The notes under the pieces are model-generated. The model was not told the DNA's origin. It searched no databases and saw nothing but the letters and a program-made list of their open reading frames with translations. A DNA stretch of 64,000 nucleotides, taken from positions 7,191 through 71,190 of the forward strand of contig JANLHB010000005.1 in NCBI GenBank assembly GCA_024654625.1, in the 5' to 3' direction. This document shows, piece after piece, positions 1 through 64,000 of the stretch; the first letter of the stretch is position 1, and every line of letters starts with the position of its first letter. The DNA is from Patescibacteria group bacterium. GTDB taxonomy: Bacteria; Patescibacteriota; Minisyncoccia; GCA-002772825. Both the position numbers and the translations under genes were made by a program.

Positions 1-285
1 TCATCTTTAGGCAACACTGAAGAAATTGCACTATTACAAAAATTAATACAATTTCCAAAAGAAATAATGCTAGCAGCCGAAGAATTTAATCCGTCTCGCA
101 TTACTAACCATATTTTTGAAATATCAAGAAGTTTTAATCAATTTTATAACAAACACAAAGTTATATCTGATGATGTACCCCACGAACTAACTGCTGCACG
201 TCTAAATTTTATTCATGCTACGTCCATAGTGTTAAAACAAGGGTTAAACATGATAGGTATTGATGTATTAGAGAGAATGTAATAG
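1..285 (+). CDS. argS: arginyl-tRNA synthetase, C-terminal end (gene start lies left of the window)
   Basis: Frame 1 reads through from position 1 as ...EEIALLQKLIQFPKEIMLAAEEFNPSRITNHIFEISRSFNQFYNKHKV...LNMIGIDVLERM*. This is the typical ArgS DALR anticodon-binding C-terminus, which ends ...M. Confidence 0.8.
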
Positions 286-830
286 GCGACTTCCTTAATG
301 TCTCAAGAATTGAGAGAGGGAAGATAGATTATGAATTTACCAAGTTTGACCTTGGTAAGCTCGTCGACGAACTCTTCGAAGAGTTTAGTCTTAAGATGAA
401 GGAGGAAGGGAAGACGGATCCTAAACTCTACTTTGATACCGAGGTGAAAGGAGAAGTCGTGATAAACGCCGACGAAGGGAAGATCAAGCAAGTCCTCTCC
501 AACCTGATAGATAATTCTATAAAATACACACCTGTCCACCCGAACGGGCCGTCCGGTTTCGTGAAGATTATTTTTACTTTACCTAAAGATAAAGATGTCG
601 CCCTTGTGACTATTAAAGACTCCGGCGCTGGCATGAGCCAAGAAACTATGGGGAGGCTTTTTGATAAGTTCTCTCGGGCAGACAACGCCTCTAAGTTTAA
701 CACTGCCGGTTCCGGCCTCGGCCTCTATGTGGCCAAAGAGTTTATCTCCAAGCACAACGGCCGCCTCTGGGCGGAGAGTGCCGGCGAGGGGAAGGGTAGC
801 ACATTCTTCGTGGAGTTGCCGAAGGGGTAA
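286..830 (+). pseudogene. 5'-truncated sensor histidine kinase fragment, copy 1 of 6 (end of HisKA plus a complete HATPase_c domain); it starts 3 nt after the argS stop and has no H-box
   Basis: Frame 3 translates GDFLNVSRIERGKIDYEF...IDNSIKYT...DSGAGMSQE...GSGLGLYVAKEFISKHNGRLWAESAGEGKGSTFFVELPKG*. The phospho-acceptor His region and the sensor part are absent. Confidence 0.75.
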
Positions 831-840
831 AAAATAAAAA

Positions 841-3459
841 ATGACAGAAAAATATCAAAATAAGTGGATTGATGAAATAAATGAGGCGCATAAAGCTATT
901 AGCAAAATTTGTGTAAAGACAGATGTGAGAAATTTGTCGTGGCTGAAACGTATTGCAGGGATTGATGCGGTTGGGAAATTTGAGAATCAACAAAAGACAG
1001 GCTCTTTTAAATTTAGGGGTGCTTACAATAGATTAAGACGCAATGATCATTTAAGAAATATAATAGTAGCATCAGCGGGAAATCATGGTTTAGCTATAGC
1101 TGAAGCCGCAAAGATTCTTGGATTAAATGCAACAATCTGTATTCCAACAACAGCAAGTCCTCTAAAGCGTAACAGATTAGCTGCTTACGGGTATTCAATC
1201 GTTCCAATAGGAACTCAGCTTGAGGAGTCAACGATTTATGCGAAAAATGTGGCAGAAAAAAATAATTGGGATTTTATTTCTCCATATAATGATTCTCAAA
1301 TTATACAAGGGCAAGCCAGCGTTGCTTTAGAGTTTCTAGAACAGGTCCCCGATATAGATGTCCTTATTGTTCCAGTTGGAGGGGGAGGATTAATTAGTGG
1401 GGTAGGACTCATAGCAAAACAGATAAAACCGGGGATAAAAATAATCGGAGTTGAAGCAGAATCATATTCTTCAGTAGCGTCTTCGCTTAAAGCGGGTAAA
1501 ATAAAAAAAGTAATTAATTATCCAACTTTTGCTGACGGATTGGCTGTGAATCTTGAAGACCGCAGTATCACTTTCGATATAATAAAACAAATTGCAGATG
1601 ACATAATTTTAGTGAATGAAGAAGAGATAGCCGCCGCAGTGTTGGCATTGCTTTATCATGAGAGTCAATTAGTTGAACCGTCTGGAGCTGTAGGTTTGGC
1701 GGCTGTGATAAGTGGTAAAATCAGAACTGGAGCTAAGATTGGTATTATATTTAGTGGAGGGAATATAACGACTGGGAATCTCACTAAAATAATGAATTTC
1801 CCATTTCAAGATAAAAATTTATTTGATTTTATTAATATACATGGAGAAAAAATCTTACACAAAGTTCCACTAAAGGGTATTGATTTTTCTCTTCAAGGGT
1901 ATAAACAAAGAGGATTTCTTTCAGAAAATCAAGAGCTGGATGCACGAGAAGATATTGAATATTTGACAACAAGATTTGATGAAATAAAGCAGATTGTCCA
2001 CCGTATTCAAAATAGACTGAAAGAATATTTGGATTATTGTAATGTAGAGAAATTGAATGTTGATGAATCTGCGGTGTATACAATAACAAATCTCGAAAGA
2101 AATATTACTGAACTACTTGAACAAAACAAAGTGATAAATTTAAATTCAAATTTATCACCTGTTGAGTATGGTAGGCAGGTTACATCTAAATTACAAGCAT
2201 ATAGGTCACTTCTTCACATGGTGATGGTATCTTCGATGGTGCTTGATTGGAGGTCAGCTTCATATGGTCAGAGTTGGGATACTATGTTTTTCGCTTTGGA
2301 TAGTCAGGGGAATCCGGGGGTTAATTATAATAGATACGAAAGCAATCAATTGATTTCTGTAGAAAGGCAACTAGCTGAAGTATTAGGGCTTAATCAAGAA
2401 GAAATTGGACTTTTAGTAACATCTTCCGGTATGGCGGCTTATAATATTATTGAAGCTTATCTTCAGCGACATGTTTTAAAGCCAGGTGACACTGTATTGA
2501 TTCCCCAATATATATATTTTGAAACTGATGAACAGATATCGAAATTACCAAACATAAATATTAAACGAGCTAATACTCATGATATTAATGAAATATGCAA
2601 CCTCATTAAAAAAAATAAACCCAAGGTCGTTTTTCTTGATCCATTGACAAATACTGTTGAATTGCGTTTGACAGATGTAGGGGCTGTGATTAAACATATC
2701 TCGAAAGAGAATCTTAAAAATGATATCTATTTTGTTGTTGATGGAACAATGATGTCAGGGGAAATAAATCCATTCCCCGCAAGTGGTGCAAATTCTCGCG
2801 TGAAAGTTTTATATTATGATAGTTGCAGTAAATACCTTCAGTTGGGACTTGATATTGCCATGGGTGGGCTTGTCGCCATCCCAGTTGAATTTACCGCATT
2901 ATTTGATCGATTAAGGAGAAATACCGGGACAATTATGTATGATTCAGCTAGTAATATATTTCCAACATATTCACGCGAGATACATAGCAAAAGAATGAGA
3001 AGAATGAGTAGAAATGCGATTTTAATCAGTAATGCTATTAATCGAGATAATGAACTCTCTCGGGTGGTGCGAGTTCATTATCCTAATTTGAAATCACATC
3101 CTGATTATGCGCTGGCAGAGAGGTTTAATTCTGTCGGAGGTTTAGTGACTTTTACTTTTACCGACCCTTTTCTTAATCAGCGTGATTCACTAAATAGTTT
3201 CATAGAGACCGCGTTGTCTGTTGCGAAAAAATATGGTATTTCATTGACAAAAGGTGTAAGTTTTGGATTTTCTCTCCCTAGAATATCAGCGGCAACAGCT
3301 ATGGCAGAAAATTCGCCGCCTTTCTTGAGATTGTCGGCTGGAGACAGATCTTACAATGAAACAACATTACTTGCCGACGCTCTTATCGAAGCCTTTAGAA
3401 ATTATATTCATAGTTTTGATAGCCTTAATGATTGTAATAGTGAGACTTCTTCCTCTTAG
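841..3459 (+). CDS. two-domain PLP enzyme: an N-terminal fold-type II threonine/serine dehydratase-like domain fused to a C-terminal fold-type I Cys/Met-metabolism PLP enzyme (cystathionine gamma-synthase / methionine gamma-lyase family)
   Basis: The N-terminal part has GSFKFRGA (PLP lysine), SAGNHG and VGGGGLISG. The C-terminal part has LVTSSGMAAY, VVDGTMMSG and DSCSKYLQLGLDIAMGG (the S-x-x-K PLP lysine context of the CGS family). A ~150-aa linker separates the two parts. Confidence 0.65.
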   Translation: MTEKYQNKWIDEINEAHKAISKICVKTDVRNLSWLKRIAGIDAVGKFENQQKTGSFKFRGAYNRLRRNDHLRNIIVASAGNHGLAIAEAAKILGLNATICIPTTASPLKRNRLAAYGYSIVPIGTQLEESTIYAKNVAEKNNWDFISPYNDSQIIQGQASVALEFLEQVPDIDVLIVPVGGGGLISGVGLIAKQIKPGIKIIGVEAESYSSVASSLKAGKIKKVINYPTFADGLAVNLEDRSITFDIIKQIADDIILVNEEEIAAAVLALLYHESQLVEPSGAVGLAAVISGKIRTGAKIGIIFSGGNITTGNLTKIMNFPFQDKNLFDFINIHGEKILHKVPLKGIDFSLQGYKQRGFLSENQELDAREDIEYLTTRFDEIKQIVHRIQNRLKEYLDYCNVEKLNVDESAVYTITNLERNITELLEQNKVINLNSNLSPVEYGRQVTSKLQAYRSLLHMVMVSSMVLDWRSASYGQSWDTMFFALDSQGNPGVNYNRYESNQLISVERQLAEVLGLNQEEIGLLVTSSGMAAYNIIEAYLQRHVLKPGDTVLIPQYIYFETDEQISKLPNINIKRANTHDINEICNLIKKNKPKVVFLDPLTNTVELRLTDVGAVIKHISKENLKNDIYFVVDGTMMSGEINPFPASGANSRVKVLYYDSCSKYLQLGLDIAMGGLVAIPVEFTALFDRLRRNTGTIMYDSASNIFPTYSREIHSKRMRRMSRNAILISNAINRDNELSRVVRVHYPNLKSHPDYALAERFNSVGGLVTFTFTDPFLNQRDSLNSFIETALSVAKKYGISLTKGVSFGFSLPRISAATAMAENSPPFLRLSAGDRSYNETTLLADALIEAFRNYIHSFDSLNDCNSETSSS

Positions 3460-3489
3460 GATTTTTATTGGAATTATAATTTAATATAT

Positions 3490-4035
3490 TTGTTTATGGA
3501 GAAATCAAATTTTTTTGAAAAACGTATTGAAAGAATGCATAATGCCATAGAAATGGTTCCCACCAAAATTGAAGATATTGATCTTATTGCATCTTGGGAA
3601 TCAAAAGAACCAAATATAATATCTTGGACTAAAGAAAAACATGAATCTATAATAAATAATCCGCAATTCTTACACCTTCTAATTAGTAAGAAAGGTGATA
3701 ATATTGTTCCTGTTGGGTACTCTATTTTGGAAAAGGATTCGCCGGATGAATTGTCTCTAGAGTTTATACGTCTCGTTATATGTGATGAATACAAGAATAA
3801 GGGTTATGGAGTCCTAGCTTTTGAAAATATTTGGGAATTAGCTTTTGATAAATTAAAATATTCTAGAGTTTGGCATGATGTATTTATTGAAAATGAAAAG
3901 GCTATTAATCTTTACGAGAAACTTGGTTATAAAAAATTTAAAACTAGCATTGATTTAACATCCGGTAGAGAGTTGATTTTTTACGAAATGTCTAGCGATG
4001 ATTATTTTTCTAGAGAGAAAGATAATAATTCTTAA
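3490..4035 (+). CDS. GNAT-family N-acetyltransferase
   Basis: Acetyl-CoA motif A-like RLVICDEYKNKGYG and motif B-like NEKAINLYEKLGY. The length is 181 aa. Confidence 0.65.
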   Translation: MFMEKSNFFEKRIERMHNAIEMVPTKIEDIDLIASWESKEPNIISWTKEKHESIINNPQFLHLLISKKGDNIVPVGYSILEKDSPDELSLEFIRLVICDEYKNKGYGVLAFENIWELAFDKLKYSRVWHDVFIENEKAINLYEKLGYKKFKTSIDLTSGRELIFYEMSSDDYFSREKDNNS

Positions 4036-4156
4036 GATATATATTGTGCATAATATCAATATTACGTGGGCCACATTCAATAAGTAATTGCAACTATTAA
4101 TACATAGTGTTATATTTTAATTATTATTAACAGGGCAGAAAATTAAGTAAATTTTT

Positions 4157-6712
4157 ATGGAAAAGCCACCTGATATGCCTAATATCCCCAAAAACTTAAA
4201 CGAAGCGGAAAAAAAAGTTGAAGAAAAAGAAAGATATAATCCTTTTGAAAAAGAAAAATACTGGCAAGATTTCTGGGAAAAGGAAGGTATCTATAAATTT
4301 GATCCTGAGCAACCGGGCCCTCTTTATACTGTAGATACTCCGCCACCAACAATCTCCGGGTCATTGCACCTTGGGCATATTTTTTCTTATACTCAAGCGG
4401 AGGTAATCTCGCGGTTTAAAAGAATGCAAGGGAATAATGTTCGTTATTCTTTTGGTTTTGATAATAATGGTTTGCCAACAGAAAGGTTGGTGGAAAAGGA
4501 ACTTGGGATAAGAGGCGCTAATATGGATTTAGAAGATTTCACAAAAAGCTGCCTTGATATTACGAATAAATATAAACACCTTTATGAAGATCTATGGAAA
4601 TCAATAGGTCTTAGTGTAGACTGGCGACTAGAATATTCCAGTATTTCGCCGGAAGTTCAAAAGAAATCCCAGTCCACTTTTAAGGAGTTATATGAGAGAG
4701 GGGTTATTTATAAAAAAAATGCCCCGGCTCTTTATTGCACAGAGTGTCAGACTTCATTTGCTCAAGCTGAAAAAGAAGATAAAGAAAAAGAAGCTGTTTT
4801 TTATGATTTATCATTTAAGACTGAAGATGATCAGGAATTGATCGTCGCAACAACTCGCCCTGAATTACTGCCCGCATGCAGTGCTGTTTTTGTTAATCCG
4901 GACGATATTAGATTTAAAAACTTAATCGGTAAGAAAGTTATCACTCCCTTGGGAGATGGGGTTGAAATAATGGCTGATGAGAAAGTTGAAAAAGATAAAG
5001 GCTCCGGGGCGGTGATGTGCTGCACCTATGGTGATGAAACAGATATCTATTGGACAAAAAAATATAATTTGAATGAAAAAATCATATTAAACAGATATGG
5101 AAAATTTGAAGATGTAGATGAATTGCCTGACTTGAAAGGGAGGAGAGTAAATGAAGCTAGGAAAATTATCGTTGAAAAATTAAAGTCTGACGGGTTTATA
5201 AAAAAAGAAGAACAGATCAAGCATAATGTTGATGTTCATGAGAGATGCGGTACCCTGGTGGAATTTTTACCGACTACTCAGTGGTTTATGAAAGTACTCG
5301 ATATGAAAGAACGCCTCTTGGATGCGGGAACTCAAATAAAGTGGCATCCTTCATATATGAAGACAAGGTATGAAGATTGGATTAATGGTCTAAAGTGGGA
5401 TTGGTGTATTTCAAGAGAAAGATTTTACGGAATACCAATCCCTGTATTTAGCTGCGATAATTGTGAGAACGTTTTAATCCCAGAGGAAGATCAATTCCCG
5501 ATTGACCCCAAAAAAGAGAAAAATATTCATAATTGTACTGCTTGCGGTGAAGGTAAAATGCTCCCGGAGAAAAATGTCTTGGATACATGGTTTACCTCGT
5601 CTTTATCGCCAGACATAAATAATGACAATCCATTAAATGGCGGATTGAATGGCAAGTTATATCCAATGTCGGTGAGGCCTCAAGCTCACGATATAATTAG
5701 AACATGGGCTGTGTATTCTATCTTGATGGGCTTGTATAAGCATAATGAGATTCCGTGGAGAGATTTAATGATCTCCGGACATATTTTGGTGCAGGAGGGA
5801 GAAAAGATTAGTAAGAAGACCGGTGGAGGAAAATATAAGCCGGAAGAATTAATTGCGACACATTCAGCGGATGCTGTCAGGTATGCGATGTGTGGCGCTT
5901 CGTTAGGCAGAGATTCATATTTTGACGAAAAGGAAGTGAAGAAGGGTAAAAAATTAGTCACTAAAATCTATAATGCCGGCAAGCTGGTGCTTAGTAAACT
6001 GGAAGGATTTGATCCTAAAGTAGAAATAAAAGAAGATGAGCTGGAGGCAATTGACAGGTGGATATTAGACAGATCATTTGAGACGGCAAGTAAGATGTCT
6101 GAATCTTTTGAAAATTATGAATTCAGCCAAGCGCGCCAGATTTTTGAAGACTTTTTTTGGAAAGATTTTTGTGATAATTATTTGGAGATTGTAAAAAGGA
6201 GGCTGGCAATAAAGCCGGACGATAATAAAGAGAAAATGTCAGCGCAATTCACGTCTTACAATTGTTTTCTTAGTGTTATGAAGATGGCTTCTCCTTTTAT
6301 CCCTCATATAACAGAAGAAATGTTCCACGCTCAAACAGTAAAGAAAGAAGATAATGGAGTTGTAAAAGAATCTGTTAGCTCGGAAAGTGGTGGTGGTTAT
6401 TTTTCCAATAATGAAAATATTAAAAGTATACATAGTACTCAGTGGCCATCAACATCACTTGAGTATTCTAATCATGAAAATAATGAAAATGCCAATTTAG
6501 CCTTAGATGTTATCTCAAAAATAAGAAGATTTAAGACTGATAATAAAATAAAATTTGGTACACAAATTACTTTGTTAAAAATAAGATGTCGAGAAGAACA
6601 AAAAAATAAATTAAACGGTTTTTTAGATGATATTACTTCTTTAGCAAAGGCAAATAGTGTTGAAATCGAAATAACAAGTGACGAAGAACTGATTGTAGAG
6701 ATTAGAGTTTAA
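4157..6712 (+). CDS. class Ia aminoacyl-tRNA synthetase (Leu/Ile/Val family), divergent copy with KISKK in place of the canonical KMSKS
   Basis: HIGH region SGSLHLGHIFSY...RFKRMQGNNV...GFDNNGLPTE; WDWCISRERFYGIPIP; DTWFTSS; GEKISKKTGG. The length is 851 aa. It has its own TTGCAA-17-TATATT promoter at about 4098-4126. Confidence 0.6.
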   Translation: MEKPPDMPNIPKNLNEAEKKVEEKERYNPFEKEKYWQDFWEKEGIYKFDPEQPGPLYTVDTPPPTISGSLHLGHIFSYTQAEVISRFKRMQGNNVRYSFGFDNNGLPTERLVEKELGIRGANMDLEDFTKSCLDITNKYKHLYEDLWKSIGLSVDWRLEYSSISPEVQKKSQSTFKELYERGVIYKKNAPALYCTECQTSFAQAEKEDKEKEAVFYDLSFKTEDDQELIVATTRPELLPACSAVFVNPDDIRFKNLIGKKVITPLGDGVEIMADEKVEKDKGSGAVMCCTYGDETDIYWTKKYNLNEKIILNRYGKFEDVDELPDLKGRRVNEARKIIVEKLKSDGFIKKEEQIKHNVDVHERCGTLVEFLPTTQWFMKVLDMKERLLDAGTQIKWHPSYMKTRYEDWINGLKWDWCISRERFYGIPIPVFSCDNCENVLIPEEDQFPIDPKKEKNIHNCTACGEGKMLPEKNVLDTWFTSSLSPDINNDNPLNGGLNGKLYPMSVRPQAHDIIRTWAVYSILMGLYKHNEIPWRDLMISGHILVQEGEKISKKTGGGKYKPEELIATHSADAVRYAMCGASLGRDSYFDEKEVKKGKKLVTKIYNAGKLVLSKLEGFDPKVEIKEDELEAIDRWILDRSFETASKMSESFENYEFSQARQIFEDFFWKDFCDNYLEIVKRRLAIKPDDNKEKMSAQFTSYNCFLSVMKMASPFIPHITEEMFHAQTVKKEDNGVVKESVSSESGGGYFSNNENIKSIHSTQWPSTSLEYSNHENNENANLALDVISKIRRFKTDNKIKFGTQITLLKIRCREEQKNKLNGFLDDITSLAKANSVEIEITSDEELIVEIRV

Positions 6713-6722
6713 TTTATTTAGA

Positions 6723-6978
6723 CTGCCCTCGTGACTATTAAAGACTCCGGCGCTGGCATGAGCCAAGAGACGTTGGATAAAATCTTCGAGAAATTCAACC
6801 GAGCTAAAGATGCCTCCAAGTTCAACACCGAAGGCTCCGGCCTCGGCCTCTACGTGGCTAAAGAGTTCATCGCCAAGCACAACGGCAAGTTGTGGGCGGA
6901 GTCAGCGAGCGTCCCGCCGTGGCGGGATAAAAAGGGAAAGGTAGCACATTCTTCGTGGAGTTGCCGAGGGAGTAGGGG
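6723..6978 (+). pseudogene. histidine-kinase 3' fragment, copy 2 (HATPase_c tail, frameshifted by a ~25-bp insertion that contains the palindrome cccgccgtggcggg)
   Basis: Translation: VTIKDSGAGMSQETLDKIFEKFNRAKDASKFNTEGSGLGLYVAKEFIAKHNGKLWAESA, then the insertion, then ggtagcacattcttcgtggagttgccgaggg. A 38-bp stretch is identical to copy 1. The rest diverges mainly at synonymous sites. Confidence 0.75.
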
Positions 6979-6980
6979 GG

Positions 6981-7469
6981 ATGATAAATATGTTTTATTT
7001 TATAAAAATTATAAATATTTTAAGAAAAATATATTGGTTTATATTCAGGCCTACCACAATAGGGGTCAGGCTTCTAAATATATACAATAATGAAGTTTTA
7101 CTTGTAAAACATACTTATTCTAGTAGCTGGTATTTACCCGGAGGAGGTGCTAAAAATGGAATAGATATTATAGACTCGCTTAAGAGAGAAATTAAAGAAG
7201 AACTCAATATAGATCTTAACGAAGGTCAATTGAGTAGTGCCGATCTGTTTGGAGTTTATGATAATTTCCAGGAATATAAAAACGATTATATCTTTCTGTT
7301 TATCTTAGATAATTTAAAATTAAATTTAACTAAAGCAAAAAATATTGAAATAGAAGAGGCTGGATATTTCAATATTAATAATCTCCCTGGTAGCATATCT
7401 GCCGGTACAAAAAGAAGAATAAATGAGTTTTTATCAAGAAAAGATAAAGTAATAATAAGTAAGTGGTAG
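6981..7469 (+). CDS. NUDIX hydrolase
   Basis: Nudix box LPGGGAKNGIDIIDSLKREIKEELNI. The start follows the gaggg/gggggg stretch at the end of the fragment, which can act as a Shine-Dalgarno sequence. Confidence 0.6.
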   Translation: MINMFYFIKIINILRKIYWFIFRPTTIGVRLLNIYNNEVLLVKHTYSSSWYLPGGGAKNGIDIIDSLKREIKEELNIDLNEGQLSSADLFGVYDNFQEYKNDYIFLFILDNLKLNLTKAKNIEIEEAGYFNINNLPGSISAGTKRRINEFLSRKDKVIISKW

Positions 7470-8749
7470 AGAAAGAAAATAAAATAAAGGCATTAACTCA
7501 ATACAGAGGATTTACTGTTCTTAAGTCTCTGGAGGCAGCTAGTGAAAGAATAGAAATATTAAAAGATATATTGGGAATTAGTGATAATCTAGAATTATTG
7601 AATATTGCAAAAAACGATCCAGAAAAGATACTTTCAAATCTCGGTAATTTATACGACGCCATAGGACCTCGGTCTATGGGGATCAATCCGACCCCTGTAT
7701 GTAATAGACAGTGTACTTTCTGTTCTAGTAGGCAAAGAAATAAGATAAATATAGAAGATAATATTGAAATAACGGAGGATAAATTAAGGAAAGTTTTTGA
7801 AGATTTTATAAGCATGAAAGGGGGAGGGTGTGTGCTGGTTGGTGGAGGAGAGGCATTATTAGCCTGCAAAGGCAAACTTAATGAAGTTATTAATGATTAT
7901 GATTTATATTATGGATTCAATACAAATGGTGTGAATTTGGATAAATTTACGCATGAAAAATTATTAGAAAAAACAAAATGGGTATCACTCAGTTTAATTG
8001 GACACAATAAAGATACATATAATTCTACAGCTGGATTAGATTCTTCAAGTGGTCAGTTTGATGTATTAAATGATAATCTTAAAAAATATATAGAAATAGC
8101 TGATGATTTAAATAGGGAAGGTAAAAGTCATCCCTATATATCAGCAAAAATATTGATATGTAGAGAGAATTATTTATATTCCGGAGAAATATATAATTAT
8201 GCAAAATATTTAGGATTCAAAGATATTTCCCTGAGATGCGTAAACAATTTTGAAATAGAAGAAGAATATAGAAAGAGAAAAATTATTCCTCAAGATATAG
8301 AGCTAACTAAGAAGGAGAAAGAGCAGATAAAAAGTATATTAACCAAAGAAACCGATTTATCAGAAGAGATAATATTTAATATATTGGGTTTACGGGATAA
8401 AATTAAAAATGATACGGTGGTTATAAACCCTACGCTATGTTGGAATGTAGTATTAGGTTTAATAATAAATTTAGATACAAACGGAGAAGTTTTTCTATGT
8501 AACCCAAGGATAGGAATGGAAAGTTTTAGTATTGGAAACATTAATTCAATGAGTCTAAAAAGTCTTTGGAGTGGTTCTATCCATGTTGATGTTGTTAAAA
8601 AAACTTATAAAACATTTAATAAGGGCGCTTGTGACTTAAGTAAATGTCGACACTTTCGTGTAGATCAAGTTATAGAGCAGTTTTTAGAAGGAAAGATATC
8701 ATTAAAAGATAGAAGTTTCGGTGATAAGCAAATGAGTTTTTTCCCTTAG
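7463..8749 (+). CDS. radical SAM protein with a C-terminal SPASM/twitch-like Cys-rich domain and a ~75-aa N-terminal extension
   Basis: CNRQCTFC (CxxxCxxC). C-terminal motifs: NLDTNGEVFLCNP and GACDLSKCRHF. Confidence 0.6.
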   Translation: MVEKENKIKALTQYRGFTVLKSLEAASERIEILKDILGISDNLELLNIAKNDPEKILSNLGNLYDAIGPRSMGINPTPVCNRQCTFCSSRQRNKINIEDNIEITEDKLRKVFEDFISMKGGGCVLVGGGEALLACKGKLNEVINDYDLYYGFNTNGVNLDKFTHEKLLEKTKWVSLSLIGHNKDTYNSTAGLDSSSGQFDVLNDNLKKYIEIADDLNREGKSHPYISAKILICRENYLYSGEIYNYAKYLGFKDISLRCVNNFEIEEEYRKRKIIPQDIELTKKEKEQIKSILTKETDLSEEIIFNILGLRDKIKNDTVVINPTLCWNVVLGLIINLDTNGEVFLCNPRIGMESFSIGNINSMSLKSLWSGSIHVDVVKKTYKTFNKGACDLSKCRHFRVDQVIEQFLEGKISLKDRSFGDKQMSFFP

Positions 8750-8753
8750 AGTT

Positions 8754-8988
8754 TTTTGGAGAAATTCAACCGCGCAGACAACGCCTCCAAGTTCAATACT
8801 GCCGGTTCCGGCCTCGGCCTCTATGTGGCTAAAGCCCCAACACTATCGCTTATCGCGAAAGTGAGGGGTAAAAATTCATCGCCAAGCACAACGGCAAGTT
8901 GTGGGCGGAGTCTGCCGGCGAGGGCAAAGGTAGCACATTCTTCGTGGAGTTGCCGTTAATCTCGACTGGTGTTGAGAAGAAGGGGTAA
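8754..8988 (+). pseudogene. histidine-kinase 3' fragment, copy 3 (disrupted by two short insertions)
   Basis: EKFNRADNASKFNTAGSGLGLYVAK [~40-bp insertion] FIAKHNGKLWAESAGEGKGSTFFVELP [~24-bp insertion] aaggggtaa. Confidence 0.75.
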
Positions 8989-9001
8989 AATGAGGTATAA
9001 T
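8972..9001 (+). promoter_or_regulatory. sigma70-like promoter TTGAGA-18-TATAAT, 7 nt upstream of the ATG at 9009 (leaderless-type arrangement)
   Basis: ttgaga at 8972-8977, which lies inside the second insertion of copy 3. tataat at 8996-9001, followed by ctctata and the ATG. Confidence 0.4.
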
Positions 9002-9008
9002 CTCTATA

Positions 9009-9893
9009 ATGAAATTTGAATTTAGAATCTCAAAATGGGCGAATTTTTATTATTTTGTCCAGAATCTCTCAGAATGGCATTTTAGTAATCGTAAAGATTA
9101 TAATATTTTTTGGAGAGAAAAGCTCAAATCTTTCTCAAAAGATGAGGAATCTGTATTAGAAAAATTTAAAGAGATTAGATTTAAATACCCTAAGACAAAA
9201 AGTTGTTTTGAAAGGGCTTTTTTTCTGTCAGAAAGCCCTTTTGAAGAATTGAATAAATGTTTATCTGAAAGAGAATATTTAACAATGAAGGAAATTTTTA
9301 ATGTTTTAGAGGATAAGTTTGATGCTCTGTATAAAGAAGATGAAGTTCTTCTTAAAAAATGGAAAGATGCATTGAGTGAAGAATCTAATGATAAAAACCT
9401 TATAATAAAAATATTGTCTATATTAAAAATCTTATACAAAAGCAATATTGATACACAAGAAGTTTCTGTCACTCTTTTATTTTCTACTCCTGAGCACATA
9501 GGAGGTGGTGCCAATATAGACCGCAATATGATTAGTCTAGAAGTTTCCCGTTACCCGATAGAAAATATAAATCAAGCCATAGGTATTATTTGGCATGAAA
9601 TAATACATTTGATGTTTCAAGAACGGTATTTTTCATTATTATTGGATTATTTTAAGGAAGATGAGCAGGTAGCTGACCTTGTTAATGAGTTAACCGCTGG
9701 ATCATTATTTCCAAATGGAATTTTAGGTATACGAATATTAAAGAATAAACCATCTACTCAATTATTGCCACAAGTTACCAAAGGGCAAACTATTATGATT
9801 ATTAATTTGGCAAAGGAGTATGTTGAAAAAGGCAGTCAACTGGACAGGAATTTTATCAATAGGTTGATAGATATTATTAAGGAGAAGAATTAA
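9009..9893 (+). CDS. hypothetical protein with an HExxH motif; putative zinc metallopeptidase
   Basis: WHEIIHLMF. There is no other recognisable domain. A convergent terminator hairpin at 9905-9938 follows it. Confidence 0.35.
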   Translation: MKFEFRISKWANFYYFVQNLSEWHFSNRKDYNIFWREKLKSFSKDEESVLEKFKEIRFKYPKTKSCFERAFFLSESPFEELNKCLSEREYLTMKEIFNVLEDKFDALYKEDEVLLKKWKDALSEESNDKNLIIKILSILKILYKSNIDTQEVSVTLLFSTPEHIGGGANIDRNMISLEVSRYPIENINQAIGIIWHEIIHLMFQERYFSLLLDYFKEDEQVADLVNELTAGSLFPNGILGIRILKNKPSTQLLPQVTKGQTIMIINLAKEYVEKGSQLDRNFINRLIDIIKEKN

Positions 9894-9944
9894 AAAAATG
9901 TCCGTCTGAGAAAATAAATTCTCAAACGGACATTTTGGAGGGGG

Positions 9945-10127
9945 TTAACCGCTTATGTCTCCCCACCCTGGGTCGCCGCCGCCGAGGTCGTCCCAATTAC
10001 CCCATTGGTCATCCCAGCCCTTAACGTCTTGTGCTTCTTGCTCTCGACATTCGCGCGGTGTGGCGTTTATGTCGAGGAGACTCCTTGTCCTTTCAGAAGC
10101 TCCCTTGATTGCGTTTGAGCCTGTCAT
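9945..10127 (-). CDS. 60-aa Trp/Asp/Gly-rich small protein translationally coupled to the upstream radical SAM-SPASM gene; candidate RiPP precursor peptide
   Basis: MTGSNAIKGASERTRSLLDINATPRECREQEAQDVKGWDDQWGNWDDLGGGDPGWGDISG. On the minus strand a strong SD, gaaaggagataaaaATG, overlaps the last codons of the radical SAM gene. The region is a local GC-rich patch. Confidence 0.45.
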   Translation of the reverse strand: MTGSNAIKGASERTRSLLDINATPRECREQEAQDVKGWDDQWGNWDDLGGGDPGWGDISG

Positions 10128-10129
10128 TT

Positions 10130-11266
10130 TTATCTCCTTTCTATCCGCGGGGGCGGATGGTTTATTTTCCTCACCTTATCTTCAAGGTAAGTAAAAATTT
10201 CTTTTCTAGTCTCGCAGTAGTAGTATTTTCCTTTTACACCTCCTTTCCTATGCATTGTGCAACCGTTATGACAAGCTTTTTCCCATTTGCACATAATGCA
10301 ATCCTGATGCAGATCGTTCACACCTTTTGCATAATTCATTCTTTCTGATCCATTTAGTATATCTAAGAGCGAAGATCTCGAGATATCACCTAATAGGAAA
10401 TTAGGTTGACCTGATGACCTGTCGCATGGGTAAATTCTCCCATCGTATTCAAGACAGAAATATCCCGAGCATGAGCCGTTAAATGAACATCCAGAACTCT
10501 TTTTCCCGAAGATGACCGCGATAAAGTTTTCAATCTCGCGAAGAGCAAGATTAGGATCGTCTTTATCGAGCCAAAGATTGATCTGTTCTTTGAGAAATCT
10601 CGTCAGTTGCTTGTTTGTCAGACCATGGCTATTTGATTTTAAGCCATTTTGTTCCAGGTCAAGATATACGTTCGTGCCCCACTTCTTGATGCCAAGCTCA
10701 TCCGCAAAAAAATGAAAATTTTCTTTTGTGGATGAAAGACTGGAGGATGTAATAGTCTGAATAAATCCCGGTTTTATGCCGTGCTTACGGATGATCTCTA
10801 GCCCTCTCATTACTGAAGAAAATGTCCCTTTGTCGTTGTTGTTTTTTCTGAATCGGTCATGGCTTTCTTTGTTACCATCTAAGCTAATGCCCACTCGAAA
10901 CTGGTATTTTTTGAAGAGCTCAGCCCACTCGTCGTTGATAAGAGTAGCATTGGTCTGTATAAAGTTTTGAACTTTTTGACCGTTTCTGGTGTTAGACGAT
11001 TGAATACGGACGGCTTCTTCGAAGAAGGGGATACCTGCAAGCAATGGTTCTCCACCGTGCCAGATGAAAGAAAGATTTTCGTTAAAGAGAAGTATGTATT
11101 CGCTTAAAAACTTCTCTAACAGTTCAAAATCCATGATACTGTGAGTAGACTGATCTTTGTCGTTATAGAAGCAGTAGCCACAGCGAAGGTTGCAGTAATC
11201 TCCCGCTGGTTTTATGATTGGGACCATCGTTTTAAGTGGGGAAGTAAGTAACACCCGGTTTTTCAT
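10130..11266 (-). CDS. radical SAM enzyme with a SPASM domain (anSME / RiPP-maturase type)
   Basis: CNLRCGYC near the N-terminus. SPASM motifs: CSGYFCLEYDGRIYPCD and CIMCKWEKACHNGC. A strong SD, aaggaggataaaATG. Confidence 0.75.
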   Translation of the reverse strand: MKNRVLLTSPLKTMVPIIKPAGDYCNLRCGYCFYNDKDQSTHSIMDFELLEKFLSEYILLFNENLSFIWHGGEPLLAGIPFFEEAVRIQSSNTRNGQKVQNFIQTNATLINDEWAELFKKYQFRVGISLDGNKESHDRFRKNNNDKGTFSSVMRGLEIIRKHGIKPGFIQTITSSSLSSTKENFHFFADELGIKKWGTNVYLDLEQNGLKSNSHGLTNKQLTRFLKEQINLWLDKDDPNLALREIENFIAVIFGKKSSGCSFNGSCSGYFCLEYDGRIYPCDRSSGQPNFLLGDISRSSLLDILNGSERMNYAKGVNDLHQDCIMCKWEKACHNGCTMHRKGGVKGKYYYCETRKEIFTYLEDKVRKINHPPPRIERR

Positions 11267-11320
11267 TTTATCCTCCTTGCGTTGTATAGATAAAGGTTAT
11301 TTTTATTTTTTAAAGATCAT

Positions 11321-11350
11321 TTGACAAAGTACAGTTCTAATATGTATAAT
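11321..11350 (+). promoter_or_regulatory. sigma70-like promoter TTGACA-18-TATAAT that reads into HK-fragment copy 4 and the MntA/HepT pair
   Basis: ttgaca at 11321-11326 and tataat at 11345-11350. It lies in a divergent intergenic region shared with the minus-strand radical SAM gene. Confidence 0.5.
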
Positions 11351-11433
11351 GCATATATTATGATTGAAAGTCAACATCAACAAGTTGTAAGCGCCCTAGT
11401 TGTTTTTAATAAGAAATTGCTTCTTTTATAAAA

Positions 11434-11610
11434 GCAAAATCTTCGAGAAGTTCAACCGCACTAAAGACGCCTCCAAGTTCAACACCGAAGGCTCCGGCCT
11501 CGGCCTCTATGTGGCTAAAGAGTTCATCAATAAGCACAACGGCCGCCTCTGGGCGGAAAGCCCGGGGGAGGGCAAAGGGAGTACATTCTTCGTGGAATTG
11601 CCGAGGGGGG
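11434..11610 (+). pseudogene. histidine-kinase 3' fragment, copy 4
   Basis: IFEKFNRTKDASKFNTEGSGLGLYVAKEFINKHNGRLWAESPGEGKGSTFFVELPRG. Its end, ccgaggggggtggtagtATG, supplies an SD for the next gene. Confidence 0.75.
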
Positions 11611-11617
11611 TGGTAGT

Positions 11618-12088
11618 ATGGCGTTAGGAGGTATTTCCTGGTATAATGTTTCTATGAATTTATCCAGAGAGCAGAAAATTAAATTAGCTGATTTTGCCGA
11701 AGCAAATGGTATAAAGTTTATAGTTTTGTTCGGCTCGCAGTCTAGAAAAACTTCTAAAAAAGATAGTGATTTTGATATTGCTGTATTAACAACGCCGGAG
11801 AAGAGCATTTTTGAGAGTTTGGAAAATTATAATAATCTTTTGTTTGGCCTATCTGCTATCTTAGAAATACCGGATTATAAGTTTGATCTAACTGATCTGA
11901 ACAATGCTAATATATTGTTGAGATATGAGATTGTTTCGAGCGGGCAGTTATTGTTTGGAGATGAGATCGATTATCTTGAATTTAAATCTTTTGCGACTAG
12001 GGAGTATATTGACGCTAAGAGATTGTTTGATCTTGAAGATTTTTTAATCAAGAAAAAGCAACGATTACTTTCAGAAGTAGTTCTTTAA
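11618..12088 (+). CDS. nucleotidyltransferase, MntA-type antitoxin
   Basis: LFGSQSRKTSKKDSDFDIAVL (GS...D-x-D). It is paired with the downstream HEPN gene. Confidence 0.65.
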   Translation: MALGGISWYNVSMNLSREQKIKLADFAEANGIKFIVLFGSQSRKTSKKDSDFDIAVLTTPEKSIFESLENYNNLLFGLSAILEIPDYKFDLTDLNNANILLRYEIVSSGQLLFGDEIDYLEFKSFATREYIDAKRLFDLEDFLIKKKQRLLSEVVL

Positions 12089-12093
12089 TTACT

Positions 12094-12561
12094 ATGATAA
12101 AAGAAGATTTTGTAAAAAGGAAAATATCATTGATCCAAGATGAACTCAGTAATCTTGAGCGTCTTTCGCATTATTCTTTTGATGAGATAGCAAGCGACCC
12201 CATAAAGCAGGGAGCATTGGAACGCTTTCTTGAAAGGGTTATTAATAGAGCAATAGATATCAATAATCATATTATCGCAGAGCTTGCAGGTCTTGATACT
12301 GCTACGCCGAAGGATTACACAGATAGTTTCTTGGAGTTGGCGAAGTTGGGTATCTATACTAAAGAGTTTGCGGAAAGTATTTCTAAAAGTGCTGGAACGA
12401 GAAATGTGCTTGTGCATGAATATGATAAAATTGACCAGACTAGGATTTATAATTCAGTCGCGGATTGCTTGCGTGATTATCATAAATATTGCGGATACAT
12501 TTTAGAGTTTCTTGAAAAACAACCAAAGGAGAAATACAACCAAAGGAGAAATAATTTGTGA
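12094..12561 (+). CDS. HepT/DUF86 HEPN-domain toxin
   Basis: R-x4-HEY motif RNVLVHEYD. Confidence 0.65.
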   Translation: MIKEDFVKRKISLIQDELSNLERLSHYSFDEIASDPIKQGALERFLERVINRAIDINNHIIAELAGLDTATPKDYTDSFLELAKLGIYTKEFAESISKSAGTRNVLVHEYDKIDQTRIYNSVADCLRDYHKYCGYILEFLEKQPKEKYNQRRNNL

Positions 12562-12576
12562 GGAGCTTGCTGGTGT

Positions 12577-12668
12577 CACGCCGTGGCGGGATAAAAAGAG
12601 GAAGGCTCGCCCGGATGAACCCGTTCGGACGGGGTAGCACATTCTTCGTGGAGTTGCCGAGGGGGTAG
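12577..12668 (+). pseudogene. histidine-kinase 3' fragment, copy 5 (only the last ~35 nt of the CDS plus the same cgccgtggcgggataaaaag element as copy 2 and a second small hairpin)
   Basis: cacgccgtggcgggataaaaag...cccgttcggacgggg tagcacattcttcgtggagttgccgagggggtag. Confidence 0.7.
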
Positions 12669-12677
12669 GGGATAGTT

Positions 12678-13085
12678 TTACTTTTTGATGAGATGATAAA
12701 TTTCCTTGATATATTCTTTTAGATTGTTATAGCTCAATACCGAAGATACCTCATTTGTCGGTACCCATTTAATGTCATCCCCTTTAAATTCCGGCCTTAA
12801 GAGGGTGTCGTCCTCAGATTGCACTAGAAACATTTTTATTGAAATATTATTTCCATTTGGATGTGTGTAATTTATGTCCGGTAAATCGCATAAAATTTCT
12901 ACTAATAGCCCTGTCTCCTCTTTAACTTCTCTAATCATTGCGTTAGTCGGATCCTCACCATCCTCAATGTGTCCCTTGGGAAAGGACCAATCTTTTTGTT
13001 TCCCACTATAAAGCAGGGCAATTTTACTTTGATCATCCTTACTCAAAATAATAGCGCCGGCTTTCTGGATTAATTTAATAGTCAT
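12678..13085 (-). CDS. NUDIX hydrolase
   Basis: Nudix box GHIEDGEDPTNAMIREVKEETGL. Confidence 0.7.
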   Translation of the reverse strand: MTIKLIQKAGAIILSKDDQSKIALLYSGKQKDWSFPKGHIEDGEDPTNAMIREVKEETGLLVEILCDLPDINYTHPNGNNISIKMFLVQSEDDTLLRPEFKGDDIKWVPTNEVSSVLSYNNLKEYIKEIYHLIKK

Positions 13086-13135
13086 AGTTAGTATTACACT
13101 ATATCACTTATATACCTTTTAGGTTGCAGGTACCC

Positions 13136-13831
13136 CTATTGGGTGATTTTTTTTGCAATTAAAATTAGCCTTGGACTGGTCAAAGAATATTCACTAAAAT
13201 CATAGTTGCCGATAACACGCTCAACAGAAAAACCGGATTTTTCCATCCATTGACTCCAAACAGGATAAGGTGGGTATGGAATTCTAAGATTAGCTTTTTT
13301 ATCGATAAGCTCTAATTTTTTCGCATCAAATGCAAATGGCGAGTTAGGATTTTTCTCAAGGTAAGAAACGATCCTAAATAAATTATCCGTATCAATCAGA
13401 ATTTTGCCTCCGGGTTTAATGTTGCGACCTATTGAAGAGACTGCCTTTTCAATGTTGATGTTGGCTAAGTCGGAGAAAAACCAGTATGCCTTGTCATATT
13501 TCTTTCTTAACTTTAGTTGTTCAATATTGGCTTTATAATAATTCGGCGTTCTTTTGCCGGATTTTTTAGATTCATCTTTTGCTTTACTAAGTAGGTATTT
13601 AGAAAAATCAACACCGTCTACTAAATAACCTCTTTCACTTAGGGCTTTTGTGTGGCGACCTTGCCCGCAAGCAATATCAAAGATGGTATCATTTTTTTTA
13701 AGACTAAGAGCTTTAATTAAAAAGTCAGAATCTTTCTTTATACTTGCTGAAGTTAGAAATGAATCATGATCCTTTAAATAATCACCCTTTTCTCCGTAGT
13801 ATTTAGATAAAAATTCTTTAGATTTTGACAT
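13136..13831 (-). CDS. class I SAM-dependent methyltransferase
   Basis: Motif I IFDIACGQGRHT. The length is 231 aa. Confidence 0.65.
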   Translation of the reverse strand: MSKSKEFLSKYYGEKGDYLKDHDSFLTSASIKKDSDFLIKALSLKKNDTIFDIACGQGRHTKALSERGYLVDGVDFSKYLLSKAKDESKKSGKRTPNYYKANIEQLKLRKKYDKAYWFFSDLANINIEKAVSSIGRNIKPGGKILIDTDNLFRIVSYLEKNPNSPFAFDAKKLELIDKKANLRIPYPPYPVWSQWMEKSGFSVERVIGNYDFSEYSLTSPRLILIAKKITQ

Positions 13832-13904
13832 GGTGTATTCTTATATGTATTAATATACTGGATAATATATCAAATAGAAGGTAAAGATGATAGTATGTAT
13901 AATG

Positions 13905-13938
13905 TGACCCATTCTTCGTGGAGTTGTCGTAGGGGAGA
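13905..13938 (+). repeat. histidine-kinase 3' fragment, copy 6 (shortest remnant: tgacccattcttcgtggagttgtcgtagggg)
   Basis: It matches the terminal ~30 nt of the other copies. It is preceded by tatgtataatg, the same -10 context that lies upstream of copy 4. Confidence 0.65.
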
Positions 13939-13977
13939 GAGTAGATTTGATAATAGTTTTTATGGTATAATGTTCTT

Positions 13978-14268
13978 ATGGAAAAAGACGTTATTATTAA
14001 AAAATTGGATAAAAGCCTGTCGGTTTTGAAAGAGAAATACAATGTGAGAAGCATTGGTGTTTTCGGTTCGTATGTAAGAAATGAGGCAAAGGCAGGGAGT
14101 GATTTGGATATTTTAGTCACATTTGAAAAGCCGATAGGATTGTTAAAATTTATAGAACTGGAAAATTATCTCTCAGAATTGACAGGAATAAAAGTTGATT
14201 TGGTATCTCAGAAAGCGCTTAAGCCCAGGATAGGAAAGCAGATATTGGAAGAAGTGGTGAATGTCTGA
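13978..14268 (+). CDS. nucleotidyltransferase, MntA-type antitoxin (second copy, a divergent paralog)
   Basis: VFGSYVRNEAKAGSDLDILV. Confidence 0.65.
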   Translation: MEKDVIIKKLDKSLSVLKEKYNVRSIGVFGSYVRNEAKAGSDLDILVTFEKPIGLLKFIELENYLSELTGIKVDLVSQKALKPRIGKQILEEVVNV

Positions 14269-14623
14269 TCTTATGAAAAGAGATTATCTGGATTATCTTC
14301 AAGATATTATTGACTCAATAAATGACATTGAGAGTTTTGTTGGTGGGATGAATTTTAATTCGTTTGAAAAAGATAAAAAAACTATGAATGCGGTTGTAAG
14401 GAGCTTAGAGATAATCGGCGAAGCTGTTAAGAAAATACCGGAAGATGTGAAGGATAAGTACTCAGATATTCCATGGAAGAATATGTCGGGCATGAGAGAT
14501 AAACTAATCCATGAATACTTTGGCATTGATGAAGAGATTGTTTGGAATGTTGCAATAGAAGAATTGCCTCCTCTTGGGTCATTGTTTAAAAAAATTTTAA
14601 CAGAATCGGGGACGGAGGAATAA
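14261..14623 (+). CDS. HepT/DUF86 HEPN toxin (second copy)
   Basis: RDKLIHEYFGID. Confidence 0.65.
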   Translation: MSDLMKRDYLDYLQDIIDSINDIESFVGGMNFNSFEKDKKTMNAVVRSLEIIGEAVKKIPEDVKDKYSDIPWKNMSGMRDKLIHEYFGIDEEIVWNVAIEELPPLGSLFKKILTESGTEE

Positions 14624-14627
14624 GGCC

Positions 14628-15377
14628 ATGCATATACTAAGGACAAGATTTAAAAAAGAGATAGTGGCTGAATTCTTACCTCCATCAAGGATGTTAAAAG
14701 AGAATAAAGTTATCATCTTTTGCCAGGGGATGCCTAGTGGATCTTCAAAGAAAGACCTTCTCGAATTCTTTAGTAAGAAGGGATACTGGGTATTTCACCC
14801 GCGTTATAGAGGTTCATGGGAGAGTGGAGGCGAATTCCTGAAGCTTTCGCCTCATCAAGATATCTTGGACATTATAGAGCAATTGCCAAAAGGGTTCCGT
14901 AGCGCGTGGGACGGTAAACTCTTTAAGGTGAATCCGGATAAAGTTTATCTTTTTGGTTCAAGTTTTGGCGGTCCGGCCGCTATTCTTGCTTCAGGGTATC
15001 CTTTAGTAGATAAGGTGGTGGTGTTTTCTCCCGTTATCGATTGGAGGTCTCCAAGTAAGGTGGAGCCTCTTGATCAACTGGGCAGGTTCGTCAAGACTGG
15101 TTTCGGAGAAGCTTATCGTTTTCCGATCAAAAATTGGAATAAATTAAAAAATGGCAAATTCTATAATCCTATTGCCGAGACAAAGGATATAGATGGGAAG
15201 AAAATATTTATCATCCACGCTAAAGACGACGAAGTGGTGTCATACATACCCTCAAAAAAATTCTCAGAAAAGACAGGCTGTAAGCTGGTTTTACTGAAAA
15301 AGGGAGGGCATTTATCAGCAAAAAATTTCATCAAAAAGAGTTTCTATAAAAAAATAAGGTGGTTTATTAAAGAGTAA
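14628..15377 (+). CDS. alpha/beta hydrolase (dienelactone hydrolase / S9 peptidase-like)
   Basis: Nucleophile elbow LFGSSFGG (G-x-S-x-G). Confidence 0.5.
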   Translation: MHILRTRFKKEIVAEFLPPSRMLKENKVIIFCQGMPSGSSKKDLLEFFSKKGYWVFHPRYRGSWESGGEFLKLSPHQDILDIIEQLPKGFRSAWDGKLFKVNPDKVYLFGSSFGGPAAILASGYPLVDKVVVFSPVIDWRSPSKVEPLDQLGRFVKTGFGEAYRFPIKNWNKLKNGKFYNPIAETKDIDGKKIFIIHAKDDEVVSYIPSKKFSEKTGCKLVLLKKGGHLSAKNFIKKSFYKKIRWFIKE

Positions 15378-15383
15378 TTATTA

Positions 15384-15671
15384 ATGACCAAAAAATTTCA
15401 GCGGAATATTGAGGACTTCGTGTGCGGGCATTGCGGGGCGAGAGTCAGGGGCAACGGCTACACTAACCATTGCCCCAAGTGCCTGTGGAGCAAGCATGTG
15501 GATGTGAACCCGGGCGACAGGGGAGCGGACTGCGGAGGGATGATGAAGCCCGTTTCTGCCGAGCAGAAGAGTGGAGAGTGGCGGATCCTCCATAAGTGTG
15601 AGAAATGCGGACATGAGAAGATAAACAGGCTATCAAAAGATGACGACTTTGATAAAGTGACGAAGATGTAA
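15384..15671 (+). CDS. RNHCP-domain zinc-ribbon protein
   Basis: CGHCG...TNHCPKC...CEKCGH. The gene is GC-rich compared with its flanks. Confidence 0.45.
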   Translation: MTKKFQRNIEDFVCGHCGARVRGNGYTNHCPKCLWSKHVDVNPGDRGADCGGMMKPVSAEQKSGEWRILHKCEKCGHEKINRLSKDDDFDKVTKM

Positions 15672-15711
15672 TCTTAACCTCGATATAAGTTCGTGATATA
15701 ATTACCTCGTT

Positions 15712-17514
15712 GTGACGGAAAATAAAAAACGAACAAAAAATAATAAAAAATTTTACGCGGGGTTTATAGTCACTTTGCGTTACTTGGCTGAGTATAAGAA
15801 TGATATAATCTTACTTTCTGTTCTCGGTGTAATCTCCGCGCTTGCCAACGGAGCAGTGCCTTACTTAGTGGGGCGTCTCTTTGATGCAATCATCTCTCCG
15901 GGGGTAATCTTTGTCGGCACCTCAATAGAGATGCCCTTCTGGCTCTTCTTTGTAATTATATGGGGAATAGCTCAGTTTATTGCTAATTTTGTCGACTGGA
16001 GGAGCGGTATAAGAAGCAATGAAATAAGTACCAACATGCATAGCGGTTATGTTATTAAGGGATTTAATCGTTTGCTGGAGTTACCGATGTCTTTCCATAA
16101 AGAACATAAGGTTGGTGAAGTTGGGGAGAAGATAAACAGAGCAGCTAATGCTTTTTTTGATATGACATATAGTGTGATCATTACTCTTGCTCCTCAGTTC
16201 TTGAGTATCTTTATCGCTTTTGCGATAGCGCTGTATCTAAATTATATCCTTGCTGGTGTGATGTTCTTCGGGGTCGTCGCCTATGTAGTAGTTATGCTAA
16301 ATGCAGCCCCGCCAATCGCTGTTCTCTCTAGGAAAATGAATAAAACTTATGGCAGGGTTTACGGTGATTCTTACGATGCCATATTTAATGCTCAGGCTAT
16401 CAAGCAGGCAACAGCTGAGAACTATGAACAAAGAAATATAACCAATAGATTTAAGAATCAAGCTGGTCGACTTTATATTAATATGATGCGCGGTTGGCAG
16501 GGGCTGACTTTCTACCAGAGAGTGATTGTCATGTTCACTCAACTCACAGTTTTTGTGTTATCGACCGCCTTTATTCAGAACGGGTCTATGACTATAGGAG
16601 AGCTCGTGATGTTTAATGGATACGCCATGATGTTTTTCGGGCCTTTTGTGGTGTTGGGAAATAATTGGCAAGTGGTGCAGAATGGATTGACTGCTATTGA
16701 ACAGGCTGAAAAAATATTATCCACTCCTGCTGAAAATTATGAACCTGAAAATGCGGTGATACTTGATGACATAAAAGGCGAGGTTGAGTTTAAGGATGTC
16801 TATTTCTCCTACGATAAGAAAGGAAAGTATGTCTTGAATGATATAAATATCAAAGTGAACCCCGGGGAGGTGGTGGCGCTTGTCGGCGAGTCGGGTGTGG
16901 GGAAGAGTACCCTTATAGACCTTATCTCCGGATATCATTTTGCGGATAAAGGGAAAGTGTTGATAGACGGTCATAATGTGAAGCAGTTTAACTTGAAGTT
17001 CCTCCGCTCCAAGATAGGGGTGGTGCCTCAAGAGGTAGTCCTCTTCAACGAAGCGATAAAGGTGAATATTAAGTACGGCAGTTTCGGCGCTTCTCTTCGT
17101 GATGTGAAGAGGGCGGCGGAAGATGCTCACTGCACCAGCTTCATTGAAAAATTCCCCAAGAAGTGGGACCAGGTTGTGGGGGAGCGCGGAGTGAAGCTCT
17201 CCGTGGGGCAGAAGCAGAGGGTGGCTATTGCCCGAGCGATACTCCGTGACCCGAAGATTTTAATCCTTGATGAGCCGACCTCCGCGCTTGACGCCAAGTC
17301 GGAGAAGATCATCCAAGAGTCCCTAGAGAGACTGATGAAAGGGAAGACAACCTTCATTATCGCCCACAGGCTAAGCACGGTAAGAAAGGCGGATAAGATT
17401 ATCGTCTTTGAGAAAGGCCGGATTGTGGAAATGGGCAAACACGATGAGCTTATAAAAAAAGAAAATGGTGTGTATCGGAACCTTCATGAATTCCAAGTGG
17501 GGCTGAATGATTAA
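15712..17514 (+). CDS. ABC transporter, fused permease/ATPase (type I exporter, MsbA-like)
   Basis: Six predicted TM helices. Walker A GESGVGKST, signature LSVGQKQR and Walker B ILILDE. Confidence 0.8.
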   Translation: MTENKKRTKNNKKFYAGFIVTLRYLAEYKNDIILLSVLGVISALANGAVPYLVGRLFDAIISPGVIFVGTSIEMPFWLFFVIIWGIAQFIANFVDWRSGIRSNEISTNMHSGYVIKGFNRLLELPMSFHKEHKVGEVGEKINRAANAFFDMTYSVIITLAPQFLSIFIAFAIALYLNYILAGVMFFGVVAYVVVMLNAAPPIAVLSRKMNKTYGRVYGDSYDAIFNAQAIKQATAENYEQRNITNRFKNQAGRLYINMMRGWQGLTFYQRVIVMFTQLTVFVLSTAFIQNGSMTIGELVMFNGYAMMFFGPFVVLGNNWQVVQNGLTAIEQAEKILSTPAENYEPENAVILDDIKGEVEFKDVYFSYDKKGKYVLNDINIKVNPGEVVALVGESGVGKSTLIDLISGYHFADKGKVLIDGHNVKQFNLKFLRSKIGVVPQEVVLFNEAIKVNIKYGSFGASLRDVKRAAEDAHCTSFIEKFPKKWDQVVGERGVKLSVGQKQRVAIARAILRDPKILILDEPTSALDAKSEKIIQESLERLMKGKTTFIIAHRLSTVRKADKIIVFEKGRIVEMGKHDELIKKENGVYRNLHEFQVGLND

Positions 17515-17572
17515 TAAAAACACATCTCCATTCATTTGGTCCACTTGGAAACCGAGTTTCCAAGTCCAAGTG

Positions 17573-17596
17573 TTCAATCCGCCACGGCGGATTGAA
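17573..17596. repeat. REP-like palindrome ttcaatccgccacggcggattgaa. Family members lie at 38296-38321 and, as a half-copy, at 60998-61014.
   Basis: Perfect inverted repeats with a GC core and AT-rich flanks. All copies are intergenic. Confidence 0.55.
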
Positions 17597-17610
17597 TAAA
17601 TAAGATAAAA

Positions 17611-17651
17611 ACACCCCATTTGGAGATCGAATCTCCAAATGGGGTGTTTTT
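17611..17651. terminator. bidirectional rho-independent terminator (17-bp stem flanked by an A-run and a T-run)
   Basis: aaaaacaccccatttggagatcgaatctccaaatggggtgttttt, lying between convergent genes. Confidence 0.7.
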
Positions 17652-17673
17652 ATTGTTTGTGTCGTTTGCCTGT

Positions 17674-17910
17674 TTACGCGGCGCGTTCTTGGTCGTTTCC
17701 AAATGTTTCGTCGGCAGGTATATGCACTGTTCCGTCCGGGTTTAACGCGTGTCTTGCGCTAAGTTGTTCTTTAGTTTTTTGAGAGAGACCTACTTCTCTT
17801 TTATCCATCTCTTCTTCGGACTCCTCTTTCTTTTCAGTAGATACTTCTTCTGCTTCATTTTTAGGTTCCTCTTGTCTTTTGTTTCCAAAAATATTTTCTA
17901 TTCCAAACAT
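17674..17910 (-). CDS. hypothetical small acidic protein
   Basis: ORF only. The protein is Glu/Lys-rich and has no recognisable motif. Confidence 0.25.
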   Translation of the reverse strand: MFGIENIFGNKRQEEPKNEAEEVSTEKKEESEEEMDKREVGLSQKTKEQLSARHALNPDGTVHIPADETFGNDQERAA

Positions 17911-18098
17911 AATTGATATTGTTAAAAATTGTTAAATTTATGGTTCTCGACCTTAATAATGATAATTTATAATTATTTTTTGCGCTAAATTAGCGTGGCT
18001 TATATTTAAAAATTATAGCTGTTGCCAAAAATTATGGCAATCATCACATTGGGATAACCGGACTTCAATTTTCTTTGTTTTATGGTAAAATCAAGCTT

Positions 18099-19427
18099 AT
18101 GCAACGAACATTAATTAAAGATATTAAGGATAAAGTGGGGGAGACAGTCTTGCTTTCGGGTTGGGTGGATATAAGGCGCGACCACGGCAAGCTTATATTT
18201 ATAGATCTTCGCGATACCTCGGGCAAGGTGCAAATGGTTGTTTTGCCTAATCATGAAGAGGCGCACAAGGTGGGAAGCGAAGCTCGCTCAGAGTGGGTGG
18301 TGGAGATAGAAGGTGTAGTAAATAAAAGACCGGAGAGAATGATAAACGTTGATCAGCTTTTGGGTATGATGGAGATAGAGGTTTTAAATATCAAGGTACT
18401 GTCAAAAGCGGAAGAGATGCCTTTTGAGAAAGGGGCCGATATGAACTTGGATACCTACTTAAATCATCTTCCTCTTACGCTTCGTGACGAAAAGAAAAAA
18501 GCTATTTTCAAAGTGCAGTCTAATATAATAAGAGCCTTTAGAAATTTTTTTACAAAACAGGGTTTTGTGGAGATACAGGCCCCTAAGATAATAGGGGAAG
18601 ACGCTGAGGGTGGAGCGAATTCTTTCAGTTTTGACTACTTTGGTCATACGGCTCACTTGGCGCAAAGTCCTCAATTCTATAAGCAGATAATGGTGGGTGT
18701 GTTTGAGAAAGTCTTTTCAACCGGAAATGTGTATAGAGCGGAGAAGCATAGCACCACGCGTCACTTAAATGAATACACTAGCTTAGACATAGAGATGGGC
18801 TTTATAAAAGACCATACTGACGTGATGGAGATAGAGACAAAAATGCTCGCATACATTTTTGAAGAGTTAAAGAAAGATAGTAGTGAGGAGTTTAAATTGC
18901 TGGGGGCGGATATTCCAGATGTGCCTGAAAGTATCCCTTCTCTCAAGCTAAGAGAAGCGCAAGAGATAATTAAGAAAGAGCACGGAGTGGATTGTGGAAA
19001 TGAGCCTGACTTAGAACCTCAACACGAAAGATGGATTGCCGAGTATGTCAAAAGAGAGCATAATTCGGATTTTATCTTCATAACTCATTTTCCTCTATCA
19101 AAAAGACCGATGTATACTTATGAAGATGAGAAAGACCCTGGCTATGCAAACGGTTTTGATCTCTTGTTTAAAGGGATAGAGATAACGACTGGTGGACAGC
19201 GTATCCATGAATACGACAAGCTCGTTTCTTCTATAAAAAACAAAGGATTAGATCCTGAGAAGTTTAGCTTTTATCTACAGGCTTTCAAGTACGGCATGCC
19301 TCCGCATGGCGGCTTTGGTATGGGGCTTGAGAGGCTGACGGCCAAGCTCTTAAACTTGGCTAATGTTAAGGAGGCAACCCTCTTCCCTCGAGATTTAAAC
19401 AGGATAGATTCTCTTCTTTCTGAATAG
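18099..19427 (+). CDS. aspS: aspartyl-tRNA synthetase, class IIb (archaeal/short type); AsnRS cannot be excluded
   Basis: N-terminal OB fold (GWV...RDHGKLIFIDLRD), motif 2 and GGFGMGLERL motif 3. The likely start is the internal M (MQRTLIKD). Confidence 0.7.
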   Translation: MQRTLIKDIKDKVGETVLLSGWVDIRRDHGKLIFIDLRDTSGKVQMVVLPNHEEAHKVGSEARSEWVVEIEGVVNKRPERMINVDQLLGMMEIEVLNIKVLSKAEEMPFEKGADMNLDTYLNHLPLTLRDEKKKAIFKVQSNIIRAFRNFFTKQGFVEIQAPKIIGEDAEGGANSFSFDYFGHTAHLAQSPQFYKQIMVGVFEKVFSTGNVYRAEKHSTTRHLNEYTSLDIEMGFIKDHTDVMEIETKMLAYIFEELKKDSSEEFKLLGADIPDVPESIPSLKLREAQEIIKKEHGVDCGNEPDLEPQHERWIAEYVKREHNSDFIFITHFPLSKRPMYTYEDEKDPGYANGFDLLFKGIEITTGGQRIHEYDKLVSSIKNKGLDPEKFSFYLQAFKYGMPPHGGFGMGLERLTAKLLNLANVKEATLFPRDLNRIDSLLSE

Positions 19428-19474
19428 CCAATAATACTGGTAAAATCGTTTTAAAATGGTATTATCTAAGACGT

Positions 19475-20191
19475 ATGGACGAAAATATAGGTCAACCTTA
19501 TAAGGTAAAAGCAGGGGAGTTTGAGGGGCCCTTTGAGCTTCTCTTGGAGCTTATTGAAGAGAGGAAATTATCTATAAATGAGATTTCTCTTACTGACGTT
19601 GCCGATAAGTATCTTGAGTATATTAAGAATCTAAAAGATTTTCCTATAGATGAGGCGGTCGGCTTCTTACATGTGGCTTCGACTCTTATGCTTATGAAGT
19701 CGCGCTCTCTCTTGCCTAGCCTTAAGCTGACTGAAGAGGAGGAAGAGAGTATCAGCGACCTTGAGGAGAGGCTTGTAGTCTACCGAAGGATAAAATTACT
19801 AGGACAGAATATTAAAGATAGATTTGGGAAAAATGTTCTCTGTAACAGGGAACCTTTCTCAGGCATACAACCGGAGTTTGTAGAGCCGGTTGGTATTGAG
19901 ACTGCCACTTTGTTTGAGGCGATGAAAAAAGTTTTAGTAAGTCTGCCTATTAGAGAGATAATCCCTGAAGCGGCCATCAAGAAGGCTATCAGCTTGGAAG
20001 AGAAGATAAGGGACATAGTTTCAAGGATAGAGGACGGAATAAAGATGAGTTTCCATGATTTTAACAAAGAAGGGCAAGAGAAGGGAGAGGTGATAGTGAA
20101 TTTTCTTGCAGTGCTTGAACTTGTGAAGCGAGGGTTGGTGCTGGTGGATCAGGAAAATAATTTTGGAAATATTGATATTATGAAAGCGTAG
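19475..20191 (+). CDS. scpA: segregation and condensation protein A
   Basis: FEGPFELLLELIEERKLSINEISLTDVADKYLEY. Confidence 0.75.
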   Translation: MDENIGQPYKVKAGEFEGPFELLLELIEERKLSINEISLTDVADKYLEYIKNLKDFPIDEAVGFLHVASTLMLMKSRSLLPSLKLTEEEEESISDLEERLVVYRRIKLLGQNIKDRFGKNVLCNREPFSGIQPEFVEPVGIETATLFEAMKKVLVSLPIREIIPEAAIKKAISLEEKIRDIVSRIEDGIKMSFHDFNKEGQEKGEVIVNFLAVLELVKRGLVLVDQENNFGNIDIMKA

Positions 20192-20294
20192 GGTGTTTTA
20201 TTAACTTATTTGTATTATGTTTATGGCATTTTCTGATTTTTTATAAGTTCTCAGTTTGAATAAATAATTATCAAATTTAATAAAATAAGACGGG

Positions 20295-20918
20295 ATGAAT
20301 TTAGAAAATAAAATCGAAGCAATACTTTTCATGAAGGGGGAGCCCCAGAGTATTAAAAGTTTAGCGAGTCTTCTGAAGTTAACGGAAGCTGAGGCAGGGG
20401 AGGCGGTCTTGAAACTCGCAGAAAGCTTGAAATCCCAAGGAAGAGGGATTAGGCTCTTAAGGAAGGACGATTCGGTAATGCTTGCCACTTCGCCGGAGGC
20501 GGCAGATGTGGTAAGAGAGATGGCAAAAGAGGAGTATGACTCTAAACTCTCGCCAGCGGCTGTTGAAACGCTTGCGATTATCGCGTATAAAGGACCTATC
20601 ATAAAGGCGGAGATAGACTATATAAGAGGAGTTAATTCCGGCTTTATATTGAGAAATCTCTTGATAAGGGGGCTTATTGAGAGAGTGACAAACCCTAGTG
20701 ACCGCAGGGCTTTCTTGTATCGGCCAAGTTTTGAACTATTGCAGTTTCTTGGAGTTGATAACGCGGGTGATCTGCCGGAGCATAAAGAATTCAACGAAAA
20801 GATGGATGAATCTGTCGCCGGTATGCATGAAGTGGAAAAGAAAATGGACGAAACATTTAAAGAGCTTGAAGAGGATTTGGCTAACACCGGTATAAATATA
20901 AATGAAACGAATTCATAA
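20295..20918 (+). CDS. scpB: segregation and condensation protein B
   Basis: GPIIKAEIDYIRGVNSGFILRNLLIRGLIERV. Confidence 0.75.
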   Translation: MNLENKIEAILFMKGEPQSIKSLASLLKLTEAEAGEAVLKLAESLKSQGRGIRLLRKDDSVMLATSPEAADVVREMAKEEYDSKLSPAAVETLAIIAYKGPIIKAEIDYIRGVNSGFILRNLLIRGLIERVTNPSDRRAFLYRPSFELLQFLGVDNAGDLPEHKEFNEKMDESVAGMHEVEKKMDETFKELEEDLANTGININETNS

Positions 20919-21798
20919 GATAATAATTATAATTATTGCTGTAGCGCTCTTGTTTGCGTTGTTGTTTCTTCTCTTGCCGGCGCGTAAAATAAGCGACGAC
21001 ATAGCTTATCGCGCAGAGAAAGCAGATCCGTTTGCGAGTATAAGTATTGAGGCGAAGGCGGTGTATGTCTTTGATATTGTAAAAGGCGAACCGATTTTTG
21101 AATTAAATAAGAATGCCCAACTCCCGCTCGCTTCTATAGTGAAGGTGATGACGGCTTTAGTAGCTTCAGGCGAAGCTCTGCCGGGTACTATTGTAGAGAT
21201 AAGTGGAGAGGCAATACAAGAAGTAGGGGATGATAACTTGTTAGTCGGTGAGAGGTGGCGACTCTCTGATATTTTGGATTTTACTGTTGTTAAGTCGTCA
21301 AACGATGGCGCTTCGGCATTGGCTCAGACAGTAAGCGCTTTCTCTTTCGGCGGGGATAAAGAAAGTTTTATAAATAAGATGAACGAGCTTGCCAAGGAGA
21401 TCGGCTTGGAGCAGACATACTTTCTTAATGAGACAGGCCTTGATGTGAATAGAAACATTTCCGGCGCTTATGGTTCGGCTGAAGATGTGGCGAAGCTCTT
21501 TGTCTATGTGTTGAAAAATAATCCCAAGATATTAGACGCGACACAATACTCTACACTTGAAGTCAGCTCTAAAGAGATGAAGCACAACATAGTAAACAGT
21601 AATAGATTAACCGCTTCTGTCTCAGGTATACTGGCTTCAAAGACGGGTTATACAGATTTGGCAGGAGGGAACTTAGCGGTCATTTTTGATGCCGGATTTA
21701 TGCATCCGGTGGTGGCGGTAGTCCTTGGTTCTTCTCAAGAGGGGAGGTTTGAAGATATGGAAAAAATAATGGAGGCCACTCTCACACGCCTCAAATAA
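20902..21798 (+). CDS. D-alanyl-D-alanine carboxypeptidase (S11, PBP5/6-like)
   Basis: SxxK (SIVK), SxN (SSND) and KTG (KTGYT) motifs. An N-terminal TM anchor. Confidence 0.65.
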   Translation: MKRIHKIIIIIIAVALLFALLFLLLPARKISDDIAYRAEKADPFASISIEAKAVYVFDIVKGEPIFELNKNAQLPLASIVKVMTALVASGEALPGTIVEISGEAIQEVGDDNLLVGERWRLSDILDFTVVKSSNDGASALAQTVSAFSFGGDKESFINKMNELAKEIGLEQTYFLNETGLDVNRNISGAYGSAEDVAKLFVYVLKNNPKILDATQYSTLEVSSKEMKHNIVNSNRLTASVSGILASKTGYTDLAGGNLAVIFDAGFMHPVVAVVLGSSQEGRFEDMEKIMEATLTRLK

Positions 21799-21850
21799 TC
21801 AAAAGGTCTCACCTTTTTGTATAGATCAAAGATGAGACCTTTTTGTGGGG

Positions 21851-21879
21851 TTGACAAAATAATATAAATATATATAATT
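21851..21879 (+). promoter_or_regulatory. sigma70-like promoter TTGACA-16/17-TATAAT upstream of the GC-rich gene at 21978
   Basis: ttgacaaaataatataaatatatataatt. It is preceded by small aaaggtctcaccttt hairpins. Confidence 0.45.
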
Positions 21880-21977
21880 TAGTTTGAATTTGTACATTGA
21901 AAAAGTGATTTTTCCTGCCTGCCGGTAGGCAGGTATTTATGCAGTAAAATCTTAAACCGAAAAACGGAGGGTGGATT

Positions 21978-22958
21978 ATGAAGAGATTATTGATTAAGGA
22001 AAAGAGGATAGAAGGATTATATGAAGTAGCACTCGGCCTTGTAACCATCGACAGTGTGAAGTATTCTGTAGATTTGATAAGAAAGGTTATATCCGTCAAG
22101 GATAATTTCCTTGTCGGCAGTATAAGGGCCGATGATAAAGAGATCTGGCACTTTAAAAATGCCAGATACAACGGCATTTGTGTCGTCACGGAAGTTGACG
22201 ACACAGTCGTCCTTTGTTTCCTCTCTCATAGCAACGAGCTCGAGTGGATAGTGCCACTTGAGCACCTGCGTGATTCGCAGATTATTGATGGTGAAATGGT
22301 CACCGCGATGGACGTGGGGGAGAGGCTTATCCTTAAGCAGGCCGCGGCAAAAGAGATCGGCGCCGTAGTTAAGCTTTCTCCGCTGGAGGAAAAAGTCTCG
22401 TCTTATCTTTCCGTGAAGCGGAGGGAGAAGGAAGAGGCAGAGAGACTTGAGAGGAGCCGTCTCAAAGAGGAGAGGCGCGCTGAGATAATGGCGCGTGAGA
22501 GCATCTCGGCGTATACTGAGACCGGCGCTGGTAGGTTTGGTAAGCCGGTCACAGCTGACGAGTGGCCGTGTCTGCCGAACGGCACCCGGGTCATCCTCGT
22601 CGAGAGCTTCAACAAGGAGACGGGCGAATGTGGCCCGACCAGAGAAGCCTTTATTATAAGGAAGGGAAAAGGAGGCAGGATAGAGAAAGAGAACGCCTCC
22701 GAGGTGGCGAGCGAGCGTCCGGCGCCTAAATTCGTCGAAGTTAAGGCGAAGAAGGTCATAATCGTCGATATGGACGGGGCCATGAGACAGATCCCCGTCT
22801 ATAAAACGACGGAGGAAATAGAGCTGGCCAAGAAAGCAGGCTTGAACGGAGGCTCAATGGTGACCTCCGAGGACCAGAGGGATGAGAAGGGGAGATATCT
22901 CATATCGTCCCTTAAGGGTCCGGTGGAGAAAAAACTGGGGTCCTTCATGCCCCTGTAA
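21978..22958 (+). CDS. hypothetical protein (GC-rich relative to the genome; likely horizontally acquired)
   Basis: A 326-aa ORF with no recognisable motif. It is followed by a very strong terminator. Confidence 0.35.
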   Translation: MKRLLIKEKRIEGLYEVALGLVTIDSVKYSVDLIRKVISVKDNFLVGSIRADDKEIWHFKNARYNGICVVTEVDDTVVLCFLSHSNELEWIVPLEHLRDSQIIDGEMVTAMDVGERLILKQAAAKEIGAVVKLSPLEEKVSSYLSVKRREKEEAERLERSRLKEERRAEIMARESISAYTETGAGRFGKPVTADEWPCLPNGTRVILVESFNKETGECGPTREAFIIRKGKGGRIEKENASEVASERPAPKFVEVKAKKVIIVDMDGAMRQIPVYKTTEEIELAKKAGLNGGSMVTSEDQRDEKGRYLISSLKGPVEKKLGSFMPL

Positions 22959-22982
22959 CAAGCTCAAAAACACCCTCCAAAA

Positions 22983-23027
22983 CCCCACCTGTTAAACACC
23001 CAGTGTTTAACAGGTGGGGTTTTTTTA
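22983..23027 (+). terminator. rho-independent terminator (17-bp stem plus T8)
   Basis: ccccacctgttaaacacccagtgtttaacaggtggggttttttt. Confidence 0.75.
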
Positions 23028-23076
23028 TTTTTATCCCTTTTGAATATTTGAGGGAAGAGTGGTATAATTTAGCCTA

Positions 23077-24135
23077 ATGATTATAGACGTCTTTAAAGTT
23101 TTCGTGCCAGCTACAGTGGCTTTTTTCATAGGTATTCTTTTAGCGCCGCTTCTGACGCATTATTTGTATAAATATAAGATGTGGAAGAAAAAGGCGCGGA
23201 CAAACGGTCTTGGGGGCGGAGGGACGCCTATTTTTAACAACATCCACAAAGAAAAAGAGGTTGGCACTCCTCGTATGGGTGGTATCTTGATCTGGAGTAG
23301 CGCGCTTCTAGCAATAATTATTTTTCGGTTGTTATCGGTAATATTTTCAAATCCGCTCGCTCTAAAGCTCGATTTCTTAAGCAGGTCTCAAACATGGCTT
23401 CCGATTTTTACTCTTTTTGCCGGGTCTATGGTGGGGCTGGCAGATGACCTTTTAGTTATTTATGGCAAAGGGAAATATATCGCCGGCGGACTTAAGTTAT
23501 CAGAGAGGATAATAATGGTCCTTGCCATAGGGGCTATCGGCGCTTGGTGGTTTTTCATAAAGCTCGGTATCTCTAGTATTCTTGTCCCTTTTTACGGAGA
23601 AGTTTCGCTAGGTCTTCTTTTTATCCCGCTTTTTATGATTATGATGTTGGCGCTGTTTTCAGGCGGAGTGATAGACGGCATAGATGGCCTGTCGGGCGGA
23701 ATTTTTGCAGCAATTTTTTCCGCTTATGGGGGGATAGCCTTTTTTCAAAATCAAATAGACTTAGCGGCCTTCTGCGCTGTGGTGGCAGGCGGAATTTTAG
23801 CATTCTTATGGTTTAATATACCGCCGGCGCGTTTCTATATGACAGAGACGGGTATTTTAGGGCTTACTACCGCTATTACAGTAGTCGCTTTTTTAACGAA
23901 GGCAGTTGTGGTCTTGCCGATAATCGCTTTTCCTCTTTTTGTGGCTTCCGGTTCGGTTATTATTCAAGTCACTTCAAAGAAGTTTAGAAACGGCAAAAAG
24001 GTATTTTTAGTCGCGCCTATTCATCATCATTTTGAAGCGTTAGGCTGGCCTTCATATAAAGTAACAATGCGTTTTTGGATTATAAGTATTATATTCGCAA
24101 TCATCGGGATGATTATAACGCTAGCGGGGAAATAG
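23077..24135 (+). CDS. mraY: phospho-N-acetylmuramoyl-pentapeptide transferase
   Basis: Polytopic membrane protein. GLADDLL, NIPPARFYMTETGILGL and HHHFEALGW motifs. Confidence 0.7.
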   Translation: MIIDVFKVFVPATVAFFIGILLAPLLTHYLYKYKMWKKKARTNGLGGGGTPIFNNIHKEKEVGTPRMGGILIWSSALLAIIIFRLLSVIFSNPLALKLDFLSRSQTWLPIFTLFAGSMVGLADDLLVIYGKGKYIAGGLKLSERIIMVLAIGAIGAWWFFIKLGISSILVPFYGEVSLGLLFIPLFMIMMLALFSGGVIDGIDGLSGGIFAAIFSAYGGIAFFQNQIDLAAFCAVVAGGILAFLWFNIPPARFYMTETGILGLTTAITVVAFLTKAVVVLPIIAFPLFVASGSVIIQVTSKKFRNGKKVFLVAPIHHHFEALGWPSYKVTMRFWIISIIFAIIGMIITLAGK

Positions 24136-24156
24136 ATTAATAGTTATAATAAAATA

Positions 24157-25725
24157 ATGGCTTACTATTCTATCTTGATAAAAAATGGCACAGTCTTTGA
24201 TGGAAAGGGAAATACCGGTGTTAAGACAGATATTGGCATTTCCGGTGACGAGATAAAAAAAATAGGCAACTTGTCTGGCGCTACAGCCGATGAGGTTATA
24301 AATGCCGAGGGTAAATATGTTTGCCCTGGTTTTATTGATACAACCGCTCATTCAGATACTCATTTTACGCTTTTTTCTTCGCCAAGGCAGGAAAGCTTTT
24401 TTCGGCAAGGCGTGACAACAATTGTCGGAGGCAATTGCGGGTCGTCTCTCGCGCCTCTTTTGTCTAAAGATGCGACAGAGAGCTTGGCTAAATGGACGGA
24501 CATATCAAAGATTAATGTTAACTGGCGCACGGTTGGCGAGATGCTTAATGAACTTGATAATCACAGACTGGGAGTTAATTTTTGCACTTTAGCGGGTTTT
24601 GATACTTTATATAAATCTATTGTAGGAGAATCAATAGAGATTAATGACGATATATTAAAGCAGTTAAAGCTAGTCTTGAGAAATTCTATTAAAGAAGGGG
24701 CTTTTGGCTTATCTGCTTCTTTGAGCGCCGAGAGTATTAGTCAGATCGGAGATGATAATTTTATTGAGATATTGAAAGAAGCGGAGGATCGCGGCGCTTT
24801 AGTTAAACATCATCTTGAAGATGAGGGTAAGAACATTTTACCGTCTCTTTCAAAAGTGCTTCATTTGGCTCGTAATTCCGGAGCAAGGACGCAGATTTCT
24901 CATTTTAAGGCATTAGGGAGGAGTGCTTGGAGTGTCTGGCCGCAGAGCCTTGAGATGATTAGGACTGCCAGAGAAGACGGGGTGGATATAATATGCGATT
25001 TTTTCCCTTACACGCGTACAGGTTCAAGTTTATTTGATTTTTTGCCTCTTTGGATCAAGAAAGAGGGGAGAGAAAAAATTTTAAAAATTTTAAGAGCTCA
25101 TGATTCAAACGAAAGGAAGGATTTGCTGACTTACTTAAAGAGCCTTACTTTGCATTATGACAGAATAACTATAGCTTCAACCTTGCATGATTTTTCAAGC
25201 GTTGGTAAAACCATAGAGAGTCTCGCTTTAGAATCCGGCTTAAGCGGGGAGGAAGTTATATTGAATCTTTTGGAGGTGAATAATCTCCATGTGTCTATAT
25301 TTAGTGAAGTAATAAGCGAGAAAAATATAGAGGATTTGGCAAAAGAAGATTATTCAATGGTTGCCTCAGACGGAGTTGGCTATGATGTTTCAAGTAACAC
25401 TTCAGAAATAATGAAAGACCTTGCGCATCCGAGATCTTTTGGCGCTTTTCCGCGATTTTTAAACACTTTTGCCAAAAAGGGGATTATCAGTTGGGAGCAG
25501 GCTATATATAAGATGACGGCTCTGCCGGCTAAAGCCTTAGGGCTTAAGGACAGAGGAGCTATCGCTAAAGGAAATTATGCTGATATTGTCATATTTGATC
25601 CGGAAGAGATAGAGGATCAATCTACTTATGATGCTCCTTATCGCTTGCCTCTTGGCATAGAGAGAGTGCTTATAAACGGCAAGTCGTCTTTTGAGATGGC
25701 AGGCAGGGTTTTAAGGTATAGATAA
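24157..25725 (+). CDS. amidohydrolase-family enzyme (D-aminoacylase / N-acyl-D-amino-acid deacylase-like)
   Basis: The N-terminus IKNGTVFDG...ISGDEIKKIG...VCPGFIDTTAHSD fits the metal-dependent amidohydrolase 3 pattern. Confidence 0.55.
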   Translation: MAYYSILIKNGTVFDGKGNTGVKTDIGISGDEIKKIGNLSGATADEVINAEGKYVCPGFIDTTAHSDTHFTLFSSPRQESFFRQGVTTIVGGNCGSSLAPLLSKDATESLAKWTDISKINVNWRTVGEMLNELDNHRLGVNFCTLAGFDTLYKSIVGESIEINDDILKQLKLVLRNSIKEGAFGLSASLSAESISQIGDDNFIEILKEAEDRGALVKHHLEDEGKNILPSLSKVLHLARNSGARTQISHFKALGRSAWSVWPQSLEMIRTAREDGVDIICDFFPYTRTGSSLFDFLPLWIKKEGREKILKILRAHDSNERKDLLTYLKSLTLHYDRITIASTLHDFSSVGKTIESLALESGLSGEEVILNLLEVNNLHVSIFSEVISEKNIEDLAKEDYSMVASDGVGYDVSSNTSEIMKDLAHPRSFGAFPRFLNTFAKKGIISWEQAIYKMTALPAKALGLKDRGAIAKGNYADIVIFDPEEIEDQSTYDAPYRLPLGIERVLINGKSSFEMAGRVLRYR

Positions 25726-25734
25726 TGCATTATT

Positions 25735-26832
25735 ATGACACGGAAAAAATATGATAAGGTTTTTTTAGCATCTTTTTTATTTTTAGTCTTAGGCGGATTT
25801 TTAATTTTTTCCTCATCGGCGATGGGTCTTCTTGCAAGAGACGGCGCTTCTTTTTATAAAATACTTATAAAACAGTTTGTAGTAGGATTTTTGGCCGGAG
25901 GCGGAGCTCTTCTTTTAGCTTATAAAATAGATTATAGGAATTGGAAAAGATTTGCCATATTTATTTTTGTATTTTCATTTTTAGTTTCTCTTTTGGTTTT
26001 TGTTCCTCAGCTTGGGTTTAAGCATGGCGGCGCAAGAAGGTGGATTGATTTGGGTTTTACTTCATTTCAGCCGTCGGAATTTTTGAAACTTGGATTTATA
26101 ATATATTTCTCATCTTGGCTTTCTAATCATAAAAAGGAAATTGATTCTTTGAAGTCCGGGTTGATACCTTTTTTACTGATGGTCGGGTCAGTCGGGCTTC
26201 TTTTGGCGGCTGAGCCTGACATAGGAACTCTTCTTGTAATTGTTATGTCGAGCGTTTCTATTTTTTATATAAGCGGAGCGAGTATAAAACAGATTCTCAT
26301 TTTTATTCTTGTCGGGCTTGCTTCTTTTGTGGCGCTTGTTTTCACGAAGCCATACCTTATGAATAGGATGATGGTCTTTTTGAATCTATCTAATGACATT
26401 CAAGGGATCGGCTATCAGCTAAAACAATCTCTTATTGCTGTCGGTTCAGGCGGTTTATATGGAAGGGGATTTGGAATGAGTATTCAGAAATTTAAGTATC
26501 TTCCCGAGCCGATTGGTGATTCTATTTTTTCAGTGACGGCTGAAGAGTTTGGATTTTTAGGCTCGATTATTTTAATAGGCGCGTTTCTTTTTTTCTTATA
26601 TAGAGGTCTTTTGATCGCATCTCGCGCGCCTGATATATTTGGGAGGCTTCTTTCGGCAGGAATTATAATTTTAATAGTAGGCCAGTCTTTTGTGAATATA
26701 GGGGCCATGATAGGGATACTTCCTCTTACCGGGCTACCTCTTATCTTCGTCTCTCAGGGTTCTTCCGCCTTTATATTTGCGATGATTGAAGTGGGGATAT
26801 TGCTCAATATCTCAAAACATACTTCACGTTAG
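25735..26832 (+). CDS. ftsW: SEDS-family peptidoglycan glycosyltransferase FtsW/RodA
   Basis: Ten predicted TM helices. PSEFLKLGFII and SIFSVTAEEFGFLGS motifs. It sits between mraY and murG. Confidence 0.7.
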   Translation: MTRKKYDKVFLASFLFLVLGGFLIFSSSAMGLLARDGASFYKILIKQFVVGFLAGGGALLLAYKIDYRNWKRFAIFIFVFSFLVSLLVFVPQLGFKHGGARRWIDLGFTSFQPSEFLKLGFIIYFSSWLSNHKKEIDSLKSGLIPFLLMVGSVGLLLAAEPDIGTLLVIVMSSVSIFYISGASIKQILIFILVGLASFVALVFTKPYLMNRMMVFLNLSNDIQGIGYQLKQSLIAVGSGGLYGRGFGMSIQKFKYLPEPIGDSIFSVTAEEFGFLGSIILIGAFLFFLYRGLLIASRAPDIFGRLLSAGIIILIVGQSFVNIGAMIGILPLTGLPLIFVSQGSSAFIFAMIEVGILLNISKHTSR

Positions 26833-26873
26833 ACCACTTTTTTAAATATTAAAAATAAGGTATTATATAGAAT

Positions 26874-28010
26874 ATGAAAATCGTTCTTACCGGAGGCGGA
26901 ACAGGCGGTCATTTTTACCCGCTTATAGCTGTTGCCGAGGAATTAAACAAGATAATAGACGAAGAAAAGCTTATTAATACAAAACTTATTTATATGTCCG
27001 ATGATCCTTATGACAAGAGATTGCTTGATGAAAAAGATATTAAGTTTAGAAAAATAAGCGCAGGGAAGATTCGCCGTTATTTTTCTTTGCTCAATATAAT
27101 AGATTTCTTTAAGATTATTTTTGGCACTCTAAAAGCAATGTGGAATATCTATACTGATTTTCCTGATGTCGTGTTTGGGAAAGGAGGGTATGCCAGTTTT
27201 CCTGTGCTTTTTTCGGCAAGATTCTTCAGAATTCCTGTTGTTATACATGAGTCTGATGCGGTGCCGGGAAGAGTGAATAAGTGGGCTTCAAAGTTTGCCA
27301 GAAGAGTAGCAATCTCTTTTTCTGAATCAATAAATTATTTTCCTGAGAAGACAAGGAAGAAGATAGCGGTTGTTGGAAATCCGGTCAGGGAAAATCTTGT
27401 TCGCCTGCCTAAAGAAGGATTTAGTGAATTTCTAGAGCTTGATAAGAGTGTACCGGTCGTCTTCATCTTAGGCGGTTCGCAAGGGGCGCAGAAGATAAAT
27501 GATATTGTCGTTGATATGGCAAGCGAGTTAGCCGCTAAATATCAGGTTATCCACCAGTGCGGAAAAAATAATTTTAAAGAAGTTGAAGGAAGAGCGGCTG
27601 TAGCCCTTGAAAAGTCTCCTTTTAAAAACAGATATCGCGTTTTTGGATTTCTAAATGAGTCGGCCATGAAGATGGCCGCCGCCGCTTCAGATATTATTAT
27701 CTCACGAGCCGGATCATCGGCGATATTTGAAATTGCCGCATGGGGAAAACCAAGTATACTTATCCCTCTCTCCGGTTCGGCGCAAGACCACCAAAGAGAA
27801 AATGCTTATGCTTTTGCCAGGACAGGCGCATCGGAAGTGATTGAAGAAAAGAATTTATCCCCGCATATATTGCTTTCTGAGATAGGCAGGATTTTGTCTC
27901 AGAAAGATCAATTGGAGGATATTAAACATAAGGCCAATCAGTTTTATAAGCCTGAGGCGGGACGCCAAATTGCAAGGGAGATAATCAACCTTGCGCTTGA
28001 ACATGCATAG
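26874..28010 (+). CDS. murG: UDP-N-acetylglucosamine--N-acetylmuramyl-(pentapeptide) pyrophosphoryl-undecaprenol N-acetylglucosamine transferase
   Basis: VLTGGGTGGHFYPLIAVAEEL. Confidence 0.8.
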   Translation: MKIVLTGGGTGGHFYPLIAVAEELNKIIDEEKLINTKLIYMSDDPYDKRLLDEKDIKFRKISAGKIRRYFSLLNIIDFFKIIFGTLKAMWNIYTDFPDVVFGKGGYASFPVLFSARFFRIPVVIHESDAVPGRVNKWASKFARRVAISFSESINYFPEKTRKKIAVVGNPVRENLVRLPKEGFSEFLELDKSVPVVFILGGSQGAQKINDIVVDMASELAAKYQVIHQCGKNNFKEVEGRAAVALEKSPFKNRYRVFGFLNESAMKMAAAASDIIISRAGSSAIFEIAAWGKPSILIPLSGSAQDHQRENAYAFARTGASEVIEEKNLSPHILLSEIGRILSQKDQLEDIKHKANQFYKPEAGRQIAREIINLALEHA

Positions 28011-28093
28011 GAGGGTATCGAGGGTCATGGTCGGTAGAAAATAAAAACACATCCACCTTTCTGGTCCTCTGAATTAATAAGCAAATTATTTTC

Positions 28094-28132
28094 AAACTTA
28101 TTTAACGACCGCACAAAAAGTTTGAAAGTTTT
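28094..28132 (+). repeat. direct repeat 1 (39 bp) flanking the 28193-28771 gene; it reads ...FKLI* in frame, i.e. it looks like a displaced gene 3' end
   Basis: aaacttatttaacgaccgcacaaaaagtttgaaagtttt here, against aaacttatttaacgaccgcacaaagagttagaagatttt at 28759-28797. The first 24 nt are identical. Confidence 0.7.
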
Positions 28133-28192
28133 CGTGGATGTTATATAATATACATGTGCAGGTAGTTAATATTAAGTTGTTGAATAATTAAT

Positions 28193-28771
28193 ATGAAAGA
28201 ACAGAAAAAGTGTAAAGAGGATAATTATGTAAAAGTGGCAATGATTGTTTTGAAAATCATCGGAACTGCCGGCTTGGTAAGCATGATCTTACTTGCGCCA
28301 AACGCCTTACAAGCTTTAGATGTTTTTTACGGTAAGGACAAAAAGAAATATTATAAAAAGGGGTACCTAGACAGAAGTATAGATAGATTGAAGAGAGGGG
28401 GGTATATTGAATTCAAAAAAAGAAACGGAAGAGTCTTTGTTAGTCTGACTGAGAAAGGAAAAGAAAAATTATTAAAGTATCAACTAGGAGAGCTTAAAAT
28501 TAAAAAATCAAAAAGATGGGATAGAAAATGGCGTATTATAACTTTTGACATAAGAGAATCAAGAAGGGGAGTAAGAAATACGCTAAGGAGAGAATTAGTA
28601 AACCTTGGTTTTATCAAGCTTCAAAATAGTGTCTGGGTTTATCCTTATGACTGCGAAGAAGTTGTCATTATGCTTAAATCTTATTTAAGGGTAGGAAAAG
28701 ATATTCTATATGTCGTTGCGGAGAGAATAGAAAATGATAAATGGTTGAAACAAGAATTTAAACTTATTTAA
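28193..28771 (+). CDS. hypothetical membrane-anchored protein with a winged-helix-like region and a C-terminal motif that resembles the Cas2/VapD fold (QNSVW)
   Basis: N-terminal TM helix. GYLDRSIDRLKRGGYIEF...LTEKGKEKL. RIITFDIRESRRGVRNTLRRELVNLGFIKLQNSVWVYPYD. Its last 13 nt form direct repeat 2. Confidence 0.3.
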   Translation: MKEQKKCKEDNYVKVAMIVLKIIGTAGLVSMILLAPNALQALDVFYGKDKKKYYKKGYLDRSIDRLKRGGYIEFKKRNGRVFVSLTEKGKEKLLKYQLGELKIKKSKRWDRKWRIITFDIRESRRGVRNTLRRELVNLGFIKLQNSVWVYPYDCEEVVIMLKSYLRVGKDILYVVAERIENDKWLKQEFKLI

Positions 28772-28797
28772 CGACCGCACAAAGAGTTAGAAGATTT
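28759..28797 (+). repeat. direct repeat 2 (39 bp), partner of the repeat at 28094-28132
   Basis: See the repeat at 28094-28132. There are 4 mismatches in 39 bp. Confidence 0.7.
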
Positions 28798-28997
28798 TAT
28801 TAAAAATTAAAAAAGCGTTTTTTGGTTTTTTGAACGCCATAGCGGATAAAACTTAGGGTGAGGAGTATGATAGGCGATATGTGAAATAATTTTATTAAGA
28901 GTGCATTCCAATCATCCCAGCCTCCCTTTTTGTGATTTTTATGTTAATATGAAATTATATTAGATGTTTATCTGGTATAAGATTTCTGTTAATTACT

Positions 28998-30350
28998 ATG
29001 GATAATAAAAAAAGTCAAGAAAAAATTGTAACTCGTTTTGCGCCGAGTCCGACAGGGCCGGTGCATTTGGGAAGCGCCAGGACAGCGTTGTTTAATTATC
29101 TTTTTTCAAAACAAAATAAAGGGAAAATGATTCTTAGGATTGAAGATACCGACCCAGTGAGATCCAAGCTGGAATATGAAAAAGACATAATAGACGGTCT
29201 TGATTGGCTTGGAATAAAGTATGATGAGTTTTATCGTCAGTCTGAGAGAAAGGAAGTTTATAAAAGATATCTTAAGAAAATGGTAGAAGAGGGGACGGCT
29301 TACATTTCTAAAGAGGAGCCAAAAGAAGAAGGTCAAAGGAGCGAGGTGATAAGATTTAAGAATCCTAATATAAAAATAAAATTCAATGATTTGATAAGAG
29401 GCGAGATAGAATTTGACACAACAGAGCTCGGGGATTTTGTTGTGGCAAGAGACATGGAAAGCCCTCTTTATCATCTGGCGGTCGCTGTCGATGATTTTGA
29501 AATGGGTGTGACGCATATAATCCGCGGAGATGACGGTATCTCTAATACGCCTCGTCAGATCCTTATCCAAGGCGCCATAGGCGCTATGAGGCCTATATAT
29601 GCGCATATACCGCTTATATTGGGCCCTGATAAGTCTAAATTGTCAAAACGGCACGGTGCAGTTTCCGTGAATAAATATAGAGAAGAGGGGTATATCGCGG
29701 AAGCAATCGTAAATTTCCTCGCTTTATTGGGGTGGTCTCCTCAGGGGAAGGATGGAACAAATGAAGAGGTCTTTTACATGGATGAGCTTATTAAAAAATT
29801 TGATATAAATAAAGTTCAGAAAAGCGGAGCGGTGTTTAACATTGATAAATTAAATTGGATAAATAAGCAGTATATAAGAAATGCCCCGTTAGATAATCTG
29901 GCGGATGTTTTATTTGACTTCTTGTCTGATGATTTAAAAAAAGAAGCTGAAGAAAAGCCTGATTTATGGAAAAGGGTTACAGCGCTTGAAATTGAAAGGA
30001 TAGAGAAATTTAGCGATATTAAAGATTCGGTGGATTATTTTTTTCAAGCGCCCGATTACGAAAAAGAAATGCTTAACTGGAAAGACGAAAAGGATATAAA
30101 TAAAACAAAATCTCATTTAGAATATATTGTTAAAATATTGTGCGACATTAAAGATAGTGATTTTAGTAAAGAGTCTATAAAGGATCTTATTTGGGGTTAC
30201 GCCGATAAAGAAGGAAGGGGTAATGTCTTATGGCCTTTTCGTGTTGCTTTGTCCGGCAGGCAAAAATCACCTGACCCGTTCATCTTAAGTGAAGTGTTGG
30301 GAAAAGAAGAAACTGTTAAACGTCTTAAAAATGCTATTGGGAAAATATAA
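28998..30350 (+). CDS. gltX: glutamyl-tRNA synthetase
   Basis: RFAPSPTGPVHLGSARTALFNY (HIGH) and KLSKRHGA (KMSKS). Confidence 0.85.
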   Translation: MDNKKSQEKIVTRFAPSPTGPVHLGSARTALFNYLFSKQNKGKMILRIEDTDPVRSKLEYEKDIIDGLDWLGIKYDEFYRQSERKEVYKRYLKKMVEEGTAYISKEEPKEEGQRSEVIRFKNPNIKIKFNDLIRGEIEFDTTELGDFVVARDMESPLYHLAVAVDDFEMGVTHIIRGDDGISNTPRQILIQGAIGAMRPIYAHIPLILGPDKSKLSKRHGAVSVNKYREEGYIAEAIVNFLALLGWSPQGKDGTNEEVFYMDELIKKFDINKVQKSGAVFNIDKLNWINKQYIRNAPLDNLADVLFDFLSDDLKKEAEEKPDLWKRVTALEIERIEKFSDIKDSVDYFFQAPDYEKEMLNWKDEKDINKTKSHLEYIVKILCDIKDSDFSKESIKDLIWGYADKEGRGNVLWPFRVALSGRQKSPDPFILSEVLGKEETVKRLKNAIGKI

Positions 30351-31620
30351 AATAATCTTTTTTATATTATTGCTGAGCTTGTTTGTGTCACCATTTTTCT
30401 CTGTGCCACAAGTTAGCATTGCTTCGGTAAACGAGCTTAAAAACAATATCCTAGACAGAAATAATAAACTGAAAGAACTTCAGAAAGAGATTGATGAATA
30501 TGAAGCGGAAATAAAAAGTCTAAGCAAAGAAAAAAATTCATTAAGTAATGAAATAAAAAAGTTGGATGTTACCGAAAAGAAACTTAAGGCGAATATACGT
30601 TATACTGAGGGGCAGATTGAAAAGGCAAGCCTTAGTATAGATAAACTTGCCATTGATATAGACCAAAAAAAAGAAGATATTGATTTAAAAAAAAGAGTTA
30701 TAGCAGAAATTGTAAGAGGGCTTAATGAAGATGAGTCTATGTCAATGATTGAGATGGCGCTTATAAATAATAATTTCTCTGATTTTTTCAGCGACATGGA
30801 AAGGATGGAGAATTTTCAGGAGGCTATAGGTGTTAATCTTGACGAACTCAGCAGGTTTAAAGAAGAGCTTGAGGTACAAAAAAATGATAAAGAAGAAAAT
30901 AAAAAAGAATTAGAAGAGATGAGGGGAAAATTTAAAGATCAGAATTCTTTAGTTCTTATAAATAAAACTAAGAAAAATACTTTACTGAAAGAGACAAAAA
31001 ATAAAGAATCAAATTATAAACAATTGCTTGCAGATAGAATTGCAAAAAAAGAAGCTTTGGAGGAAGAGATTAAGGACTTTGAGAATAAACTTAGAGTGGA
31101 AATAGACCCTGATTCACTGCCGCTTGTCGGGCCCGGTGTCTTGAATTGGCCTATTGATGACGTAAGAATAACTCAATATTTCGGCAATACTCCTTTTGCT
31201 ACAAAAAATCCGCAAGTGTATAATGGGGGCGGTCATAATGGAGTTGATTTTGGTGCAAGCATAGGTACGCCTTTAAAAAGCGCTGAGAAGGGAATTGTCA
31301 TCGGGGTGGGAGATACGGATAAAGAGTGCGCCGGTGTCTCTTATGGAAGGTGGGTTTTAATAGAGCATCCTAATAATTTAACGACACTTTATGCGCACCT
31401 TTCACTTATAAAAGTTACAAAAGGGCAAGAGGTCGCATCGGGCCAGGTTATAGGCTATTCCGGAGATACTGGATATACAACAGGTCCGCATCTTCATTTT
31501 ACTGTATATGCGGCGCGCGCCGTTGATGTCGGGATGATAACAAGCAAGGTTTGTGGGACTAAGATGACTCTTCCTTTGGCTCCTAGAGAATGGTATCTCA
31601 ACCCGTTGTCTTATTTATAA
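30331..31620 (+). CDS. M23-family metallopeptidase with a long N-terminal coiled coil (EnvC-like)
   Basis: HNGVDFGA...LYAHLS...GDTGYTTGPHLHF. The signal peptide starts at the internal M (MLLGKYKIIFF). The annotated ORF start at 30289 overlaps gltX. Confidence 0.65.
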   Translation: MLLGKYKIIFFILLLSLFVSPFFSVPQVSIASVNELKNNILDRNNKLKELQKEIDEYEAEIKSLSKEKNSLSNEIKKLDVTEKKLKANIRYTEGQIEKASLSIDKLAIDIDQKKEDIDLKKRVIAEIVRGLNEDESMSMIEMALINNNFSDFFSDMERMENFQEAIGVNLDELSRFKEELEVQKNDKEENKKELEEMRGKFKDQNSLVLINKTKKNTLLKETKNKESNYKQLLADRIAKKEALEEEIKDFENKLRVEIDPDSLPLVGPGVLNWPIDDVRITQYFGNTPFATKNPQVYNGGGHNGVDFGASIGTPLKSAEKGIVIGVGDTDKECAGVSYGRWVLIEHPNNLTTLYAHLSLIKVTKGQEVASGQVIGYSGDTGYTTGPHLHFTVYAARAVDVGMITSKVCGTKMTLPLAPREWYLNPLSYL

Positions 31621-31642
31621 ATGATGTTTATAATATAAATAT

Positions 31643-31972
31643 ATGTTTTTAAAGAATGGCGCAATTTCACGCCAAGGAGGATTGATAAAGATGATTATCA
31701 TTTTTATCATAGTTATCCTTATATTGAGCGTCTTGAATATAGATATAAGAAGTATCGTGGAAAGCGAAGAGGTGCAGACTAATTTCTCTTATATTTGGAA
31801 TTTTGCAAAAATAGTCTGGTCTGATTATCTTTCTGATCCCGTAACTTATTTTTGGAATAATATCTTTATAAGCTTATTATGGACATCTTTTGTAGATAAT
31901 ATGGAGAGAATCAAAGCGGGTGAGCCTACGGAGATGATGCTAAACGCCCCTAGGATAGACTTCGTTCAATAG
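31643..31972 (+). CDS. hypothetical small membrane protein
   Basis: ORF with an N-terminal TM helix. Confidence 0.25.
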   Translation: MFLKNGAISRQGGLIKMIIIFIIVILILSVLNIDIRSIVESEEVQTNFSYIWNFAKIVWSDYLSDPVTYFWNNIFISLLWTSFVDNMERIKAGEPTEMMLNAPRIDFVQ

Positions 31973-32126
31973 AGAATGATATATTACGACGTAAAAGGTA
32001 TATTGTACGACATAGTATCTTTTTCTTAACTCTACTCCCCTTAACTATAAAACATCATATAAATCAAACAGGCTTTATTATGGGCCTGCTTTTTATTTAT
32101 ATGATATAATTGATATAATCTTTTTT

Positions 32127-33302
32127 ATGAGAACATCTTATTCAGCGTTAGACACTTATAGGACTTGTCCGCTTAAGTATAAATACCAGAATCTTGATAA
32201 AATTCCTGCGCCAAAGCGTATTGAGGCCGTTTTTGGCTCTTTGGTCCACTCAGCGCTGAAATTTATGTTTGAGCGCGGTCCCCTATACCCCGCACTTGAT
32301 GAGGTTATTGACGTGTTTACCGATAAATGGAATAAGAAATCCGAGTTGATAGAATGGCCAAACCCTGACAAGAAAGAAGCATTTGAAAAACTTTATTTTG
32401 AAGAAGGGATAAAAATTATAAAAAATTTTTACAAGAAAAATCAGCCGTGGAAGTTTAACGCTGTGGAACTTGAAAGCCGCTTTAGTGTAACCTTGCACGA
32501 TGACGAAACTGACGAAGATCATACTATTATTGGTATCATAGACAGGATAGATAAGGATCCTGAAAGCGACGAGTATGAGATTATTGATTATAAGACAGGC
32601 AAGAAAATGCCGAGTGCTGAAACACTGAAAGACAATCTACAACTTTCTCTCTATCATATGGCTCTTCAAGACAGGTGGCCTAATCTCCCCGCTTCAAAGA
32701 TAAAGTTGTCATTATATTTCCTTAAGCATAATGAAAAGATAACCGCAGAGAAAGAAAATCCTGAAGAAGATATAAAGAAGACGAGAAGTTTTATCTTGGC
32801 CACCATAAAAGAGGTCAAGGAAAAGGAAGAAAAAAACAGTTTCTCCCCTTCCCCGTCAGCATTGTGCGATTATTGCGGATATAAGAAGATCTGTCCAATG
32901 TGGTCGCACGAATATAAGAAAGATAAACCGGAAACAAAAAGTGAGAAAGAGATTAATGAAGCTATAACTGAATTTTTTGAGATAAAAGAAAATGAAGAAA
33001 AAAATAAAAAAAGATTGAAAGAGCTCCGTGAGGATATATTGGCATTTATGGAGTCTAGTAATGTCGCGCGTGTCTTTGGTTCGCGCGGGTTTATCACAAA
33101 AAATGTGCAGGAAAGATTCTCATTTGATATGGAAAAGGTAAAGGAAATATTGCTTCCGGAGAATAAGTGGGAAGAAGTTTTAACACCGGATGATAGAAAA
33201 TTAAATAAACTCCTCTCTCTCTTGCCAACTAAACTGCAAGATAAGATATTGTCTTTTAGAAATAAAAAAGAATTTATTGTTTTGAAGCAGACGAAGAAAT
33301 AA
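32127..33302 (+). CDS. PD-(D/E)XK nuclease with a C-terminal Cys cluster (Cas4/RecB-family-like, Fe-S-type)
   Basis: CPLKYKY near the N-terminus, GIIDRIDKD...EIIDYKTGKK (D...E-x-K) and CDYCGYKKICPMW. Confidence 0.5.
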   Translation: MRTSYSALDTYRTCPLKYKYQNLDKIPAPKRIEAVFGSLVHSALKFMFERGPLYPALDEVIDVFTDKWNKKSELIEWPNPDKKEAFEKLYFEEGIKIIKNFYKKNQPWKFNAVELESRFSVTLHDDETDEDHTIIGIIDRIDKDPESDEYEIIDYKTGKKMPSAETLKDNLQLSLYHMALQDRWPNLPASKIKLSLYFLKHNEKITAEKENPEEDIKKTRSFILATIKEVKEKEEKNSFSPSPSALCDYCGYKKICPMWSHEYKKDKPETKSEKEINEAITEFFEIKENEEKNKKRLKELREDILAFMESSNVARVFGSRGFITKNVQERFSFDMEKVKEILLPENKWEEVLTPDDRKLNKLLSLLPTKLQDKILSFRNKKEFIVLKQTKK

Positions 33303-33308
33303 TTTATA

Positions 33309-34094
33309 CTACAGACTGTTTACCGGCCTCAGAGAACTGGCAATGAATTGTATCTCGGATTTAGACATCCATGTTGACCCGGCATACTCTATTCTGACCA
33401 TTAGGTCGTTATATGTTGTTATAGCTACTATGTTATATACACTGGTGCTATTATCCGTGAGGACGAGATCAGATTCACTTGTATATATATCTTGTCCGTC
33501 TATAGATGTTTTGCTTAGATCTTTCCCGGAAGAGACATTGGTAAAGAGCTCTCCGGTGGTTTTATTGTCCGGTGTGAAGCCAGATCTTATTGGGAATATT
33601 GATACTTCTATAACCCCCACGCCTATCTTCTTATAAGTAAAGTCTATGGAATTAATCTTACCTGACTTATTGTAATTTATATTAGTTTTGTCTTTTTCCA
33701 GATTGTACCCTAGTGGAATCTTTTTCGGTAGATATATAGTGAAGGGTGCTTCCTTCTGGATCTCTTTTACGGAAGAATAATCGATACCGATGACAAATGT
33801 CCATAATTTAAATTGGTATATGCTAAAGACCGCTCCGATCATAAGGATAATTATGGCTACTTGCCATATTGCCCGTCCCTTTTTTTTGCTCGTTGTTTCC
33901 TCCTCTCTTTCTATGGCATCATTCTCAATCTTGTCGGGAGCAGTAAGGGATCCGGTAAAAGTTTTCGGGTCGCCTATAAACAATGCGCATTTAGGACAAA
34001 ATAAAAGATCATTTTTTATGATAAGTTCATTATGGCAAAATGGGCACTTTTGATTTGCCAATTTTTGATTTTCACTATTATTACCTTCTGGCAT
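33309..34094 (-). CDS. hypothetical membrane protein with an N-terminal zinc ribbon
   Basis: CPFCHNELIIKNDLLFCPKC, then a TM helix and an extracytoplasmic domain. Confidence 0.35.
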   Translation of the reverse strand: MPEGNNSENQKLANQKCPFCHNELIIKNDLLFCPKCALFIGDPKTFTGSLTAPDKIENDAIEREEETTSKKKGRAIWQVAIIILMIGAVFSIYQFKLWTFVIGIDYSSVKEIQKEAPFTIYLPKKIPLGYNLEKDKTNINYNKSGKINSIDFTYKKIGVGVIEVSIFPIRSGFTPDNKTTGELFTNVSSGKDLSKTSIDGQDIYTSESDLVLTDNSTSVYNIVAITTYNDLMVRIEYAGSTWMSKSEIQFIASSLRPVNSL

Positions 34095-34156
34095 GTTTAC
34101 TATATATTATATCAGAACTCAACTTCCTCAAGGCACTTTGAGGAAGTTGAGGAAGT

Positions 34157-34969
34157 TTACTTTATCTCGTATTGTATAGTGACGTTAACAATAATTTCTT
34201 GCGAGCCGGGCTCTATTTGAGGCGCTGAAGCATCTTTAGTTTCCGTTATTGATGCCCCACTAATCCCGTAGCGGATAAAAGGTGTCGAATATCCTTCGTT
34301 TATTGAGATTATATCCCCTACTCTGAATTTTGCGGATTTTGCTATTTCTTTAGCTTTCTCGCGGGCTTCTTTAATAGCGGCGTCTCTTGCCTCTTTTTCA
34401 ATTTCCTTTTGATTATCTATTGTAAAGGTCAATGATGACACATCATTGGCGCCATTTTTAACGACTCCGCTTAATACTTCGCCAGTTTTGCTAAAATCTC
34501 TTAGTTTAACAGATATGGTTTGTCTTATGGTGTAGCCTACTATTTCACTTGGCGGACAAGGTTCTTGCGCAGGATATATAGTATCTATTCCGGTACTATA
34601 CAAAGGTCTTATCCCGCAATTATAATACTGATACCTTGGTTCTATGTTGTAACTTTGAGTTTTTATATCCTTATTCTCAACTCCATTTGCTTTTATAAAA
34701 TCAATCGCTTTGTTTGATTTGCTAGTGTTTTCTTTCTGAAGTTCGGCTATATCAACCCCTCCCTCAGTTATAATACTGAAAGTAAATTGGGCGATGTCAG
34801 GAATGGCTGTTACTTTCCCTTCGCCTGATACGGAGAAACTTCTTAGAGATGCCGGGTCTATTGACCTGGAGTAAGAAGATGCCAATGAAAGCGCAGTGTA
34901 AGATAATACAAGCATTATGAATATTCCGGTTATTTTTAGATATTTTTTTATACGATCTTCTTGATTCAT
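34157..34969 (-). CDS. SIMPL/DUF541-like periplasmic protein
   Basis: Signal anchor. The size and layout (GEGKVTAIPDIAQFTFSI...) fit the SIMPL family. Weak. Confidence 0.4.
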   Translation of the reverse strand: MNQEDRIKKYLKITGIFIMLVLSYTALSLASSYSRSIDPASLRSFSVSGEGKVTAIPDIAQFTFSIITEGGVDIAELQKENTSKSNKAIDFIKANGVENKDIKTQSYNIEPRYQYYNCGIRPLYSTGIDTIYPAQEPCPPSEIVGYTIRQTISVKLRDFSKTGEVLSGVVKNGANDVSSLTFTIDNQKEIEKEARDAAIKEAREKAKEIAKSAKFRVGDIISINEGYSTPFIRYGISGASITETKDASAPQIEPGSQEIIVNVTIQYEIK

Positions 34970-35068
34970 ATTATTTTTTTATTAGATTGATAATTTTCGA
35001 CTAGCTGATCTTATTTATTAATTATAATCCTTATTTTTAAAAATACTAATAGATATAAAGCAAAGAAA

Positions 35069-36040
35069 TTAATCCCTGTCCTCGTCTCCCCTGTTGCTTT
35101 CTTGATCTTCAGATTTATCCTCATTCTCATATATCTCTTTCATTACCTTTTCTCGGATTTCTTTCCTAGATTCTTCTCTGCTTTTAATAACTCCTCTCTT
35201 ATCTTCTTTATTCTTTATAGAATATCCCGATCCCTTATTGGACTCCTCCTCTTCGAGGTTATACTTATTTTCACTCTCTTTTATTTCCTTAGTTTCTTCT
35301 CTTTTTTTTGTCTCTAATCTTTCTAAGATTTCTTTGTTGATTCTTACTTCGACAAGCTCGTCTATTAATGTTTCTTTGGCAGCTGATTCCTCTCTAATCG
35401 TTTTTTTAATATTTTTTTCTAATTCTTTTTGCTTATTTTCTGTTTTCACCCTCTTTTCTTTTAGTATTTTTTCTAACGTCTCTTTATTTCTATTTATATC
35501 TTGATTTATATTTGTTGTTTCTTCTTCAAGTTTAACGGTTAGAGATTTTTCTGCTTCTATTATATCTGTAACTCTTGTAAGATTCTTTTCAAGCTGACTT
35601 AGAGCGATTTCCAGGTCTTCAGATTCGATTTCTGTTTTTTCTAAAACTTCTTTTATTTCATTGATTCGCTTTTCCGCAAAGCCCATACTTAGTTTCGCTT
35701 TCTCTTTATTTTTTAGTGCAACTACGGAGCGAACTTCTTCGGTAAATATTTTTACAAGGTATAGTTTTTCGCCAGGTAGGCTTCCCTGTGATGCGGTTGC
35801 AACACTAGTGCCCAAAAGTACGATGATCATAAATACAGCAATAGAAACTTGGGTCACTCGCAACCCAAATATGCTCTTTAGAGTTTCGTGTATAGGGTTT
35901 AGGGCTTTCCTTTCATCAGCGCCAGGGCAAGTATTCACCAACACTTCAAGCCTCGTCTTTAATGAGTTTAAGAAAATCTTATCAACAGGCTTTCTTCGCA
36001 GCCTCTTTAATTCTCTGATTATTCTTATCTTTTTAATCAT
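35069..36040 (-). CDS. putative anti-sigma factor (single TM helix, long K/E-rich coiled coil)
   Basis: It lies immediately downstream of, and overlaps, the ECF sigma gene. One TM helix follows an N-terminal cytoplasmic segment. Confidence 0.35.
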   Translation of the reverse strand: MIKKIRIIRELKRLRRKPVDKIFLNSLKTRLEVLVNTCPGADERKALNPIHETLKSIFGLRVTQVSIAVFMIIVLLGTSVATASQGSLPGEKLYLVKIFTEEVRSVVALKNKEKAKLSMGFAEKRINEIKEVLEKTEIESEDLEIALSQLEKNLTRVTDIIEAEKSLTVKLEEETTNINQDINRNKETLEKILKEKRVKTENKQKELEKNIKKTIREESAAKETLIDELVEVRINKEILERLETKKREETKEIKESENKYNLEEEESNKGSGYSIKNKEDKRGVIKSREESRKEIREKVMKEIYENEDKSEDQESNRGDEDRD

Positions 36041-36554
36041 ATTTTATCGTCTCTCTTAATGATTTTAATCCTCTATGGATAATCACTCTTATGTTCTCTT
36101 TTGTCTTGCCTGTCAGTTTGCTTATCTCAGGGATACTAAGGTCGTCAATGTATCTGTAGACAAGTATCTGTTTTTGGTCGTCTTTAAGCCTGAGCAATGA
36201 CGCTTCTATTAATTCTTTATCAAACGATTTTTCAATTTCTTTTTCTTGTTGGGCTTCAGTGGCGATAAATTCTTCACTTATGTCATCGATTGCCACTGTG
36301 ATTTTATTTTTTTGCCTGTAATGGTCAATTATAAGATTATTGGCCACTTTATAGAGAAAGGTCTTTAAGTTTGCTATTTCTTTATCTTTTTCTGATATGT
36401 ATCGCCATGTTTTGAAAAAAGTTTCCTGTGTTAAATCTTCAGCAAGCTCCTTATTACCTACTCTAAAGTAGATATGCCTCAGTATATTTTGAGCATAATC
36501 GTCGTAGGCTGTTAAAAAACGTTTTTTCATATATATAGACGGTGTTATTGCCAA
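36033..36554 (-). CDS. ECF-family RNA polymerase sigma factor
   Basis: Region 2 (LTQETFFKTWRYI) and region 4 (LSIPEISKLTGKTKENIRVIIHRGLKSLR). Confidence 0.7.
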   Translation of the reverse strand: MAITPSIYMKKRFLTAYDDYAQNILRHIYFRVGNKELAEDLTQETFFKTWRYISEKDKEIANLKTFLYKVANNLIIDHYRQKNKITVAIDDISEEFIATEAQQEKEIEKSFDKELIEASLLRLKDDQKQILVYRYIDDLSIPEISKLTGKTKENIRVIIHRGLKSLRETIKYD

Positions 36555-36598
36555 AAAATTACACTATTTGGCGTAATTTGGCAACAGCTTTGATTTTT

Positions 36599-36844
36599 TT
36601 ACATTAGGCCTGAGAATTTTTGGGCAACTGCCATTTGGGCTTGTTTAACGGCTTTATTGAAGCAGTTTTTTAATACTATTTCTTGTTTTTCTTTGTTAAG
36701 TTCCTGATTCAATAAGATTTCTTCTGCCATAAAGGCGCCGTTTATTACGACACGAGTCCCCTCCTCTTCTACTGTTATCTTTTCATTTTGGATATCTCTT
36801 GAGATATCTTTCATTTGTTTTAGTTGTCTTAGTTTATCAAACAT
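36599..36844 (-). CDS. YbaB/EbfC-like nucleoid-associated protein (tentative)
   Basis: An 81-aa protein whose size and pattern, ...ITVEEEGTRVVINGAF..., resemble YbaB. Confidence 0.35.
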   Translation of the reverse strand: MFDKLRQLKQMKDISRDIQNEKITVEEEGTRVVINGAFMAEEILLNQELNKEKQEIVLKNCFNKAVKQAQMAVAQKFSGLM

Positions 36845-36921
36845 ATATTTATTTACCCGTTTCTATTTGAAATTAGGGTTTTACCCCGCCAATAGGAAGG
36901 GCGTGGTTTCCCTCGTCTCTT

Positions 36922-37374
36922 TTAATCGGCAGGTTTTATTTTATCTATTAATTCAAAAGGGCGCTCATGGTAATAATTACCCTTAGCTATGAATTTTATT
37001 TTTGATTGTAAATTTTTCGGCATCGATTCTTCCACCATTTTATATAAATAATCAGGAGTAAAAAGATAAATACTTGTTATCTCATATTTAGATTGGATAT
37101 TTTTGATATACGCTTTCATCTCTTTTAAAAATTCTTGAAGATATTCTTTTTTTAAAGGTTCTTTAACTGAACCGGAAGAAGCTACTTTGCCGCCATTGCC
37201 AGCCCTGCCGAAAAATCCCTCATTGTCTGAAAAATGAATTTTATCAAGTTTGAATGAGTCAATCTTGTTAATCTCTCCGTCTGAGGCTATATGGAAAAGA
37301 GCTTCCATTGCTCCGGTTACGATAATAAGCGCTTTTTCGCCTGTAAATTGGTGTAATTTTTTAGTAATTTTCAT
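36922..37374 (-). CDS. hypothetical protein
   Basis: ORF only. Confidence 0.25.
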   Translation of the reverse strand: MKITKKLHQFTGEKALIIVTGAMEALFHIASDGEINKIDSFKLDKIHFSDNEGFFGRAGNGGKVASSGSVKEPLKKEYLQEFLKEMKAYIKNIQSKYEITSIYLFTPDYLYKMVEESMPKNLQSKIKFIAKGNYYHERPFELIDKIKPAD

Positions 37375-37502
37375 ATCTATATTATATCACTAAAAAACGT
37401 AGTGTAAACAATACCGGTTCTGGGCGTAAATCTAAAAGGTGAGACCTTTTTAAAAAGGTCTCACCTTTTAAAAACGCTAGCGTTGAGCCGTTTAGGTTAT
37501 TC

Positions 37503-38279
37503 TTATGAAAGTTTTTTAGAATCTTTTGCTTTATACTCCCCTACACTGGTGCGTATGAGCGAGAAAAGGATTGCGCTTGTGCCGAGCCTTTTTCCAAGTT
37601 CATGCGTTATGGATCTGATGTATGTACCGCTTGATACTAAGAATCTTATCTTCACTATTTTAAATGTTTGGTCACCTTTATCTTTTAACATTTTCTCCCA
37701 CCTGTTTTTTATCTCACTTTGCCTAAAGTCTCCAGAAACTTTGTCAATACGATTAACTATTGTTTTAATAAGATTTTCTAATCTAATATCATAACTTTTT
37801 AAAAATTCGATATCACGCACCTCTGTCTTTCTAAGCGGTATTTCAATCTCATTCAATTTCCCTTCTCTTGCCCAAGAAAAAAGAGGTTTGCCTTTTATCT
37901 TGTATGAAGAGTACGGAGGAAGCGGTAAAGAGATTTCTCCATGAAATTTTTCAAGCTCTTTCTTTATCTCTTCGCCCGAGACCTCATTCTTTTCTGCTCT
38001 CAATGGTAAGCCCAGGATGTCATAAGTATCCGTTTCAAAGCCGAAGAGAATCTCGGCCTCATACTCTTTTTCCATTTTTAGATAATAGTCTTTCTTATGG
38101 ACATTATCTCCGACTAGTATTAAAAGTACGCCCTCTGCCATGGGGTCAAGTCGGCCGGCGTAGGTCATTTTTAGCCCCCAGGGGGCTTCATTTTGGGCTA
38201 GAAAGCGCTTTATGGCTTCAAGCGGTGAAAGGCCAAGGGGCTTATAAATGTTTAAAATTTCGCTCTGCATAGTCTTCAT
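37503..38279 (-). CDS. truB: tRNA pseudouridine(55) synthase
   Basis: YAGRLDPMAEGVLLILVGD. Confidence 0.8.
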   Translation of the reverse strand: MKTMQSEILNIYKPLGLSPLEAIKRFLAQNEAPWGLKMTYAGRLDPMAEGVLLILVGDNVHKKDYYLKMEKEYEAEILFGFETDTYDILGLPLRAEKNEVSGEEIKKELEKFHGEISLPLPPYSSYKIKGKPLFSWAREGKLNEIEIPLRKTEVRDIEFLKSYDIRLENLIKTIVNRIDKVSGDFRQSEIKNRWEKMLKDKGDQTFKIVKIRFLVSSGTYIRSITHELGKRLGTSAILFSLIRTSVGEYKAKDSKKLS

Positions 38280-38467
38280 AGTAAGATTAAGGGGAGTAAT
38301 GTCAATCCGCCGCGGCGGATTGACATAGTATGAATCAAATAAAAAAAGGCGTCGTGAGGGGTCACGACGCCTTTGTATAAGTGTAAAGGTCTGTTTAAAT
38401 TATTTTATACTATAAGCCCATAACGCATAATTGTTTTTAGGGGTTATACGTGTTATAAAAATCAAAT

Positions 38468-39658
38468 ATGGAAAAGAATGTTTTTTATGATTATGCAATC
38501 TGTCATTACGATGAGATAGGGCTTAAGGGCAGAAATAGGAAAGTTTTTGAAGGTAAGCTGGTGGATAATATTAAGAACGGCTTAGTATTAAGAACGCCTG
38601 GTAGTTTTGAATATGTTAAGCGGATATCAGGAAGAGTGATAATCAAACTTTCCGAAAAAGGGAAGAATGATATTAAAGAAATAGAAGAAGTTTTAGGTCG
38701 AACTTTCGGTATTGCTTATTTTACTTTTGCCTTCTCTTCGTCTCAGGATATTGGCTCTATTAAGGCAAGGGTCTTGAGCCTTATGGCCGTGAAGAAGTTT
38801 AAAACTTTTAGAATTACTTCTCAAAGATCAAAAAAAGACTTTCCGTTAACCTCTCAAGATATTAATATTGAGGTTGGCGCGCATGTCTTAGATAATATTA
38901 AAAATATAAAAGTAAAATTGGAAAATCCGGCTATTAATTGTTTTATTGAGATAGCCGATAATTTTGTATTTATTTATTTTGATAAACTAAAAGGGCTTGG
39001 CGGTTTGCCGATAGGCATATCCGGCAAAGCGCTCCTTCTTGTTTCCGGCGGGATAGACTCCCCTGTCGCCGCTTATTATCTTATGAAGAGGGGCCTTGAA
39101 GTTTGTTATATTCATTTTCATTCATTGCCTTATACATCGCAAAGTTCCCTAGATAAGGTAGAGAGTCTTGTCAGCGTGTTAGATAATTTTCAATATAAAT
39201 CTAAAATTTATTTTGTTCCATTTTCTGAAATTCAAAAAGAAGTTATGCTCAATGCGCCGGATAAATTCAGGATAATTTTTTACCGGCGTTTTATGTTTAA
39301 AATCGCAGAAGAAGTCGCAAAAAAAGAGAAAATTATAGCCTTGGGGACAGGAGAAGCTTTGGGGCAAGTCGCTTCTCAGACAGTGGAAAATCTTATTGCA
39401 ATAGAAGATGCCGTGAAAATACTCATACTTCGGCCGCTTATCGGCTTTGACAAGAAAGAGATTATAAAAAAAGCTTTAGAGATAGGCACTTATGATATTT
39501 CTATAATTCCGCACGAGGATTGCTGCTCCCTTTTTCTTCCTAAAAATCCCGAAACAAAAGCGGATTTGAATGAAATAAAAAAGGCAGAGAAAGCATTTAA
39601 CATAAGAAAGATTGTTAAAGAAGCCTTAAAAAATATTGAAATAAAAAAGAGTTTTTAA
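38468..39658 (+). CDS. thiI: tRNA 4-thiouridine synthase (THUMP plus PP-loop)
   Basis: LLLVSGGIDSPVAAYYLMKRG. Confidence 0.7.
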   Translation: MEKNVFYDYAICHYDEIGLKGRNRKVFEGKLVDNIKNGLVLRTPGSFEYVKRISGRVIIKLSEKGKNDIKEIEEVLGRTFGIAYFTFAFSSSQDIGSIKARVLSLMAVKKFKTFRITSQRSKKDFPLTSQDINIEVGAHVLDNIKNIKVKLENPAINCFIEIADNFVFIYFDKLKGLGGLPIGISGKALLLVSGGIDSPVAAYYLMKRGLEVCYIHFHSLPYTSQSSLDKVESLVSVLDNFQYKSKIYFVPFSEIQKEVMLNAPDKFRIIFYRRFMFKIAEEVAKKEKIIALGTGEALGQVASQTVENLIAIEDAVKILILRPLIGFDKKEIIKKALEIGTYDISIIPHEDCCSLFLPKNPETKADLNEIKKAEKAFNIRKIVKEALKNIEIKKSF

Positions 39659-39735
39659 TCTTCGGCAAAGAGTTTTCCAAAGATATTAAGACTTTATTGT
39701 TTCATAATTCTTTTTTATTGTTTATAATATAAGAT

Positions 39736-40929
39736 ATGATATTTGCAGATGATTATGGGTCTCTAACTCCAGACCAAGGATTGGAGCGCCTTAATGTCCA
39801 TTATGGAGATTTTAATATTTATTGTTCCGGTTTTCCAAACGCTATGAAAAATTCAGCGCGAGACAGCCTTCTCTCGGCTATCTTAATGCTTGATAAAAAT
39901 ATGCTTAAAGATCAGCTTTCTTTATGCGCCGAAAAACAGGGCTTAAAACAAAATCCTTTGTCCGGTGAAGAACCAGGTAAAATATTTAATGAATTTCCGG
40001 CCTCCGCATCAAGAGGTCTTTCAAATGAGTATAATGCCTGCGACACAACCGCTTTATTTCTTATCGGGCACGAAGTGTATCAAAAACTGTCTGGTGATAT
40101 CCTCTTTGCAGACAGGTATAAAGATAATATTATTAAAGCCGTTGGATTTATAAGAAATCATTTAAAGGGATATTCTTTTATTGAGGACCCGTCTCTCTGC
40201 GGCGGAAAACATTTTTCGCTTAAGGTAACATATTGGAAGGATACGGGTATGCCGGAAAGAGAAAATGGCGAGCCTGTTTACCCTGTTTCGTATTCATTGC
40301 CGCATATACAAAATATGCGAGCGCTGAAGAGCGCGTCATTTTTGCTTAAAGACGATTCTTTTGGTCAGATAATAGAATGTATGAAAGATTATCTTTTAAA
40401 TTATCTATTCAGCAGAAATACAGGCCAACTGTGTCTTGCTATTGATAGAAATGGCCCTATTAAGACTGTCAGTTCGGATATTCTTCATTCGTTATTTTTT
40501 CTTGATGAGGGGGATATTACTCCGGAACATATTGAGAGTATCATCAATTCTTCTTTTGCGCTTGAGACTGATTTTGGTTATCGTTCCTTTCCTGAAGATT
40601 GCGTAAAGCATACACATAAGGGTTCTCTGCATTATTTAAGGTCTATCCTTCCGGTTGAGCAAGCACTGGTAAATATAGGCGCTAAGAAACATAGGATGTG
40701 GATAGAAAAGGCCGGCTTTACCCGTTTATCCAAAGGATTAAAAAAGATTGAGGATGTGAGTTCTATTATAAATGGGAAACTTACAAGTGTCCCTGAGGGT
40801 TTTATACTGGAAGATGATAAGATTAAAAAAACAGGGTGTGACCCGTATTTGCTTACAATCGCAACTAAAAAATATTTTGATTTCAAGTTGGGCGATAAGT
40901 TGAGATTGATTGATATTTTGTCCGGTTAA
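39736..40929 (+). CDS. amylo-alpha-1,6-glucosidase / glycogen-debranching-enzyme C-terminal-domain-like protein (tentative)
   Basis: GEEPGKIFNEF resembles the GDE_C E-P-G-K-I-x-H-E motif. Confidence 0.35.
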   Translation: MIFADDYGSLTPDQGLERLNVHYGDFNIYCSGFPNAMKNSARDSLLSAILMLDKNMLKDQLSLCAEKQGLKQNPLSGEEPGKIFNEFPASASRGLSNEYNACDTTALFLIGHEVYQKLSGDILFADRYKDNIIKAVGFIRNHLKGYSFIEDPSLCGGKHFSLKVTYWKDTGMPERENGEPVYPVSYSLPHIQNMRALKSASFLLKDDSFGQIIECMKDYLLNYLFSRNTGQLCLAIDRNGPIKTVSSDILHSLFFLDEGDITPEHIESIINSSFALETDFGYRSFPEDCVKHTHKGSLHYLRSILPVEQALVNIGAKKHRMWIEKAGFTRLSKGLKKIEDVSSIINGKLTSVPEGFILEDDKIKKTGCDPYLLTIATKKYFDFKLGDKLRLIDILSG

Positions 40930-41119
40930 TATCAGCGTCAGCGAGATATATTTATGAATTTATCCCTTCTTCTTGACTTTCTGCCCGGTAGATATAAAAT
41001 TATTTCTAAATAAGTCGAGGTGTCTTAATGGGCTTAGCATTAAATGAATTTAAGGCATACCCAAGTAAGTAAGGCGGCTTAAGATTAAAAGGTCGTTTTA
41101 TTTAAATTAAGAAAATAGT

Positions 41120-41419
41120 ATGGCATTTAAAAAATTTGACAATACTCCAAAAAAAATGTTTCAAGGCAATTGGAAGTGCGGAAAGTGCGGAAAAGATATT
41201 AACGAGCTTCCGTTTAATCCTGACCCTTCAAGATTAAGCCAGCTTACATGCAGAGACTGTCATAGCACAGGAGGAAAAAAAGATTTTTCACCGCGAAAAA
41301 TGGTTGAAGGCAATTGGACTTGCAGCGGTTGCGGAGGAAATATCACCGCTCTTCCCTTTGAACCTAGAGAAGGCACCCCTGTCTCGTGCAGAGATTGCTG
41401 GTCTAAGAATAGAGGTTAA
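41120..41419 (+). CDS. tandem zinc-ribbon protein (internal duplication)
   Basis: NWKCGKCGKDINELPFNPD...CRDCH is repeated as NWTCSGCGGNITALPFEP...CRDCW. Confidence 0.35.
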   Translation: MAFKKFDNTPKKMFQGNWKCGKCGKDINELPFNPDPSRLSQLTCRDCHSTGGKKDFSPRKMVEGNWTCSGCGGNITALPFEPREGTPVSCRDCWSKNRG

Positions 41420-41437
41420 GATAAATTTTGTTTATTA

Positions 41438-41470
41438 AAACACCCCGCCTCATGGCGGGGTGTTTTAATA
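41438..41470. terminator. bidirectional terminator between convergent genes
   Basis: aaaacaccccgcctcatggcggggtgtttt. Confidence 0.65.
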
Positions 41471-41517
41471 TTTACTGAATCGAAATTATAGTCTATTAGA
41501 GTATTTGTCTTACTACC

Positions 41518-42093
41518 CTATTCTGTTATTTTTTCTTTAATCACGCCATTAACAGAGATAGAAACATTGTCTACTGTTAAGAATTGTTTTAATGTTTCCG
41601 TTATCTCCGCGAGACTTGAAGCTTCTTTGCATTTATCCCCTGTCTCTTCTCCTGTTAAGGTGTTAACATCTATTGTCGCAATTCCTTCGTTTATGGTTAA
41701 TTTTTGGATTTTTATGTCTGAAGAAATGACGGTACTGAAGCCTAATTCTTTCTCTTCTATTGTCGGACCACGGAAAAGCTCTTCAAGCGAAGCTCTTGCC
41801 GGAGCGATTGTCTCAACGACAGAGCGATTTACAGGAAAAACTTCTTGGCAATTATTTGTGCCGCCTGCTGTCATAGTTGTATTCGGAAAATATATTTTAA
41901 GCGTCATCATCTTTTTTGGAGCGCTTGATAATAGGCTGGCTGTCATATCTGAACTTTCAATTTCTTCTGCTGTATAATCGTCATTTATTACTTCAAGCGC
42001 AAGGTCTTTATCTCTTGATTGAAACAAAAACAAACCGCCGACTATCAGTATTATGATAACAACATATATATAATTTTTATTTATCTTTTGCAT
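41518..42093 (-). CDS. GerMN-domain lipoprotein-like protein
   Basis: N-terminal TM helix. GerMN-like segment (ASLEELFRGPT...GIATIDVN). Weak. Confidence 0.35.
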   Translation of the reverse strand: MQKINKNYIYVVIIILIVGGLFLFQSRDKDLALEVINDDYTAEEIESSDMTASLLSSAPKKMMTLKIYFPNTTMTAGGTNNCQEVFPVNRSVVETIAPARASLEELFRGPTIEEKELGFSTVISSDIKIQKLTINEGIATIDVNTLTGEETGDKCKEASSLAEITETLKQFLTVDNVSISVNGVIKEKITE

Positions 42094-42173
42094 AGACTAT
42101 TTGAAATTTAATTTATAATACTTATACTATAATAGATACAGGTGTAAATTAAAAGTATAAATGTTAATTTATT

Positions 42174-42797
42174 ATGAATAATGTAAAAGTAGTATTAATA
42201 GCAATAGTTATCATCGTTTTAGGTATCTTGGCTTGGGTGTATTCTCCCAAGAAGGATCAAAGTGATAATATAAATATAGAAATAGAAAAAATGAGCAATC
42301 CAACAGTAACACTAAAGACAACTAAAGGAGACATAGAGATAGAGCTTTTTATAGATAAGATGCCGGTAACAGCAGGTAATTTTCTGAAACTTTCTAAAGA
42401 AGGTTTTTATAATGAGACAAAATTCCATAGAGTTATAGATGGCTTTATGATACAAGGCGGAGATCCAAATTCTCGCTTGGAAGAGACATCTGCCTATGGC
42501 ACTGGCGGACCCGGTTATGCTATAGAAGATGAGTTTGTCCAAGGTCTTTCAAATGTTAGAGGCACTATATCAATGGCAAACAGCGGACCGAACTCAGGAG
42601 GCAGTCAATTCTTTATAAATCTTGTTGATAATACCTTTTTAGATTTTGATAAAGAGCCTCTTCAAAGCAAACATTCTGTCTTTGGAAGAGTTGTAAATGG
42701 TATGGAGCTGGTTGACACTATAGCTAAAGTAGAAACAGGATCAAGAGATATTCCTGTTGAACCTGTTATTATAAAAGAGGTTATTGTTAAAGAATAA
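42174..42797 (+). CDS. ppiB: cyclophilin-type peptidyl-prolyl cis-trans isomerase
   Basis: FHRVIDGFMIQGGDP and GTISMANSGPNSGGSQFFI. Confidence 0.8.
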   Translation: MNNVKVVLIAIVIIVLGILAWVYSPKKDQSDNINIEIEKMSNPTVTLKTTKGDIEIELFIDKMPVTAGNFLKLSKEGFYNETKFHRVIDGFMIQGGDPNSRLEETSAYGTGGPGYAIEDEFVQGLSNVRGTISMANSGPNSGGSQFFINLVDNTFLDFDKEPLQSKHSVFGRVVNGMELVDTIAKVETGSRDIPVEPVIIKEVIVKE

Positions 42798-43212
42798 AGA
42801 CTGTAAAAAAATAAAAGCACCCGATATTTTGGGTGCTTTTTGCGTGTCAGACTGCAGATTTAAAATCCCGCGCGCCTTGCTCTCTCTTCCGTATCGAGAG
42901 GGTGATTTTCCTCGAAATGGAGCTCTAGTTCCTTTGTGTCGCCTTTGTCATAGACAAAGGCGCAAAAGTTATTAGGACATCTCCTTTTCGTTGTTTTTAA
43001 TGAACTGCTATCTATTGCGCTTGAAGCTTTTCTTATTTCAGGTGATCCTTTCGCCCATTTTTCAGTTTCTTTTTTCCTGAGTGCTATTTTTCTCAATAAA
43101 GTCTTAAGCATTAAACCCCCTTTTTGGCGCAATATTTTATTAATATAACATAATTTATATTTCAGATTATGTCAAATTTCTATAATTTTCTAAATTCGTA
43201 TATAATTTAACT

Positions 43213-44040
43213 ATGGAAATTATAAAAGCATCCGGGGAGAAAGAACTTTTTAATAAGAGTAAATTTTGCCTTTCTCTAAAAAAAGCCGGCGCACCTGGCA
43301 ATATAGTGGATGAAGTTTGTTCTAAAATTAACGAAGAACTAAAACCCGGCATGACTACCACTCAAATCTTTAGAAAGGCTTCACAATATCTTATGAAGGA
43401 CGATTTTGTCGTTGCGGCAAATTATAGCCTTAAAAGAGGAATTGCGGCTCTTGGTCCGGCTGGGTTTAACTTTGAGAAATTTCTCGCTGTCGTTATCGGT
43501 TCTTTAGGCTACAAAGTGAAATTAAATCAAATGATGAAAGGCCGTTGCGTAACTCACGAAGTGGATCTTACAGCTGAGAGAGGCAACGAGCACTTCCTCA
43601 TTGAGGCTAAATATCATAATGGCTCTGGCATCAAGACTCATATAGATGTAGCAATGTATGCTGACGCGCGCCTTGCCGATATCGCTTTTATAGAAGAACA
43701 GAAAGAATCCGCTCACAATAATCACAAAATGTGGCTTATAACAAATACCGAGTTTACAAAGACGGCTTTAAGGTACGGCCGTTGTCGTAATCTTAAGCTC
43801 ACAAGCTGGAGGGGGCCCGCTAAAGAAGGACTCAAAGATATTATAATCAAAAACAAACTTTATCCTATCACTGTGCTACCCTCTGTTAACAAATTCGCCC
43901 AAGAGGAGTTTGTCAAACACAATATGATGCTTGCTCGCGATCTTGCTCCTTATTCTGCCGATGACCTTGTCAGGATATTTAATTTTGACAGGCAAAGAGC
44001 AGATAAAATAATAAAAGAAGTTCAAGTGTTGATATATTAA
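43213..44040 (+). CDS. ATP-cone domain fused to a restriction-endonuclease-like (Mrr-cat / PD-(D/E)XK) domain
   Basis: The N-terminus MEIIKASGEKELFNKSKFCLSLKKAG resembles an ATP cone. HEVDLTAER...FLIEAKYH fits D...E-x-K. Confidence 0.45.
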   Translation: MEIIKASGEKELFNKSKFCLSLKKAGAPGNIVDEVCSKINEELKPGMTTTQIFRKASQYLMKDDFVVAANYSLKRGIAALGPAGFNFEKFLAVVIGSLGYKVKLNQMMKGRCVTHEVDLTAERGNEHFLIEAKYHNGSGIKTHIDVAMYADARLADIAFIEEQKESAHNNHKMWLITNTEFTKTALRYGRCRNLKLTSWRGPAKEGLKDIIIKNKLYPITVLPSVNKFAQEEFVKHNMMLARDLAPYSADDLVRIFNFDRQRADKIIKEVQVLIY

Positions 44041-44055
44041 CCAAAGTTTTATATT

Positions 44056-45243
44056 ATGAATGATATTGAAAAATCGATAAAAGATTTAATGCTCAAAAAC
44101 AAGAGGACGCTAAACAGCTATCAATATACTGTCCCTTCTCCCGATACATACCCTTATCAGTGGCTATGGGACTCATGTTTTCATGCTATAATCTTAAGTC
44201 ACTTCGACGTAGAGGACGCGAAAAAAGAAATTTTTTCCATAATCTCAAAGCAGTTCAACAACGGAATGGTCCCTCATATGATCTACTGGGAGAAGAAAGA
44301 TGTGATAAATTTTGACTGGGGTAAAGATGGGACAAGCAGTATCACTCAACCACCGATGCTTGCTTATGCCGTTTGGCAGATATTTCAGAAAGATAACGAT
44401 ATCGAATTTTTGAAAAGTATTTATATACCGTTATTTCATTTTTACAAATATCTTATAAACGACCGTGACCCGCACGAAAATGATCTGATCGGCATCATAG
44501 ACCCCGATGAATCCGGAGAAGATAATTCCCCGAGGTTTGACACTCTATTGAATTTACCGCCTGTGCAGACAAGAGAGAAAAGTTTAGAAAAGAGGCTCCT
44601 CTTAGTAAAGGAAAACAAAGAATGTAATTTTGATGCGCCGTTTTGTATGAAGAATTTCTTCTGGGTTAAAGACGTGCCGTTTAATGTGATTATGGTGGAG
44701 AATCTGCGAGCGCTTTCTTTTATCGCTGAGAAGCTTGGCAACAGTCATGATGTCGCTTATTTTAATAAAAAAAGAGATATGATAGTAAAAGCTATGAGAA
44801 GTCTTATGTATGAAGATGGTATATTTTGGTCAACATATGGAGAAGATTATCAGAAAATAAAACTGAAAACATGGGCAATATTCTCGCCTCTTTTTGCTAA
44901 GATATTGACGCAAGAAGAAGCGAAAAAACTCGTAGAAGAACATCTTCTAAATAAAGAAGAATTTTGGGGTAAATATCCCGTCTCTACGGTAGCGATGGAC
45001 GAACCGTCTTTTGACCCTGAAGGATTCTGGCGCGGTCCGACATGGATTGCCACTAACTGGATTATCCATAAAGGCTTATTGAACTATGGATTTAGCAAAG
45101 AAGCTAATGATATAAAAAACAGCTCACTTGAGCTTATAAAGAATTCAGGACTTAGGGAATATTTTAACCCTCTAACAGGAGAAGGGCTTGGCGCAAGAGA
45201 CTTTACTTGGGGTGGGTTGGTTCTTGATATGAACGGAAATTAG
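44056..45243 (+). CDS. six-hairpin glycoside hydrolase-like protein (GH63 / mannosylglycerate-hydrolase-like)
   Basis: YPYQWLWDSCFHAII. Overall alpha/alpha-toroid-type composition. Weak. Confidence 0.4.
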   Translation: MNDIEKSIKDLMLKNKRTLNSYQYTVPSPDTYPYQWLWDSCFHAIILSHFDVEDAKKEIFSIISKQFNNGMVPHMIYWEKKDVINFDWGKDGTSSITQPPMLAYAVWQIFQKDNDIEFLKSIYIPLFHFYKYLINDRDPHENDLIGIIDPDESGEDNSPRFDTLLNLPPVQTREKSLEKRLLLVKENKECNFDAPFCMKNFFWVKDVPFNVIMVENLRALSFIAEKLGNSHDVAYFNKKRDMIVKAMRSLMYEDGIFWSTYGEDYQKIKLKTWAIFSPLFAKILTQEEAKKLVEEHLLNKEEFWGKYPVSTVAMDEPSFDPEGFWRGPTWIATNWIIHKGLLNYGFSKEANDIKNSSLELIKNSGLREYFNPLTGEGLGARDFTWGGLVLDMNGN

Positions 45244-45279
45244 AGTATTAAAAAAGCCGTATGTATAGATAACATGATG

Positions 45280-46263
45280 TCATCTATACATACGGCTTGT
45301 ACTCTCAAGATTTTTTAACCTTTTTTGCAGCTTTTTAATGGCTACTTTCTCTATCTGACGCACTCTCTCGCGAGTTACGCCAAGCATTTTCCCTATTTCT
45401 TCCAGTGATTTTTCACTACCATCTTCAAGTAGACCGAAACGAAGGCTCACTACCTGAAACTCTTTATCTTTCAGGGTGTCTTTCATTATCTCACTGAGGT
45501 GTCTTTTCAATTGAATCTTTTCAAACAACTGATCAGGCCCCAAGTTGATCTCGTCTTTTATAAGATCAAGCAAGACCATATCTTCTAGCCCAGCCATAGG
45601 AGCTTCAAGCTGATAGAACCTTCTATTGTTCAACAACTCCAATTGCCCTACCCTCTTAGATCTAATCTTTTCCCCAACCTTAGAATCTAACTTTATTTCT
45701 CTAAGTATCTCTTCTTTATTTGGATCTCTTCTTAATCTCAAAGACAACTTCCTGTGGGTCTTTCTAAAGTTATTTAAGTCTATACTAAGATATACAGGAA
45801 GACGTATATCGTCATCATTATCAGCTACCGCCCTCTCCAGAGCTTGCTTTATCCAATGTGTTGCATAAGTAGATATTCTACATTTTCTCTCTGGGTCAAA
45901 CCTTTTAACTGCCCCCATAAGCCCTATATTCCCCTCTTGGATTAAGTCAAGAAACTTTAAATGAGGAGACCTGCCTATGAATCTCTTAGCTATACTTACG
46001 ACAAGCTTTAAGTTTGATCTCGTCATCTTGTCAAAAGCTTCTCTTCCGTCTTGAATCACCGGCTGTAACTTATTTTCCTCAATGAAGGATTTGATCTCTT
46101 CGTCGCTTAATCCTTTTTTTCTTTTTTTCTCAATCTTTTTTTCAAGAGCTCTCCATTTGCTTATCTCTGCTGAAAGCTTTTTCTCTTCTTTTTTACTGAG
46201 TAGAGGATATTTATTTATGTAGGAAAAATAAATACTGACAGCGTTATTGTCCTTGAAAAGCAT
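45280..46263 (-). CDS. RNA polymerase sigma factor, sigma-70 family (short RpoD/group-2-like)
   Basis: DLIQEGNIGLMGAVKRFD (region 2.2-2.4) and LEEIGKMLGVTRERVRQIEKVAIKKL (region 4). Confidence 0.75.
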   Translation of the reverse strand: MLFKDNNAVSIYFSYINKYPLLSKKEEKKLSAEISKWRALEKKIEKKRKKGLSDEEIKSFIEENKLQPVIQDGREAFDKMTRSNLKLVVSIAKRFIGRSPHLKFLDLIQEGNIGLMGAVKRFDPERKCRISTYATHWIKQALERAVADNDDDIRLPVYLSIDLNNFRKTHRKLSLRLRRDPNKEEILREIKLDSKVGEKIRSKRVGQLELLNNRRFYQLEAPMAGLEDMVLLDLIKDEINLGPDQLFEKIQLKRHLSEIMKDTLKDKEFQVVSLRFGLLEDGSEKSLEEIGKMLGVTRERVRQIEKVAIKKLQKRLKNLESTSRMYR

Positions 46264-46400
46264 AACCCCCCCCTTTATTTTAAGAATTATTTTGAATTTA
46301 TTTTAAAGAAGCTATTCCGCTTTTTATAATGCCTTATTTAGTATTGTTTTTCAATAGCGTTGAAAAAGCCAATTGAAAGCTCGGTCCCAAAATGGCTTTT

Positions 46401-48185
46401 TTATTTCCTATTTGATTTATTTCTGTCAGATTCTTTAAGATTTTTTTTCCTCAAGCGGACACTTTGAGGCGTAATCTCCAGATATTCGTCTTTTGCCATA
46501 ATTTCAAGACCGTTTTCTATTGTAAGCAGTTGCGGAGGTATAAGCTTCACCGCGTCATCAGAACCGGAAGCTCTCATATTGGTGAGCTGTTTGCCTTTAG
46601 TAGGATTAACTGTCATTTGTTCCCCCTTTGAAGTGTTCCCTATTACCATTCCTTCATACACCTCTGTATTTTCTTTAATATATAAGACGCCCCTAGTCTG
46701 AAGATTATCAAGAGAATAGGCCAATGTCTTTCCGGATACTTGCGATATCATTGAACCGGCTTCGTGTCTTTCTATCTCTCCGGCGTATGGTTTATATCCG
46801 ATAGTTCGGCTTGCCATTATGCCTTCTCCTTTTGTGTCTATCACAAATTTGTTGCGATAGCCGAAGAGCCCTCTGCTTGGTCCTTCAAATGAAAGAAAAG
46901 CTCTGTTTTCGTGAAGTTCCATATTTTTAAGAATAGCTCCCCTCTTGCTTAATTTTTCAATGATTGAGCCTTGGCAATCGTTTGGGACATCAATGACTAT
47001 CTCTTCAAACGGTTCGTGTAATTTACCGTCTATCTCTTTTGTAATAACTTGCGGTTGAGATACCTGCACTTCATATCCTTCACGACGCATATTTTCAAGG
47101 AGGATAGCGATATGAAGTTCCCCTCTTCCGTAGACGGTAAACTGATCTCCGCTTGCAGAATCAAAATCCACCTTAAGTCCTACGTTTACCTCCAACTCTT
47201 TCTCAAGTCGCTCTCTTATCTGACGGCTTGTCACGAATTTCCCTTCTCGTCCGGCAAAAGGAGAATTATTAACAAGAAATGTAAGTTCAATAGTCGGCTC
47301 ATCGACGGCAATTGTTTCAAGTATCGGCGATTCAGGTGAGCCGGCTATTGTGTCGCCTATATATACATCCGGTATTCCGGCTATCATCCCGATATCGCCC
47401 GCTTTTAGTGTATCTACGTCAGTCCTTGTCACACCTTCAAAGGCGAATAGTTTAGTTATTTTATATTTTTTTATATCATCCCCTTTTTTTGTATAAACTG
47501 TATCTCCGGCATTAATTTTACCGCTATAAATTCTCACAACGGCAACTCTGCCTAAGAAGTTGTCATAAGCAAGATTAAACGGTTGAGCAAGAAATGACGC
47601 ATTAATATCCCCTGTTGAAGCGGGTACTTTCTCTAGAACCATATCTAAGAGCGGTGTTAAGTCTTTTGATTCATCGGCCAATTCTCTTTTAGCTACCCCC
47701 TCTCGCCCGATGGCATAAATAACCGGAAAGTCCAATTGTTCGTCTGTTGCTCCAAGTTCGGCAAATAGGTCAAATACCTGATCGTGAGCGCGAGCCGGAT
47801 TTGCGGCCGGTTTATCTATTTTATTTATGACGAGTATCGGCTTAAGTCCCAACGCAAGAGATTTTTTAAGCACGAATCGTGTCTGAGGCATCGGCCCCTC
47901 TTGAGCATCAACAATAAGAAGCACTGAATCAATGGAACGAAGAACACGCTCCACTTCTGATCCGAAGTCGGCATGACCTGGCGTATCAACGATGTTTATT
48001 TTGGTGCCTTTGTATATGACGGCAGCATTCTTAGAGTAAATAGTAATACCGCGCTCTTTTTCAAGAGTATTGCTGTCCATACTTACTCCGGTATCAACCG
48101 CGCCAGTTTGACTTAAGATCGCGTCCGTAAGCGTTGTTTTGCCGTGGTCGACATGGGCTATGATTGCTATATTTCTGATTTCCAT
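46401..48185 (-). CDS. typA: translational GTPase TypA/BipA
   Basis: RNIAIIAHVDHGKTTL. The length of 594 aa and the domain order are typical of BipA. Confidence 0.85.
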   Translation of the reverse strand: MEIRNIAIIAHVDHGKTTLTDAILSQTGAVDTGVSMDSNTLEKERGITIYSKNAAVIYKGTKINIVDTPGHADFGSEVERVLRSIDSVLLIVDAQEGPMPQTRFVLKKSLALGLKPILVINKIDKPAANPARAHDQVFDLFAELGATDEQLDFPVIYAIGREGVAKRELADESKDLTPLLDMVLEKVPASTGDINASFLAQPFNLAYDNFLGRVAVVRIYSGKINAGDTVYTKKGDDIKKYKITKLFAFEGVTRTDVDTLKAGDIGMIAGIPDVYIGDTIAGSPESPILETIAVDEPTIELTFLVNNSPFAGREGKFVTSRQIRERLEKELEVNVGLKVDFDSASGDQFTVYGRGELHIAILLENMRREGYEVQVSQPQVITKEIDGKLHEPFEEIVIDVPNDCQGSIIEKLSKRGAILKNMELHENRAFLSFEGPSRGLFGYRNKFVIDTKGEGIMASRTIGYKPYAGEIERHEAGSMISQVSGKTLAYSLDNLQTRGVLYIKENTEVYEGMVIGNTSKGEQMTVNPTKGKQLTNMRASGSDDAVKLIPPQLLTIENGLEIMAKDEYLEITPQSVRLRKKNLKESDRNKSNRK

Positions 48186-48348
48186 TTTTTAAAAATTATT
48201 ATTTAAATTAATTATTTGATATAAAATATAAAAGCGATTAATTTTTCCTGTTAAGTTAAAGGAATATATTAACATCAATTTCATAAAAAGTATATTGATT
48301 TAACAAAAACATCCCGCTATTTGCGGGATGTTTTTGTTAAAAGCGTTA

Positions 48349-48549
48349 TTACGCCTTATTGACATTAACAGCATTGACTCCCTTAGGGCCCTCTGCTGTG
48401 TCAAATGTTACTTTGTCGCCTTCACGAAGTTCGTCGAAGCTGGCATTTTTTAACTCATTAGCATGGAAGAAAATATCTTTCTCCTCACCCTCTTGAGCTA
48501 TAAAGCCGAATCCACGTTCTGTGAGACGAGCTATAGTTCCTTGATTCAT
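48349..48549 (-). CDS. cspA: cold-shock protein
   Basis: GTIARLTERGFGFI; 66 aa. Confidence 0.85.
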   Translation of the reverse strand: MNQGTIARLTERGFGFIAQEGEEKDIFFHANELKNASFDELREGDKVTFDTAEGPKGVNAVNVNKA

Positions 48550-48690
48550 CTATAAGAAAAACTAGTGCGAATAAATTTCAAACCTAAAATACTGTACGAT
48601 AAAAACCCGACTTCGTTTCTCTTACAGACCTGATTTGATATATCTATTGAAGCATAATCCGATTAAAAAGTCAAGCGGTTTAGTCCTGAA

Positions 48691-49737
48691 TTCAACCTTG
48701 AAGTGCAACACTCCATACTTCTAATGGGGTCTTCCAGTCGAGGCGTTTCCTCGGACGATTGTTAATTTCACTTTCAACATATTTAATCTCTTCGTCGGTA
48801 ATTATACTAAAGTCTGTTTTCTTTGGGAAATAATCTCTAATCAAACCATTGGTATTTTCATTTGTCCCCCTTTCTCCCGAACAATACGGATGGGCATAGA
48901 AACAACTAAGTCCAATCTCTTTTTCGATAGTTGGCCAATCACTGTTCTCCGGCCCGTTATCTAAAGTAATTGTCTGTTTAAGTCTTTTCGGGACATCCTT
49001 AAATCTCTGCCCCATGGCATCCGTTGTTGCTTTAGCCGTCTTGTCTTTAAGTTTTGTTATGAAAACAATCCCTGACTTTCTCTCTACGGCAGTATTGATA
49101 CCCGGCTTATGGTTCACTGACTCTACGCTGTCTCCCTCCCAGTCTCCAAACCTGACACGAGTATCAATAATGTCCGGCCGCATATCTATGGAAACACCCT
49201 TTGGTTTAAAGATTCTTTGACATCTTCTGGTCCCATTTTTAATCCTCCTTTTTCTTCTTCGGCGCAAATACCGGCGCAAATCTTCATGTCCGGGGCGGAG
49301 ACAGCCCCAGCCATTGCGGTGAACCTGGGCATAGATGTATTGATAAATCGCTTCATGGGAAATCTTCTCTTTTAGGTCAGCTTGTATCCTTCCCGCGATC
49401 TGTTCTGGAGACCATCGGCGCTTCAGCTTTTGGACCACATATGACCGGATTTGATCATTTTTCAGCCTTTCCATTCTCCCACGACTTTTTCTCTTCCCGA
49501 GCGCTCTTTCATGAGCGGCGCGAGGAGTATATCTTTTCCTTTCAATCGGATTATTCCTTTGCAGCTCTCTTGATATTGAGGCCGGGTTTCGACCTATCTC
49601 TGCGGCAATTCTTCTGACCGAAGCTTTTTGCCACAACATTTCTTGTATTTTTTCCCTTTCCTCAATCGTTAAATGCTTGTATTTCATAACACTTTGATAT
49701 TATCTGTTTAATCAAAGTGTTGCACTTACTTGTTGAA
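48691..49737 (-). mobile_element. IS30-family insertion sequence (about 1047 bp) with imperfect ~20-bp terminal inverted repeats
   Basis: The left end, ttcaaccttgaagtgcaacact (48691-48712), is the reverse complement of the right end, agtgttgcacttacttgttgaa (49716-49737). It encloses a single transposase ORF. Confidence 0.7.
48692..49687 (-). CDS. IS30-family DDE transposase
   Basis: N-terminal HTH (LTIEEREKIQEM). DDE region with FGDWEGDSVES and TLDNGPENS. Confidence 0.75.
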   Translation of the reverse strand: MKYKHLTIEEREKIQEMLWQKASVRRIAAEIGRNPASISRELQRNNPIERKRYTPRAAHERALGKRKSRGRMERLKNDQIRSYVVQKLKRRWSPEQIAGRIQADLKEKISHEAIYQYIYAQVHRNGWGCLRPGHEDLRRYLRRRRKRRIKNGTRRCQRIFKPKGVSIDMRPDIIDTRVRFGDWEGDSVESVNHKPGINTAVERKSGIVFITKLKDKTAKATTDAMGQRFKDVPKRLKQTITLDNGPENSDWPTIEKEIGLSCFYAHPYCSGERGTNENTNGLIRDYFPKKTDFSIITDEEIKYVESEINNRPRKRLDWKTPLEVWSVALQG

Positions 49738-49766
49738 CTGACCCTTTCACGCATCCAAGACTGGAT

Positions 49767-50603
49767 TTATTCTTGAATCTGCATTTCTTTTGCGGATGAC
49801 AAAGCTGATAAATCAGGAAAAACTTCCACCCACTTAAGCTCTTGGATATTTAGAGGCGTCCTGAAAAAAACTCTTTGAAAAGCGTCCGCCATATCAGCTT
49901 TAATAAATTCCGCCATTCCAAGGATAAAAGGGTTAGCTCCGGGTGTTATAATCAAATCCCCCTCTTTGACATTATCTACTCTGGGAAGACTAATCTCAAA
50001 ATTCCCGCCTCCTACACCGCTTGCAACAGTAAAAATATTTGTATTATCTACAAGGACATTAATACTTTCTCCGGCGCTTGAGTAAAGCCTTATCCGGCTG
50101 GCGTCCTTGAATACTTTTTCAACATAGCCAAGTAGAATATCGCCGTATGCGCCCACAAGCATTCCTTCTTCTATGCCGTCATCTCGACCTATATCTATAA
50201 TCAAAACATCATAAGGAACTTGAGGAGGACGCAGTGTTACTGAAGCGATAATACTCCTCCTTTCTTCCGTCATCCTTCCTAAAAGATTCTTGAGCTCGTT
50301 ATTCTCTTTCTCTAAGAGGCCAAGAGTCATCAATCTCATATCTTTTTCCATTAACTGTTCCTTCATTCTTAGATTCTCATCAACTAGCAACTCCTTATCT
50401 TTTATAACGCGACTTTTATATTCATACCAATTATTAATAGAGCCTCTCGCGGCAAAAATAGGAGAAGCAATAGAGAGAGTCGCGCTTGAAATGATTCTAT
50501 TTCCGATAGCAAACATTATAGCAATCAAAATCATTGCCAATAACAATGTAAGTATTAAAAACTTCTTTCCTGTTTTTTTATTGTGGCGGGAGATCATCTT
50601 CAT
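49767..50603 (-). CDS. mreC: rod shape-determining protein MreC
   Basis: N-terminal TM helix, a coiled coil and TLRPPQVPYD. It lies downstream of mreB. Confidence 0.7.
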   Translation of the reverse strand: MKMISRHNKKTGKKFLILTLLLAMILIAIMFAIGNRIISSATLSIASPIFAARGSINNWYEYKSRVIKDKELLVDENLRMKEQLMEKDMRLMTLGLLEKENNELKNLLGRMTEERRSIIASVTLRPPQVPYDVLIIDIGRDDGIEEGMLVGAYGDILLGYVEKVFKDASRIRLYSSAGESINVLVDNTNIFTVASGVGGGNFEISLPRVDNVKEGDLIITPGANPFILGMAEFIKADMADAFQRVFFRTPLNIQELKWVEVFPDLSALSSAKEMQIQE

Positions 50604-51630
50604 TCTGGATTAAAACATCTTGAAAGTCATCAAGATTATCAAGAATAATACCCGTACCTCTCACTACGGCTGTCAAAGGTTCATCGGCTACGTAAACAGG
50701 AATTTTAACTTCAGAAGATAAATGCTCGGCAAGCCCCTTAAGATACGACCCTCCGCCCACAAGCATTATCCCTCTATGCATGATATCAGACACTAATTCA
50801 GGAGGAGTCTCTTCTATCACCTCTTTCACAGAGTCCACTAACGACTTGGTAGTCTTGGCTATCGCTTGTCTTACATCAGAAGCGGTCAAAATAACTTCCC
50901 TCGGCAAACCCGTTATAAGGTCCCTCCCTCTCACTGCAGATTCAATATCGTCATCCGCCTCAAGAACGGAACCGATAGCTATCTTCACATCTTCAGCTGT
51001 TTGCTCTCCCAAAAGAATCTTAAACTCATCTCGCGCATAATGAATAATATCTTGATTCAAACGATCGCCGGCCATCTTAAGGCTTTTTGAAAGAACTATT
51101 CCGCCGAGCGATATAATGGCCACATCAGAAGTTCCGCCGCCAATATCAATAACCATATTCCCGACAGGCTCTCCTATGGGTAGACGCATACCGATAGCCG
51201 CCGCCATCGGCTCTTCTACTATATACACGTCTCTGGCTCCCGCATTACGAGCGGCGTCGCGGACCGCTCTTGCCTCAACATTAGTCACGCCGGAAGGGAC
51301 ACCGATAACAACCCTCGGGCGAGACAATATATTTTTTCTATTCTGTTGAGCTCTTTTTATAAAATAAGCTATCATCTCCTCGGCAACTTCAAAATCTGAG
51401 ATAACTCCGTCCACAAGCGGCCTTACGGCATTTATATGAGCGGGTGTTCTGCCGACCATTTTTTTAGCTTCTGAGCCTATTGCCACCACTTGGCCCGTCT
51501 TTTGATTCACGGCGACAACAGACGGTTCATTGATAATAATCCCTTCTCCGCTTACATACACAAGAGTGTTAGCCGTGCCTAGGTCTATCCCTATATTATT
51601 AGAGAAAAAATTATTGAACTTTTTTAACAT
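50578..51630 (-). CDS. mreB: rod shape-determining protein MreB
   Basis: NIGIDLGTANTLVYV; actin-like ATPase. Confidence 0.85.
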   Translation of the reverse strand: MLKKFNNFFSNNIGIDLGTANTLVYVSGEGIIINEPSVVAVNQKTGQVVAIGSEAKKMVGRTPAHINAVRPLVDGVISDFEVAEEMIAYFIKRAQQNRKNILSRPRVVIGVPSGVTNVEARAVRDAARNAGARDVYIVEEPMAAAIGMRLPIGEPVGNMVIDIGGGTSDVAIISLGGIVLSKSLKMAGDRLNQDIIHYARDEFKILLGEQTAEDVKIAIGSVLEADDDIESAVRGRDLITGLPREVILTASDVRQAIAKTTKSLVDSVKEVIEETPPELVSDIMHRGIMLVGGGSYLKGLAEHLSSEVKIPVYVADEPLTAVVRGTGIILDNLDDFQDVLIQNEDDLPPQ

Positions 51631-52855
51631 AATTTAAAATATCTTCTTTTTTTATAATACTAGCCTCTTCCATATTACGCTTCTTTAACTCCACGCCGCC
51701 TTTTTCCATACTCTTCTCGCTTACGACAATCCTGCATGGTATGCCGATAAGGTCGCTATCGGCAAATTTTTCTCCGGCGCTTTTATCTCTTCGCTCATCA
51801 TATAATACTTCTACGCCGGCTTTTTGCAAACTTTCATATATTTCATCTGAAATATCTCTAATAGATTCACTAAGAAGAATCAAATGAACATCAAATGGCG
51901 CCACGTTCTCAGGCCAGATAATCCCCTTTTCATCATTGTGTATTTCAACAATCGTCCCCATAAGTCTTCCTAGCCCTATCCCGTAACAACCCATAAGAAC
52001 CGGAGTATTTACTCCGTCTTCATTCTTATATGTTAGATCAAAAGCATCGGTAAACCTTGTCTTTAGTTCAAAAATATTCCCCACTTCAATGGCTTTCTCT
52101 GTTTTGAAATTAGAATTACCGCACTCAGGGCAAACTTTCTGCTCATTTATAATCTCATCATTTATGGCAACCTTGCAACTATTGCAGACATATATGGTAT
52201 CTTCACCAGCGGAAGTTATAGTCTGAAACTCATGAGAATACTTTGAGAAACTCCCCCCGGAAGCAAAAGTAAGATAAGTCTCATCTCCTATACCGGCTCT
52301 TTTGAAAATATTCTTATAAGCTTGCTTCATTATCTCATAATATCTTTTAAGGTCGTCTTCGTCTTTATGGAAAGAGTAAAGGTCTTTCATCATAAATTCC
52401 CTTCCACGCAAAATACCGGACTTTGCGCGAAGCTCCATTCTGAATTTGTTTTGAATTTGGTAAACATAAACAGGCAAATCCTTGTAAGACGAAACAAATT
52501 TTTTAACAAGCGGAACAACTATCTCTTCATGAGTAGGACCAAGCGCGGTCTCCCTGTCGCCCGAGTCAGAGAGTTTATAAAGATCGTCCATTGTCTCCCA
52601 TCTGCCTGTCTTTTCCCAATTCTCTTTCGGCTGCATTGAAGGCATCAGAAGCTCTACCCCGCCTGATTTATTCATCTCGTCTCTTATTATATTTTCTATT
52701 CTTCTTAAGACACGCAAGCCTAAAGGGAGATACGTATAGACACCCGCCATAGTCTTATCTATAAAACCGGCTTTTATAAGAAGAGAGGCGTTCTTTGACA
52801 CCTCATCCTTTGGGGCGTCTTTAATTGTTTTCGTAAAGAGTTTAGACTGTAGCAT
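51611..52855 (-). CDS. proS: prolyl-tRNA synthetase (short archaeal/eukaryote-like class II type)
   Basis: Class II motifs. The C-terminal zinc-binding region CNSCKV...CPECG. Confidence 0.8.
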   Translation of the reverse strand: MLQSKLFTKTIKDAPKDEVSKNASLLIKAGFIDKTMAGVYTYLPLGLRVLRRIENIIRDEMNKSGGVELLMPSMQPKENWEKTGRWETMDDLYKLSDSGDRETALGPTHEEIVVPLVKKFVSSYKDLPVYVYQIQNKFRMELRAKSGILRGREFMMKDLYSFHKDEDDLKRYYEIMKQAYKNIFKRAGIGDETYLTFASGGSFSKYSHEFQTITSAGEDTIYVCNSCKVAINDEIINEQKVCPECGNSNFKTEKAIEVGNIFELKTRFTDAFDLTYKNEDGVNTPVLMGCYGIGLGRLMGTIVEIHNDEKGIIWPENVAPFDVHLILLSESIRDISDEIYESLQKAGVEVLYDERRDKSAGEKFADSDLIGIPCRIVVSEKSMEKGGVELKKRNMEEASIIKKEDILNYVKKVQ

Positions 52856-52860
52856 TAGAG

Positions 52861-52892
52861 ATAATAATATCCGAAAACCGCCTGTTAGTCAA
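52861..52892 (-). promoter_or_regulatory. sigma70-like promoter TTGACT-17-TATTAT that ends 8 nt before the proS ATG (leaderless-type)
   Basis: Minus-strand read: ttgactaacaggcggttttcggatattattatctctaATG. Confidence 0.45.
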
Positions 52893-52936
52893 AAATAAAT
52901 AAAACGCCTCACTCCTTCGAGAAGGAGTGAGGCGTT
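52891..52936 (-). terminator. rho-independent terminator (15-bp stem plus T-run on the minus strand)
   Basis: aacgcctcactccttcgagaaggagtgaggcgtt, followed on the minus strand by ttatttattttt. Confidence 0.7.
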
Positions 52937-52957
52937 TAAACAAGTATACATTTTGAT

Positions 52958-53031
52958 GCGGTCGTTGCTTTTTATATACATCATCAATTCACAAGATTTT
53001 TTATCCTTTTGAGGATTAGTTATAAATAAAT
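52958..53031. repeat. conserved ~75-bp intergenic element (cggtcgt...tttatatacat...aagat...ttttgaggattaRttataaataa). A second copy lies at 56096-56173.
   Basis: Blocks of 7, 11, 5 and 23 nt are shared in the same order. Both copies lie upstream, on the minus strand, of proS and frr respectively. Confidence 0.5.
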
Positions 53032-53323
53032 GACTGGCTGAATATAAAATTTCTGGCTTCCTGCTTGCAAGGAGAAATTTTAATGAAGCAAAAGGAATAT
53101 TATTTATCCAAGACGAGAACAAATAAAAAATCTGTGGATTTATAATGAAACTCACCTAACCTACCCCTTAGAACCACTGGTAGGTTTTCGTATCTGTCTT
53201 ATTTTGGAGACATTAATAGATTTCATGGCTATGAACTGAGAAGGCGTCCTATAGCCGGGCTTCCCTTTCTTTCCTCCAACTTTTGCATAATTTTTCATTA
53301 TTTTTATTTTTATCTTTTTATTA

Positions 53324-53860
53324 TTAATCCGTAACAATGATTGTTCCCTTCATAAAAGGATGTATCCTGCAATAGTAATCAAATGTGCCGGGTCTTGTAA
53401 ACATAAATATATAACTCTGACCTTTTGCCAAAATCTTAGATTCAAGTTCGGGCAATGGATTTTTCACAATACTGGAATCAGAGGCTATCTGATGCGCAAA
53501 GTTATCTTCATTTGTCCAAGTTATCTCGGTTCCTCTTTTTATAACAATTACCGACGGACTGAAAGCATTATTTTTTATTGATATAAAATTATTTTTGAGA
53601 AGAATTGTCTGATTTGGCTCGGCCTGAGAAGTGGGTTCGCTTGAAGCTTTCGGTATTACTTTTTGAGCGGGGACATTATTCTCGTCAATCAAAGCATTGT
53701 TGTTTTCTTCTATTAAGCCGCTTTTATCAGCTTCACCATCGCCATTATCAATAACCGAATCATCTGTTCTATAAAATTTAAAATAATACACGCTTCCTAC
53801 CGCTATCAATATAACTGCTATCACAAAATATTTATTTATAAAACTTTTTTTATTATTCAT
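53324..53860 (-). CDS. cupredoxin-like (type-1 copper) domain protein with an N-terminal membrane anchor
   Basis: FAHQI...YYCRIHPFMKGT, i.e. His/Cys/His/Met ligand spacing. Confidence 0.5.
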   Translation of the reverse strand: MNNKKSFINKYFVIAVILIAVGSVYYFKFYRTDDSVIDNGDGEADKSGLIEENNNALIDENNVPAQKVIPKASSEPTSQAEPNQTILLKNNFISIKNNAFSPSVIVIKRGTEITWTNEDNFAHQIASDSSIVKNPLPELESKILAKGQSYIFMFTRPGTFDYYCRIHPFMKGTIIVTD

Positions 53861-53896
53861 ACTTTATTTTATTATACTACTTATATATTATATATA

Positions 53897-54997
53897 CTAC
53901 AGTAATTTAATAATATCATTAAATGTGATAACAATCATCAATATTATAAGGATAGCGAACCCAACTCCGTTTAAAATCCCGGTGACTTTCGCATTTATAG
54001 GAGATCTTTTTATCGCCTCTATTAAGAGGAGAAATATTCTCCCTCCATCAAGCGCAGGAAATGGAATAATATTTAAAATAGCCAGGTTGATAGAAAGAAA
54101 AGCGGTGAAACTTAACAGATATATAAAACCAAATTCAGAGGCCTCGCCAACTAAGCCTATAATTCCAACGGGTCCGCTTATCTGAGAAAGACTCGCCTTT
54201 GCCGTAAAAGCATCTTTAAAGAAACTTGTCATACCGACAGCCGTCCCTACGGTAAGATTTATTGTCATTCTTAATCCGGCATACATTGCTTTATAAAAAG
54301 GCATTTTCACAACGCCTATCTCATCCATTGCTATACCTATAGCCGGACTTTCCCCAAAGATACCTTTCTCAGGCTGTATAAAAACAGAAATTACTTCCTT
54401 TCCTCTTTTATAAGAAAGTTCCAGCTCTTTGCCTTCACTTGAAACTATAAAACTTTGGATGGTCTCTGTTGATAATGGAGACACAAGCGATTCACCGTCT
54501 TTTAAAGACAAACTTACAATCGCATCTCCGGCTTTAAGACCGGCTCTCTCAGACGGAGAATCCTTTTTAACATTCAATATAAGCACTTTGGCATCCCTTA
54601 TATCCGCGCCCTCTGGAGCACCGGCAACACTAGTAGGAAAACCGGCAACAAAACCTGCTGTTATAAGAAACCACGCCAAGATAACATTAAAAATCACCCC
54701 GGCAGCAATCACTGCCACCTTTATATAAATAGGCTTGCTCACAAAACTCCTTGGACCGCTCTCATTATCTTCTCCAAAAATTTTTACAAAACCGCCGAAC
54801 GGAATAAGATTTATAGAATAAACTGTCTCTCCTTTCTTGAATTTAAATAGACGCGGAGGAAAACCTATACCGAATTCGTCTACCCTTATACCAGACTTCT
54901 TGGCAACGATAAAATGCCCGAATTCATGGACAAATATCAAAACACCCAATACTATAAAAAATAATAAAATACTCATAAGACAATTTTCAATTAACAA
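53897..54997 (-). CDS. rseP: site-2 protease, zinc metalloprotease RseP (M50)
   Basis: HEFGHFIVAK (HExxH) within the first TM helix, a PDZ domain and LDGGR. Confidence 0.75.
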   Translation of the reverse strand: MLIENCLMSILLFFIVLGVLIFVHEFGHFIVAKKSGIRVDEFGIGFPPRLFKFKKGETVYSINLIPFGGFVKIFGEDNESGPRSFVSKPIYIKVAVIAAGVIFNVILAWFLITAGFVAGFPTSVAGAPEGADIRDAKVLILNVKKDSPSERAGLKAGDAIVSLSLKDGESLVSPLSTETIQSFIVSSEGKELELSYKRGKEVISVFIQPEKGIFGESPAIGIAMDEIGVVKMPFYKAMYAGLRMTINLTVGTAVGMTSFFKDAFTAKASLSQISGPVGIIGLVGEASEFGFIYLLSFTAFLSINLAILNIIPFPALDGGRIFLLLIEAIKRSPINAKVTGILNGVGFAILIILMIVITFNDIIKLL

Positions 54998-55042
54998 TCT
55001 TCAATTTTCATTAAATAATCAATTTTTTAATTTTATAAACAC

Positions 55043-55399
55043 TTATCCTAAAGATGAAGTAATCTTTTGAAAAATTAACGTTAACTCGTGTGATTCTTGC
55101 CATAATTTTTTTATCTCCTCTTTATTTTCTGATATGCACTTTTCAATCATTCTTAGCCAATATTTAGTCTCCTGTGACTCTTTCTTGCAAATAAAAATTT
55201 TATTTCTAAAATCTTTCCTAGAACTGGCATTATTAGCTTCCATGTAATTTGCGCCCACGCTTGTACTGGAACGAATAAGTTGACTAATAACCGGCTTCGT
55301 AACTATATCCTGTTTTACATTCTTACAAAATCCAATAATTTCCTCACCAAATTTTGAAGTTCTCTCTTCCAAATCATATTTATTTGAAGATTGCATCAT
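55043..55399 (-). CDS. four-helix-bundle protein (the family often encoded in 23S rRNA intervening sequences)
   Basis: A 118-aa protein with the TIGR02436-like pattern KF..E....L..Q...SS.S...N..EA. Confidence 0.5.
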   Translation of the reverse strand: MMQSSNKYDLEERTSKFGEEIIGFCKNVKQDIVTKPVISQLIRSSTSVGANYMEANNASSRKDFRNKIFICKKESQETKYWLRMIEKCISENKEEIKKLWQESHELTLIFQKITSSLG

Positions 55400-55444
55400 T
55401 GGTAATTAATTGAAAATTGATCATTGATAACTGGTAATTGACCG

Positions 55445-55996
55445 TCATCCTTTTATTTCTACCTCCTTTTTTAAAGACATCTCTTCCAATACCTTGTTCC
55501 CTTCATCAATAATTTTCTGAAGCTCGTCTTTTAATCTGAACTTATCATCCTCTGAAATATTGCCGTCTTTTTCATCTTTCTGTATCTTATTCCAAACCTC
55601 ATCTCTTTCTTTTTTAAGTGAAATTCTGGCCTCTTCAAGCTTGGCCTTGATAATCTTATTTAATGTCTCCCTTCTCTCTGAAGTTAACTCAGGAAAAGAG
55701 ATTCTTATACCCACATTTGAAGTTGATGGGTTTATCCCTAAATTTGAAGAAGAGATAGCGCTCTCTATAGCCTGCATCAAACTCTGATCCCATGGCTTAA
55801 TCACAATAGTTTTAGCATCTTCCACAGTAATAGCCGCAATATGTTTTATCGGCTGTCTACTACCATAAGACTCCACAAAGATACTATCCAAGATAGCCGG
55901 TGTGGCGCGCCCGGTCCGCAGGCCAGAGAACTCTCTCCCTAACCACTCTTCTATCTCCGTCTTCCTCTTCTTAATGTTTGAAAAATCGTAAGCCAT
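55445..55996 (-). CDS. frr: ribosome recycling factor
   Basis: LRTGRATPAILDSI...; 183 aa. Confidence 0.85.
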   Translation of the reverse strand: MAYDFSNIKKRKTEIEEWLGREFSGLRTGRATPAILDSIFVESYGSRQPIKHIAAITVEDAKTIVIKPWDQSLMQAIESAISSSNLGINPSTSNVGIRISFPELTSERRETLNKIIKAKLEEARISLKKERDEVWNKIQKDEKDGNISEDDKFRLKDELQKIIDEGNKVLEEMSLKKEVEIKG

Positions 55997-56240
55997 ATTG
56001 AAAACTATTATATATTATTTCTTTAGATAAAGAAAACATCTAATAAATTAACAAAATTTTATGTCACCTTTAAAACTATAAGTATATTTTTTCTACGGTC
56101 GTAGATTTTATATACATTGGTCTAATAAACTAATAAGATCTTCAATCGTTTTGAGGATTAATTATAAATAATAAAAAATAGCCCTGCTCCGACGGATCGG
56201 AACAGGGCTAGAAGTTTGAAGTCTGCGACTACGGGGTGCA

Positions 56241-56597
56241 CTAATCAATCAGTTCACCCAACTTGTAGTGTCCCTCGTACGTCGTGGCCGTCACGACGTA
56301 CTTGGCAAGTTCTGGGTCAAAAACCGCGACAGCCCTGTAGAGGTCGGCCGTCGCACGACCGATGGCAATCGCCACAGGGATTCCTACAGTGGCAGGGCGA
56401 TAATCTATTTTGACTCTTAAAATCTTCCCTCCTCTGATTATCCCGTCCAGAATCATCTCGCCCAGGCACGTGACTACGTCACGGATGATGTTGTCCACTT
56501 TCTTTTCCTCAAAACGTCCAACCACAACATTGAGGACGCTACTGTAATAGTTATGATTGATACGGCAACTTCCTCTCCTTCTTCTAACAATCATCAC
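56241..56597 (-). CDS. hypothetical protein (a GC-rich island in an AT-rich context)
   Basis: ORF only. It is followed by a hairpin terminator at 56171-56203. Confidence 0.3.
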   Translation of the reverse strand: MMIVRRRRGSCRINHNYYSSVLNVVVGRFEEKKVDNIIRDVVTCLGEMILDGIIRGGKILRVKIDYRPATVGIPVAIAIGRATADLYRAVAVFDPELAKYVVTATTYEGHYKLGELID

Positions 56598-57033
56598 GCT
56601 ACCCCCTTTTTTTGTTTAAAAGTTTTCAGATTATCAAAAAACAATTATCATCACTAAATCTAGTGTAACTTATAACACAACGGCTGAATTTAGTAAAGAG
56701 TAGAAATATCTACACCACACCAGCTATATTCCTAATGTATACAAAATGAGACGACCGTCTCAAAATGTATACATTGCTGGATTCTTAAATCCATTACATC
56801 GCTGCATTGATTTTCATAATAAAATTGGTAGTATTAACTTATTCATAGAGAGGACTGGCCACCTTTTCTATTTCTCCGAAAGGGGACGACATGAATTAGG
56901 CTGCCGCAAGAGTCAGGGATAGGAGATTGAGTAGCGACGAGCGAAAAACCAGTGTGCAATAACATTGTACGCAGCACTATCATCCTGATGTAATTCTTGC
57001 GGCTTTTTTTATTTAAAAATGCTCTTTCGAATT

Positions 57034-58074
57034 TTATATCCTAAACTCAATCACATCGCCGTCTTTTACTATATACTCCTTCCCTTCCGTCCTTAAAAGC
57101 CCTTTCTCACGCGCGACTGCGTATGAGCCTGCAGCCAACAAATCTTGCCAATTTATAACATCGGCTCGTATAAACTTCTCTTTAAAATCAGTATGGATAG
57201 CGGCTCCCGCTTCCGGAGCTGTAGAGCCTTTCTTTATAGTCCACGCGCGAGTCTCCTCCGGCCCGACAGTAAAATAATTCATAAGCCCTAAAAGCTCGTA
57301 TGCCTCTGTAATAAGTTTATCTATATCACTTTCCACTTCAAGTTCCCTCATCTCCTCTTCTGTCATACTGCTCAATTCTTCTTCAAGTTTAATATCCAAG
57401 ACGATGTGCCTCTTGGCTTTCAATTCCTCAGGTATCAGAGAAGAGCCTGAGGAATTATAAATATACAAGACCGGCTTCATGGTAAGGAGGTGAAGATCTT
57501 TCACTAGCTCCGCTTCCCCTTCATCGAAGCCACTCTCCCGAGCAGGCTTACCACTCTCCAAGGCCGCTTTCACTTTCTCTATGGCACTCATCTTCTTCAC
57601 CGCCTCTTTGTCTTGCATTTTCACTTCCTTCTTAAGCTTGTCAGCCCTCTTGGTCACAGTATCAAGATCAGCAAGCACAAGCTCCGTCTCGATAATCTCA
57701 ATGTCGTTCAAGGGGTCTATCTTGTTGTGGACATGGATAATATTATCATTCTTGAAGACACGCACCACCTGAGCGATAGCGTCTACCTCTCTTATATGGG
57801 AGAGGAACTTGTTCCCCAGGCCTTCGCCCTCGGCCGCACCCTTCACTAGTCCGGCAATATCTACGAACTCCATCGCCGCAGGGATAATCTTCTTCGAGTC
57901 CAGTAAACGGCTCAACCGGCTGAGCCGTTCGTCCGGCACCTCCACCACACCTACCGAAGGGTCGATAGTGCAGAAAGGGTAATTAGAGGCATCAACCCCT
58001 TTCTGAGTTAAAGCATTAAAGAGCGTGGACTTCCCCACGTTTGGCAAACCGACAATTCCTACAGATAATGACAT
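57034..58074 (-). CDS. ychF: ribosome-binding ATPase YchF (Obg family, with a TGS domain)
   Basis: [19 protein letters not shown] and the C-terminus [17 protein letters not shown]. Confidence 0.85.
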
Positions 58075-58155
58075 GTCTACTAATCTAACAGATTCTCATA
58101 AAAATAAAAAGCGGCGCGCGGATAAAAAAAATCCGCGCACCGCTTGAGATGAATC

Positions 58156-58371
58156 TTAAAAATAAGATCTGTAAAGGGAAATACAATCGAGACAACAGGC
58201 CCCTCCTGTTTCCTTTATGTCACTACGGCAAACTGTCTCCCTGTTAAGAACTTTACACTTGTCCCTGCCTTGGAAGGAAAACTTCTTTAATCTATCCACC
58301 CTCTTTTTCTTTCTCTCTTTCTTTCTCTTTGCCTTATTCCTGTCTCCCCTTTTCCTCTGCGATATTCCCAT
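58156..58371 (-). CDS. hypothetical small basic Cys-containing protein
   Basis: ORF only. The protein is K/R-rich with CxxC-like pairs. The minus-strand terminator at 58110-58148 follows it. Confidence 0.2.
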   Translation of the reverse strand: MGISQRKRGDRNKAKRKKERKKKRVDRLKKFSFQGRDKCKVLNRETVCRSDIKETGGACCLDCISLYRSYF

Positions 58372-58890
58372 AGGCGACCCTCTCAGTTAGAGTTACGTTA
58401 CTTTACGATATATACAATTCTCGCAATAACTCCTGCCTACTCTTTTTATATATTTCTGGCAGTGAGATTCTCTCTCCGGTTCACCGCATATCCATTGAGG
58501 TGTGTGTGGAACACTTTTATAATATCTCCTTCTTCCTTTCTCTCTCTTTGACATAAGACACCTGCCTTTCTTATCGCGAGATTGGTTTACCAGAGGTAGC
58601 GGTACAATCTTTACAGATGGGACTATTTTTCTGCATCTTCCTACAAGCCTTTGAGTCAGGGTCATTGTCACATTTACGTGGACGGCCTTTCACTCTCTTT
58701 GCCATAAGCAAACCCTCCTTTTTTTTGTTCACCTTCCGTTATTCAATTATAGAGAACCAATGGACGATAATTTACTTCTATATAAAATCTAACCCAAAAG
58801 AATCCTTAACGCAAGAACTGACACGATGTCAACGTGGCAGGTTGACAACATTATTTGCCCTGAAAGAATGTTTAACTTATCATTAAGATA

Positions 58891-59532
58891 ATGATAGTGA
58901 AAGATAAGGAAACATTAAAAAATATTATCGCAATAATAATTATTATTGCGCTCTTTATAATCGTTTCTTATCTTACTCAAAGCTATTCGGAAATAATCAG
59001 AGAAATGGTAATATTAGACGGCATACTTGGCATGCTTCTATATGTCTTCATCACCGTAGTCGCCGTAGTCTTCGCGCCAGTAAGCACTCTTCCATTTCTG
59101 GCTATCGCCTCAGTCTTATGGGGAGGATTTATATCTGCCGTACTTAGCATTATCGGGTGGACTATCGGTTCAGCTATAGCCTTTAATCTCGCAAGGAAAT
59201 ATGGACGCCCGCTCGTCTCTAAATTTATAAACATTAAAAAAATAGAACGTTTTGAAAATATCGTTCCGTCCAAGCATGTCTTCTGGACAATTGTATTTCT
59301 AAGACTCGCTTTACCTGTGGATCTTTTAAGCTACGCATTAGGACTTCTCACCAAAATACCTTTTAGTGTATTTATGTATGCCACGGTGATAGGCCTCACC
59401 CCATTCGCTTTCTTATTTGCTTACGCCGTTGAACTCCCAACTTCTTATCAAATAATAGCCGGCACACTAAGTTTCGTCGTGATAATATTCATCCTCAAGC
59501 AAGTTTACAAGAATCTCCCGCCTAAGGAATAA
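58891..59532 (+). CDS. DedA/TVP38-family membrane protein
   Basis: Polytopic. WGGFISAVLSIIGWTIGSAIAFNLARKYGRP. Confidence 0.55.
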   Translation: MIVKDKETLKNIIAIIIIIALFIIVSYLTQSYSEIIREMVILDGILGMLLYVFITVVAVVFAPVSTLPFLAIASVLWGGFISAVLSIIGWTIGSAIAFNLARKYGRPLVSKFINIKKIERFENIVPSKHVFWTIVFLRLALPVDLLSYALGLLTKIPFSVFMYATVIGLTPFAFLFAYAVELPTSYQIIAGTLSFVVIIFILKQVYKNLPPKE

Positions 59533-60957
59533 CTATACGACCTGCACCAAGATAAGATTAGTCGTCCCCGAGGAGCCGAAGGGAATACCGGCTGAGATCA
59601 CTATTTTATCTCCCTTCTTCACGAGACCGGTCTTTGCCGCCTCTTCTTTAGCGACATCTATCATGGCGTCATGGTCTTTTATATTTTTTATCTTTTTTGA
59701 AAATGTGCCGAAGCTTAAGGCCATCATGTTGCGCACCTTTTCGTCATGAGTAAGGGCGAGGACCGGTTGCTTTGGCCGCCACCTTGAGATCATTCTGGCT
59801 GAAGAACCGGAGCTGGTAAAAACGACGATAAGTTTAGCGTCCAAGCGATAAGCCGTCCGACAGACTGATGCGCTTATAGAATCTACCACCGAGAGGTTGA
59901 TCCCGTCGCTTATAGACTTCAAAACCTGCTCATAAGGGAAAGACTTCTCCGTGTGCCGGCAGACTGAGGCCATCGTCTCAATAGCCTCCACTGGGTAAGC
60001 GCCGAGAGCCGTCTCCTCAGAGAGCATTATAGCGTCTGTGCCGTCAAGCACTGCATTAGCTATGTCGCTCACTTCGGCCCTTGTCGGCCGAGGGTTCTTT
60101 ATCATCGACTCCAAGACCTGAGTCGCGGTGATGACGGGCTTCCCCTTCTCGTTGCATTTTTTTATTATCATTTTTTGGATGAGGGGCACCTCCTCTAAAG
60201 GCACTTCTATGCCGAGGTCACCACGCGCCACCATTACTCCGTAAGCCTCGTCTATTATCTCGTCTAATTTTGAGACGGCTTCCTTTGTCTCTATCTTAGC
60301 GATAACTCCCGCCGAAGAACCACTCTTCTCTATAATCTTCTTAAGCACTTTCACATCTTCCCCCTTCTTCACGAAAGAGAGCGCCACGAAATCAACATCA
60401 TGCTTTAAGGCAAACTCCAAGTCTTTCTTATCTTTAGCAGTGAGAGCCGAAATACCTACGGAGACACCGGGGAGGTTCACCCCCTTCTTCGACTTCAGCT
60501 CCCCTCCCACAATGACGGTAGAGAAGACATTATTTCCCGAGACCTTATCCACCTCAAGCTTCTTTGAGCCGTCTTCCAACATTACAAAATCGCCCTTCTT
60601 TATCTTTAGGGTTATGTCTTTGCAATTGATAGAGACGATACTCTCGTCCCCCATTATGTCGTCCACGGTAAGAGTGAACTTGGCGCCCTTCTTTAGGAAT
60701 ATTTTACCGTCTTTGAAGTCGCCTATCCTTATCTTCGGTCCGGCAAGGTCTGCCAAGATAGCCATAGGCTTATCAAGTGCCTTAGAGACTTTGCGCACCA
60801 TCTTGATCTTGGCAAGGTGCTCAGCGTAGTTACCATGAGAGAAGTTGAGGCGCGCGACATTGAGCCCGGCTTTTGCCATCTTAAGGAGCGTCTCTTCATT
60901 CTCGCTCACCGGACCGATGGTCGCCACTATCTTAGTTTTCTTCGCGTTCGTTAGCAT
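59533..60957 (-). CDS. pyk: pyruvate kinase
   Basis: KTKIVATIGPVSENEETL...NVARLNFSHG. Confidence 0.85.
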   Translation of the reverse strand: MLTNAKKTKIVATIGPVSENEETLLKMAKAGLNVARLNFSHGNYAEHLAKIKMVRKVSKALDKPMAILADLAGPKIRIGDFKDGKIFLKKGAKFTLTVDDIMGDESIVSINCKDITLKIKKGDFVMLEDGSKKLEVDKVSGNNVFSTVIVGGELKSKKGVNLPGVSVGISALTAKDKKDLEFALKHDVDFVALSFVKKGEDVKVLKKIIEKSGSSAGVIAKIETKEAVSKLDEIIDEAYGVMVARGDLGIEVPLEEVPLIQKMIIKKCNEKGKPVITATQVLESMIKNPRPTRAEVSDIANAVLDGTDAIMLSEETALGAYPVEAIETMASVCRHTEKSFPYEQVLKSISDGINLSVVDSISASVCRTAYRLDAKLIVVFTSSGSSARMISRWRPKQPVLALTHDEKVRNMMALSFGTFSKKIKNIKDHDAMIDVAKEEAAKTGLVKKGDKIVISAGIPFGSSGTTNLILVQVV

Positions 60958-61180
60958 AAGATATAAGTTTATATCCTAGGCACCTCTTTAGCAAACCCCG
61001 AGGCGGATTGACATGAATCCAACGGCTCGACCAGCTGAGCCGTTCAAGAGAGGCCTGCCTCCTGCATGCGCCATGCCTGCGCATGCGGGAGGCAGGCGCT
61101 TAGGAAATTATATAATATGAGTAACACGGACGCTAAGGTTGCATTTGAATAAAAATAAGGTAGAATGTTTTAGTAAGTTT

Positions 61181-61256
61181 GGGCCGGTAGCTCATCTGGT
61201 AGAGCGCCTCATTTGCACTGAGGAGGTGGCGGGTTCGAGTCCTGTCCGGTCCACCA
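61181..61256 (+). tRNA. tRNA-Ala (anticodon UGC) with the G3:U70 identity pair and an encoded CCA
   Basis: gggccggtagctcatctggtagagcgcctcatttgcactgaggaggtggcgggttcgagtcctgtccggtccacca folds as a cloverleaf. A TTGCAT-16-TAGAAT promoter lies at 61139-61166 and a terminator hairpin at 61268-61290. Confidence 0.85.
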
Positions 61257-61407
61257 ATTTAAAACATTAGCACCTGAAAAGGTGCTTTTTGTTTTTTGGT
61301 GGACCCGAAGCGAGCCAAATGTTTGGCTCGTGTCAGGACGAGAAAGGATTTTCGTTATGAACGAGCCGGAGGTGAGAGAATCGAAAATCACCTGGATATG
61401 TAATAGC

Positions 61408-61427
61408 CGAGTCCTGTCCGGTCCACA
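61408..61427 (+). repeat. direct repeat of the last ~18-20 nt of tRNA-Ala (an att-like duplicate of the 3' end) 152 bp downstream of the tRNA
   Basis: cgagtcctgtccggtcca at 61408-61425 is identical to 61236-61253. Confidence 0.7.
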
Positions 61428-61495
61428 ACGTCAAAACCCCCTCTTCACAGACGGGGGTTTTGTTTTTCCATTATTTGTGTATAATTATTATTAAT

Positions 61496-61948
61496 ATGAC
61501 AACGTACTTAACACTTGAAGGTTTGGAAAAGATGAAAAAAGAGCTTGAACACCTAAAAACTGTTAAAAGAAAAGAGATAGCCGAAGAACTTGAAACAGCC
61601 ATATCTTTCGGCGACTTAAAAGAAAACGCTTCCTATCAATCAGCCAAAGACGCCCAGGGTCTTATGGAAGAGAGAATAATGGAAATTGAAGACGCAATAA
61701 GAAATTCAGTAGTCGCCAAAAAAAATAAAAGCGATAAAATTCAAATAGGCTCCAAGGTCAAAGCAAAAATTGATAATTCGGAGAAGACCTTCCATATAGT
61801 GAGTCCGAGCGAATCTGACCCGCTTGAAGGAAAGATTTCCTACCAATCGCCGATAGGCAGAGCTCTAATGGAGAAACTCCTTGGAGAAAAAATTAAAATT
61901 GAAACACCAGGCGGAATAAAAGACTGTGAAATACTAAGTATTGAGTAG
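61496..61948 (+). CDS. greA: transcription elongation factor GreA
   Basis: MTTYLTLEGLEKMKKELEHLK...FGDLKENASYQSAKD. Confidence 0.8.
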   Translation: MTTYLTLEGLEKMKKELEHLKTVKRKEIAEELETAISFGDLKENASYQSAKDAQGLMEERIMEIEDAIRNSVVAKKNKSDKIQIGSKVKAKIDNSEKTFHIVSPSESDPLEGKISYQSPIGRALMEKLLGEKIKIETPGGIKDCEILSIE

Positions 61949-61973
61949 TACTATATTTTATTTCACCATTTTA

Positions 61974-62948
61974 CTATCGCTTAAGCGCGATAGTTATAAT
62001 ATGATCCGCAAAATTAGGAAGCGACAGCCCTACAGCCTCTAACGATTTTGGCAGAAGCGACTCAGCAGTCAAACCGGGCAATGTATTGGTCTCCAATAAA
62101 TAAATTCCATTTTTTGATACTATAAAATCAGACCTTGAATAATGTCTGCAATTTAGAGTTTTATGAGCTAAACTGGCAAGACCTTCAATCTTTTTTTTAA
62201 TATCATTCTTAAAACCAGCTGGGCAAATTTCCGCAGATTTTCCGCTGTATTTTGAGTTATAGTCAAAGAATAATCTGTTATTAGGCGGCACAATTTCAAC
62301 AACCGGCAAAGAATAATGCTCTCTCCCCCTGAAACCCTCAACAATACCGCAAGTCGCTTCTTTGCCAACTATATATTCTTCAACCAATATCTTAGAACTA
62401 TATTCAAAAGCAAGAGATATTGAAGAAACAAGGTCATTAAAGCCGTTTGCAACAGATACGCCCAGAGACGAACCTGATGATGCCGGCTTCACAACCCACG
62501 AAGGACCGAGAACTTTCAATACGGAAAGGGCTGCCTCTTTTGGAGTCACTTCATTTGAAATAACAATACCCCTTGGAACCATTATGCCGACATCGGAAAA
62601 AAGTTTTTTACTCATAGCCTTATCCATGGCAAAAAGAGAAGCGGCAACTCCGGAGCCGGTATACGGAGTTCTGAAGCTGTCAAAGATTTGCTGAATCTTT
62701 CCATCCTCCCCATAACTGCCGTGAAGAGCATTAAACGCAACATCAATATTTTTAAAAACTTCTTGAGGAGAAGCGGGTAAGCCGTTTATATGCCATGTTC
62801 CATCCTTTGTAATAAGAATATCCTTTATCTGATATTTTAAAGGAAAATACTGCAAAAGAGCGGAAATAATACTTCCGCCTGTCTTTAAAGATACTTCATA
62901 TTCACCAGATGGTCCTCCTCTAAAAATTCCTACCTTTATCCTACCCAT
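61974..62948 (-). CDS. ddl: D-alanine--D-alanine ligase
   Basis: KVGIFRGGPSGEYEVSLKTG and an ATP-grasp body. Confidence 0.8.
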   Translation of the reverse strand: MGRIKVGIFRGGPSGEYEVSLKTGGSIISALLQYFPLKYQIKDILITKDGTWHINGLPASPQEVFKNIDVAFNALHGSYGEDGKIQQIFDSFRTPYTGSGVAASLFAMDKAMSKKLFSDVGIMVPRGIVISNEVTPKEAALSVLKVLGPSWVVKPASSGSSLGVSVANGFNDLVSSISLAFEYSSKILVEEYIVGKEATCGIVEGFRGREHYSLPVVEIVPPNNRLFFDYNSKYSGKSAEICPAGFKNDIKKKIEGLASLAHKTLNCRHYSRSDFIVSKNGIYLLETNTLPGLTAESLLPKSLEAVGLSLPNFADHIITIALKR

Positions 62949-63000
62949 AAAATTATTATAATTTATTTCTCTTAATTCTTTTTTATAATTATATCACAGA

Positions 63001-64000
63001 TTATATCACAGACCTTAATTTTTTATGATATCCGATGGCAAATCGATGCGCTTCGTAATTAGAAAGAAGTATCTCTTTCTTAAAATTATCAATCTGTTTT
63101 TTTAACCCCAAGAAGCCGGACGGTCTGTGTCTCTCGTCTTTAACCACGCTGACTACCGATATTTTTAATCTATTTTCTCTCAGTATTCTCTCAGCCATAT
63201 TCTTTTGAGCCTTACCGCCGTCTACAACAATCAAATCAGGTAGAGGCCATTCTTTATGAGACAATCTTCTTAACAAAATCTCTCTCAAAGAAGCGATATC
63301 ATCGGACTTCTTTACTCCTTTTATTTTAAATAAACGATAATCTGACTTCTTAAGTCTGCCGTCTTCTAAGACCGTAAATACACCGACTGTAAACTTGCCT
63401 GAGATATGAGCCACATCATAAGCTTCTATTCTAATGCGACGAACCGGCTTATAAGGATAATCGTCATCTTTTATAAGAGCCACATCTTGTATATGATTTA
63501 AAGAAAAAATTTTATTTTTTATAATATCGGCTTTTTCAAATTCGCGATTTTTCGCAAGAAGATTCATCTCTATCTTTAGATTTCTCAATATATTCTTTTT
63601 CTTTCCCTCAAAAAATAATTTTATATTTCTTATTATCTTGGCATAATCTTCTTTTGAAATCTCGCCTGAACATACTCCGGGGCAAAGCCCTATCTGCCTA
63701 TTAAAACAAGCCTTCCCGCTTAAGGGCAGGCACTTGTCTCTAAAAGGAAATATTTTGCGAATAATCTTAAGAGCGTCTTTTAGGCTTCCCCCTTGAGGAA
63801 ACGGACCGAATAAATATTTAACTTTAATATTTTTGGCTTTCCTCTCATCTTTCTCAATATCACGGCGGCGAAGCGCGAGTAAACGCGGAAATTCCTCCTC
63901 AGTAATTGCAATATAATTGAAACTCTTATCGTCCTTTTCTTTAATATTATATTTCGGCTGATATTTTTTTATAAGATTCGCTTCAAGTATCAGAGCCTCC
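63001..64000 (-). CDS. uvrC: excinuclease ABC subunit C (partial; the N-terminus lies beyond the window). The protein ends shortly after the RNase H-like region, apparently without the (HhH)2 tail.
   Basis: EALILEANLIKKYQPKYN... and LIVVDGGKAQ...EAHRFAIGYHKK. The frame stays open to the window edge. Confidence 0.65.
   Translation of the reverse strand, partial: EALILEANLIKKYQPKYNIKEKDDKSFNYIAITEEEFPRLLALRRRDIEKDERKAKNIKVKYLFGPFPQGGSLKDALKIIRKIFPFRDKCLPLSGKACFNRQIGLCPGVCSGEISKEDYAKIIRNIKLFFEGKKKNILRNLKIEMNLLAKNREFEKADIIKNKIFSLNHIQDVALIKDDDYPYKPVRRIRIEAYDVAHISGKFTVGVFTVLEDGRLKKSDYRLFKIKGVKKSDDIASLREILLRRLSHKEWPLPDLIVVDGGKAQKNMAERILRENRLKISVVSVVKDERHRPSGFLGLKKQIDNFKKEILLSNYEAHRFAIGYHKKLRSVI

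Follow-up and report, generated by a model that had tools for sequence, protein, structure and literature searches.

Described systems and the window locus

The E. coli repressor PaaX recognises TGATTC-N27-GAATCA, a palindrome of 39 bp whose half-sites lie far apart, and represses its own Px promoter through steric hindrance (PMC9493321). We analysed a 64,000-nt stretch of patescibacterial DNA (the window), in which a gene at 28193-28771 on the plus strand (called from the ORF, Pfam, an AlphaFold2 model, and Foldseek) encodes a 192-aa protein that is like PaaX in two respects: an N-terminal winged helix precedes a Cas2-like middle (dimerisation) domain, with PaaX (8a39) as the best structural match, and, in silico, a long palindromic site with conserved outer zones (positions 10-18 from the dyad) overlaps the gene's own promoter. 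PaaX is ~305-316 aa long, whereas the window protein stops at residue 192, directly after the Cas2-like domain, and lacks the C-terminal effector domain (PaaX_C), the part of PaaX that binds phenylacetyl-CoA, the effector that frees PaaX from its DNA. It also differs from PaaX in its N-terminal hydrophobic helix, in scoring far below the cutoff of the PaaX equivalog model TIGR02277 (41.8 bits vs. 264.55), and in its gene neighbourhood, where the gene map shows murG, gltX, an M23 peptidase, and others and no nearby paa genes. The predicted operators are distinct as well: their centre, CGRYCG, is invariant, two copies bracket the gene, and the many paralogs that a genome may carry each have arms of their own.

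Members of this family are often labelled "Cas2" by PGAP, and they share with Cas2 and VapD the beta-alpha-beta-beta-alpha-beta fold and, within its first strand, a conserved Asp (FDI motif). Unlike Cas2, the window protein is fused to a winged helix and falls below the cutoffs of the Cas2 models (TIGR01573, 24.2 vs. 24.5 bits; PF09827, 21.4 vs. 23.8 bits); there is no cas1 in the gene map and no interspaced repeat array of the CRISPR kind in the window, and the PADLOC defence-system models returned weak Cas2 matches only.

In the auxiliary operators of lac (O1/O2) and gal (OE/OI), one site at the promoter is accompanied by a second copy that lies hundreds of bp further downstream, either within coding sequence or past it. 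The locus described here likewise combines a promoter site with a distant second copy, for which looping is only a candidate, but the second site lies past the regulator's own gene, 600-794 bp away across the family (median 666), and no signal of helical phasing between upstream and downstream sites was found in the family.

Two kinds of mobile system also invite comparison. REPtrons and IS200-IS605 elements resemble the locus in that a gene of ~0.6-0.7 kb lies between two cognate palindromes, each paralog has its own type, and solo palindromes occur occasionally; here, however, no HUH/Y1 domain is present (no Y1_Tnp match in the 192-aa protein), the palindromes seem scarce, not scattered in many copies, in the 64-kb window and 70 kb of related murG loci, and orthologs are syntenic. 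The attC cassettes and the XerCD-linked pdif modules are similar in being single-gene units bounded by imperfect palindromes in which the core is conserved and the arms vary. They differ in that no integrase or Xer is linked here, both bounding sites have the same sequence rather than being the neighbours' sites, centre orientation is inconsistent, and the insert edges lie away from the palindromes.

A PaaX-like gene bracketed by two related palindromes

A repeat search of the window returned direct repeats of 42 nt with 88% identity at 28091-28132 and 28757-28798, spaced 666 nt apart. Exactly two copies of the 24-mer AAACTTATTTAACGACCGCACAAA are present in the 64 kb (starts 28094 and 28760), and 100 shuffles gave no chance match to it with up to 3 mismatches allowed; the repeats are confirmed as genuine. 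An earlier note on this DNA had described them as 39-nt repeats sharing 35 nt, with the first 24 identical, and a recount agrees, except that the second repeat spans 28760-28798 rather than 28759-28797.

What that note had overlooked is that the upstream repeat is also an inverted repeat (TTTCAAACTT ... AAGTTTGAAA, 28090-28127, centre CGACCG). This upstream palindrome reads TTTCAAACTTATTTAA-CGACCG-CACAAAAAGTTTGAAA, with its core at 28106-28111 and its dyad between 28108 and 28109, and the outermost 10 nt of its arms are fully complementary. The downstream copy (28756-28793, core CGACCG at 28772-28777; like all sites below, given without strand) is a poor palindrome because its right arm has diverged, so that 8 of 16 arm positions are complementary. 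Its left arm constitutes the gene's final four codons and stop codon. The repeat encodes F-K-L-I-stop; the earlier note had also counted the preceding E, whose codon lies just outside it. These last codons are homologous across the family, whose members end in F-x-L-x-stop. A terminator scan of the window found no terminator-like site at either repeat, no Rfam family matched the repeats or the 52.8-57.1 kb region, and a metagenome scan gave no match to the window-type 24-mer.

The sigma-70-type promoter previously assigned to the gene, TTGAAA-16-TATAAT at 28122-28149 (plus strand), holds, with 11 of 12 positions matching, and its -35 box sits within the right arm of the upstream palindrome.

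The proposed winged helix and Cas2-like fold of the protein are likewise borne out by Pfam, AlphaFold2, and Foldseek, which agree. Pfam PaaX_M (PF20803, "central Cas2-like domain") matches with an E-value of 2.5e-20 (72.8 bits, cutoff 24), and the AlphaFold2 model, with pLDDT >85 across residues 56-192, shows a recognition helix (56-68) and beta-wing (72-85) followed by a beta-alpha-beta-beta-alpha-beta unit (PaaX_M/Cas2-like domain, 105-192). Pfam wHTH matches are weak and the winged helix is seen in the model. The best Foldseek matches in the PDB are E. coli PaaX (8a39) and next many Cas2 structures. Acidic residues D119, E122, E180, and D182 of the Cas2-like domain are invariant. A hydrophobic helix at ~15-35 has a best 19-aa Kyte-Doolittle mean of 2.27, and this mean is at least 1.6 at the N-terminal segment in 82/83 family members; the membrane anchor that the earlier note had assigned is thus probable. 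Net charge beside the helix is +2.9 N-terminally and +2.4 C-terminally, which makes the topology ambiguous by the positive-inside rule.

Insertion between murG and gltX

The PaaX-like gene lies in ~1.0 kb of inserted DNA (28011-29019, no strand), which we delimited by blastn against empty sites, gene maps, junction sequences, and a tree. The window matches the empty sites up to 28009 and again from 29020 onward. The insert contains both palindromes, the PaaX-like gene, and a new gltX start with its promoter region; it is also found in L004, the closest ortholog locus, with which the window shares the order of PaaX-like gene and gltX, and is missing from five related genomes. In L089, L087/L088, L090, and L091/L092 (MurG 81-88% identical), murG abuts or overlaps gltX, and the tree places the empty murG-gltX sites as the ancestral state. 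This confirms that the gene was inserted in this lineage between two housekeeping genes that overlap elsewhere.

The reading of the locus as a single-gene insertion flanked by repeats is therefore right about the insertion and wrong about the repeats as its edges: because homology breaks off after 28009 and returns only at 29020, the repeats lie 80 nt and ~220 nt inside the new DNA. The insert carries no target-site duplication, and nucleotide homology between its flanks and the paralog loci L002 and L003 is confined to coding sequence. In the sister genome locus L086, the same murG-gltX junction holds a RAYT-like transposase (Y1_Tnp match) with REP hairpins. The unit of site, promoter, gene, and site probably arose by duplication of the dnaE-linked paralog, the duplicate evolving fast, and would have entered the murG-gltX junction in an ancestor shared by the window genome and L004.

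Recurrence of the layout across the family

The family comprises 567 clusters at 50% identity (E<=1e-30), with 535 loci in GTDB species representatives, and genomes carry from 2 to at least 6 paralogs in differing contexts. Under a strict test, CGRYCG-centred palindromes flank both sides of the gene in 54/83 homologous loci from across Patescibacteria, and about a dozen further loci have a CTATAG-centred or weaker palindrome pair, so that the paired layout is probably present in ~70 of the 83. It occurs at the paralog in the window's own genome (L002) and at its ortholog L003, both at the conserved position dnaE-X-rnhB, in which X is the PaaX-like gene. The best ungapped match between upstream and downstream flanks had a median score of 21.5 and reached at least 14 in 56/72 loci, compared with a median of 9 and 6/286 in mismatched-locus controls. 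Strong palindromes were found in 37 upstream and 30 downstream windows vs. 3/280 control windows. Copies of the element were absent from 70 kb of related murG loci.

The repeats are not peculiar to the insertion. The earlier note had named as refuting its model the case that related genomes share the arrangement and the repeats belong to a conserved terminator or regulatory site; related genomes do show this layout, with a conserved site of regulatory type. Some members have a palindrome entirely beyond the stop codon. The gene that follows the downstream copy is co-directional at 37 loci and convergent at 27. Literature searches on PaaX in Patescibacteria, on the combination of a Cas2-like domain, winged helix, and palindrome, and on CPR palindromic intergenic repeats returned nothing relevant, and we found no description of a palindrome-bracketed architecture of this kind.

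Site anatomy and co-variation with the protein

The element is an imperfect palindrome of ~36-38 bp with an invariant centre, RCG-RY-CGY, and locus-specific arms. From the dyad outward it has three zones, namely the centre, a loose spacer at positions 5-9, and outer arms at positions 10-18 that are different in every paralog. Positions 10-18 are ~0.9 symmetric and ~0.9 identical between upstream and downstream copies, compared with only ~0.7 at positions 5-9, where symmetry is lowest; beyond position 19 values are random, and copy-to-copy identity ends at the palindrome edge. As the core is invariant and the outer arms are both symmetric and shared, all four half-sites of a locus follow one specificity. 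An invariant centre such as CGRYCG is not known to be required by any PaaX operator. Its orientation in the two copies is the same at 27 loci and opposite at 14, and 13 loci include a symmetric AT centre. The A/T tracts of the dnaE-linked type run in direct rather than inverted orientation (GTATAC-ATTTT-core-ATTTT-GTATAC).

Among the structured segments of the protein, the recognition helix is the least conserved (31% mean identity vs. 60% for the Cas2-like domain) and the one whose similarity tracks that of the outer arms most closely (Mantel r = 0.16, p = 0.001). The Cas2-like domain gives nearly the same value (r = 0.13), and the weak helix-arm correlation may largely reflect shared ancestry, from which it is not cleanly separable. 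The CTATAG-core class is one protein clade, and the arms of L053 are identical to those of L015 and L023 despite recognition helices that are 38-46% identical.

A -10-like box lies 18-29 nt to the right of the dyad in 27/61 upstream vs. 8/63 downstream copies (Fisher p = 1.2e-4; background rate 8.6%). In many relatives the upstream copy covers the -35 box and spacer; in L004 the palindrome is farther from the likely -10 box than it is in the window.

Solo sites

The window type of palindrome has two copies in the 64 kb, and three solo elements of paralog type occur elsewhere in the window. One at 52943-52980 is of the GTATAC...CGRYCG...RTATAC type, which also flanks the paralogous gene P0009 on a different contig of this genome; over its central 16 nt, this solo shows no difference from the L002 upstream copy read in reverse complement. 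The other two, at 56080-56117 (84 nt upstream of the minus-strand frr start) and 56736-56773 (35/38 nt identical to the L003 flanking copies), bracket an orphan GC-rich ORF of 118 aa, for which metagenome and protein searches returned a self-match only. At L077 and L066, sites of one paralog's type adjoin another paralog's gene. Judged from sequence, these solo and cross-paralog sites resemble what could be a small regulatory network.

Operator model and alternative explanations

The best explanation is that the gene encodes a shortened relative of the repressor PaaX that is probably tethered to the membrane. From the sequences, we hold with moderate confidence that the palindromes are cognate operators of the protein whose gene they bracket, and that the upstream one serves autorepression. 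In favour of this count the family-wide pairing, the site anatomy, the promoter overlap, the PaaX-like fold, the conservation of sequence over hairpin stability, the co-variation of protein and site, and the sites remote from their own gene; against it count the weak helix-arm correlation, the shared arms of L053, the more distant palindrome of L004, the ambiguous topology, and the invariant centre. The protein would act as a dimer joined through the Cas2-like domain, its two winged helices reading the outer arms (positions 10-18), and binding at the upstream copy, over the gene's own promoter, would repress its transcription as PaaX does at Px. The same protein could also bind the downstream copy, which would then most likely serve as an auxiliary operator acting through looping or as a roadblock. 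This is the weakest part of the model: because the downstream copy has no -10-like box beside it, the following gene is found in either orientation, and phasing is absent, the downstream copy is only a putative operator. C-terminal domains facing outward would break the operator model.

The model that the earlier note had proposed is highly improbable. It held that incoming DNA supplied the gene with a new 3' end while the former one stayed behind on the upstream side, which would make the upstream repeat a displaced fragment. The locus truly is an insertion, 15 nt of the upstream repeat do equal the final four codons and stop, and ...IIFKLI* does read in one frame there, but nothing of a gene body remains beside it (28011-28093 scores 16 in local alignment with the gene's last 200 nt, vs. 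a shuffle mean of 15.5). Both repeats are internal to the insert, and the upstream repeat is itself palindromic, with its right arm forming part of the promoter. The family-wide pattern contradicts stranding too, as the paired element is also found at members whose palindrome lies past the stop codon and at conserved, non-inserted positions. The supposed stranded end is merely the 18-nt left arm of the element, which in this lineage overlaps the last four codons. We also think it unlikely that the palindromes belong to a small mobile cassette (attC, pdif, lox-type, or IS200/REP-type) that moves or rearranges en bloc, whether as its termini or as its points of crossover. Such a cassette would account for the murG-gltX insertion, with the unit inserted relative to five relatives, and for several paralogs per genome; same-type palindromes bracket compositionally foreign genes (window 56080-56773; L077 3597-4761), a RAYT-like transposase occupies the same junction in a sister genome, and the four invariant acidic residues of the Cas2-like domain would fit as well. 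Serine-recombinase crossover sites have symmetric arms about a 2-bp asymmetric centre, a shape that the palindromes share (AC/GT), and at many loci the centre of one copy is flipped relative to that of the other; because the orientations are inconsistent (27, 14, and 13 loci), however, no single outcome, excision or inversion, is predicted. The insert edges at 28011 and 29019 differ from the palindrome positions and have no target-site duplication, and neither the 192-aa protein nor the neighbouring genes have a recombinase or transposase domain. Orthologs also stay in place (dnaE-X-rnhB in L002/L003; X-gltX in the window and L004), paralogs inside one genome are divergent rather than near-identical copies, and no relatives of the family were found in IMG/VR viral contigs.

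Similarly unlikely is a reading of the palindromes as RNA or DNA hairpins (terminators, insulators, or mRNA stabilisers) that are alike through gene conversion and unread by the protein, although many copies are near-perfect palindromes of 36-46 nt and the arms vary by locus yet remain complementary. The solo at 56736 folds strongly as RNA (-19.2 kcal/mol, z -8.5), and some downstream copies have extra GC-rich stem pairs and T-runs (e.g., L024, L028, L032, L036, and L080-L082). The downstream copy in the window (-2.7 kcal/mol, z -0.2) and the 52943 solo (-2.5 kcal/mol, z +1.1), however, fold no better than shuffles and yet retain the core and outer motifs, which argues that sequence is conserved rather than hairpin stability. 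The direct A/T tracts of the dnaE-linked type and the low symmetry at positions 5-9 do not suit a stem, and there is no sense-strand excess of G:T (27 G:T vs. 53 A:C in upstream copies; 41 vs. 32 in downstream copies). The upstream copy is outside the gene's own transcript because it is located upstream of the gene's -10 box. Ordinary terminators in the window have no CGRYCG centre, the sites have no Rfam match, and a gene-conversion tract would not end where the palindrome does, as identity between the copies does here. We dropped the idea that downstream copies are general terminators, as the examples are anecdotal and neither T-tails nor stem extensions are enriched in downstream vs. upstream copies. 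A further, unlikely reading concerns the CGRYCG centre, which could be a substrate or docking point for the Cas2-like dimer with its nuclease fold, making protein and palindrome a novel type of self-contained DNA-manipulating module. If true, this would mean hairpin- or cruciform-directed rearrangement or mobility, or membrane tethers that pin loci, including the bracketed foreign genes, and the paralog-specific arms would stop cross-talk among modules.

Implications

Gene regulation in Patescibacteria (CPR) is almost unstudied, and these bacteria encode few recognisable transcription factors. With two predicted binding sites beside each gene, the operator reading implies that this family offers dozens of ready-made protein-operator pairs. 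These predicted pairs could serve to derive a recognition code, to map small regulons from sequence alone, and to probe how a possibly membrane-anchored repressor locates DNA. The analysis also corrects a common misannotation, as many members are named "CRISPR-associated endonuclease Cas2". In the window itself, what appeared to be an insertion scar may be reread as regulatory architecture.

Paired palindromes bracket a PaaX-like gene

A repeat search of the window recovered a direct repeat pair at 28091-28132 (DR1) and 28757-28798 (DR2), 42 nt long, 88% identical, and spaced by 666 nt, on either side of an ORF encoding 192 aa (28193-28771). The 24-mer AAACTTATTTAACGACCGCACAAA occurs in the window only at 28094 and 28760, with zero chance matches expected (100 shuffles, up to three mismatches). 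The pair described in an earlier note is real, with its DR2 coordinates shifted by one base, and we likewise confirmed the gene's promoter, TTGAAA-16-TATAAT (28122-28149). The gene's final four codons (F-K-L-I) plus its stop fall within DR2, and DR1 does read ...FKLI* in one frame, as noted earlier; no gene-body resemblance was found left of it. The search also showed that DR1 is an inverted repeat, which had been overlooked: left arm TTTCAAACTT (28090-28099) pairs with right arm AAGTTTGAAA (28118-28127) around the centre CGACCG (28106-28111), and the right arm contains the -35 hexamer.

This layout recurs across the protein family, which comprises 567 clusters at 50% identity (E<=1e-30). Both elements are present in the closest ortholog locus (L004, 81% identical protein), where gltX again lies next. 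A paralog on another contig of the same genome, between dnaE and rnhB, is 70% identical to the window protein and bracketed by a pair of related elements whose arms are unlike those in the window; in its ortholog from another genome, the flanking copies are identical over 35-36 nt. We fetched 80 further loci from GTDB species representatives, all Patescibacteria-type MAGs; in many of these genomes the paralogs number from 2 to at least 6. Aligned without gaps, the 200 nt preceding the start and the sequence spanning and following the stop gave a best match with a median score of 21.5 within loci (>=14 in 56/72) versus 9 when flanks of different loci were paired (>=14 in 6/286). The unit that repeats is an almost perfect palindrome; 37 upstream and 30 downstream windows contain a strong one, versus 3/280 control windows. 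Under a strict test, CGRYCG-centred palindromes lie at both sides in 54 of 83 loci, and another dozen or so carry either weaker copies or a pair centred on CTATAG. A few extra sites apart, the palindromes are rare and specifically tied to this PaaX-like family.

The gene was inserted between murG and gltX

We read the murG/gltX junctions of comparison contigs directly. In genomes with MurG homologs 81-88% identical to that of the window, murG abuts or overlaps gltX (L089, L087/L088, L090, and L091/L092). Neighbour-joining trees of MurG+FtsW+GltX, and of GltX alone, place these empty sites as outgroups and the window and L004 as sisters; because of this placement, we infer that the gene is a derived insertion, in support of the earlier claim. 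Homology to the empty sites stops at 28009 and resumes at 29020, so the insert is roughly 1.0 kb; both repeats lie well within it, and a new gltX start came with it. What is not supported is the proposed meaning of the repeats as an insertion scar with a stranded 3' end: paired palindromes recur family-wide, sit inside the insert, and are accompanied by no gene remnant.

Between the window and L004, GltX is 95% identical (aligned columns 20-390; the L004 gene is partial) and the inserted protein 81%, an estimated evolutionary rate about four times that of GltX. The inserted gene is most plausibly a duplicate of the dnaE-linked paralog, because dnaE-linked paralogs (70-75% identity) are its closest relatives. 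At the same junction, a sister genome (L085/L086) instead carries a RAYT-like Y1 transposase and REP hairpins, and this site could be a hot spot for insertions. The transposase gene (L086 5147-5846, minus strand, 219 aa; GCA_002772825.1) has REP-like hairpins GCAAAGGTTTAACCTTTGC at both ends and one within.

Elsewhere in the window, 600-13946 contains up to six copies of 3'-terminal fragments of histidine-kinase-like genes (50-177 nt, 60-85% identity), the "kinase array" of the earlier note. The 3' end of a tRNA-Ala (61236-61265; region 61181-61437) is repeated 172 nt downstream (61408-61437, 87% identity), a pattern typical of integration at a tRNA gene.

Anatomy and position of the palindromes

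The element spans 18 + 18 nt about a dyad, with an invariant RCG-RY-CGY centre. The two central bases are AC, GT, or AT, and the copies at one locus frequently carry them in flipped orientation (same orientation in 27 loci, opposite in 14). Symmetry and between-copy identity are both ~0.7 at positions 5-9 from the dyad and ~0.9 at positions 10-18, where loci and paralogs are wholly unlike one another; past position 19, similarity is random. A sub-family has the centre (A)CGCTATAGCG(T) in place of CGRYCG (L040, L042, L045, L057, L063-L065, L067, L070, and L076). This CTATAG-core sub-family corresponds to one protein clade, whose discriminating residues include N145D of the LQNSVW motif.

A -10-like hexamer beginning 18-29 nt to the right of the dyad accompanies 27/61 upstream versus 8/63 downstream copies (Fisher p = 1.2e-4; background rate 8.6%), and in many loci TATAAT directly follows the arm, with the start codon within a few bases. 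The upstream copy thus covers the -35 box and spacer. Downstream copies are present both where the following gene runs in the same direction (37 loci) and where it is convergent (27 loci); across the family loci, they show no promoter association, T-tail enrichment, or helical phasing with upstream copies.

The protein resembles PaaX and Cas2

Pfam matches the protein to PaaX_M, the "central Cas2-like domain" (E 2.5e-20), and only weakly to winged helices; among NCBIfam models, PaaX scores far under and Cas2 just under the cutoff. An AlphaFold2 model built with 46 homologs has high confidence over residues 56-192, without confident placement of residues 6-42, and runs from a recognition helix through a beta wing and a helix to a beta-alpha-beta-beta-alpha-beta unit. 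Its best Foldseek match in the PDB is E. coli PaaX (8a39), followed by many Cas2 chains. A membrane anchor is plausible, since 82/83 family members have a strongly hydrophobic N-terminal segment; its orientation is left ambiguous by the charges on either side. The earlier description of the protein was correct; more exactly, it is PaaX-like without the PaaX C-terminal effector domain.

The recognition helix (residues 56-68) has the lowest mean identity among structured parts (31%; Cas2-like domain, 60%). Outer-arm similarity correlates weakly with it (Mantel r = 0.16, p = 0.001), yet it is the best correlate (Cas2-like domain, r = 0.13).

Additional palindromes

Three GTATAC-type solo elements, the type flanking the paralog, lie apart from their own family gene at 52943-52980, 56080-56117, and 56736-56773; no elements were found in ~70 kb of related murG loci. 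The latter two bracket an orphan GC-rich ORF (56241-56597, minus strand, 118 aa; GC 49% versus 38% for the window), and its terminator hairpin (56179-56210) also lies between them. Database searches matched this ORF only to itself, and no Pfam or NCBIfam model supports its NCBI name, "Csx3". About 30 nt after the palindromes at 52943 and 56080 is a conserved 23-nt motif, TTTTGAGGATTARTTATAAATAA, within a repeated ~47-nt block (52983-53029 and 56125-56171). Nearby, proS has an apparent near-leaderless promoter (TTGACT-17-TATTAT, 52856-52936 region) ending 9 nt before the start codon, directly behind a strong terminator hairpin (52903-52936), and a stand-alone gene at 55043-55399 (minus strand) belongs to the "23S rRNA intervening sequence protein" family (PF05635, E 2e-15).

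In two family loci, L077 and L066, one paralog's palindrome type lies beside another paralog's gene. L077 has a GC-rich gene (207 aa from ATG at 3777) between two L077-type palindromes (3597-4761) and other-type palindromes at 4511-4544 and 4586-4619, the latter of the type belonging to L026, a paralog in the same genome. The L066 downstream palindrome (3803-3836) is of the type of L068, also from the same genome.

Palindromes as predicted operators

The operator of E. coli PaaX is a 39-bp palindrome, TGATTC-N27-GAATCA, whose half-sites lie far apart; by obstructing RNA polymerase, the protein also represses its own promoter, Px (phenylacetate pathway review, PMC9493321). The family's palindromes match this operator in geometry and logic. 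The variable recognition helix, its correlation with the arms, and the correspondence of the CTATAG-core class to one protein clade fit the parallel. We found no description of the palindrome-gene-palindrome architecture in the searchable literature.

The palindromes could instead be structural hairpins. As RNA, DR1 does fold, weakly (-8.7 kcal/mol, z -1.9); DR2 (-2.7 kcal/mol, z -0.2) and the solo element at 52943 (-2.5 kcal/mol, z +1.1) are no more stable than their shuffles, although both retain the core and outer motifs. A symmetric protein that reads double-stranded sequence is favoured over a hairpin function, because the motifs persist without stable folding, the A/T tracts of the dnaE-linked palindrome type are direct and not inverted, wobble-type G:T mismatches show no excess on the sense strand, and no Rfam family matches. 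Mismatches were counted in 61 upstream and 63 downstream copies from 83 family loci (window, L002-L084); upstream arms have more A:C than G:T on the sense strand (53 versus 27, p = 0.005), a bias absent from downstream arms (32 versus 41). A role as recombination or mobility sites is, like the hairpin explanation, less well supported than an operator function.

The two repeats are the paired palindromic sites of this family and most likely act as PaaX-type operators. The upstream operator would mediate autorepression of the 192-aa gene, and the extra sites look like small regulons or cross-regulation.

Follow-up and report, generated by a model that had tools for sequence, protein, structure and literature searches.

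Direct and inverted fragments of tRNA-Ala between an intact tRNA-Ala gene and greA: possible debris of several gene copies

The region between tRNA-Ala and greA

The window, i.e., the whole 64-kb stretch of DNA that was analyzed, comes from a Parcubacteria (Patescibacteria) MAG. It carries a single tRNA gene, an intact tRNA-Ala(UGC) with encoded CCA at positions 61181-61256 of the plus strand, on which ARAGORN and Rfam agreed (RF00005, 61.6 bits). Its left neighbor is the pyruvate kinase gene pyk (59533-60957, minus strand; PF00224 and PF02887). To the right lies greA (61496-61948, plus strand; PF01272 and PF03449 on homologues), which served as the anchor for comparison with relatives and is followed by ddl and uvrC. 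Between the tRNA gene and greA, a terminator (T1), an inverted tRNA stub (61295-61308), 99 nt of orphan DNA, a direct tRNA stub (61408-61439) and a second terminator (T2) were found in this order.

A putative tRNA-Ala promoter of subtype alpha (TTGCAT, 16 nt, TAGAAT; 61139-61166, plus strand) was recognized by reading of the sequence. Since the consensus promoter scan missed this site, its function as a promoter is assigned with reserve. The block TTGCATTT...TAAGGTA(A/G)AAT was kept 5' of tRNA-Ala in six related loci. Farther upstream, an intergenic hairpin (AACGGCTCGACCAGCTGAGCCGTT) was located at 61021-61045; 23 of its 25 bases recur in the coding region of ychF (57906-57930), and the hairpin was also present in relative L001 (5496-5521). 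A G+C-rich palindrome with 19-bp arms (61053-61097) adjoins it.

The earlier note had reported that the last 18 nt of the tRNA gene recur exactly downstream and are followed there by CAA in place of CCA. Both statements were confirmed. The 18-mer CGAGTCCTGTCCGGTCCA has exactly two copies in the window, at 61236-61253 and 61408-61425, and as the base after it (C) is common to both copies, the exact repeat is in fact 19 nt long. Copy 1 (61236-61254, plus strand; 18-mer search and alignment) extends from C56 of the T-loop to the discriminator base plus 1. After the 19-mer, copy 1 reads C-A-A-T-T-T and copy 2 A-A-C-G-T-C. Identity between the copies was 19/19, with a sharp loss of similarity on either side. 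Allowing up to 3 mismatches to the 18-mer, the number of matches expected by chance was 0.02, and two matches were reached in none of 100 shuffles. The copies are spaced 172 bp from start to start, with 151 bp between the CCA and the second copy. Copy 2 (61408-61426) together with its CCA-less trailer CAACGTCAAAACCC forms the direct stub (61408-61439, plus strand).

A second, degenerate tRNA gene at this place, which according to the earlier note would have spoken against an att-like repeat, was ruled out. ARAGORN found no second tRNA or cloverleaf, Rfam reported none at E ≤ 10 over 60950-61520, and a Smith-Waterman alignment of the tRNA unit against 61297-61445 ended at the left edge of the 19-mer, with nothing further upstream. 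A longer tRNA match suggested by tblastn was due to the 32-nt identity only. What survives at the downstream copy is thus the terminal quarter of a tRNA gene. Copy 2 with its flank (CGAGTCCTGTCCGGTCCACAACGTCAAAACCC) was identical in 30 of 32 positions to the 3' end and trailer of a complete tRNA-Ala in relative L111, which is encoded between pyk and greA on the other strand and ends in ...GGTCCA followed by CAACGTAAAAATCC, without encoded CCA. Judged from its sequence, the downstream copy stems from a true tRNA-Ala gene, of which a cut inside the T-loop left the 3' end as an orphan. The trailer of the direct stub is of the L111 type and that of the intact gene of the L108 type, so two different alleles stand side by side in the window.

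T1 (AGCACC TGAAAA GGTGCT; 61269-61286, plus strand) was found by terminator prediction on both strands. Since it is flanked by an A-tract and a T-tract, it is predicted to be able to act in both directions. T2 (61433-61467, plus strand; predicted from a hairpin plus T-run at 61440-61457) is located directly 5' of the greA promoter. Its position 5' of greA was kept in L101 (81% identity over 61433-61500), L106 and L110.

The inverted stub at 61295-61308 (TTTGGTGGACCCGA), which had been missed in the earlier note, reads TCGGGTCCACCAAA on the minus strand. It is a 14/14 reverse complement of a tRNA-Ala 3' end plus trailer in the allele of L106 and L001. The 14-mer occurs once in the window, with 0.03 occurrences expected by chance. 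As it has the acceptor-stem allele CGGG of L106 and L001 and not CCGG as in the window gene, it derives from another gene copy, and we infer that it is the remnant of a convergent second tRNA-Ala copy. Stub and intact gene together form the ends of a 58-nt palindrome around T1 (61248-61305), with the tRNA 3' end GGTCCACCAA as one outer arm and its complement TTGGTGGACC as the other. The DNA fold of this palindrome had a free energy of -20.9 kcal/mol (z = -6.9).

The orphan interior and its folding

The segment of about 150 bp between the repeats contains, as the earlier note had described, the tRNA terminator hairpin, which is T1, and a second hairpin (gagccaaatgtttggctc, 61312-61329). Its inner part, 99 nt at 61309-61407, showed no similarity to any fetched locus. 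This interior includes the second hairpin (at about 61311-61330), an imperfect palindrome at about 61323-61369 as an alternative fold, and a further hairpin at 61370-61393. Nucleotide comparison with the fetched relative loci gave no significant similarity (z below 1.1), and nothing similar was found in the rest of the window. An origin of the interior by decay of intergenic DNA or genes known from the relatives was rejected, since nucleotide similarity was lacking and translated comparison gave only noise. No match was obtained in the INPHARED phages. Matches in IMG/VR to the 18-mer, to the hairpin and to a degenerate 17-mer were chance matches in coding sequence or unrelated. The search for the interior elsewhere that had been proposed in the earlier note thus ended without a match in phages, viral contigs and fetched related loci. 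No credible ORF was present in the interior, where the spurious ones were featureless and 35-70 aa long, and the whole bracketed 151-bp segment held no integrase, no cargo and no credible ORF.

One of the viral contigs from IMG/VR, L115, carries a tRNA 3' half directly before a tRNA 5' half (1380-1700). A motif of about 25 nt (GATCGGTTATCCAC...AATGGAGAG) occurs there twice, about 165 nt apart. The pattern is reminiscent of a phage-borne series of interrupted tRNA genes and is unrelated to the tRNA-Ala locus.

The interior folded better than shuffled sequences (z = -3.85), and even more so together with the flanking stubs (z = -4.4), with the ends closed by pairing. A small structured RNA was therefore considered, located between T1 and T2 (61296-61430) and representing either an sRNA gene or a leader of greA, in which the segment antisense to the tRNA 3' end would pair with the mimic of the tRNA 3' end. 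Besides the fold, the terminators on both sides and a weak Rfam match to the leader of the Gre family (rnk; 20.6 bits, E = 0.47) are consistent with such an RNA. However, the pairing of the ends follows automatically from the presence of two tRNA stubs, and the minus strand of the region folded nearly as well (z = -3.9). No Rfam family was matched at threshold and no promoter-like site was found. The region was absent from every fetched relative, L111 included, so that no conservation or covariation supports an RNA. Overall, we consider a small RNA quite unlikely. Named RNA families were rejected as well. A permuted (two-piece) tmRNA reached 11.1 bits with RF04321 at a gathering threshold of 47, with T-arm, CCA and spacer only, and ARAGORN found no tmRNA. 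A tmRNA, a T-box and an SRP-like RNA, suggested by the paired ends and by the resemblance of GGTGGACC to a T-box core, had no support from Rfam.

Related loci

Informative relatives were obtained by exact look-ups of GreA homologues and, in the case of L001, via Pyk. A GreA search of metagenome contigs and a Pyk search of GTDB genomes yielded mostly distant, non-syntenic loci. Nucleotide identity of greA to the window was 92.7% for L111 and L112, 82% for L101-L105 and for L108, 80% for L110, 79% for L109, and 78% for L106 and L107. L111 was the closest relative found, for greA as well as for ddl.

In the window and in L106, tRNA-Ala and greA share a strand; in L111, L108 and L102, the two genes are on different strands. 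Two promoter/leader subtypes of tRNA-Ala were distinguished (compared over 61125-61190 of the window and in L001, L106, L111, L108 and L102), which are correlated with the orientation of the gene to greA. In L106, the leader of tRNA-Ala and the first bases of the gene are present a second time in inverted form (2095-2180; GGGCCCGCCCGCACACTAAC vs. GTTAGTGTGCGGGCCC), 5' of the real gene. Gene order around tRNA-Ala and greA differed in every relative. Depending on the relative, a VTT-domain gene, a CDP-alcohol phosphatidyltransferase, a pilin-like gene, a 185-aa Cys-rich ORF or an rve transposase is located in or near the locus; in L101, the rve transposase is inserted beside the VTT gene, at the place where L102 carries tRNA-Ala. 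CCA is encoded in the window, in L108, in L106 and probably in L102, the contig of which ends ...CC. It is absent from L111 and from most other fetched Parcubacteria tRNA genes.

L108 and L110 share a homologous G+C-rich non-coding stretch (2650-2795 and 1-140, respectively; Smith-Waterman z = 5.3), which ends AACACCAC(CA) just before a terminator, 5' of greA or tRNA-Ala. No Rfam family matched this stretch, which could be an unnamed small RNA of the clade.

A hairpin identical to T1, with the same loop, adjoins the reversed tRNA-Ala of L108, and positions 61269-61308 of the window are collinear with T1 and the start of the reversed complete tRNA-Ala of L108 (90% identity over 42 aligned positions). 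In absolute terms, the asymmetric loop TGAAAA of T1 points the same way in L108 as in the window, with the intact gene on opposite sides; relative to the tRNA, the loop is thus oriented oppositely in L108 and in the window. A short relic on the left side in L108 (ACCAC) is the outer arm of a perfect palindrome with 23-bp arms at T1. The orientation of the T1 loop fits a presumed ancestral convergent pair of genes and not a cassette that travelled with the tRNA 3' end.

The flanking genes gave discordant affinities. Compared with L111, identity of the window was 92.7% for greA, 95% for ddl and 76% for pyk; compared with L108, it was 85% for pyk, 82% for greA and 78% for ddl. The discordance with L111 reflects either a recombination breakpoint at tRNA-Ala or a chimeric Logan contig joined inside the tRNA. 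As L112 begins inside the tRNA, the linkage across the tRNA in L111, which is a Logan contig, may be chimeric.

A similar doubt was examined for the window itself. Contig JANLIG010000015.1 of the NCBI MAG GCA_024653605.1 is identical to the window up to 61349 and ends there. Its end could represent an assembly break or population heterogeneity. Positions 61349/61350 form the center of the imperfect palindrome at about 61323-61369, which is a plausible cause of an assembly break. This contig end and the discordant flanks would be in line with an assembly artefact, in which sequences of two co-occurring strains were joined into the window contig and both tRNA ends never stood on one chromosome; moreover, tRNA genes are often break points in these metagenome assemblies. 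Against it, a join at a shared k-mer gives one copy and not two copies 172 bp apart, and 19 nt is shorter than the usual assembly k-mers. An identical GreA is present under MCR4284333.1 and MCR4342366.1 on two contigs, and two assemblies agree on the part left of 61349, which includes the intact gene, T1 and the inverted stub. A simple join of MAG contigs at 61349 is unlikely as well, since the NCBI contig has the opposite orientation and breaks at the palindrome center. An artefact of assembly is, in our judgement, very unlikely.

Origin of the tRNA fragments

The earlier note had interpreted the direct repeat as an attL/attR signature. In this interpretation, an element with an attP bearing a tRNA-Ala 3' end would have been inserted into the tRNA gene and then lost. 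The intact gene would be attL, with the 5' part of the host gene and with 3' end, CCA and T1 given by the element; the 19-mer with the following CAACGT would be attR, i.e., the displaced host end; and a later internal deletion would have taken nearly the whole element, with 151 bp left. Each of these steps is a tentative proposal. The repeat itself agrees well with them. The tRNA 3' end is repeated in the same orientation, with 19/19 identity and an abrupt drop on both sides, and the distal copy has a native-type, CCA-less trailer as in L111 and typical of the group, next to a proximal copy with an atypical encoded CCA. The repeat spans the tRNA from T-loop to 3' end and in this respect appears similar to many att blocks in tRNA genes; according to work by Williams from 2002, identity blocks of this kind reportedly often begin in the T-loop and continue to the 3' end. 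Integration is a pervasive source of partial tRNA genes (PMC9897764), later inversions can place full and partial copies on opposite strands (PMC9897764), and scattered partial tRNAs mark old integrations (bioRxiv 10.1101/2020.12.28.424599).

Of the att signature, the displaced tRNA 3' end with its native-type trailer was upheld; a mobile element was not supported. An integrase search within the 64-kb window gave a negative result: no tyrosine or serine recombinase was detected between the repeats or in a Pfam scan of 40 ORFs. The only mobile-element protein detected in the window was an IS30-like transposase (HTH_38 plus a weak rve; 48692-49687, minus strand). The sequence 3' of the proximal repeat, CCA-T1 with the adjoining stub, is collinear with the chromosomal 3' region of tRNA-Ala in L108, which speaks against derivation from an element; in addition, the tRNA of L108 and the T1 loop stand in the opposite relative orientation. 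As an empty site, L111 is ambiguous rather than clean. Its tRNA-Ala has the distal trailer of the window (30/32), but the gene is inverted and has promoter subtype beta, another terminator and another neighbor, with pyk at 76%, and the contig may be chimeric. The inverted stub is not predicted by an integrase model, which furthermore requires a deletion that spared both att sites. All positive evidence for integrase action lies in the repeat, and we regard this origin as possible though rather doubtful. If the two sites recombined as an att pair, 172 bp would be lost and the excision junction would read ...GGTCCAC followed by AACGTCAAAACC. The circular junction would be ...GTAATAGC-CGAGTCCTGTCCGGTCCAC-CAATTTAAAAC, and the predicted attP would consist of GTAATAGC, the 19-mer and CAATTTAAAAC.

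The same repeats could bound a working miniature element, namely a non-autonomous cassette of 172 bp moved in trans by an integrase encoded elsewhere, comparable to a very small cis-mobilizable element (CIME). The 19-nt direct repeats are intact, the interior has the stable fold given above (z = -3.85), and the break at 61349 in the independent assembly of the same organism could reflect population heterogeneity. However, this break is at the center of an imperfect palindrome, which is a common cause of assembly breaks. No second copy was found in the window, the fetched related loci, or the phage or viral collections, and none of the 40 ORFs scanned encodes an integrase. In L108, T1 and the inverted stub are part of the ordinary chromosomal sequence. 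Such an element is exceedingly unlikely. Likewise, we judge it highly improbable that the 172-bp unit is functional and the smallest known non-autonomous integrative att cassette, which would swap tRNA-Ala 3' end, CCA and terminator in trans, or that the convergent tRNA-Ala palindrome is a programmed flip-flop by which the gene is re-oriented in these reduced genomes.

An att pair is less favored because CCA-T1 belongs to the chromosome in L108, a third piece in the window is an inverted stub of another allele, the gene at the candidate empty site runs in the other direction with another promoter subtype, and no part of an element was found. On account of these objections, reduction of several tRNA-Ala copies to one is the preferred explanation. 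The locus would then be the debris of several tRNA-Ala copies that were lost by recombination and deletion at a rearrangement hot spot, to which we assign a probability of about 0.5. The lineage would once have had more than one tRNA-Ala beside greA, i.e., a convergent pair sharing T1 and a further copy directly 5' of T2. Of the ancestral arrangement gene-T1-gene, the left member may have been kept by the window and the right member by L108. General or illegitimate recombination and deletion within and between the near-identical copies would have removed all but one of them, possibly aided by exchange with diverged relatives. The stubs would have been left behind as a passive scar that has no present function and for which no integrase is required. 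The multi-copy ancestor as well as the order and mechanism of the deletions are thus reconstructed from the present arrangement.

Several observations argue for debris of multiple copies. Positions 61269-61308 are collinear with L108, in which a complete tRNA-Ala on the far side of T1 points toward it. The inverted 14-nt stub is beyond chance and comes from another acceptor-stem allele, and two trailer alleles (L111 type and L108 type) are found side by side. Among the relatives, the orientation of tRNA-Ala varies, two promoter subtypes exist, L106 has an inverted leader copy, gene order varies and the similarities of the flanks disagree. Parts of mobile elements were not detected (40 ORFs scanned), cargo is missing and the interior is an orphan. 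On the other hand, no genome with the proposed arrangement was among those recovered, and the ancestor is a reconstruction. The direct stub starts inside the T-loop and is 19/19 identical, just as expected of an att identity block. In this group, CCA is rarely encoded, and the end with CCA plus T1 could be foreign. The flank discordance depends on L111, the Logan contig that is possibly chimeric across the tRNA. The origin of the 99-nt interior is not accounted for, and several separate events are needed.

The feature is an ordinary case of a recombination scar consisting of tRNA gene fragments, a class that is well known. Partial tRNA genes mark sites at which genomes were cut and rejoined, and the tRNA-Ala/greA neighborhood is such a rearrangement hot spot in this Parcubacteria group: among relatives with about 80-93% greA identity, the gene changed in its orientation, its neighbors and its type of trailer (CCA encoded or not). 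The locus is a small case of tRNA genes as recombination substrates in very small genomes and points to no new mechanism. In annotation, the stubs are better not labeled as tRNA genes, nor as att sites as long as an integrase is missing.

Among known systems, the attL/attR partial tRNAs of prophages, ICEs and genomic islands (the Islander signature) share with this locus the intact tRNA followed downstream by its 3' end in a second copy on the same strand, the block from T-loop to 3' end, and the native-type trailer of the distal copy. The locus differs from them in that only 151 bp lie between the repeats, without integrase or cargo, that the regenerated end and the terminator are chromosomal in L108 with the loop oriented oppositely relative to the tRNA, and that a third, inverted stub is present. 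In the tycheposon islands of Prochlorococcus, too, partial tRNAs outlast decayed elements at a hot spot of gene-content change (bioRxiv 10.1101/2020.12.28.424599). Fragmented integrases and cargo accompany the partial tRNAs there, whereas nothing element-like and only the housekeeping neighbors pyk, greA, ddl and uvrC were found here. As in CIMEs, att-like direct repeats bound DNA that contains no integrase. CIMEs, known from the biology of Streptococcus thermophilus ICEs, are kilobases long and share their att sites with a known autonomous ICE; for the present locus, no partner element or integrase is known. Finally, template-switch mutagenesis can produce inverted duplications or extend quasipalindromes around a bidirectional intrinsic terminator. 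The 58-nt palindrome centered on T1, in which the outer arms are the tRNA 3' end and its complement, and the palindrome with 23-bp arms in L108 resemble the products of such an extension. In contrast to these, the inverted stub differs in its allele from the adjacent gene, which favors a separate gene copy as its source.
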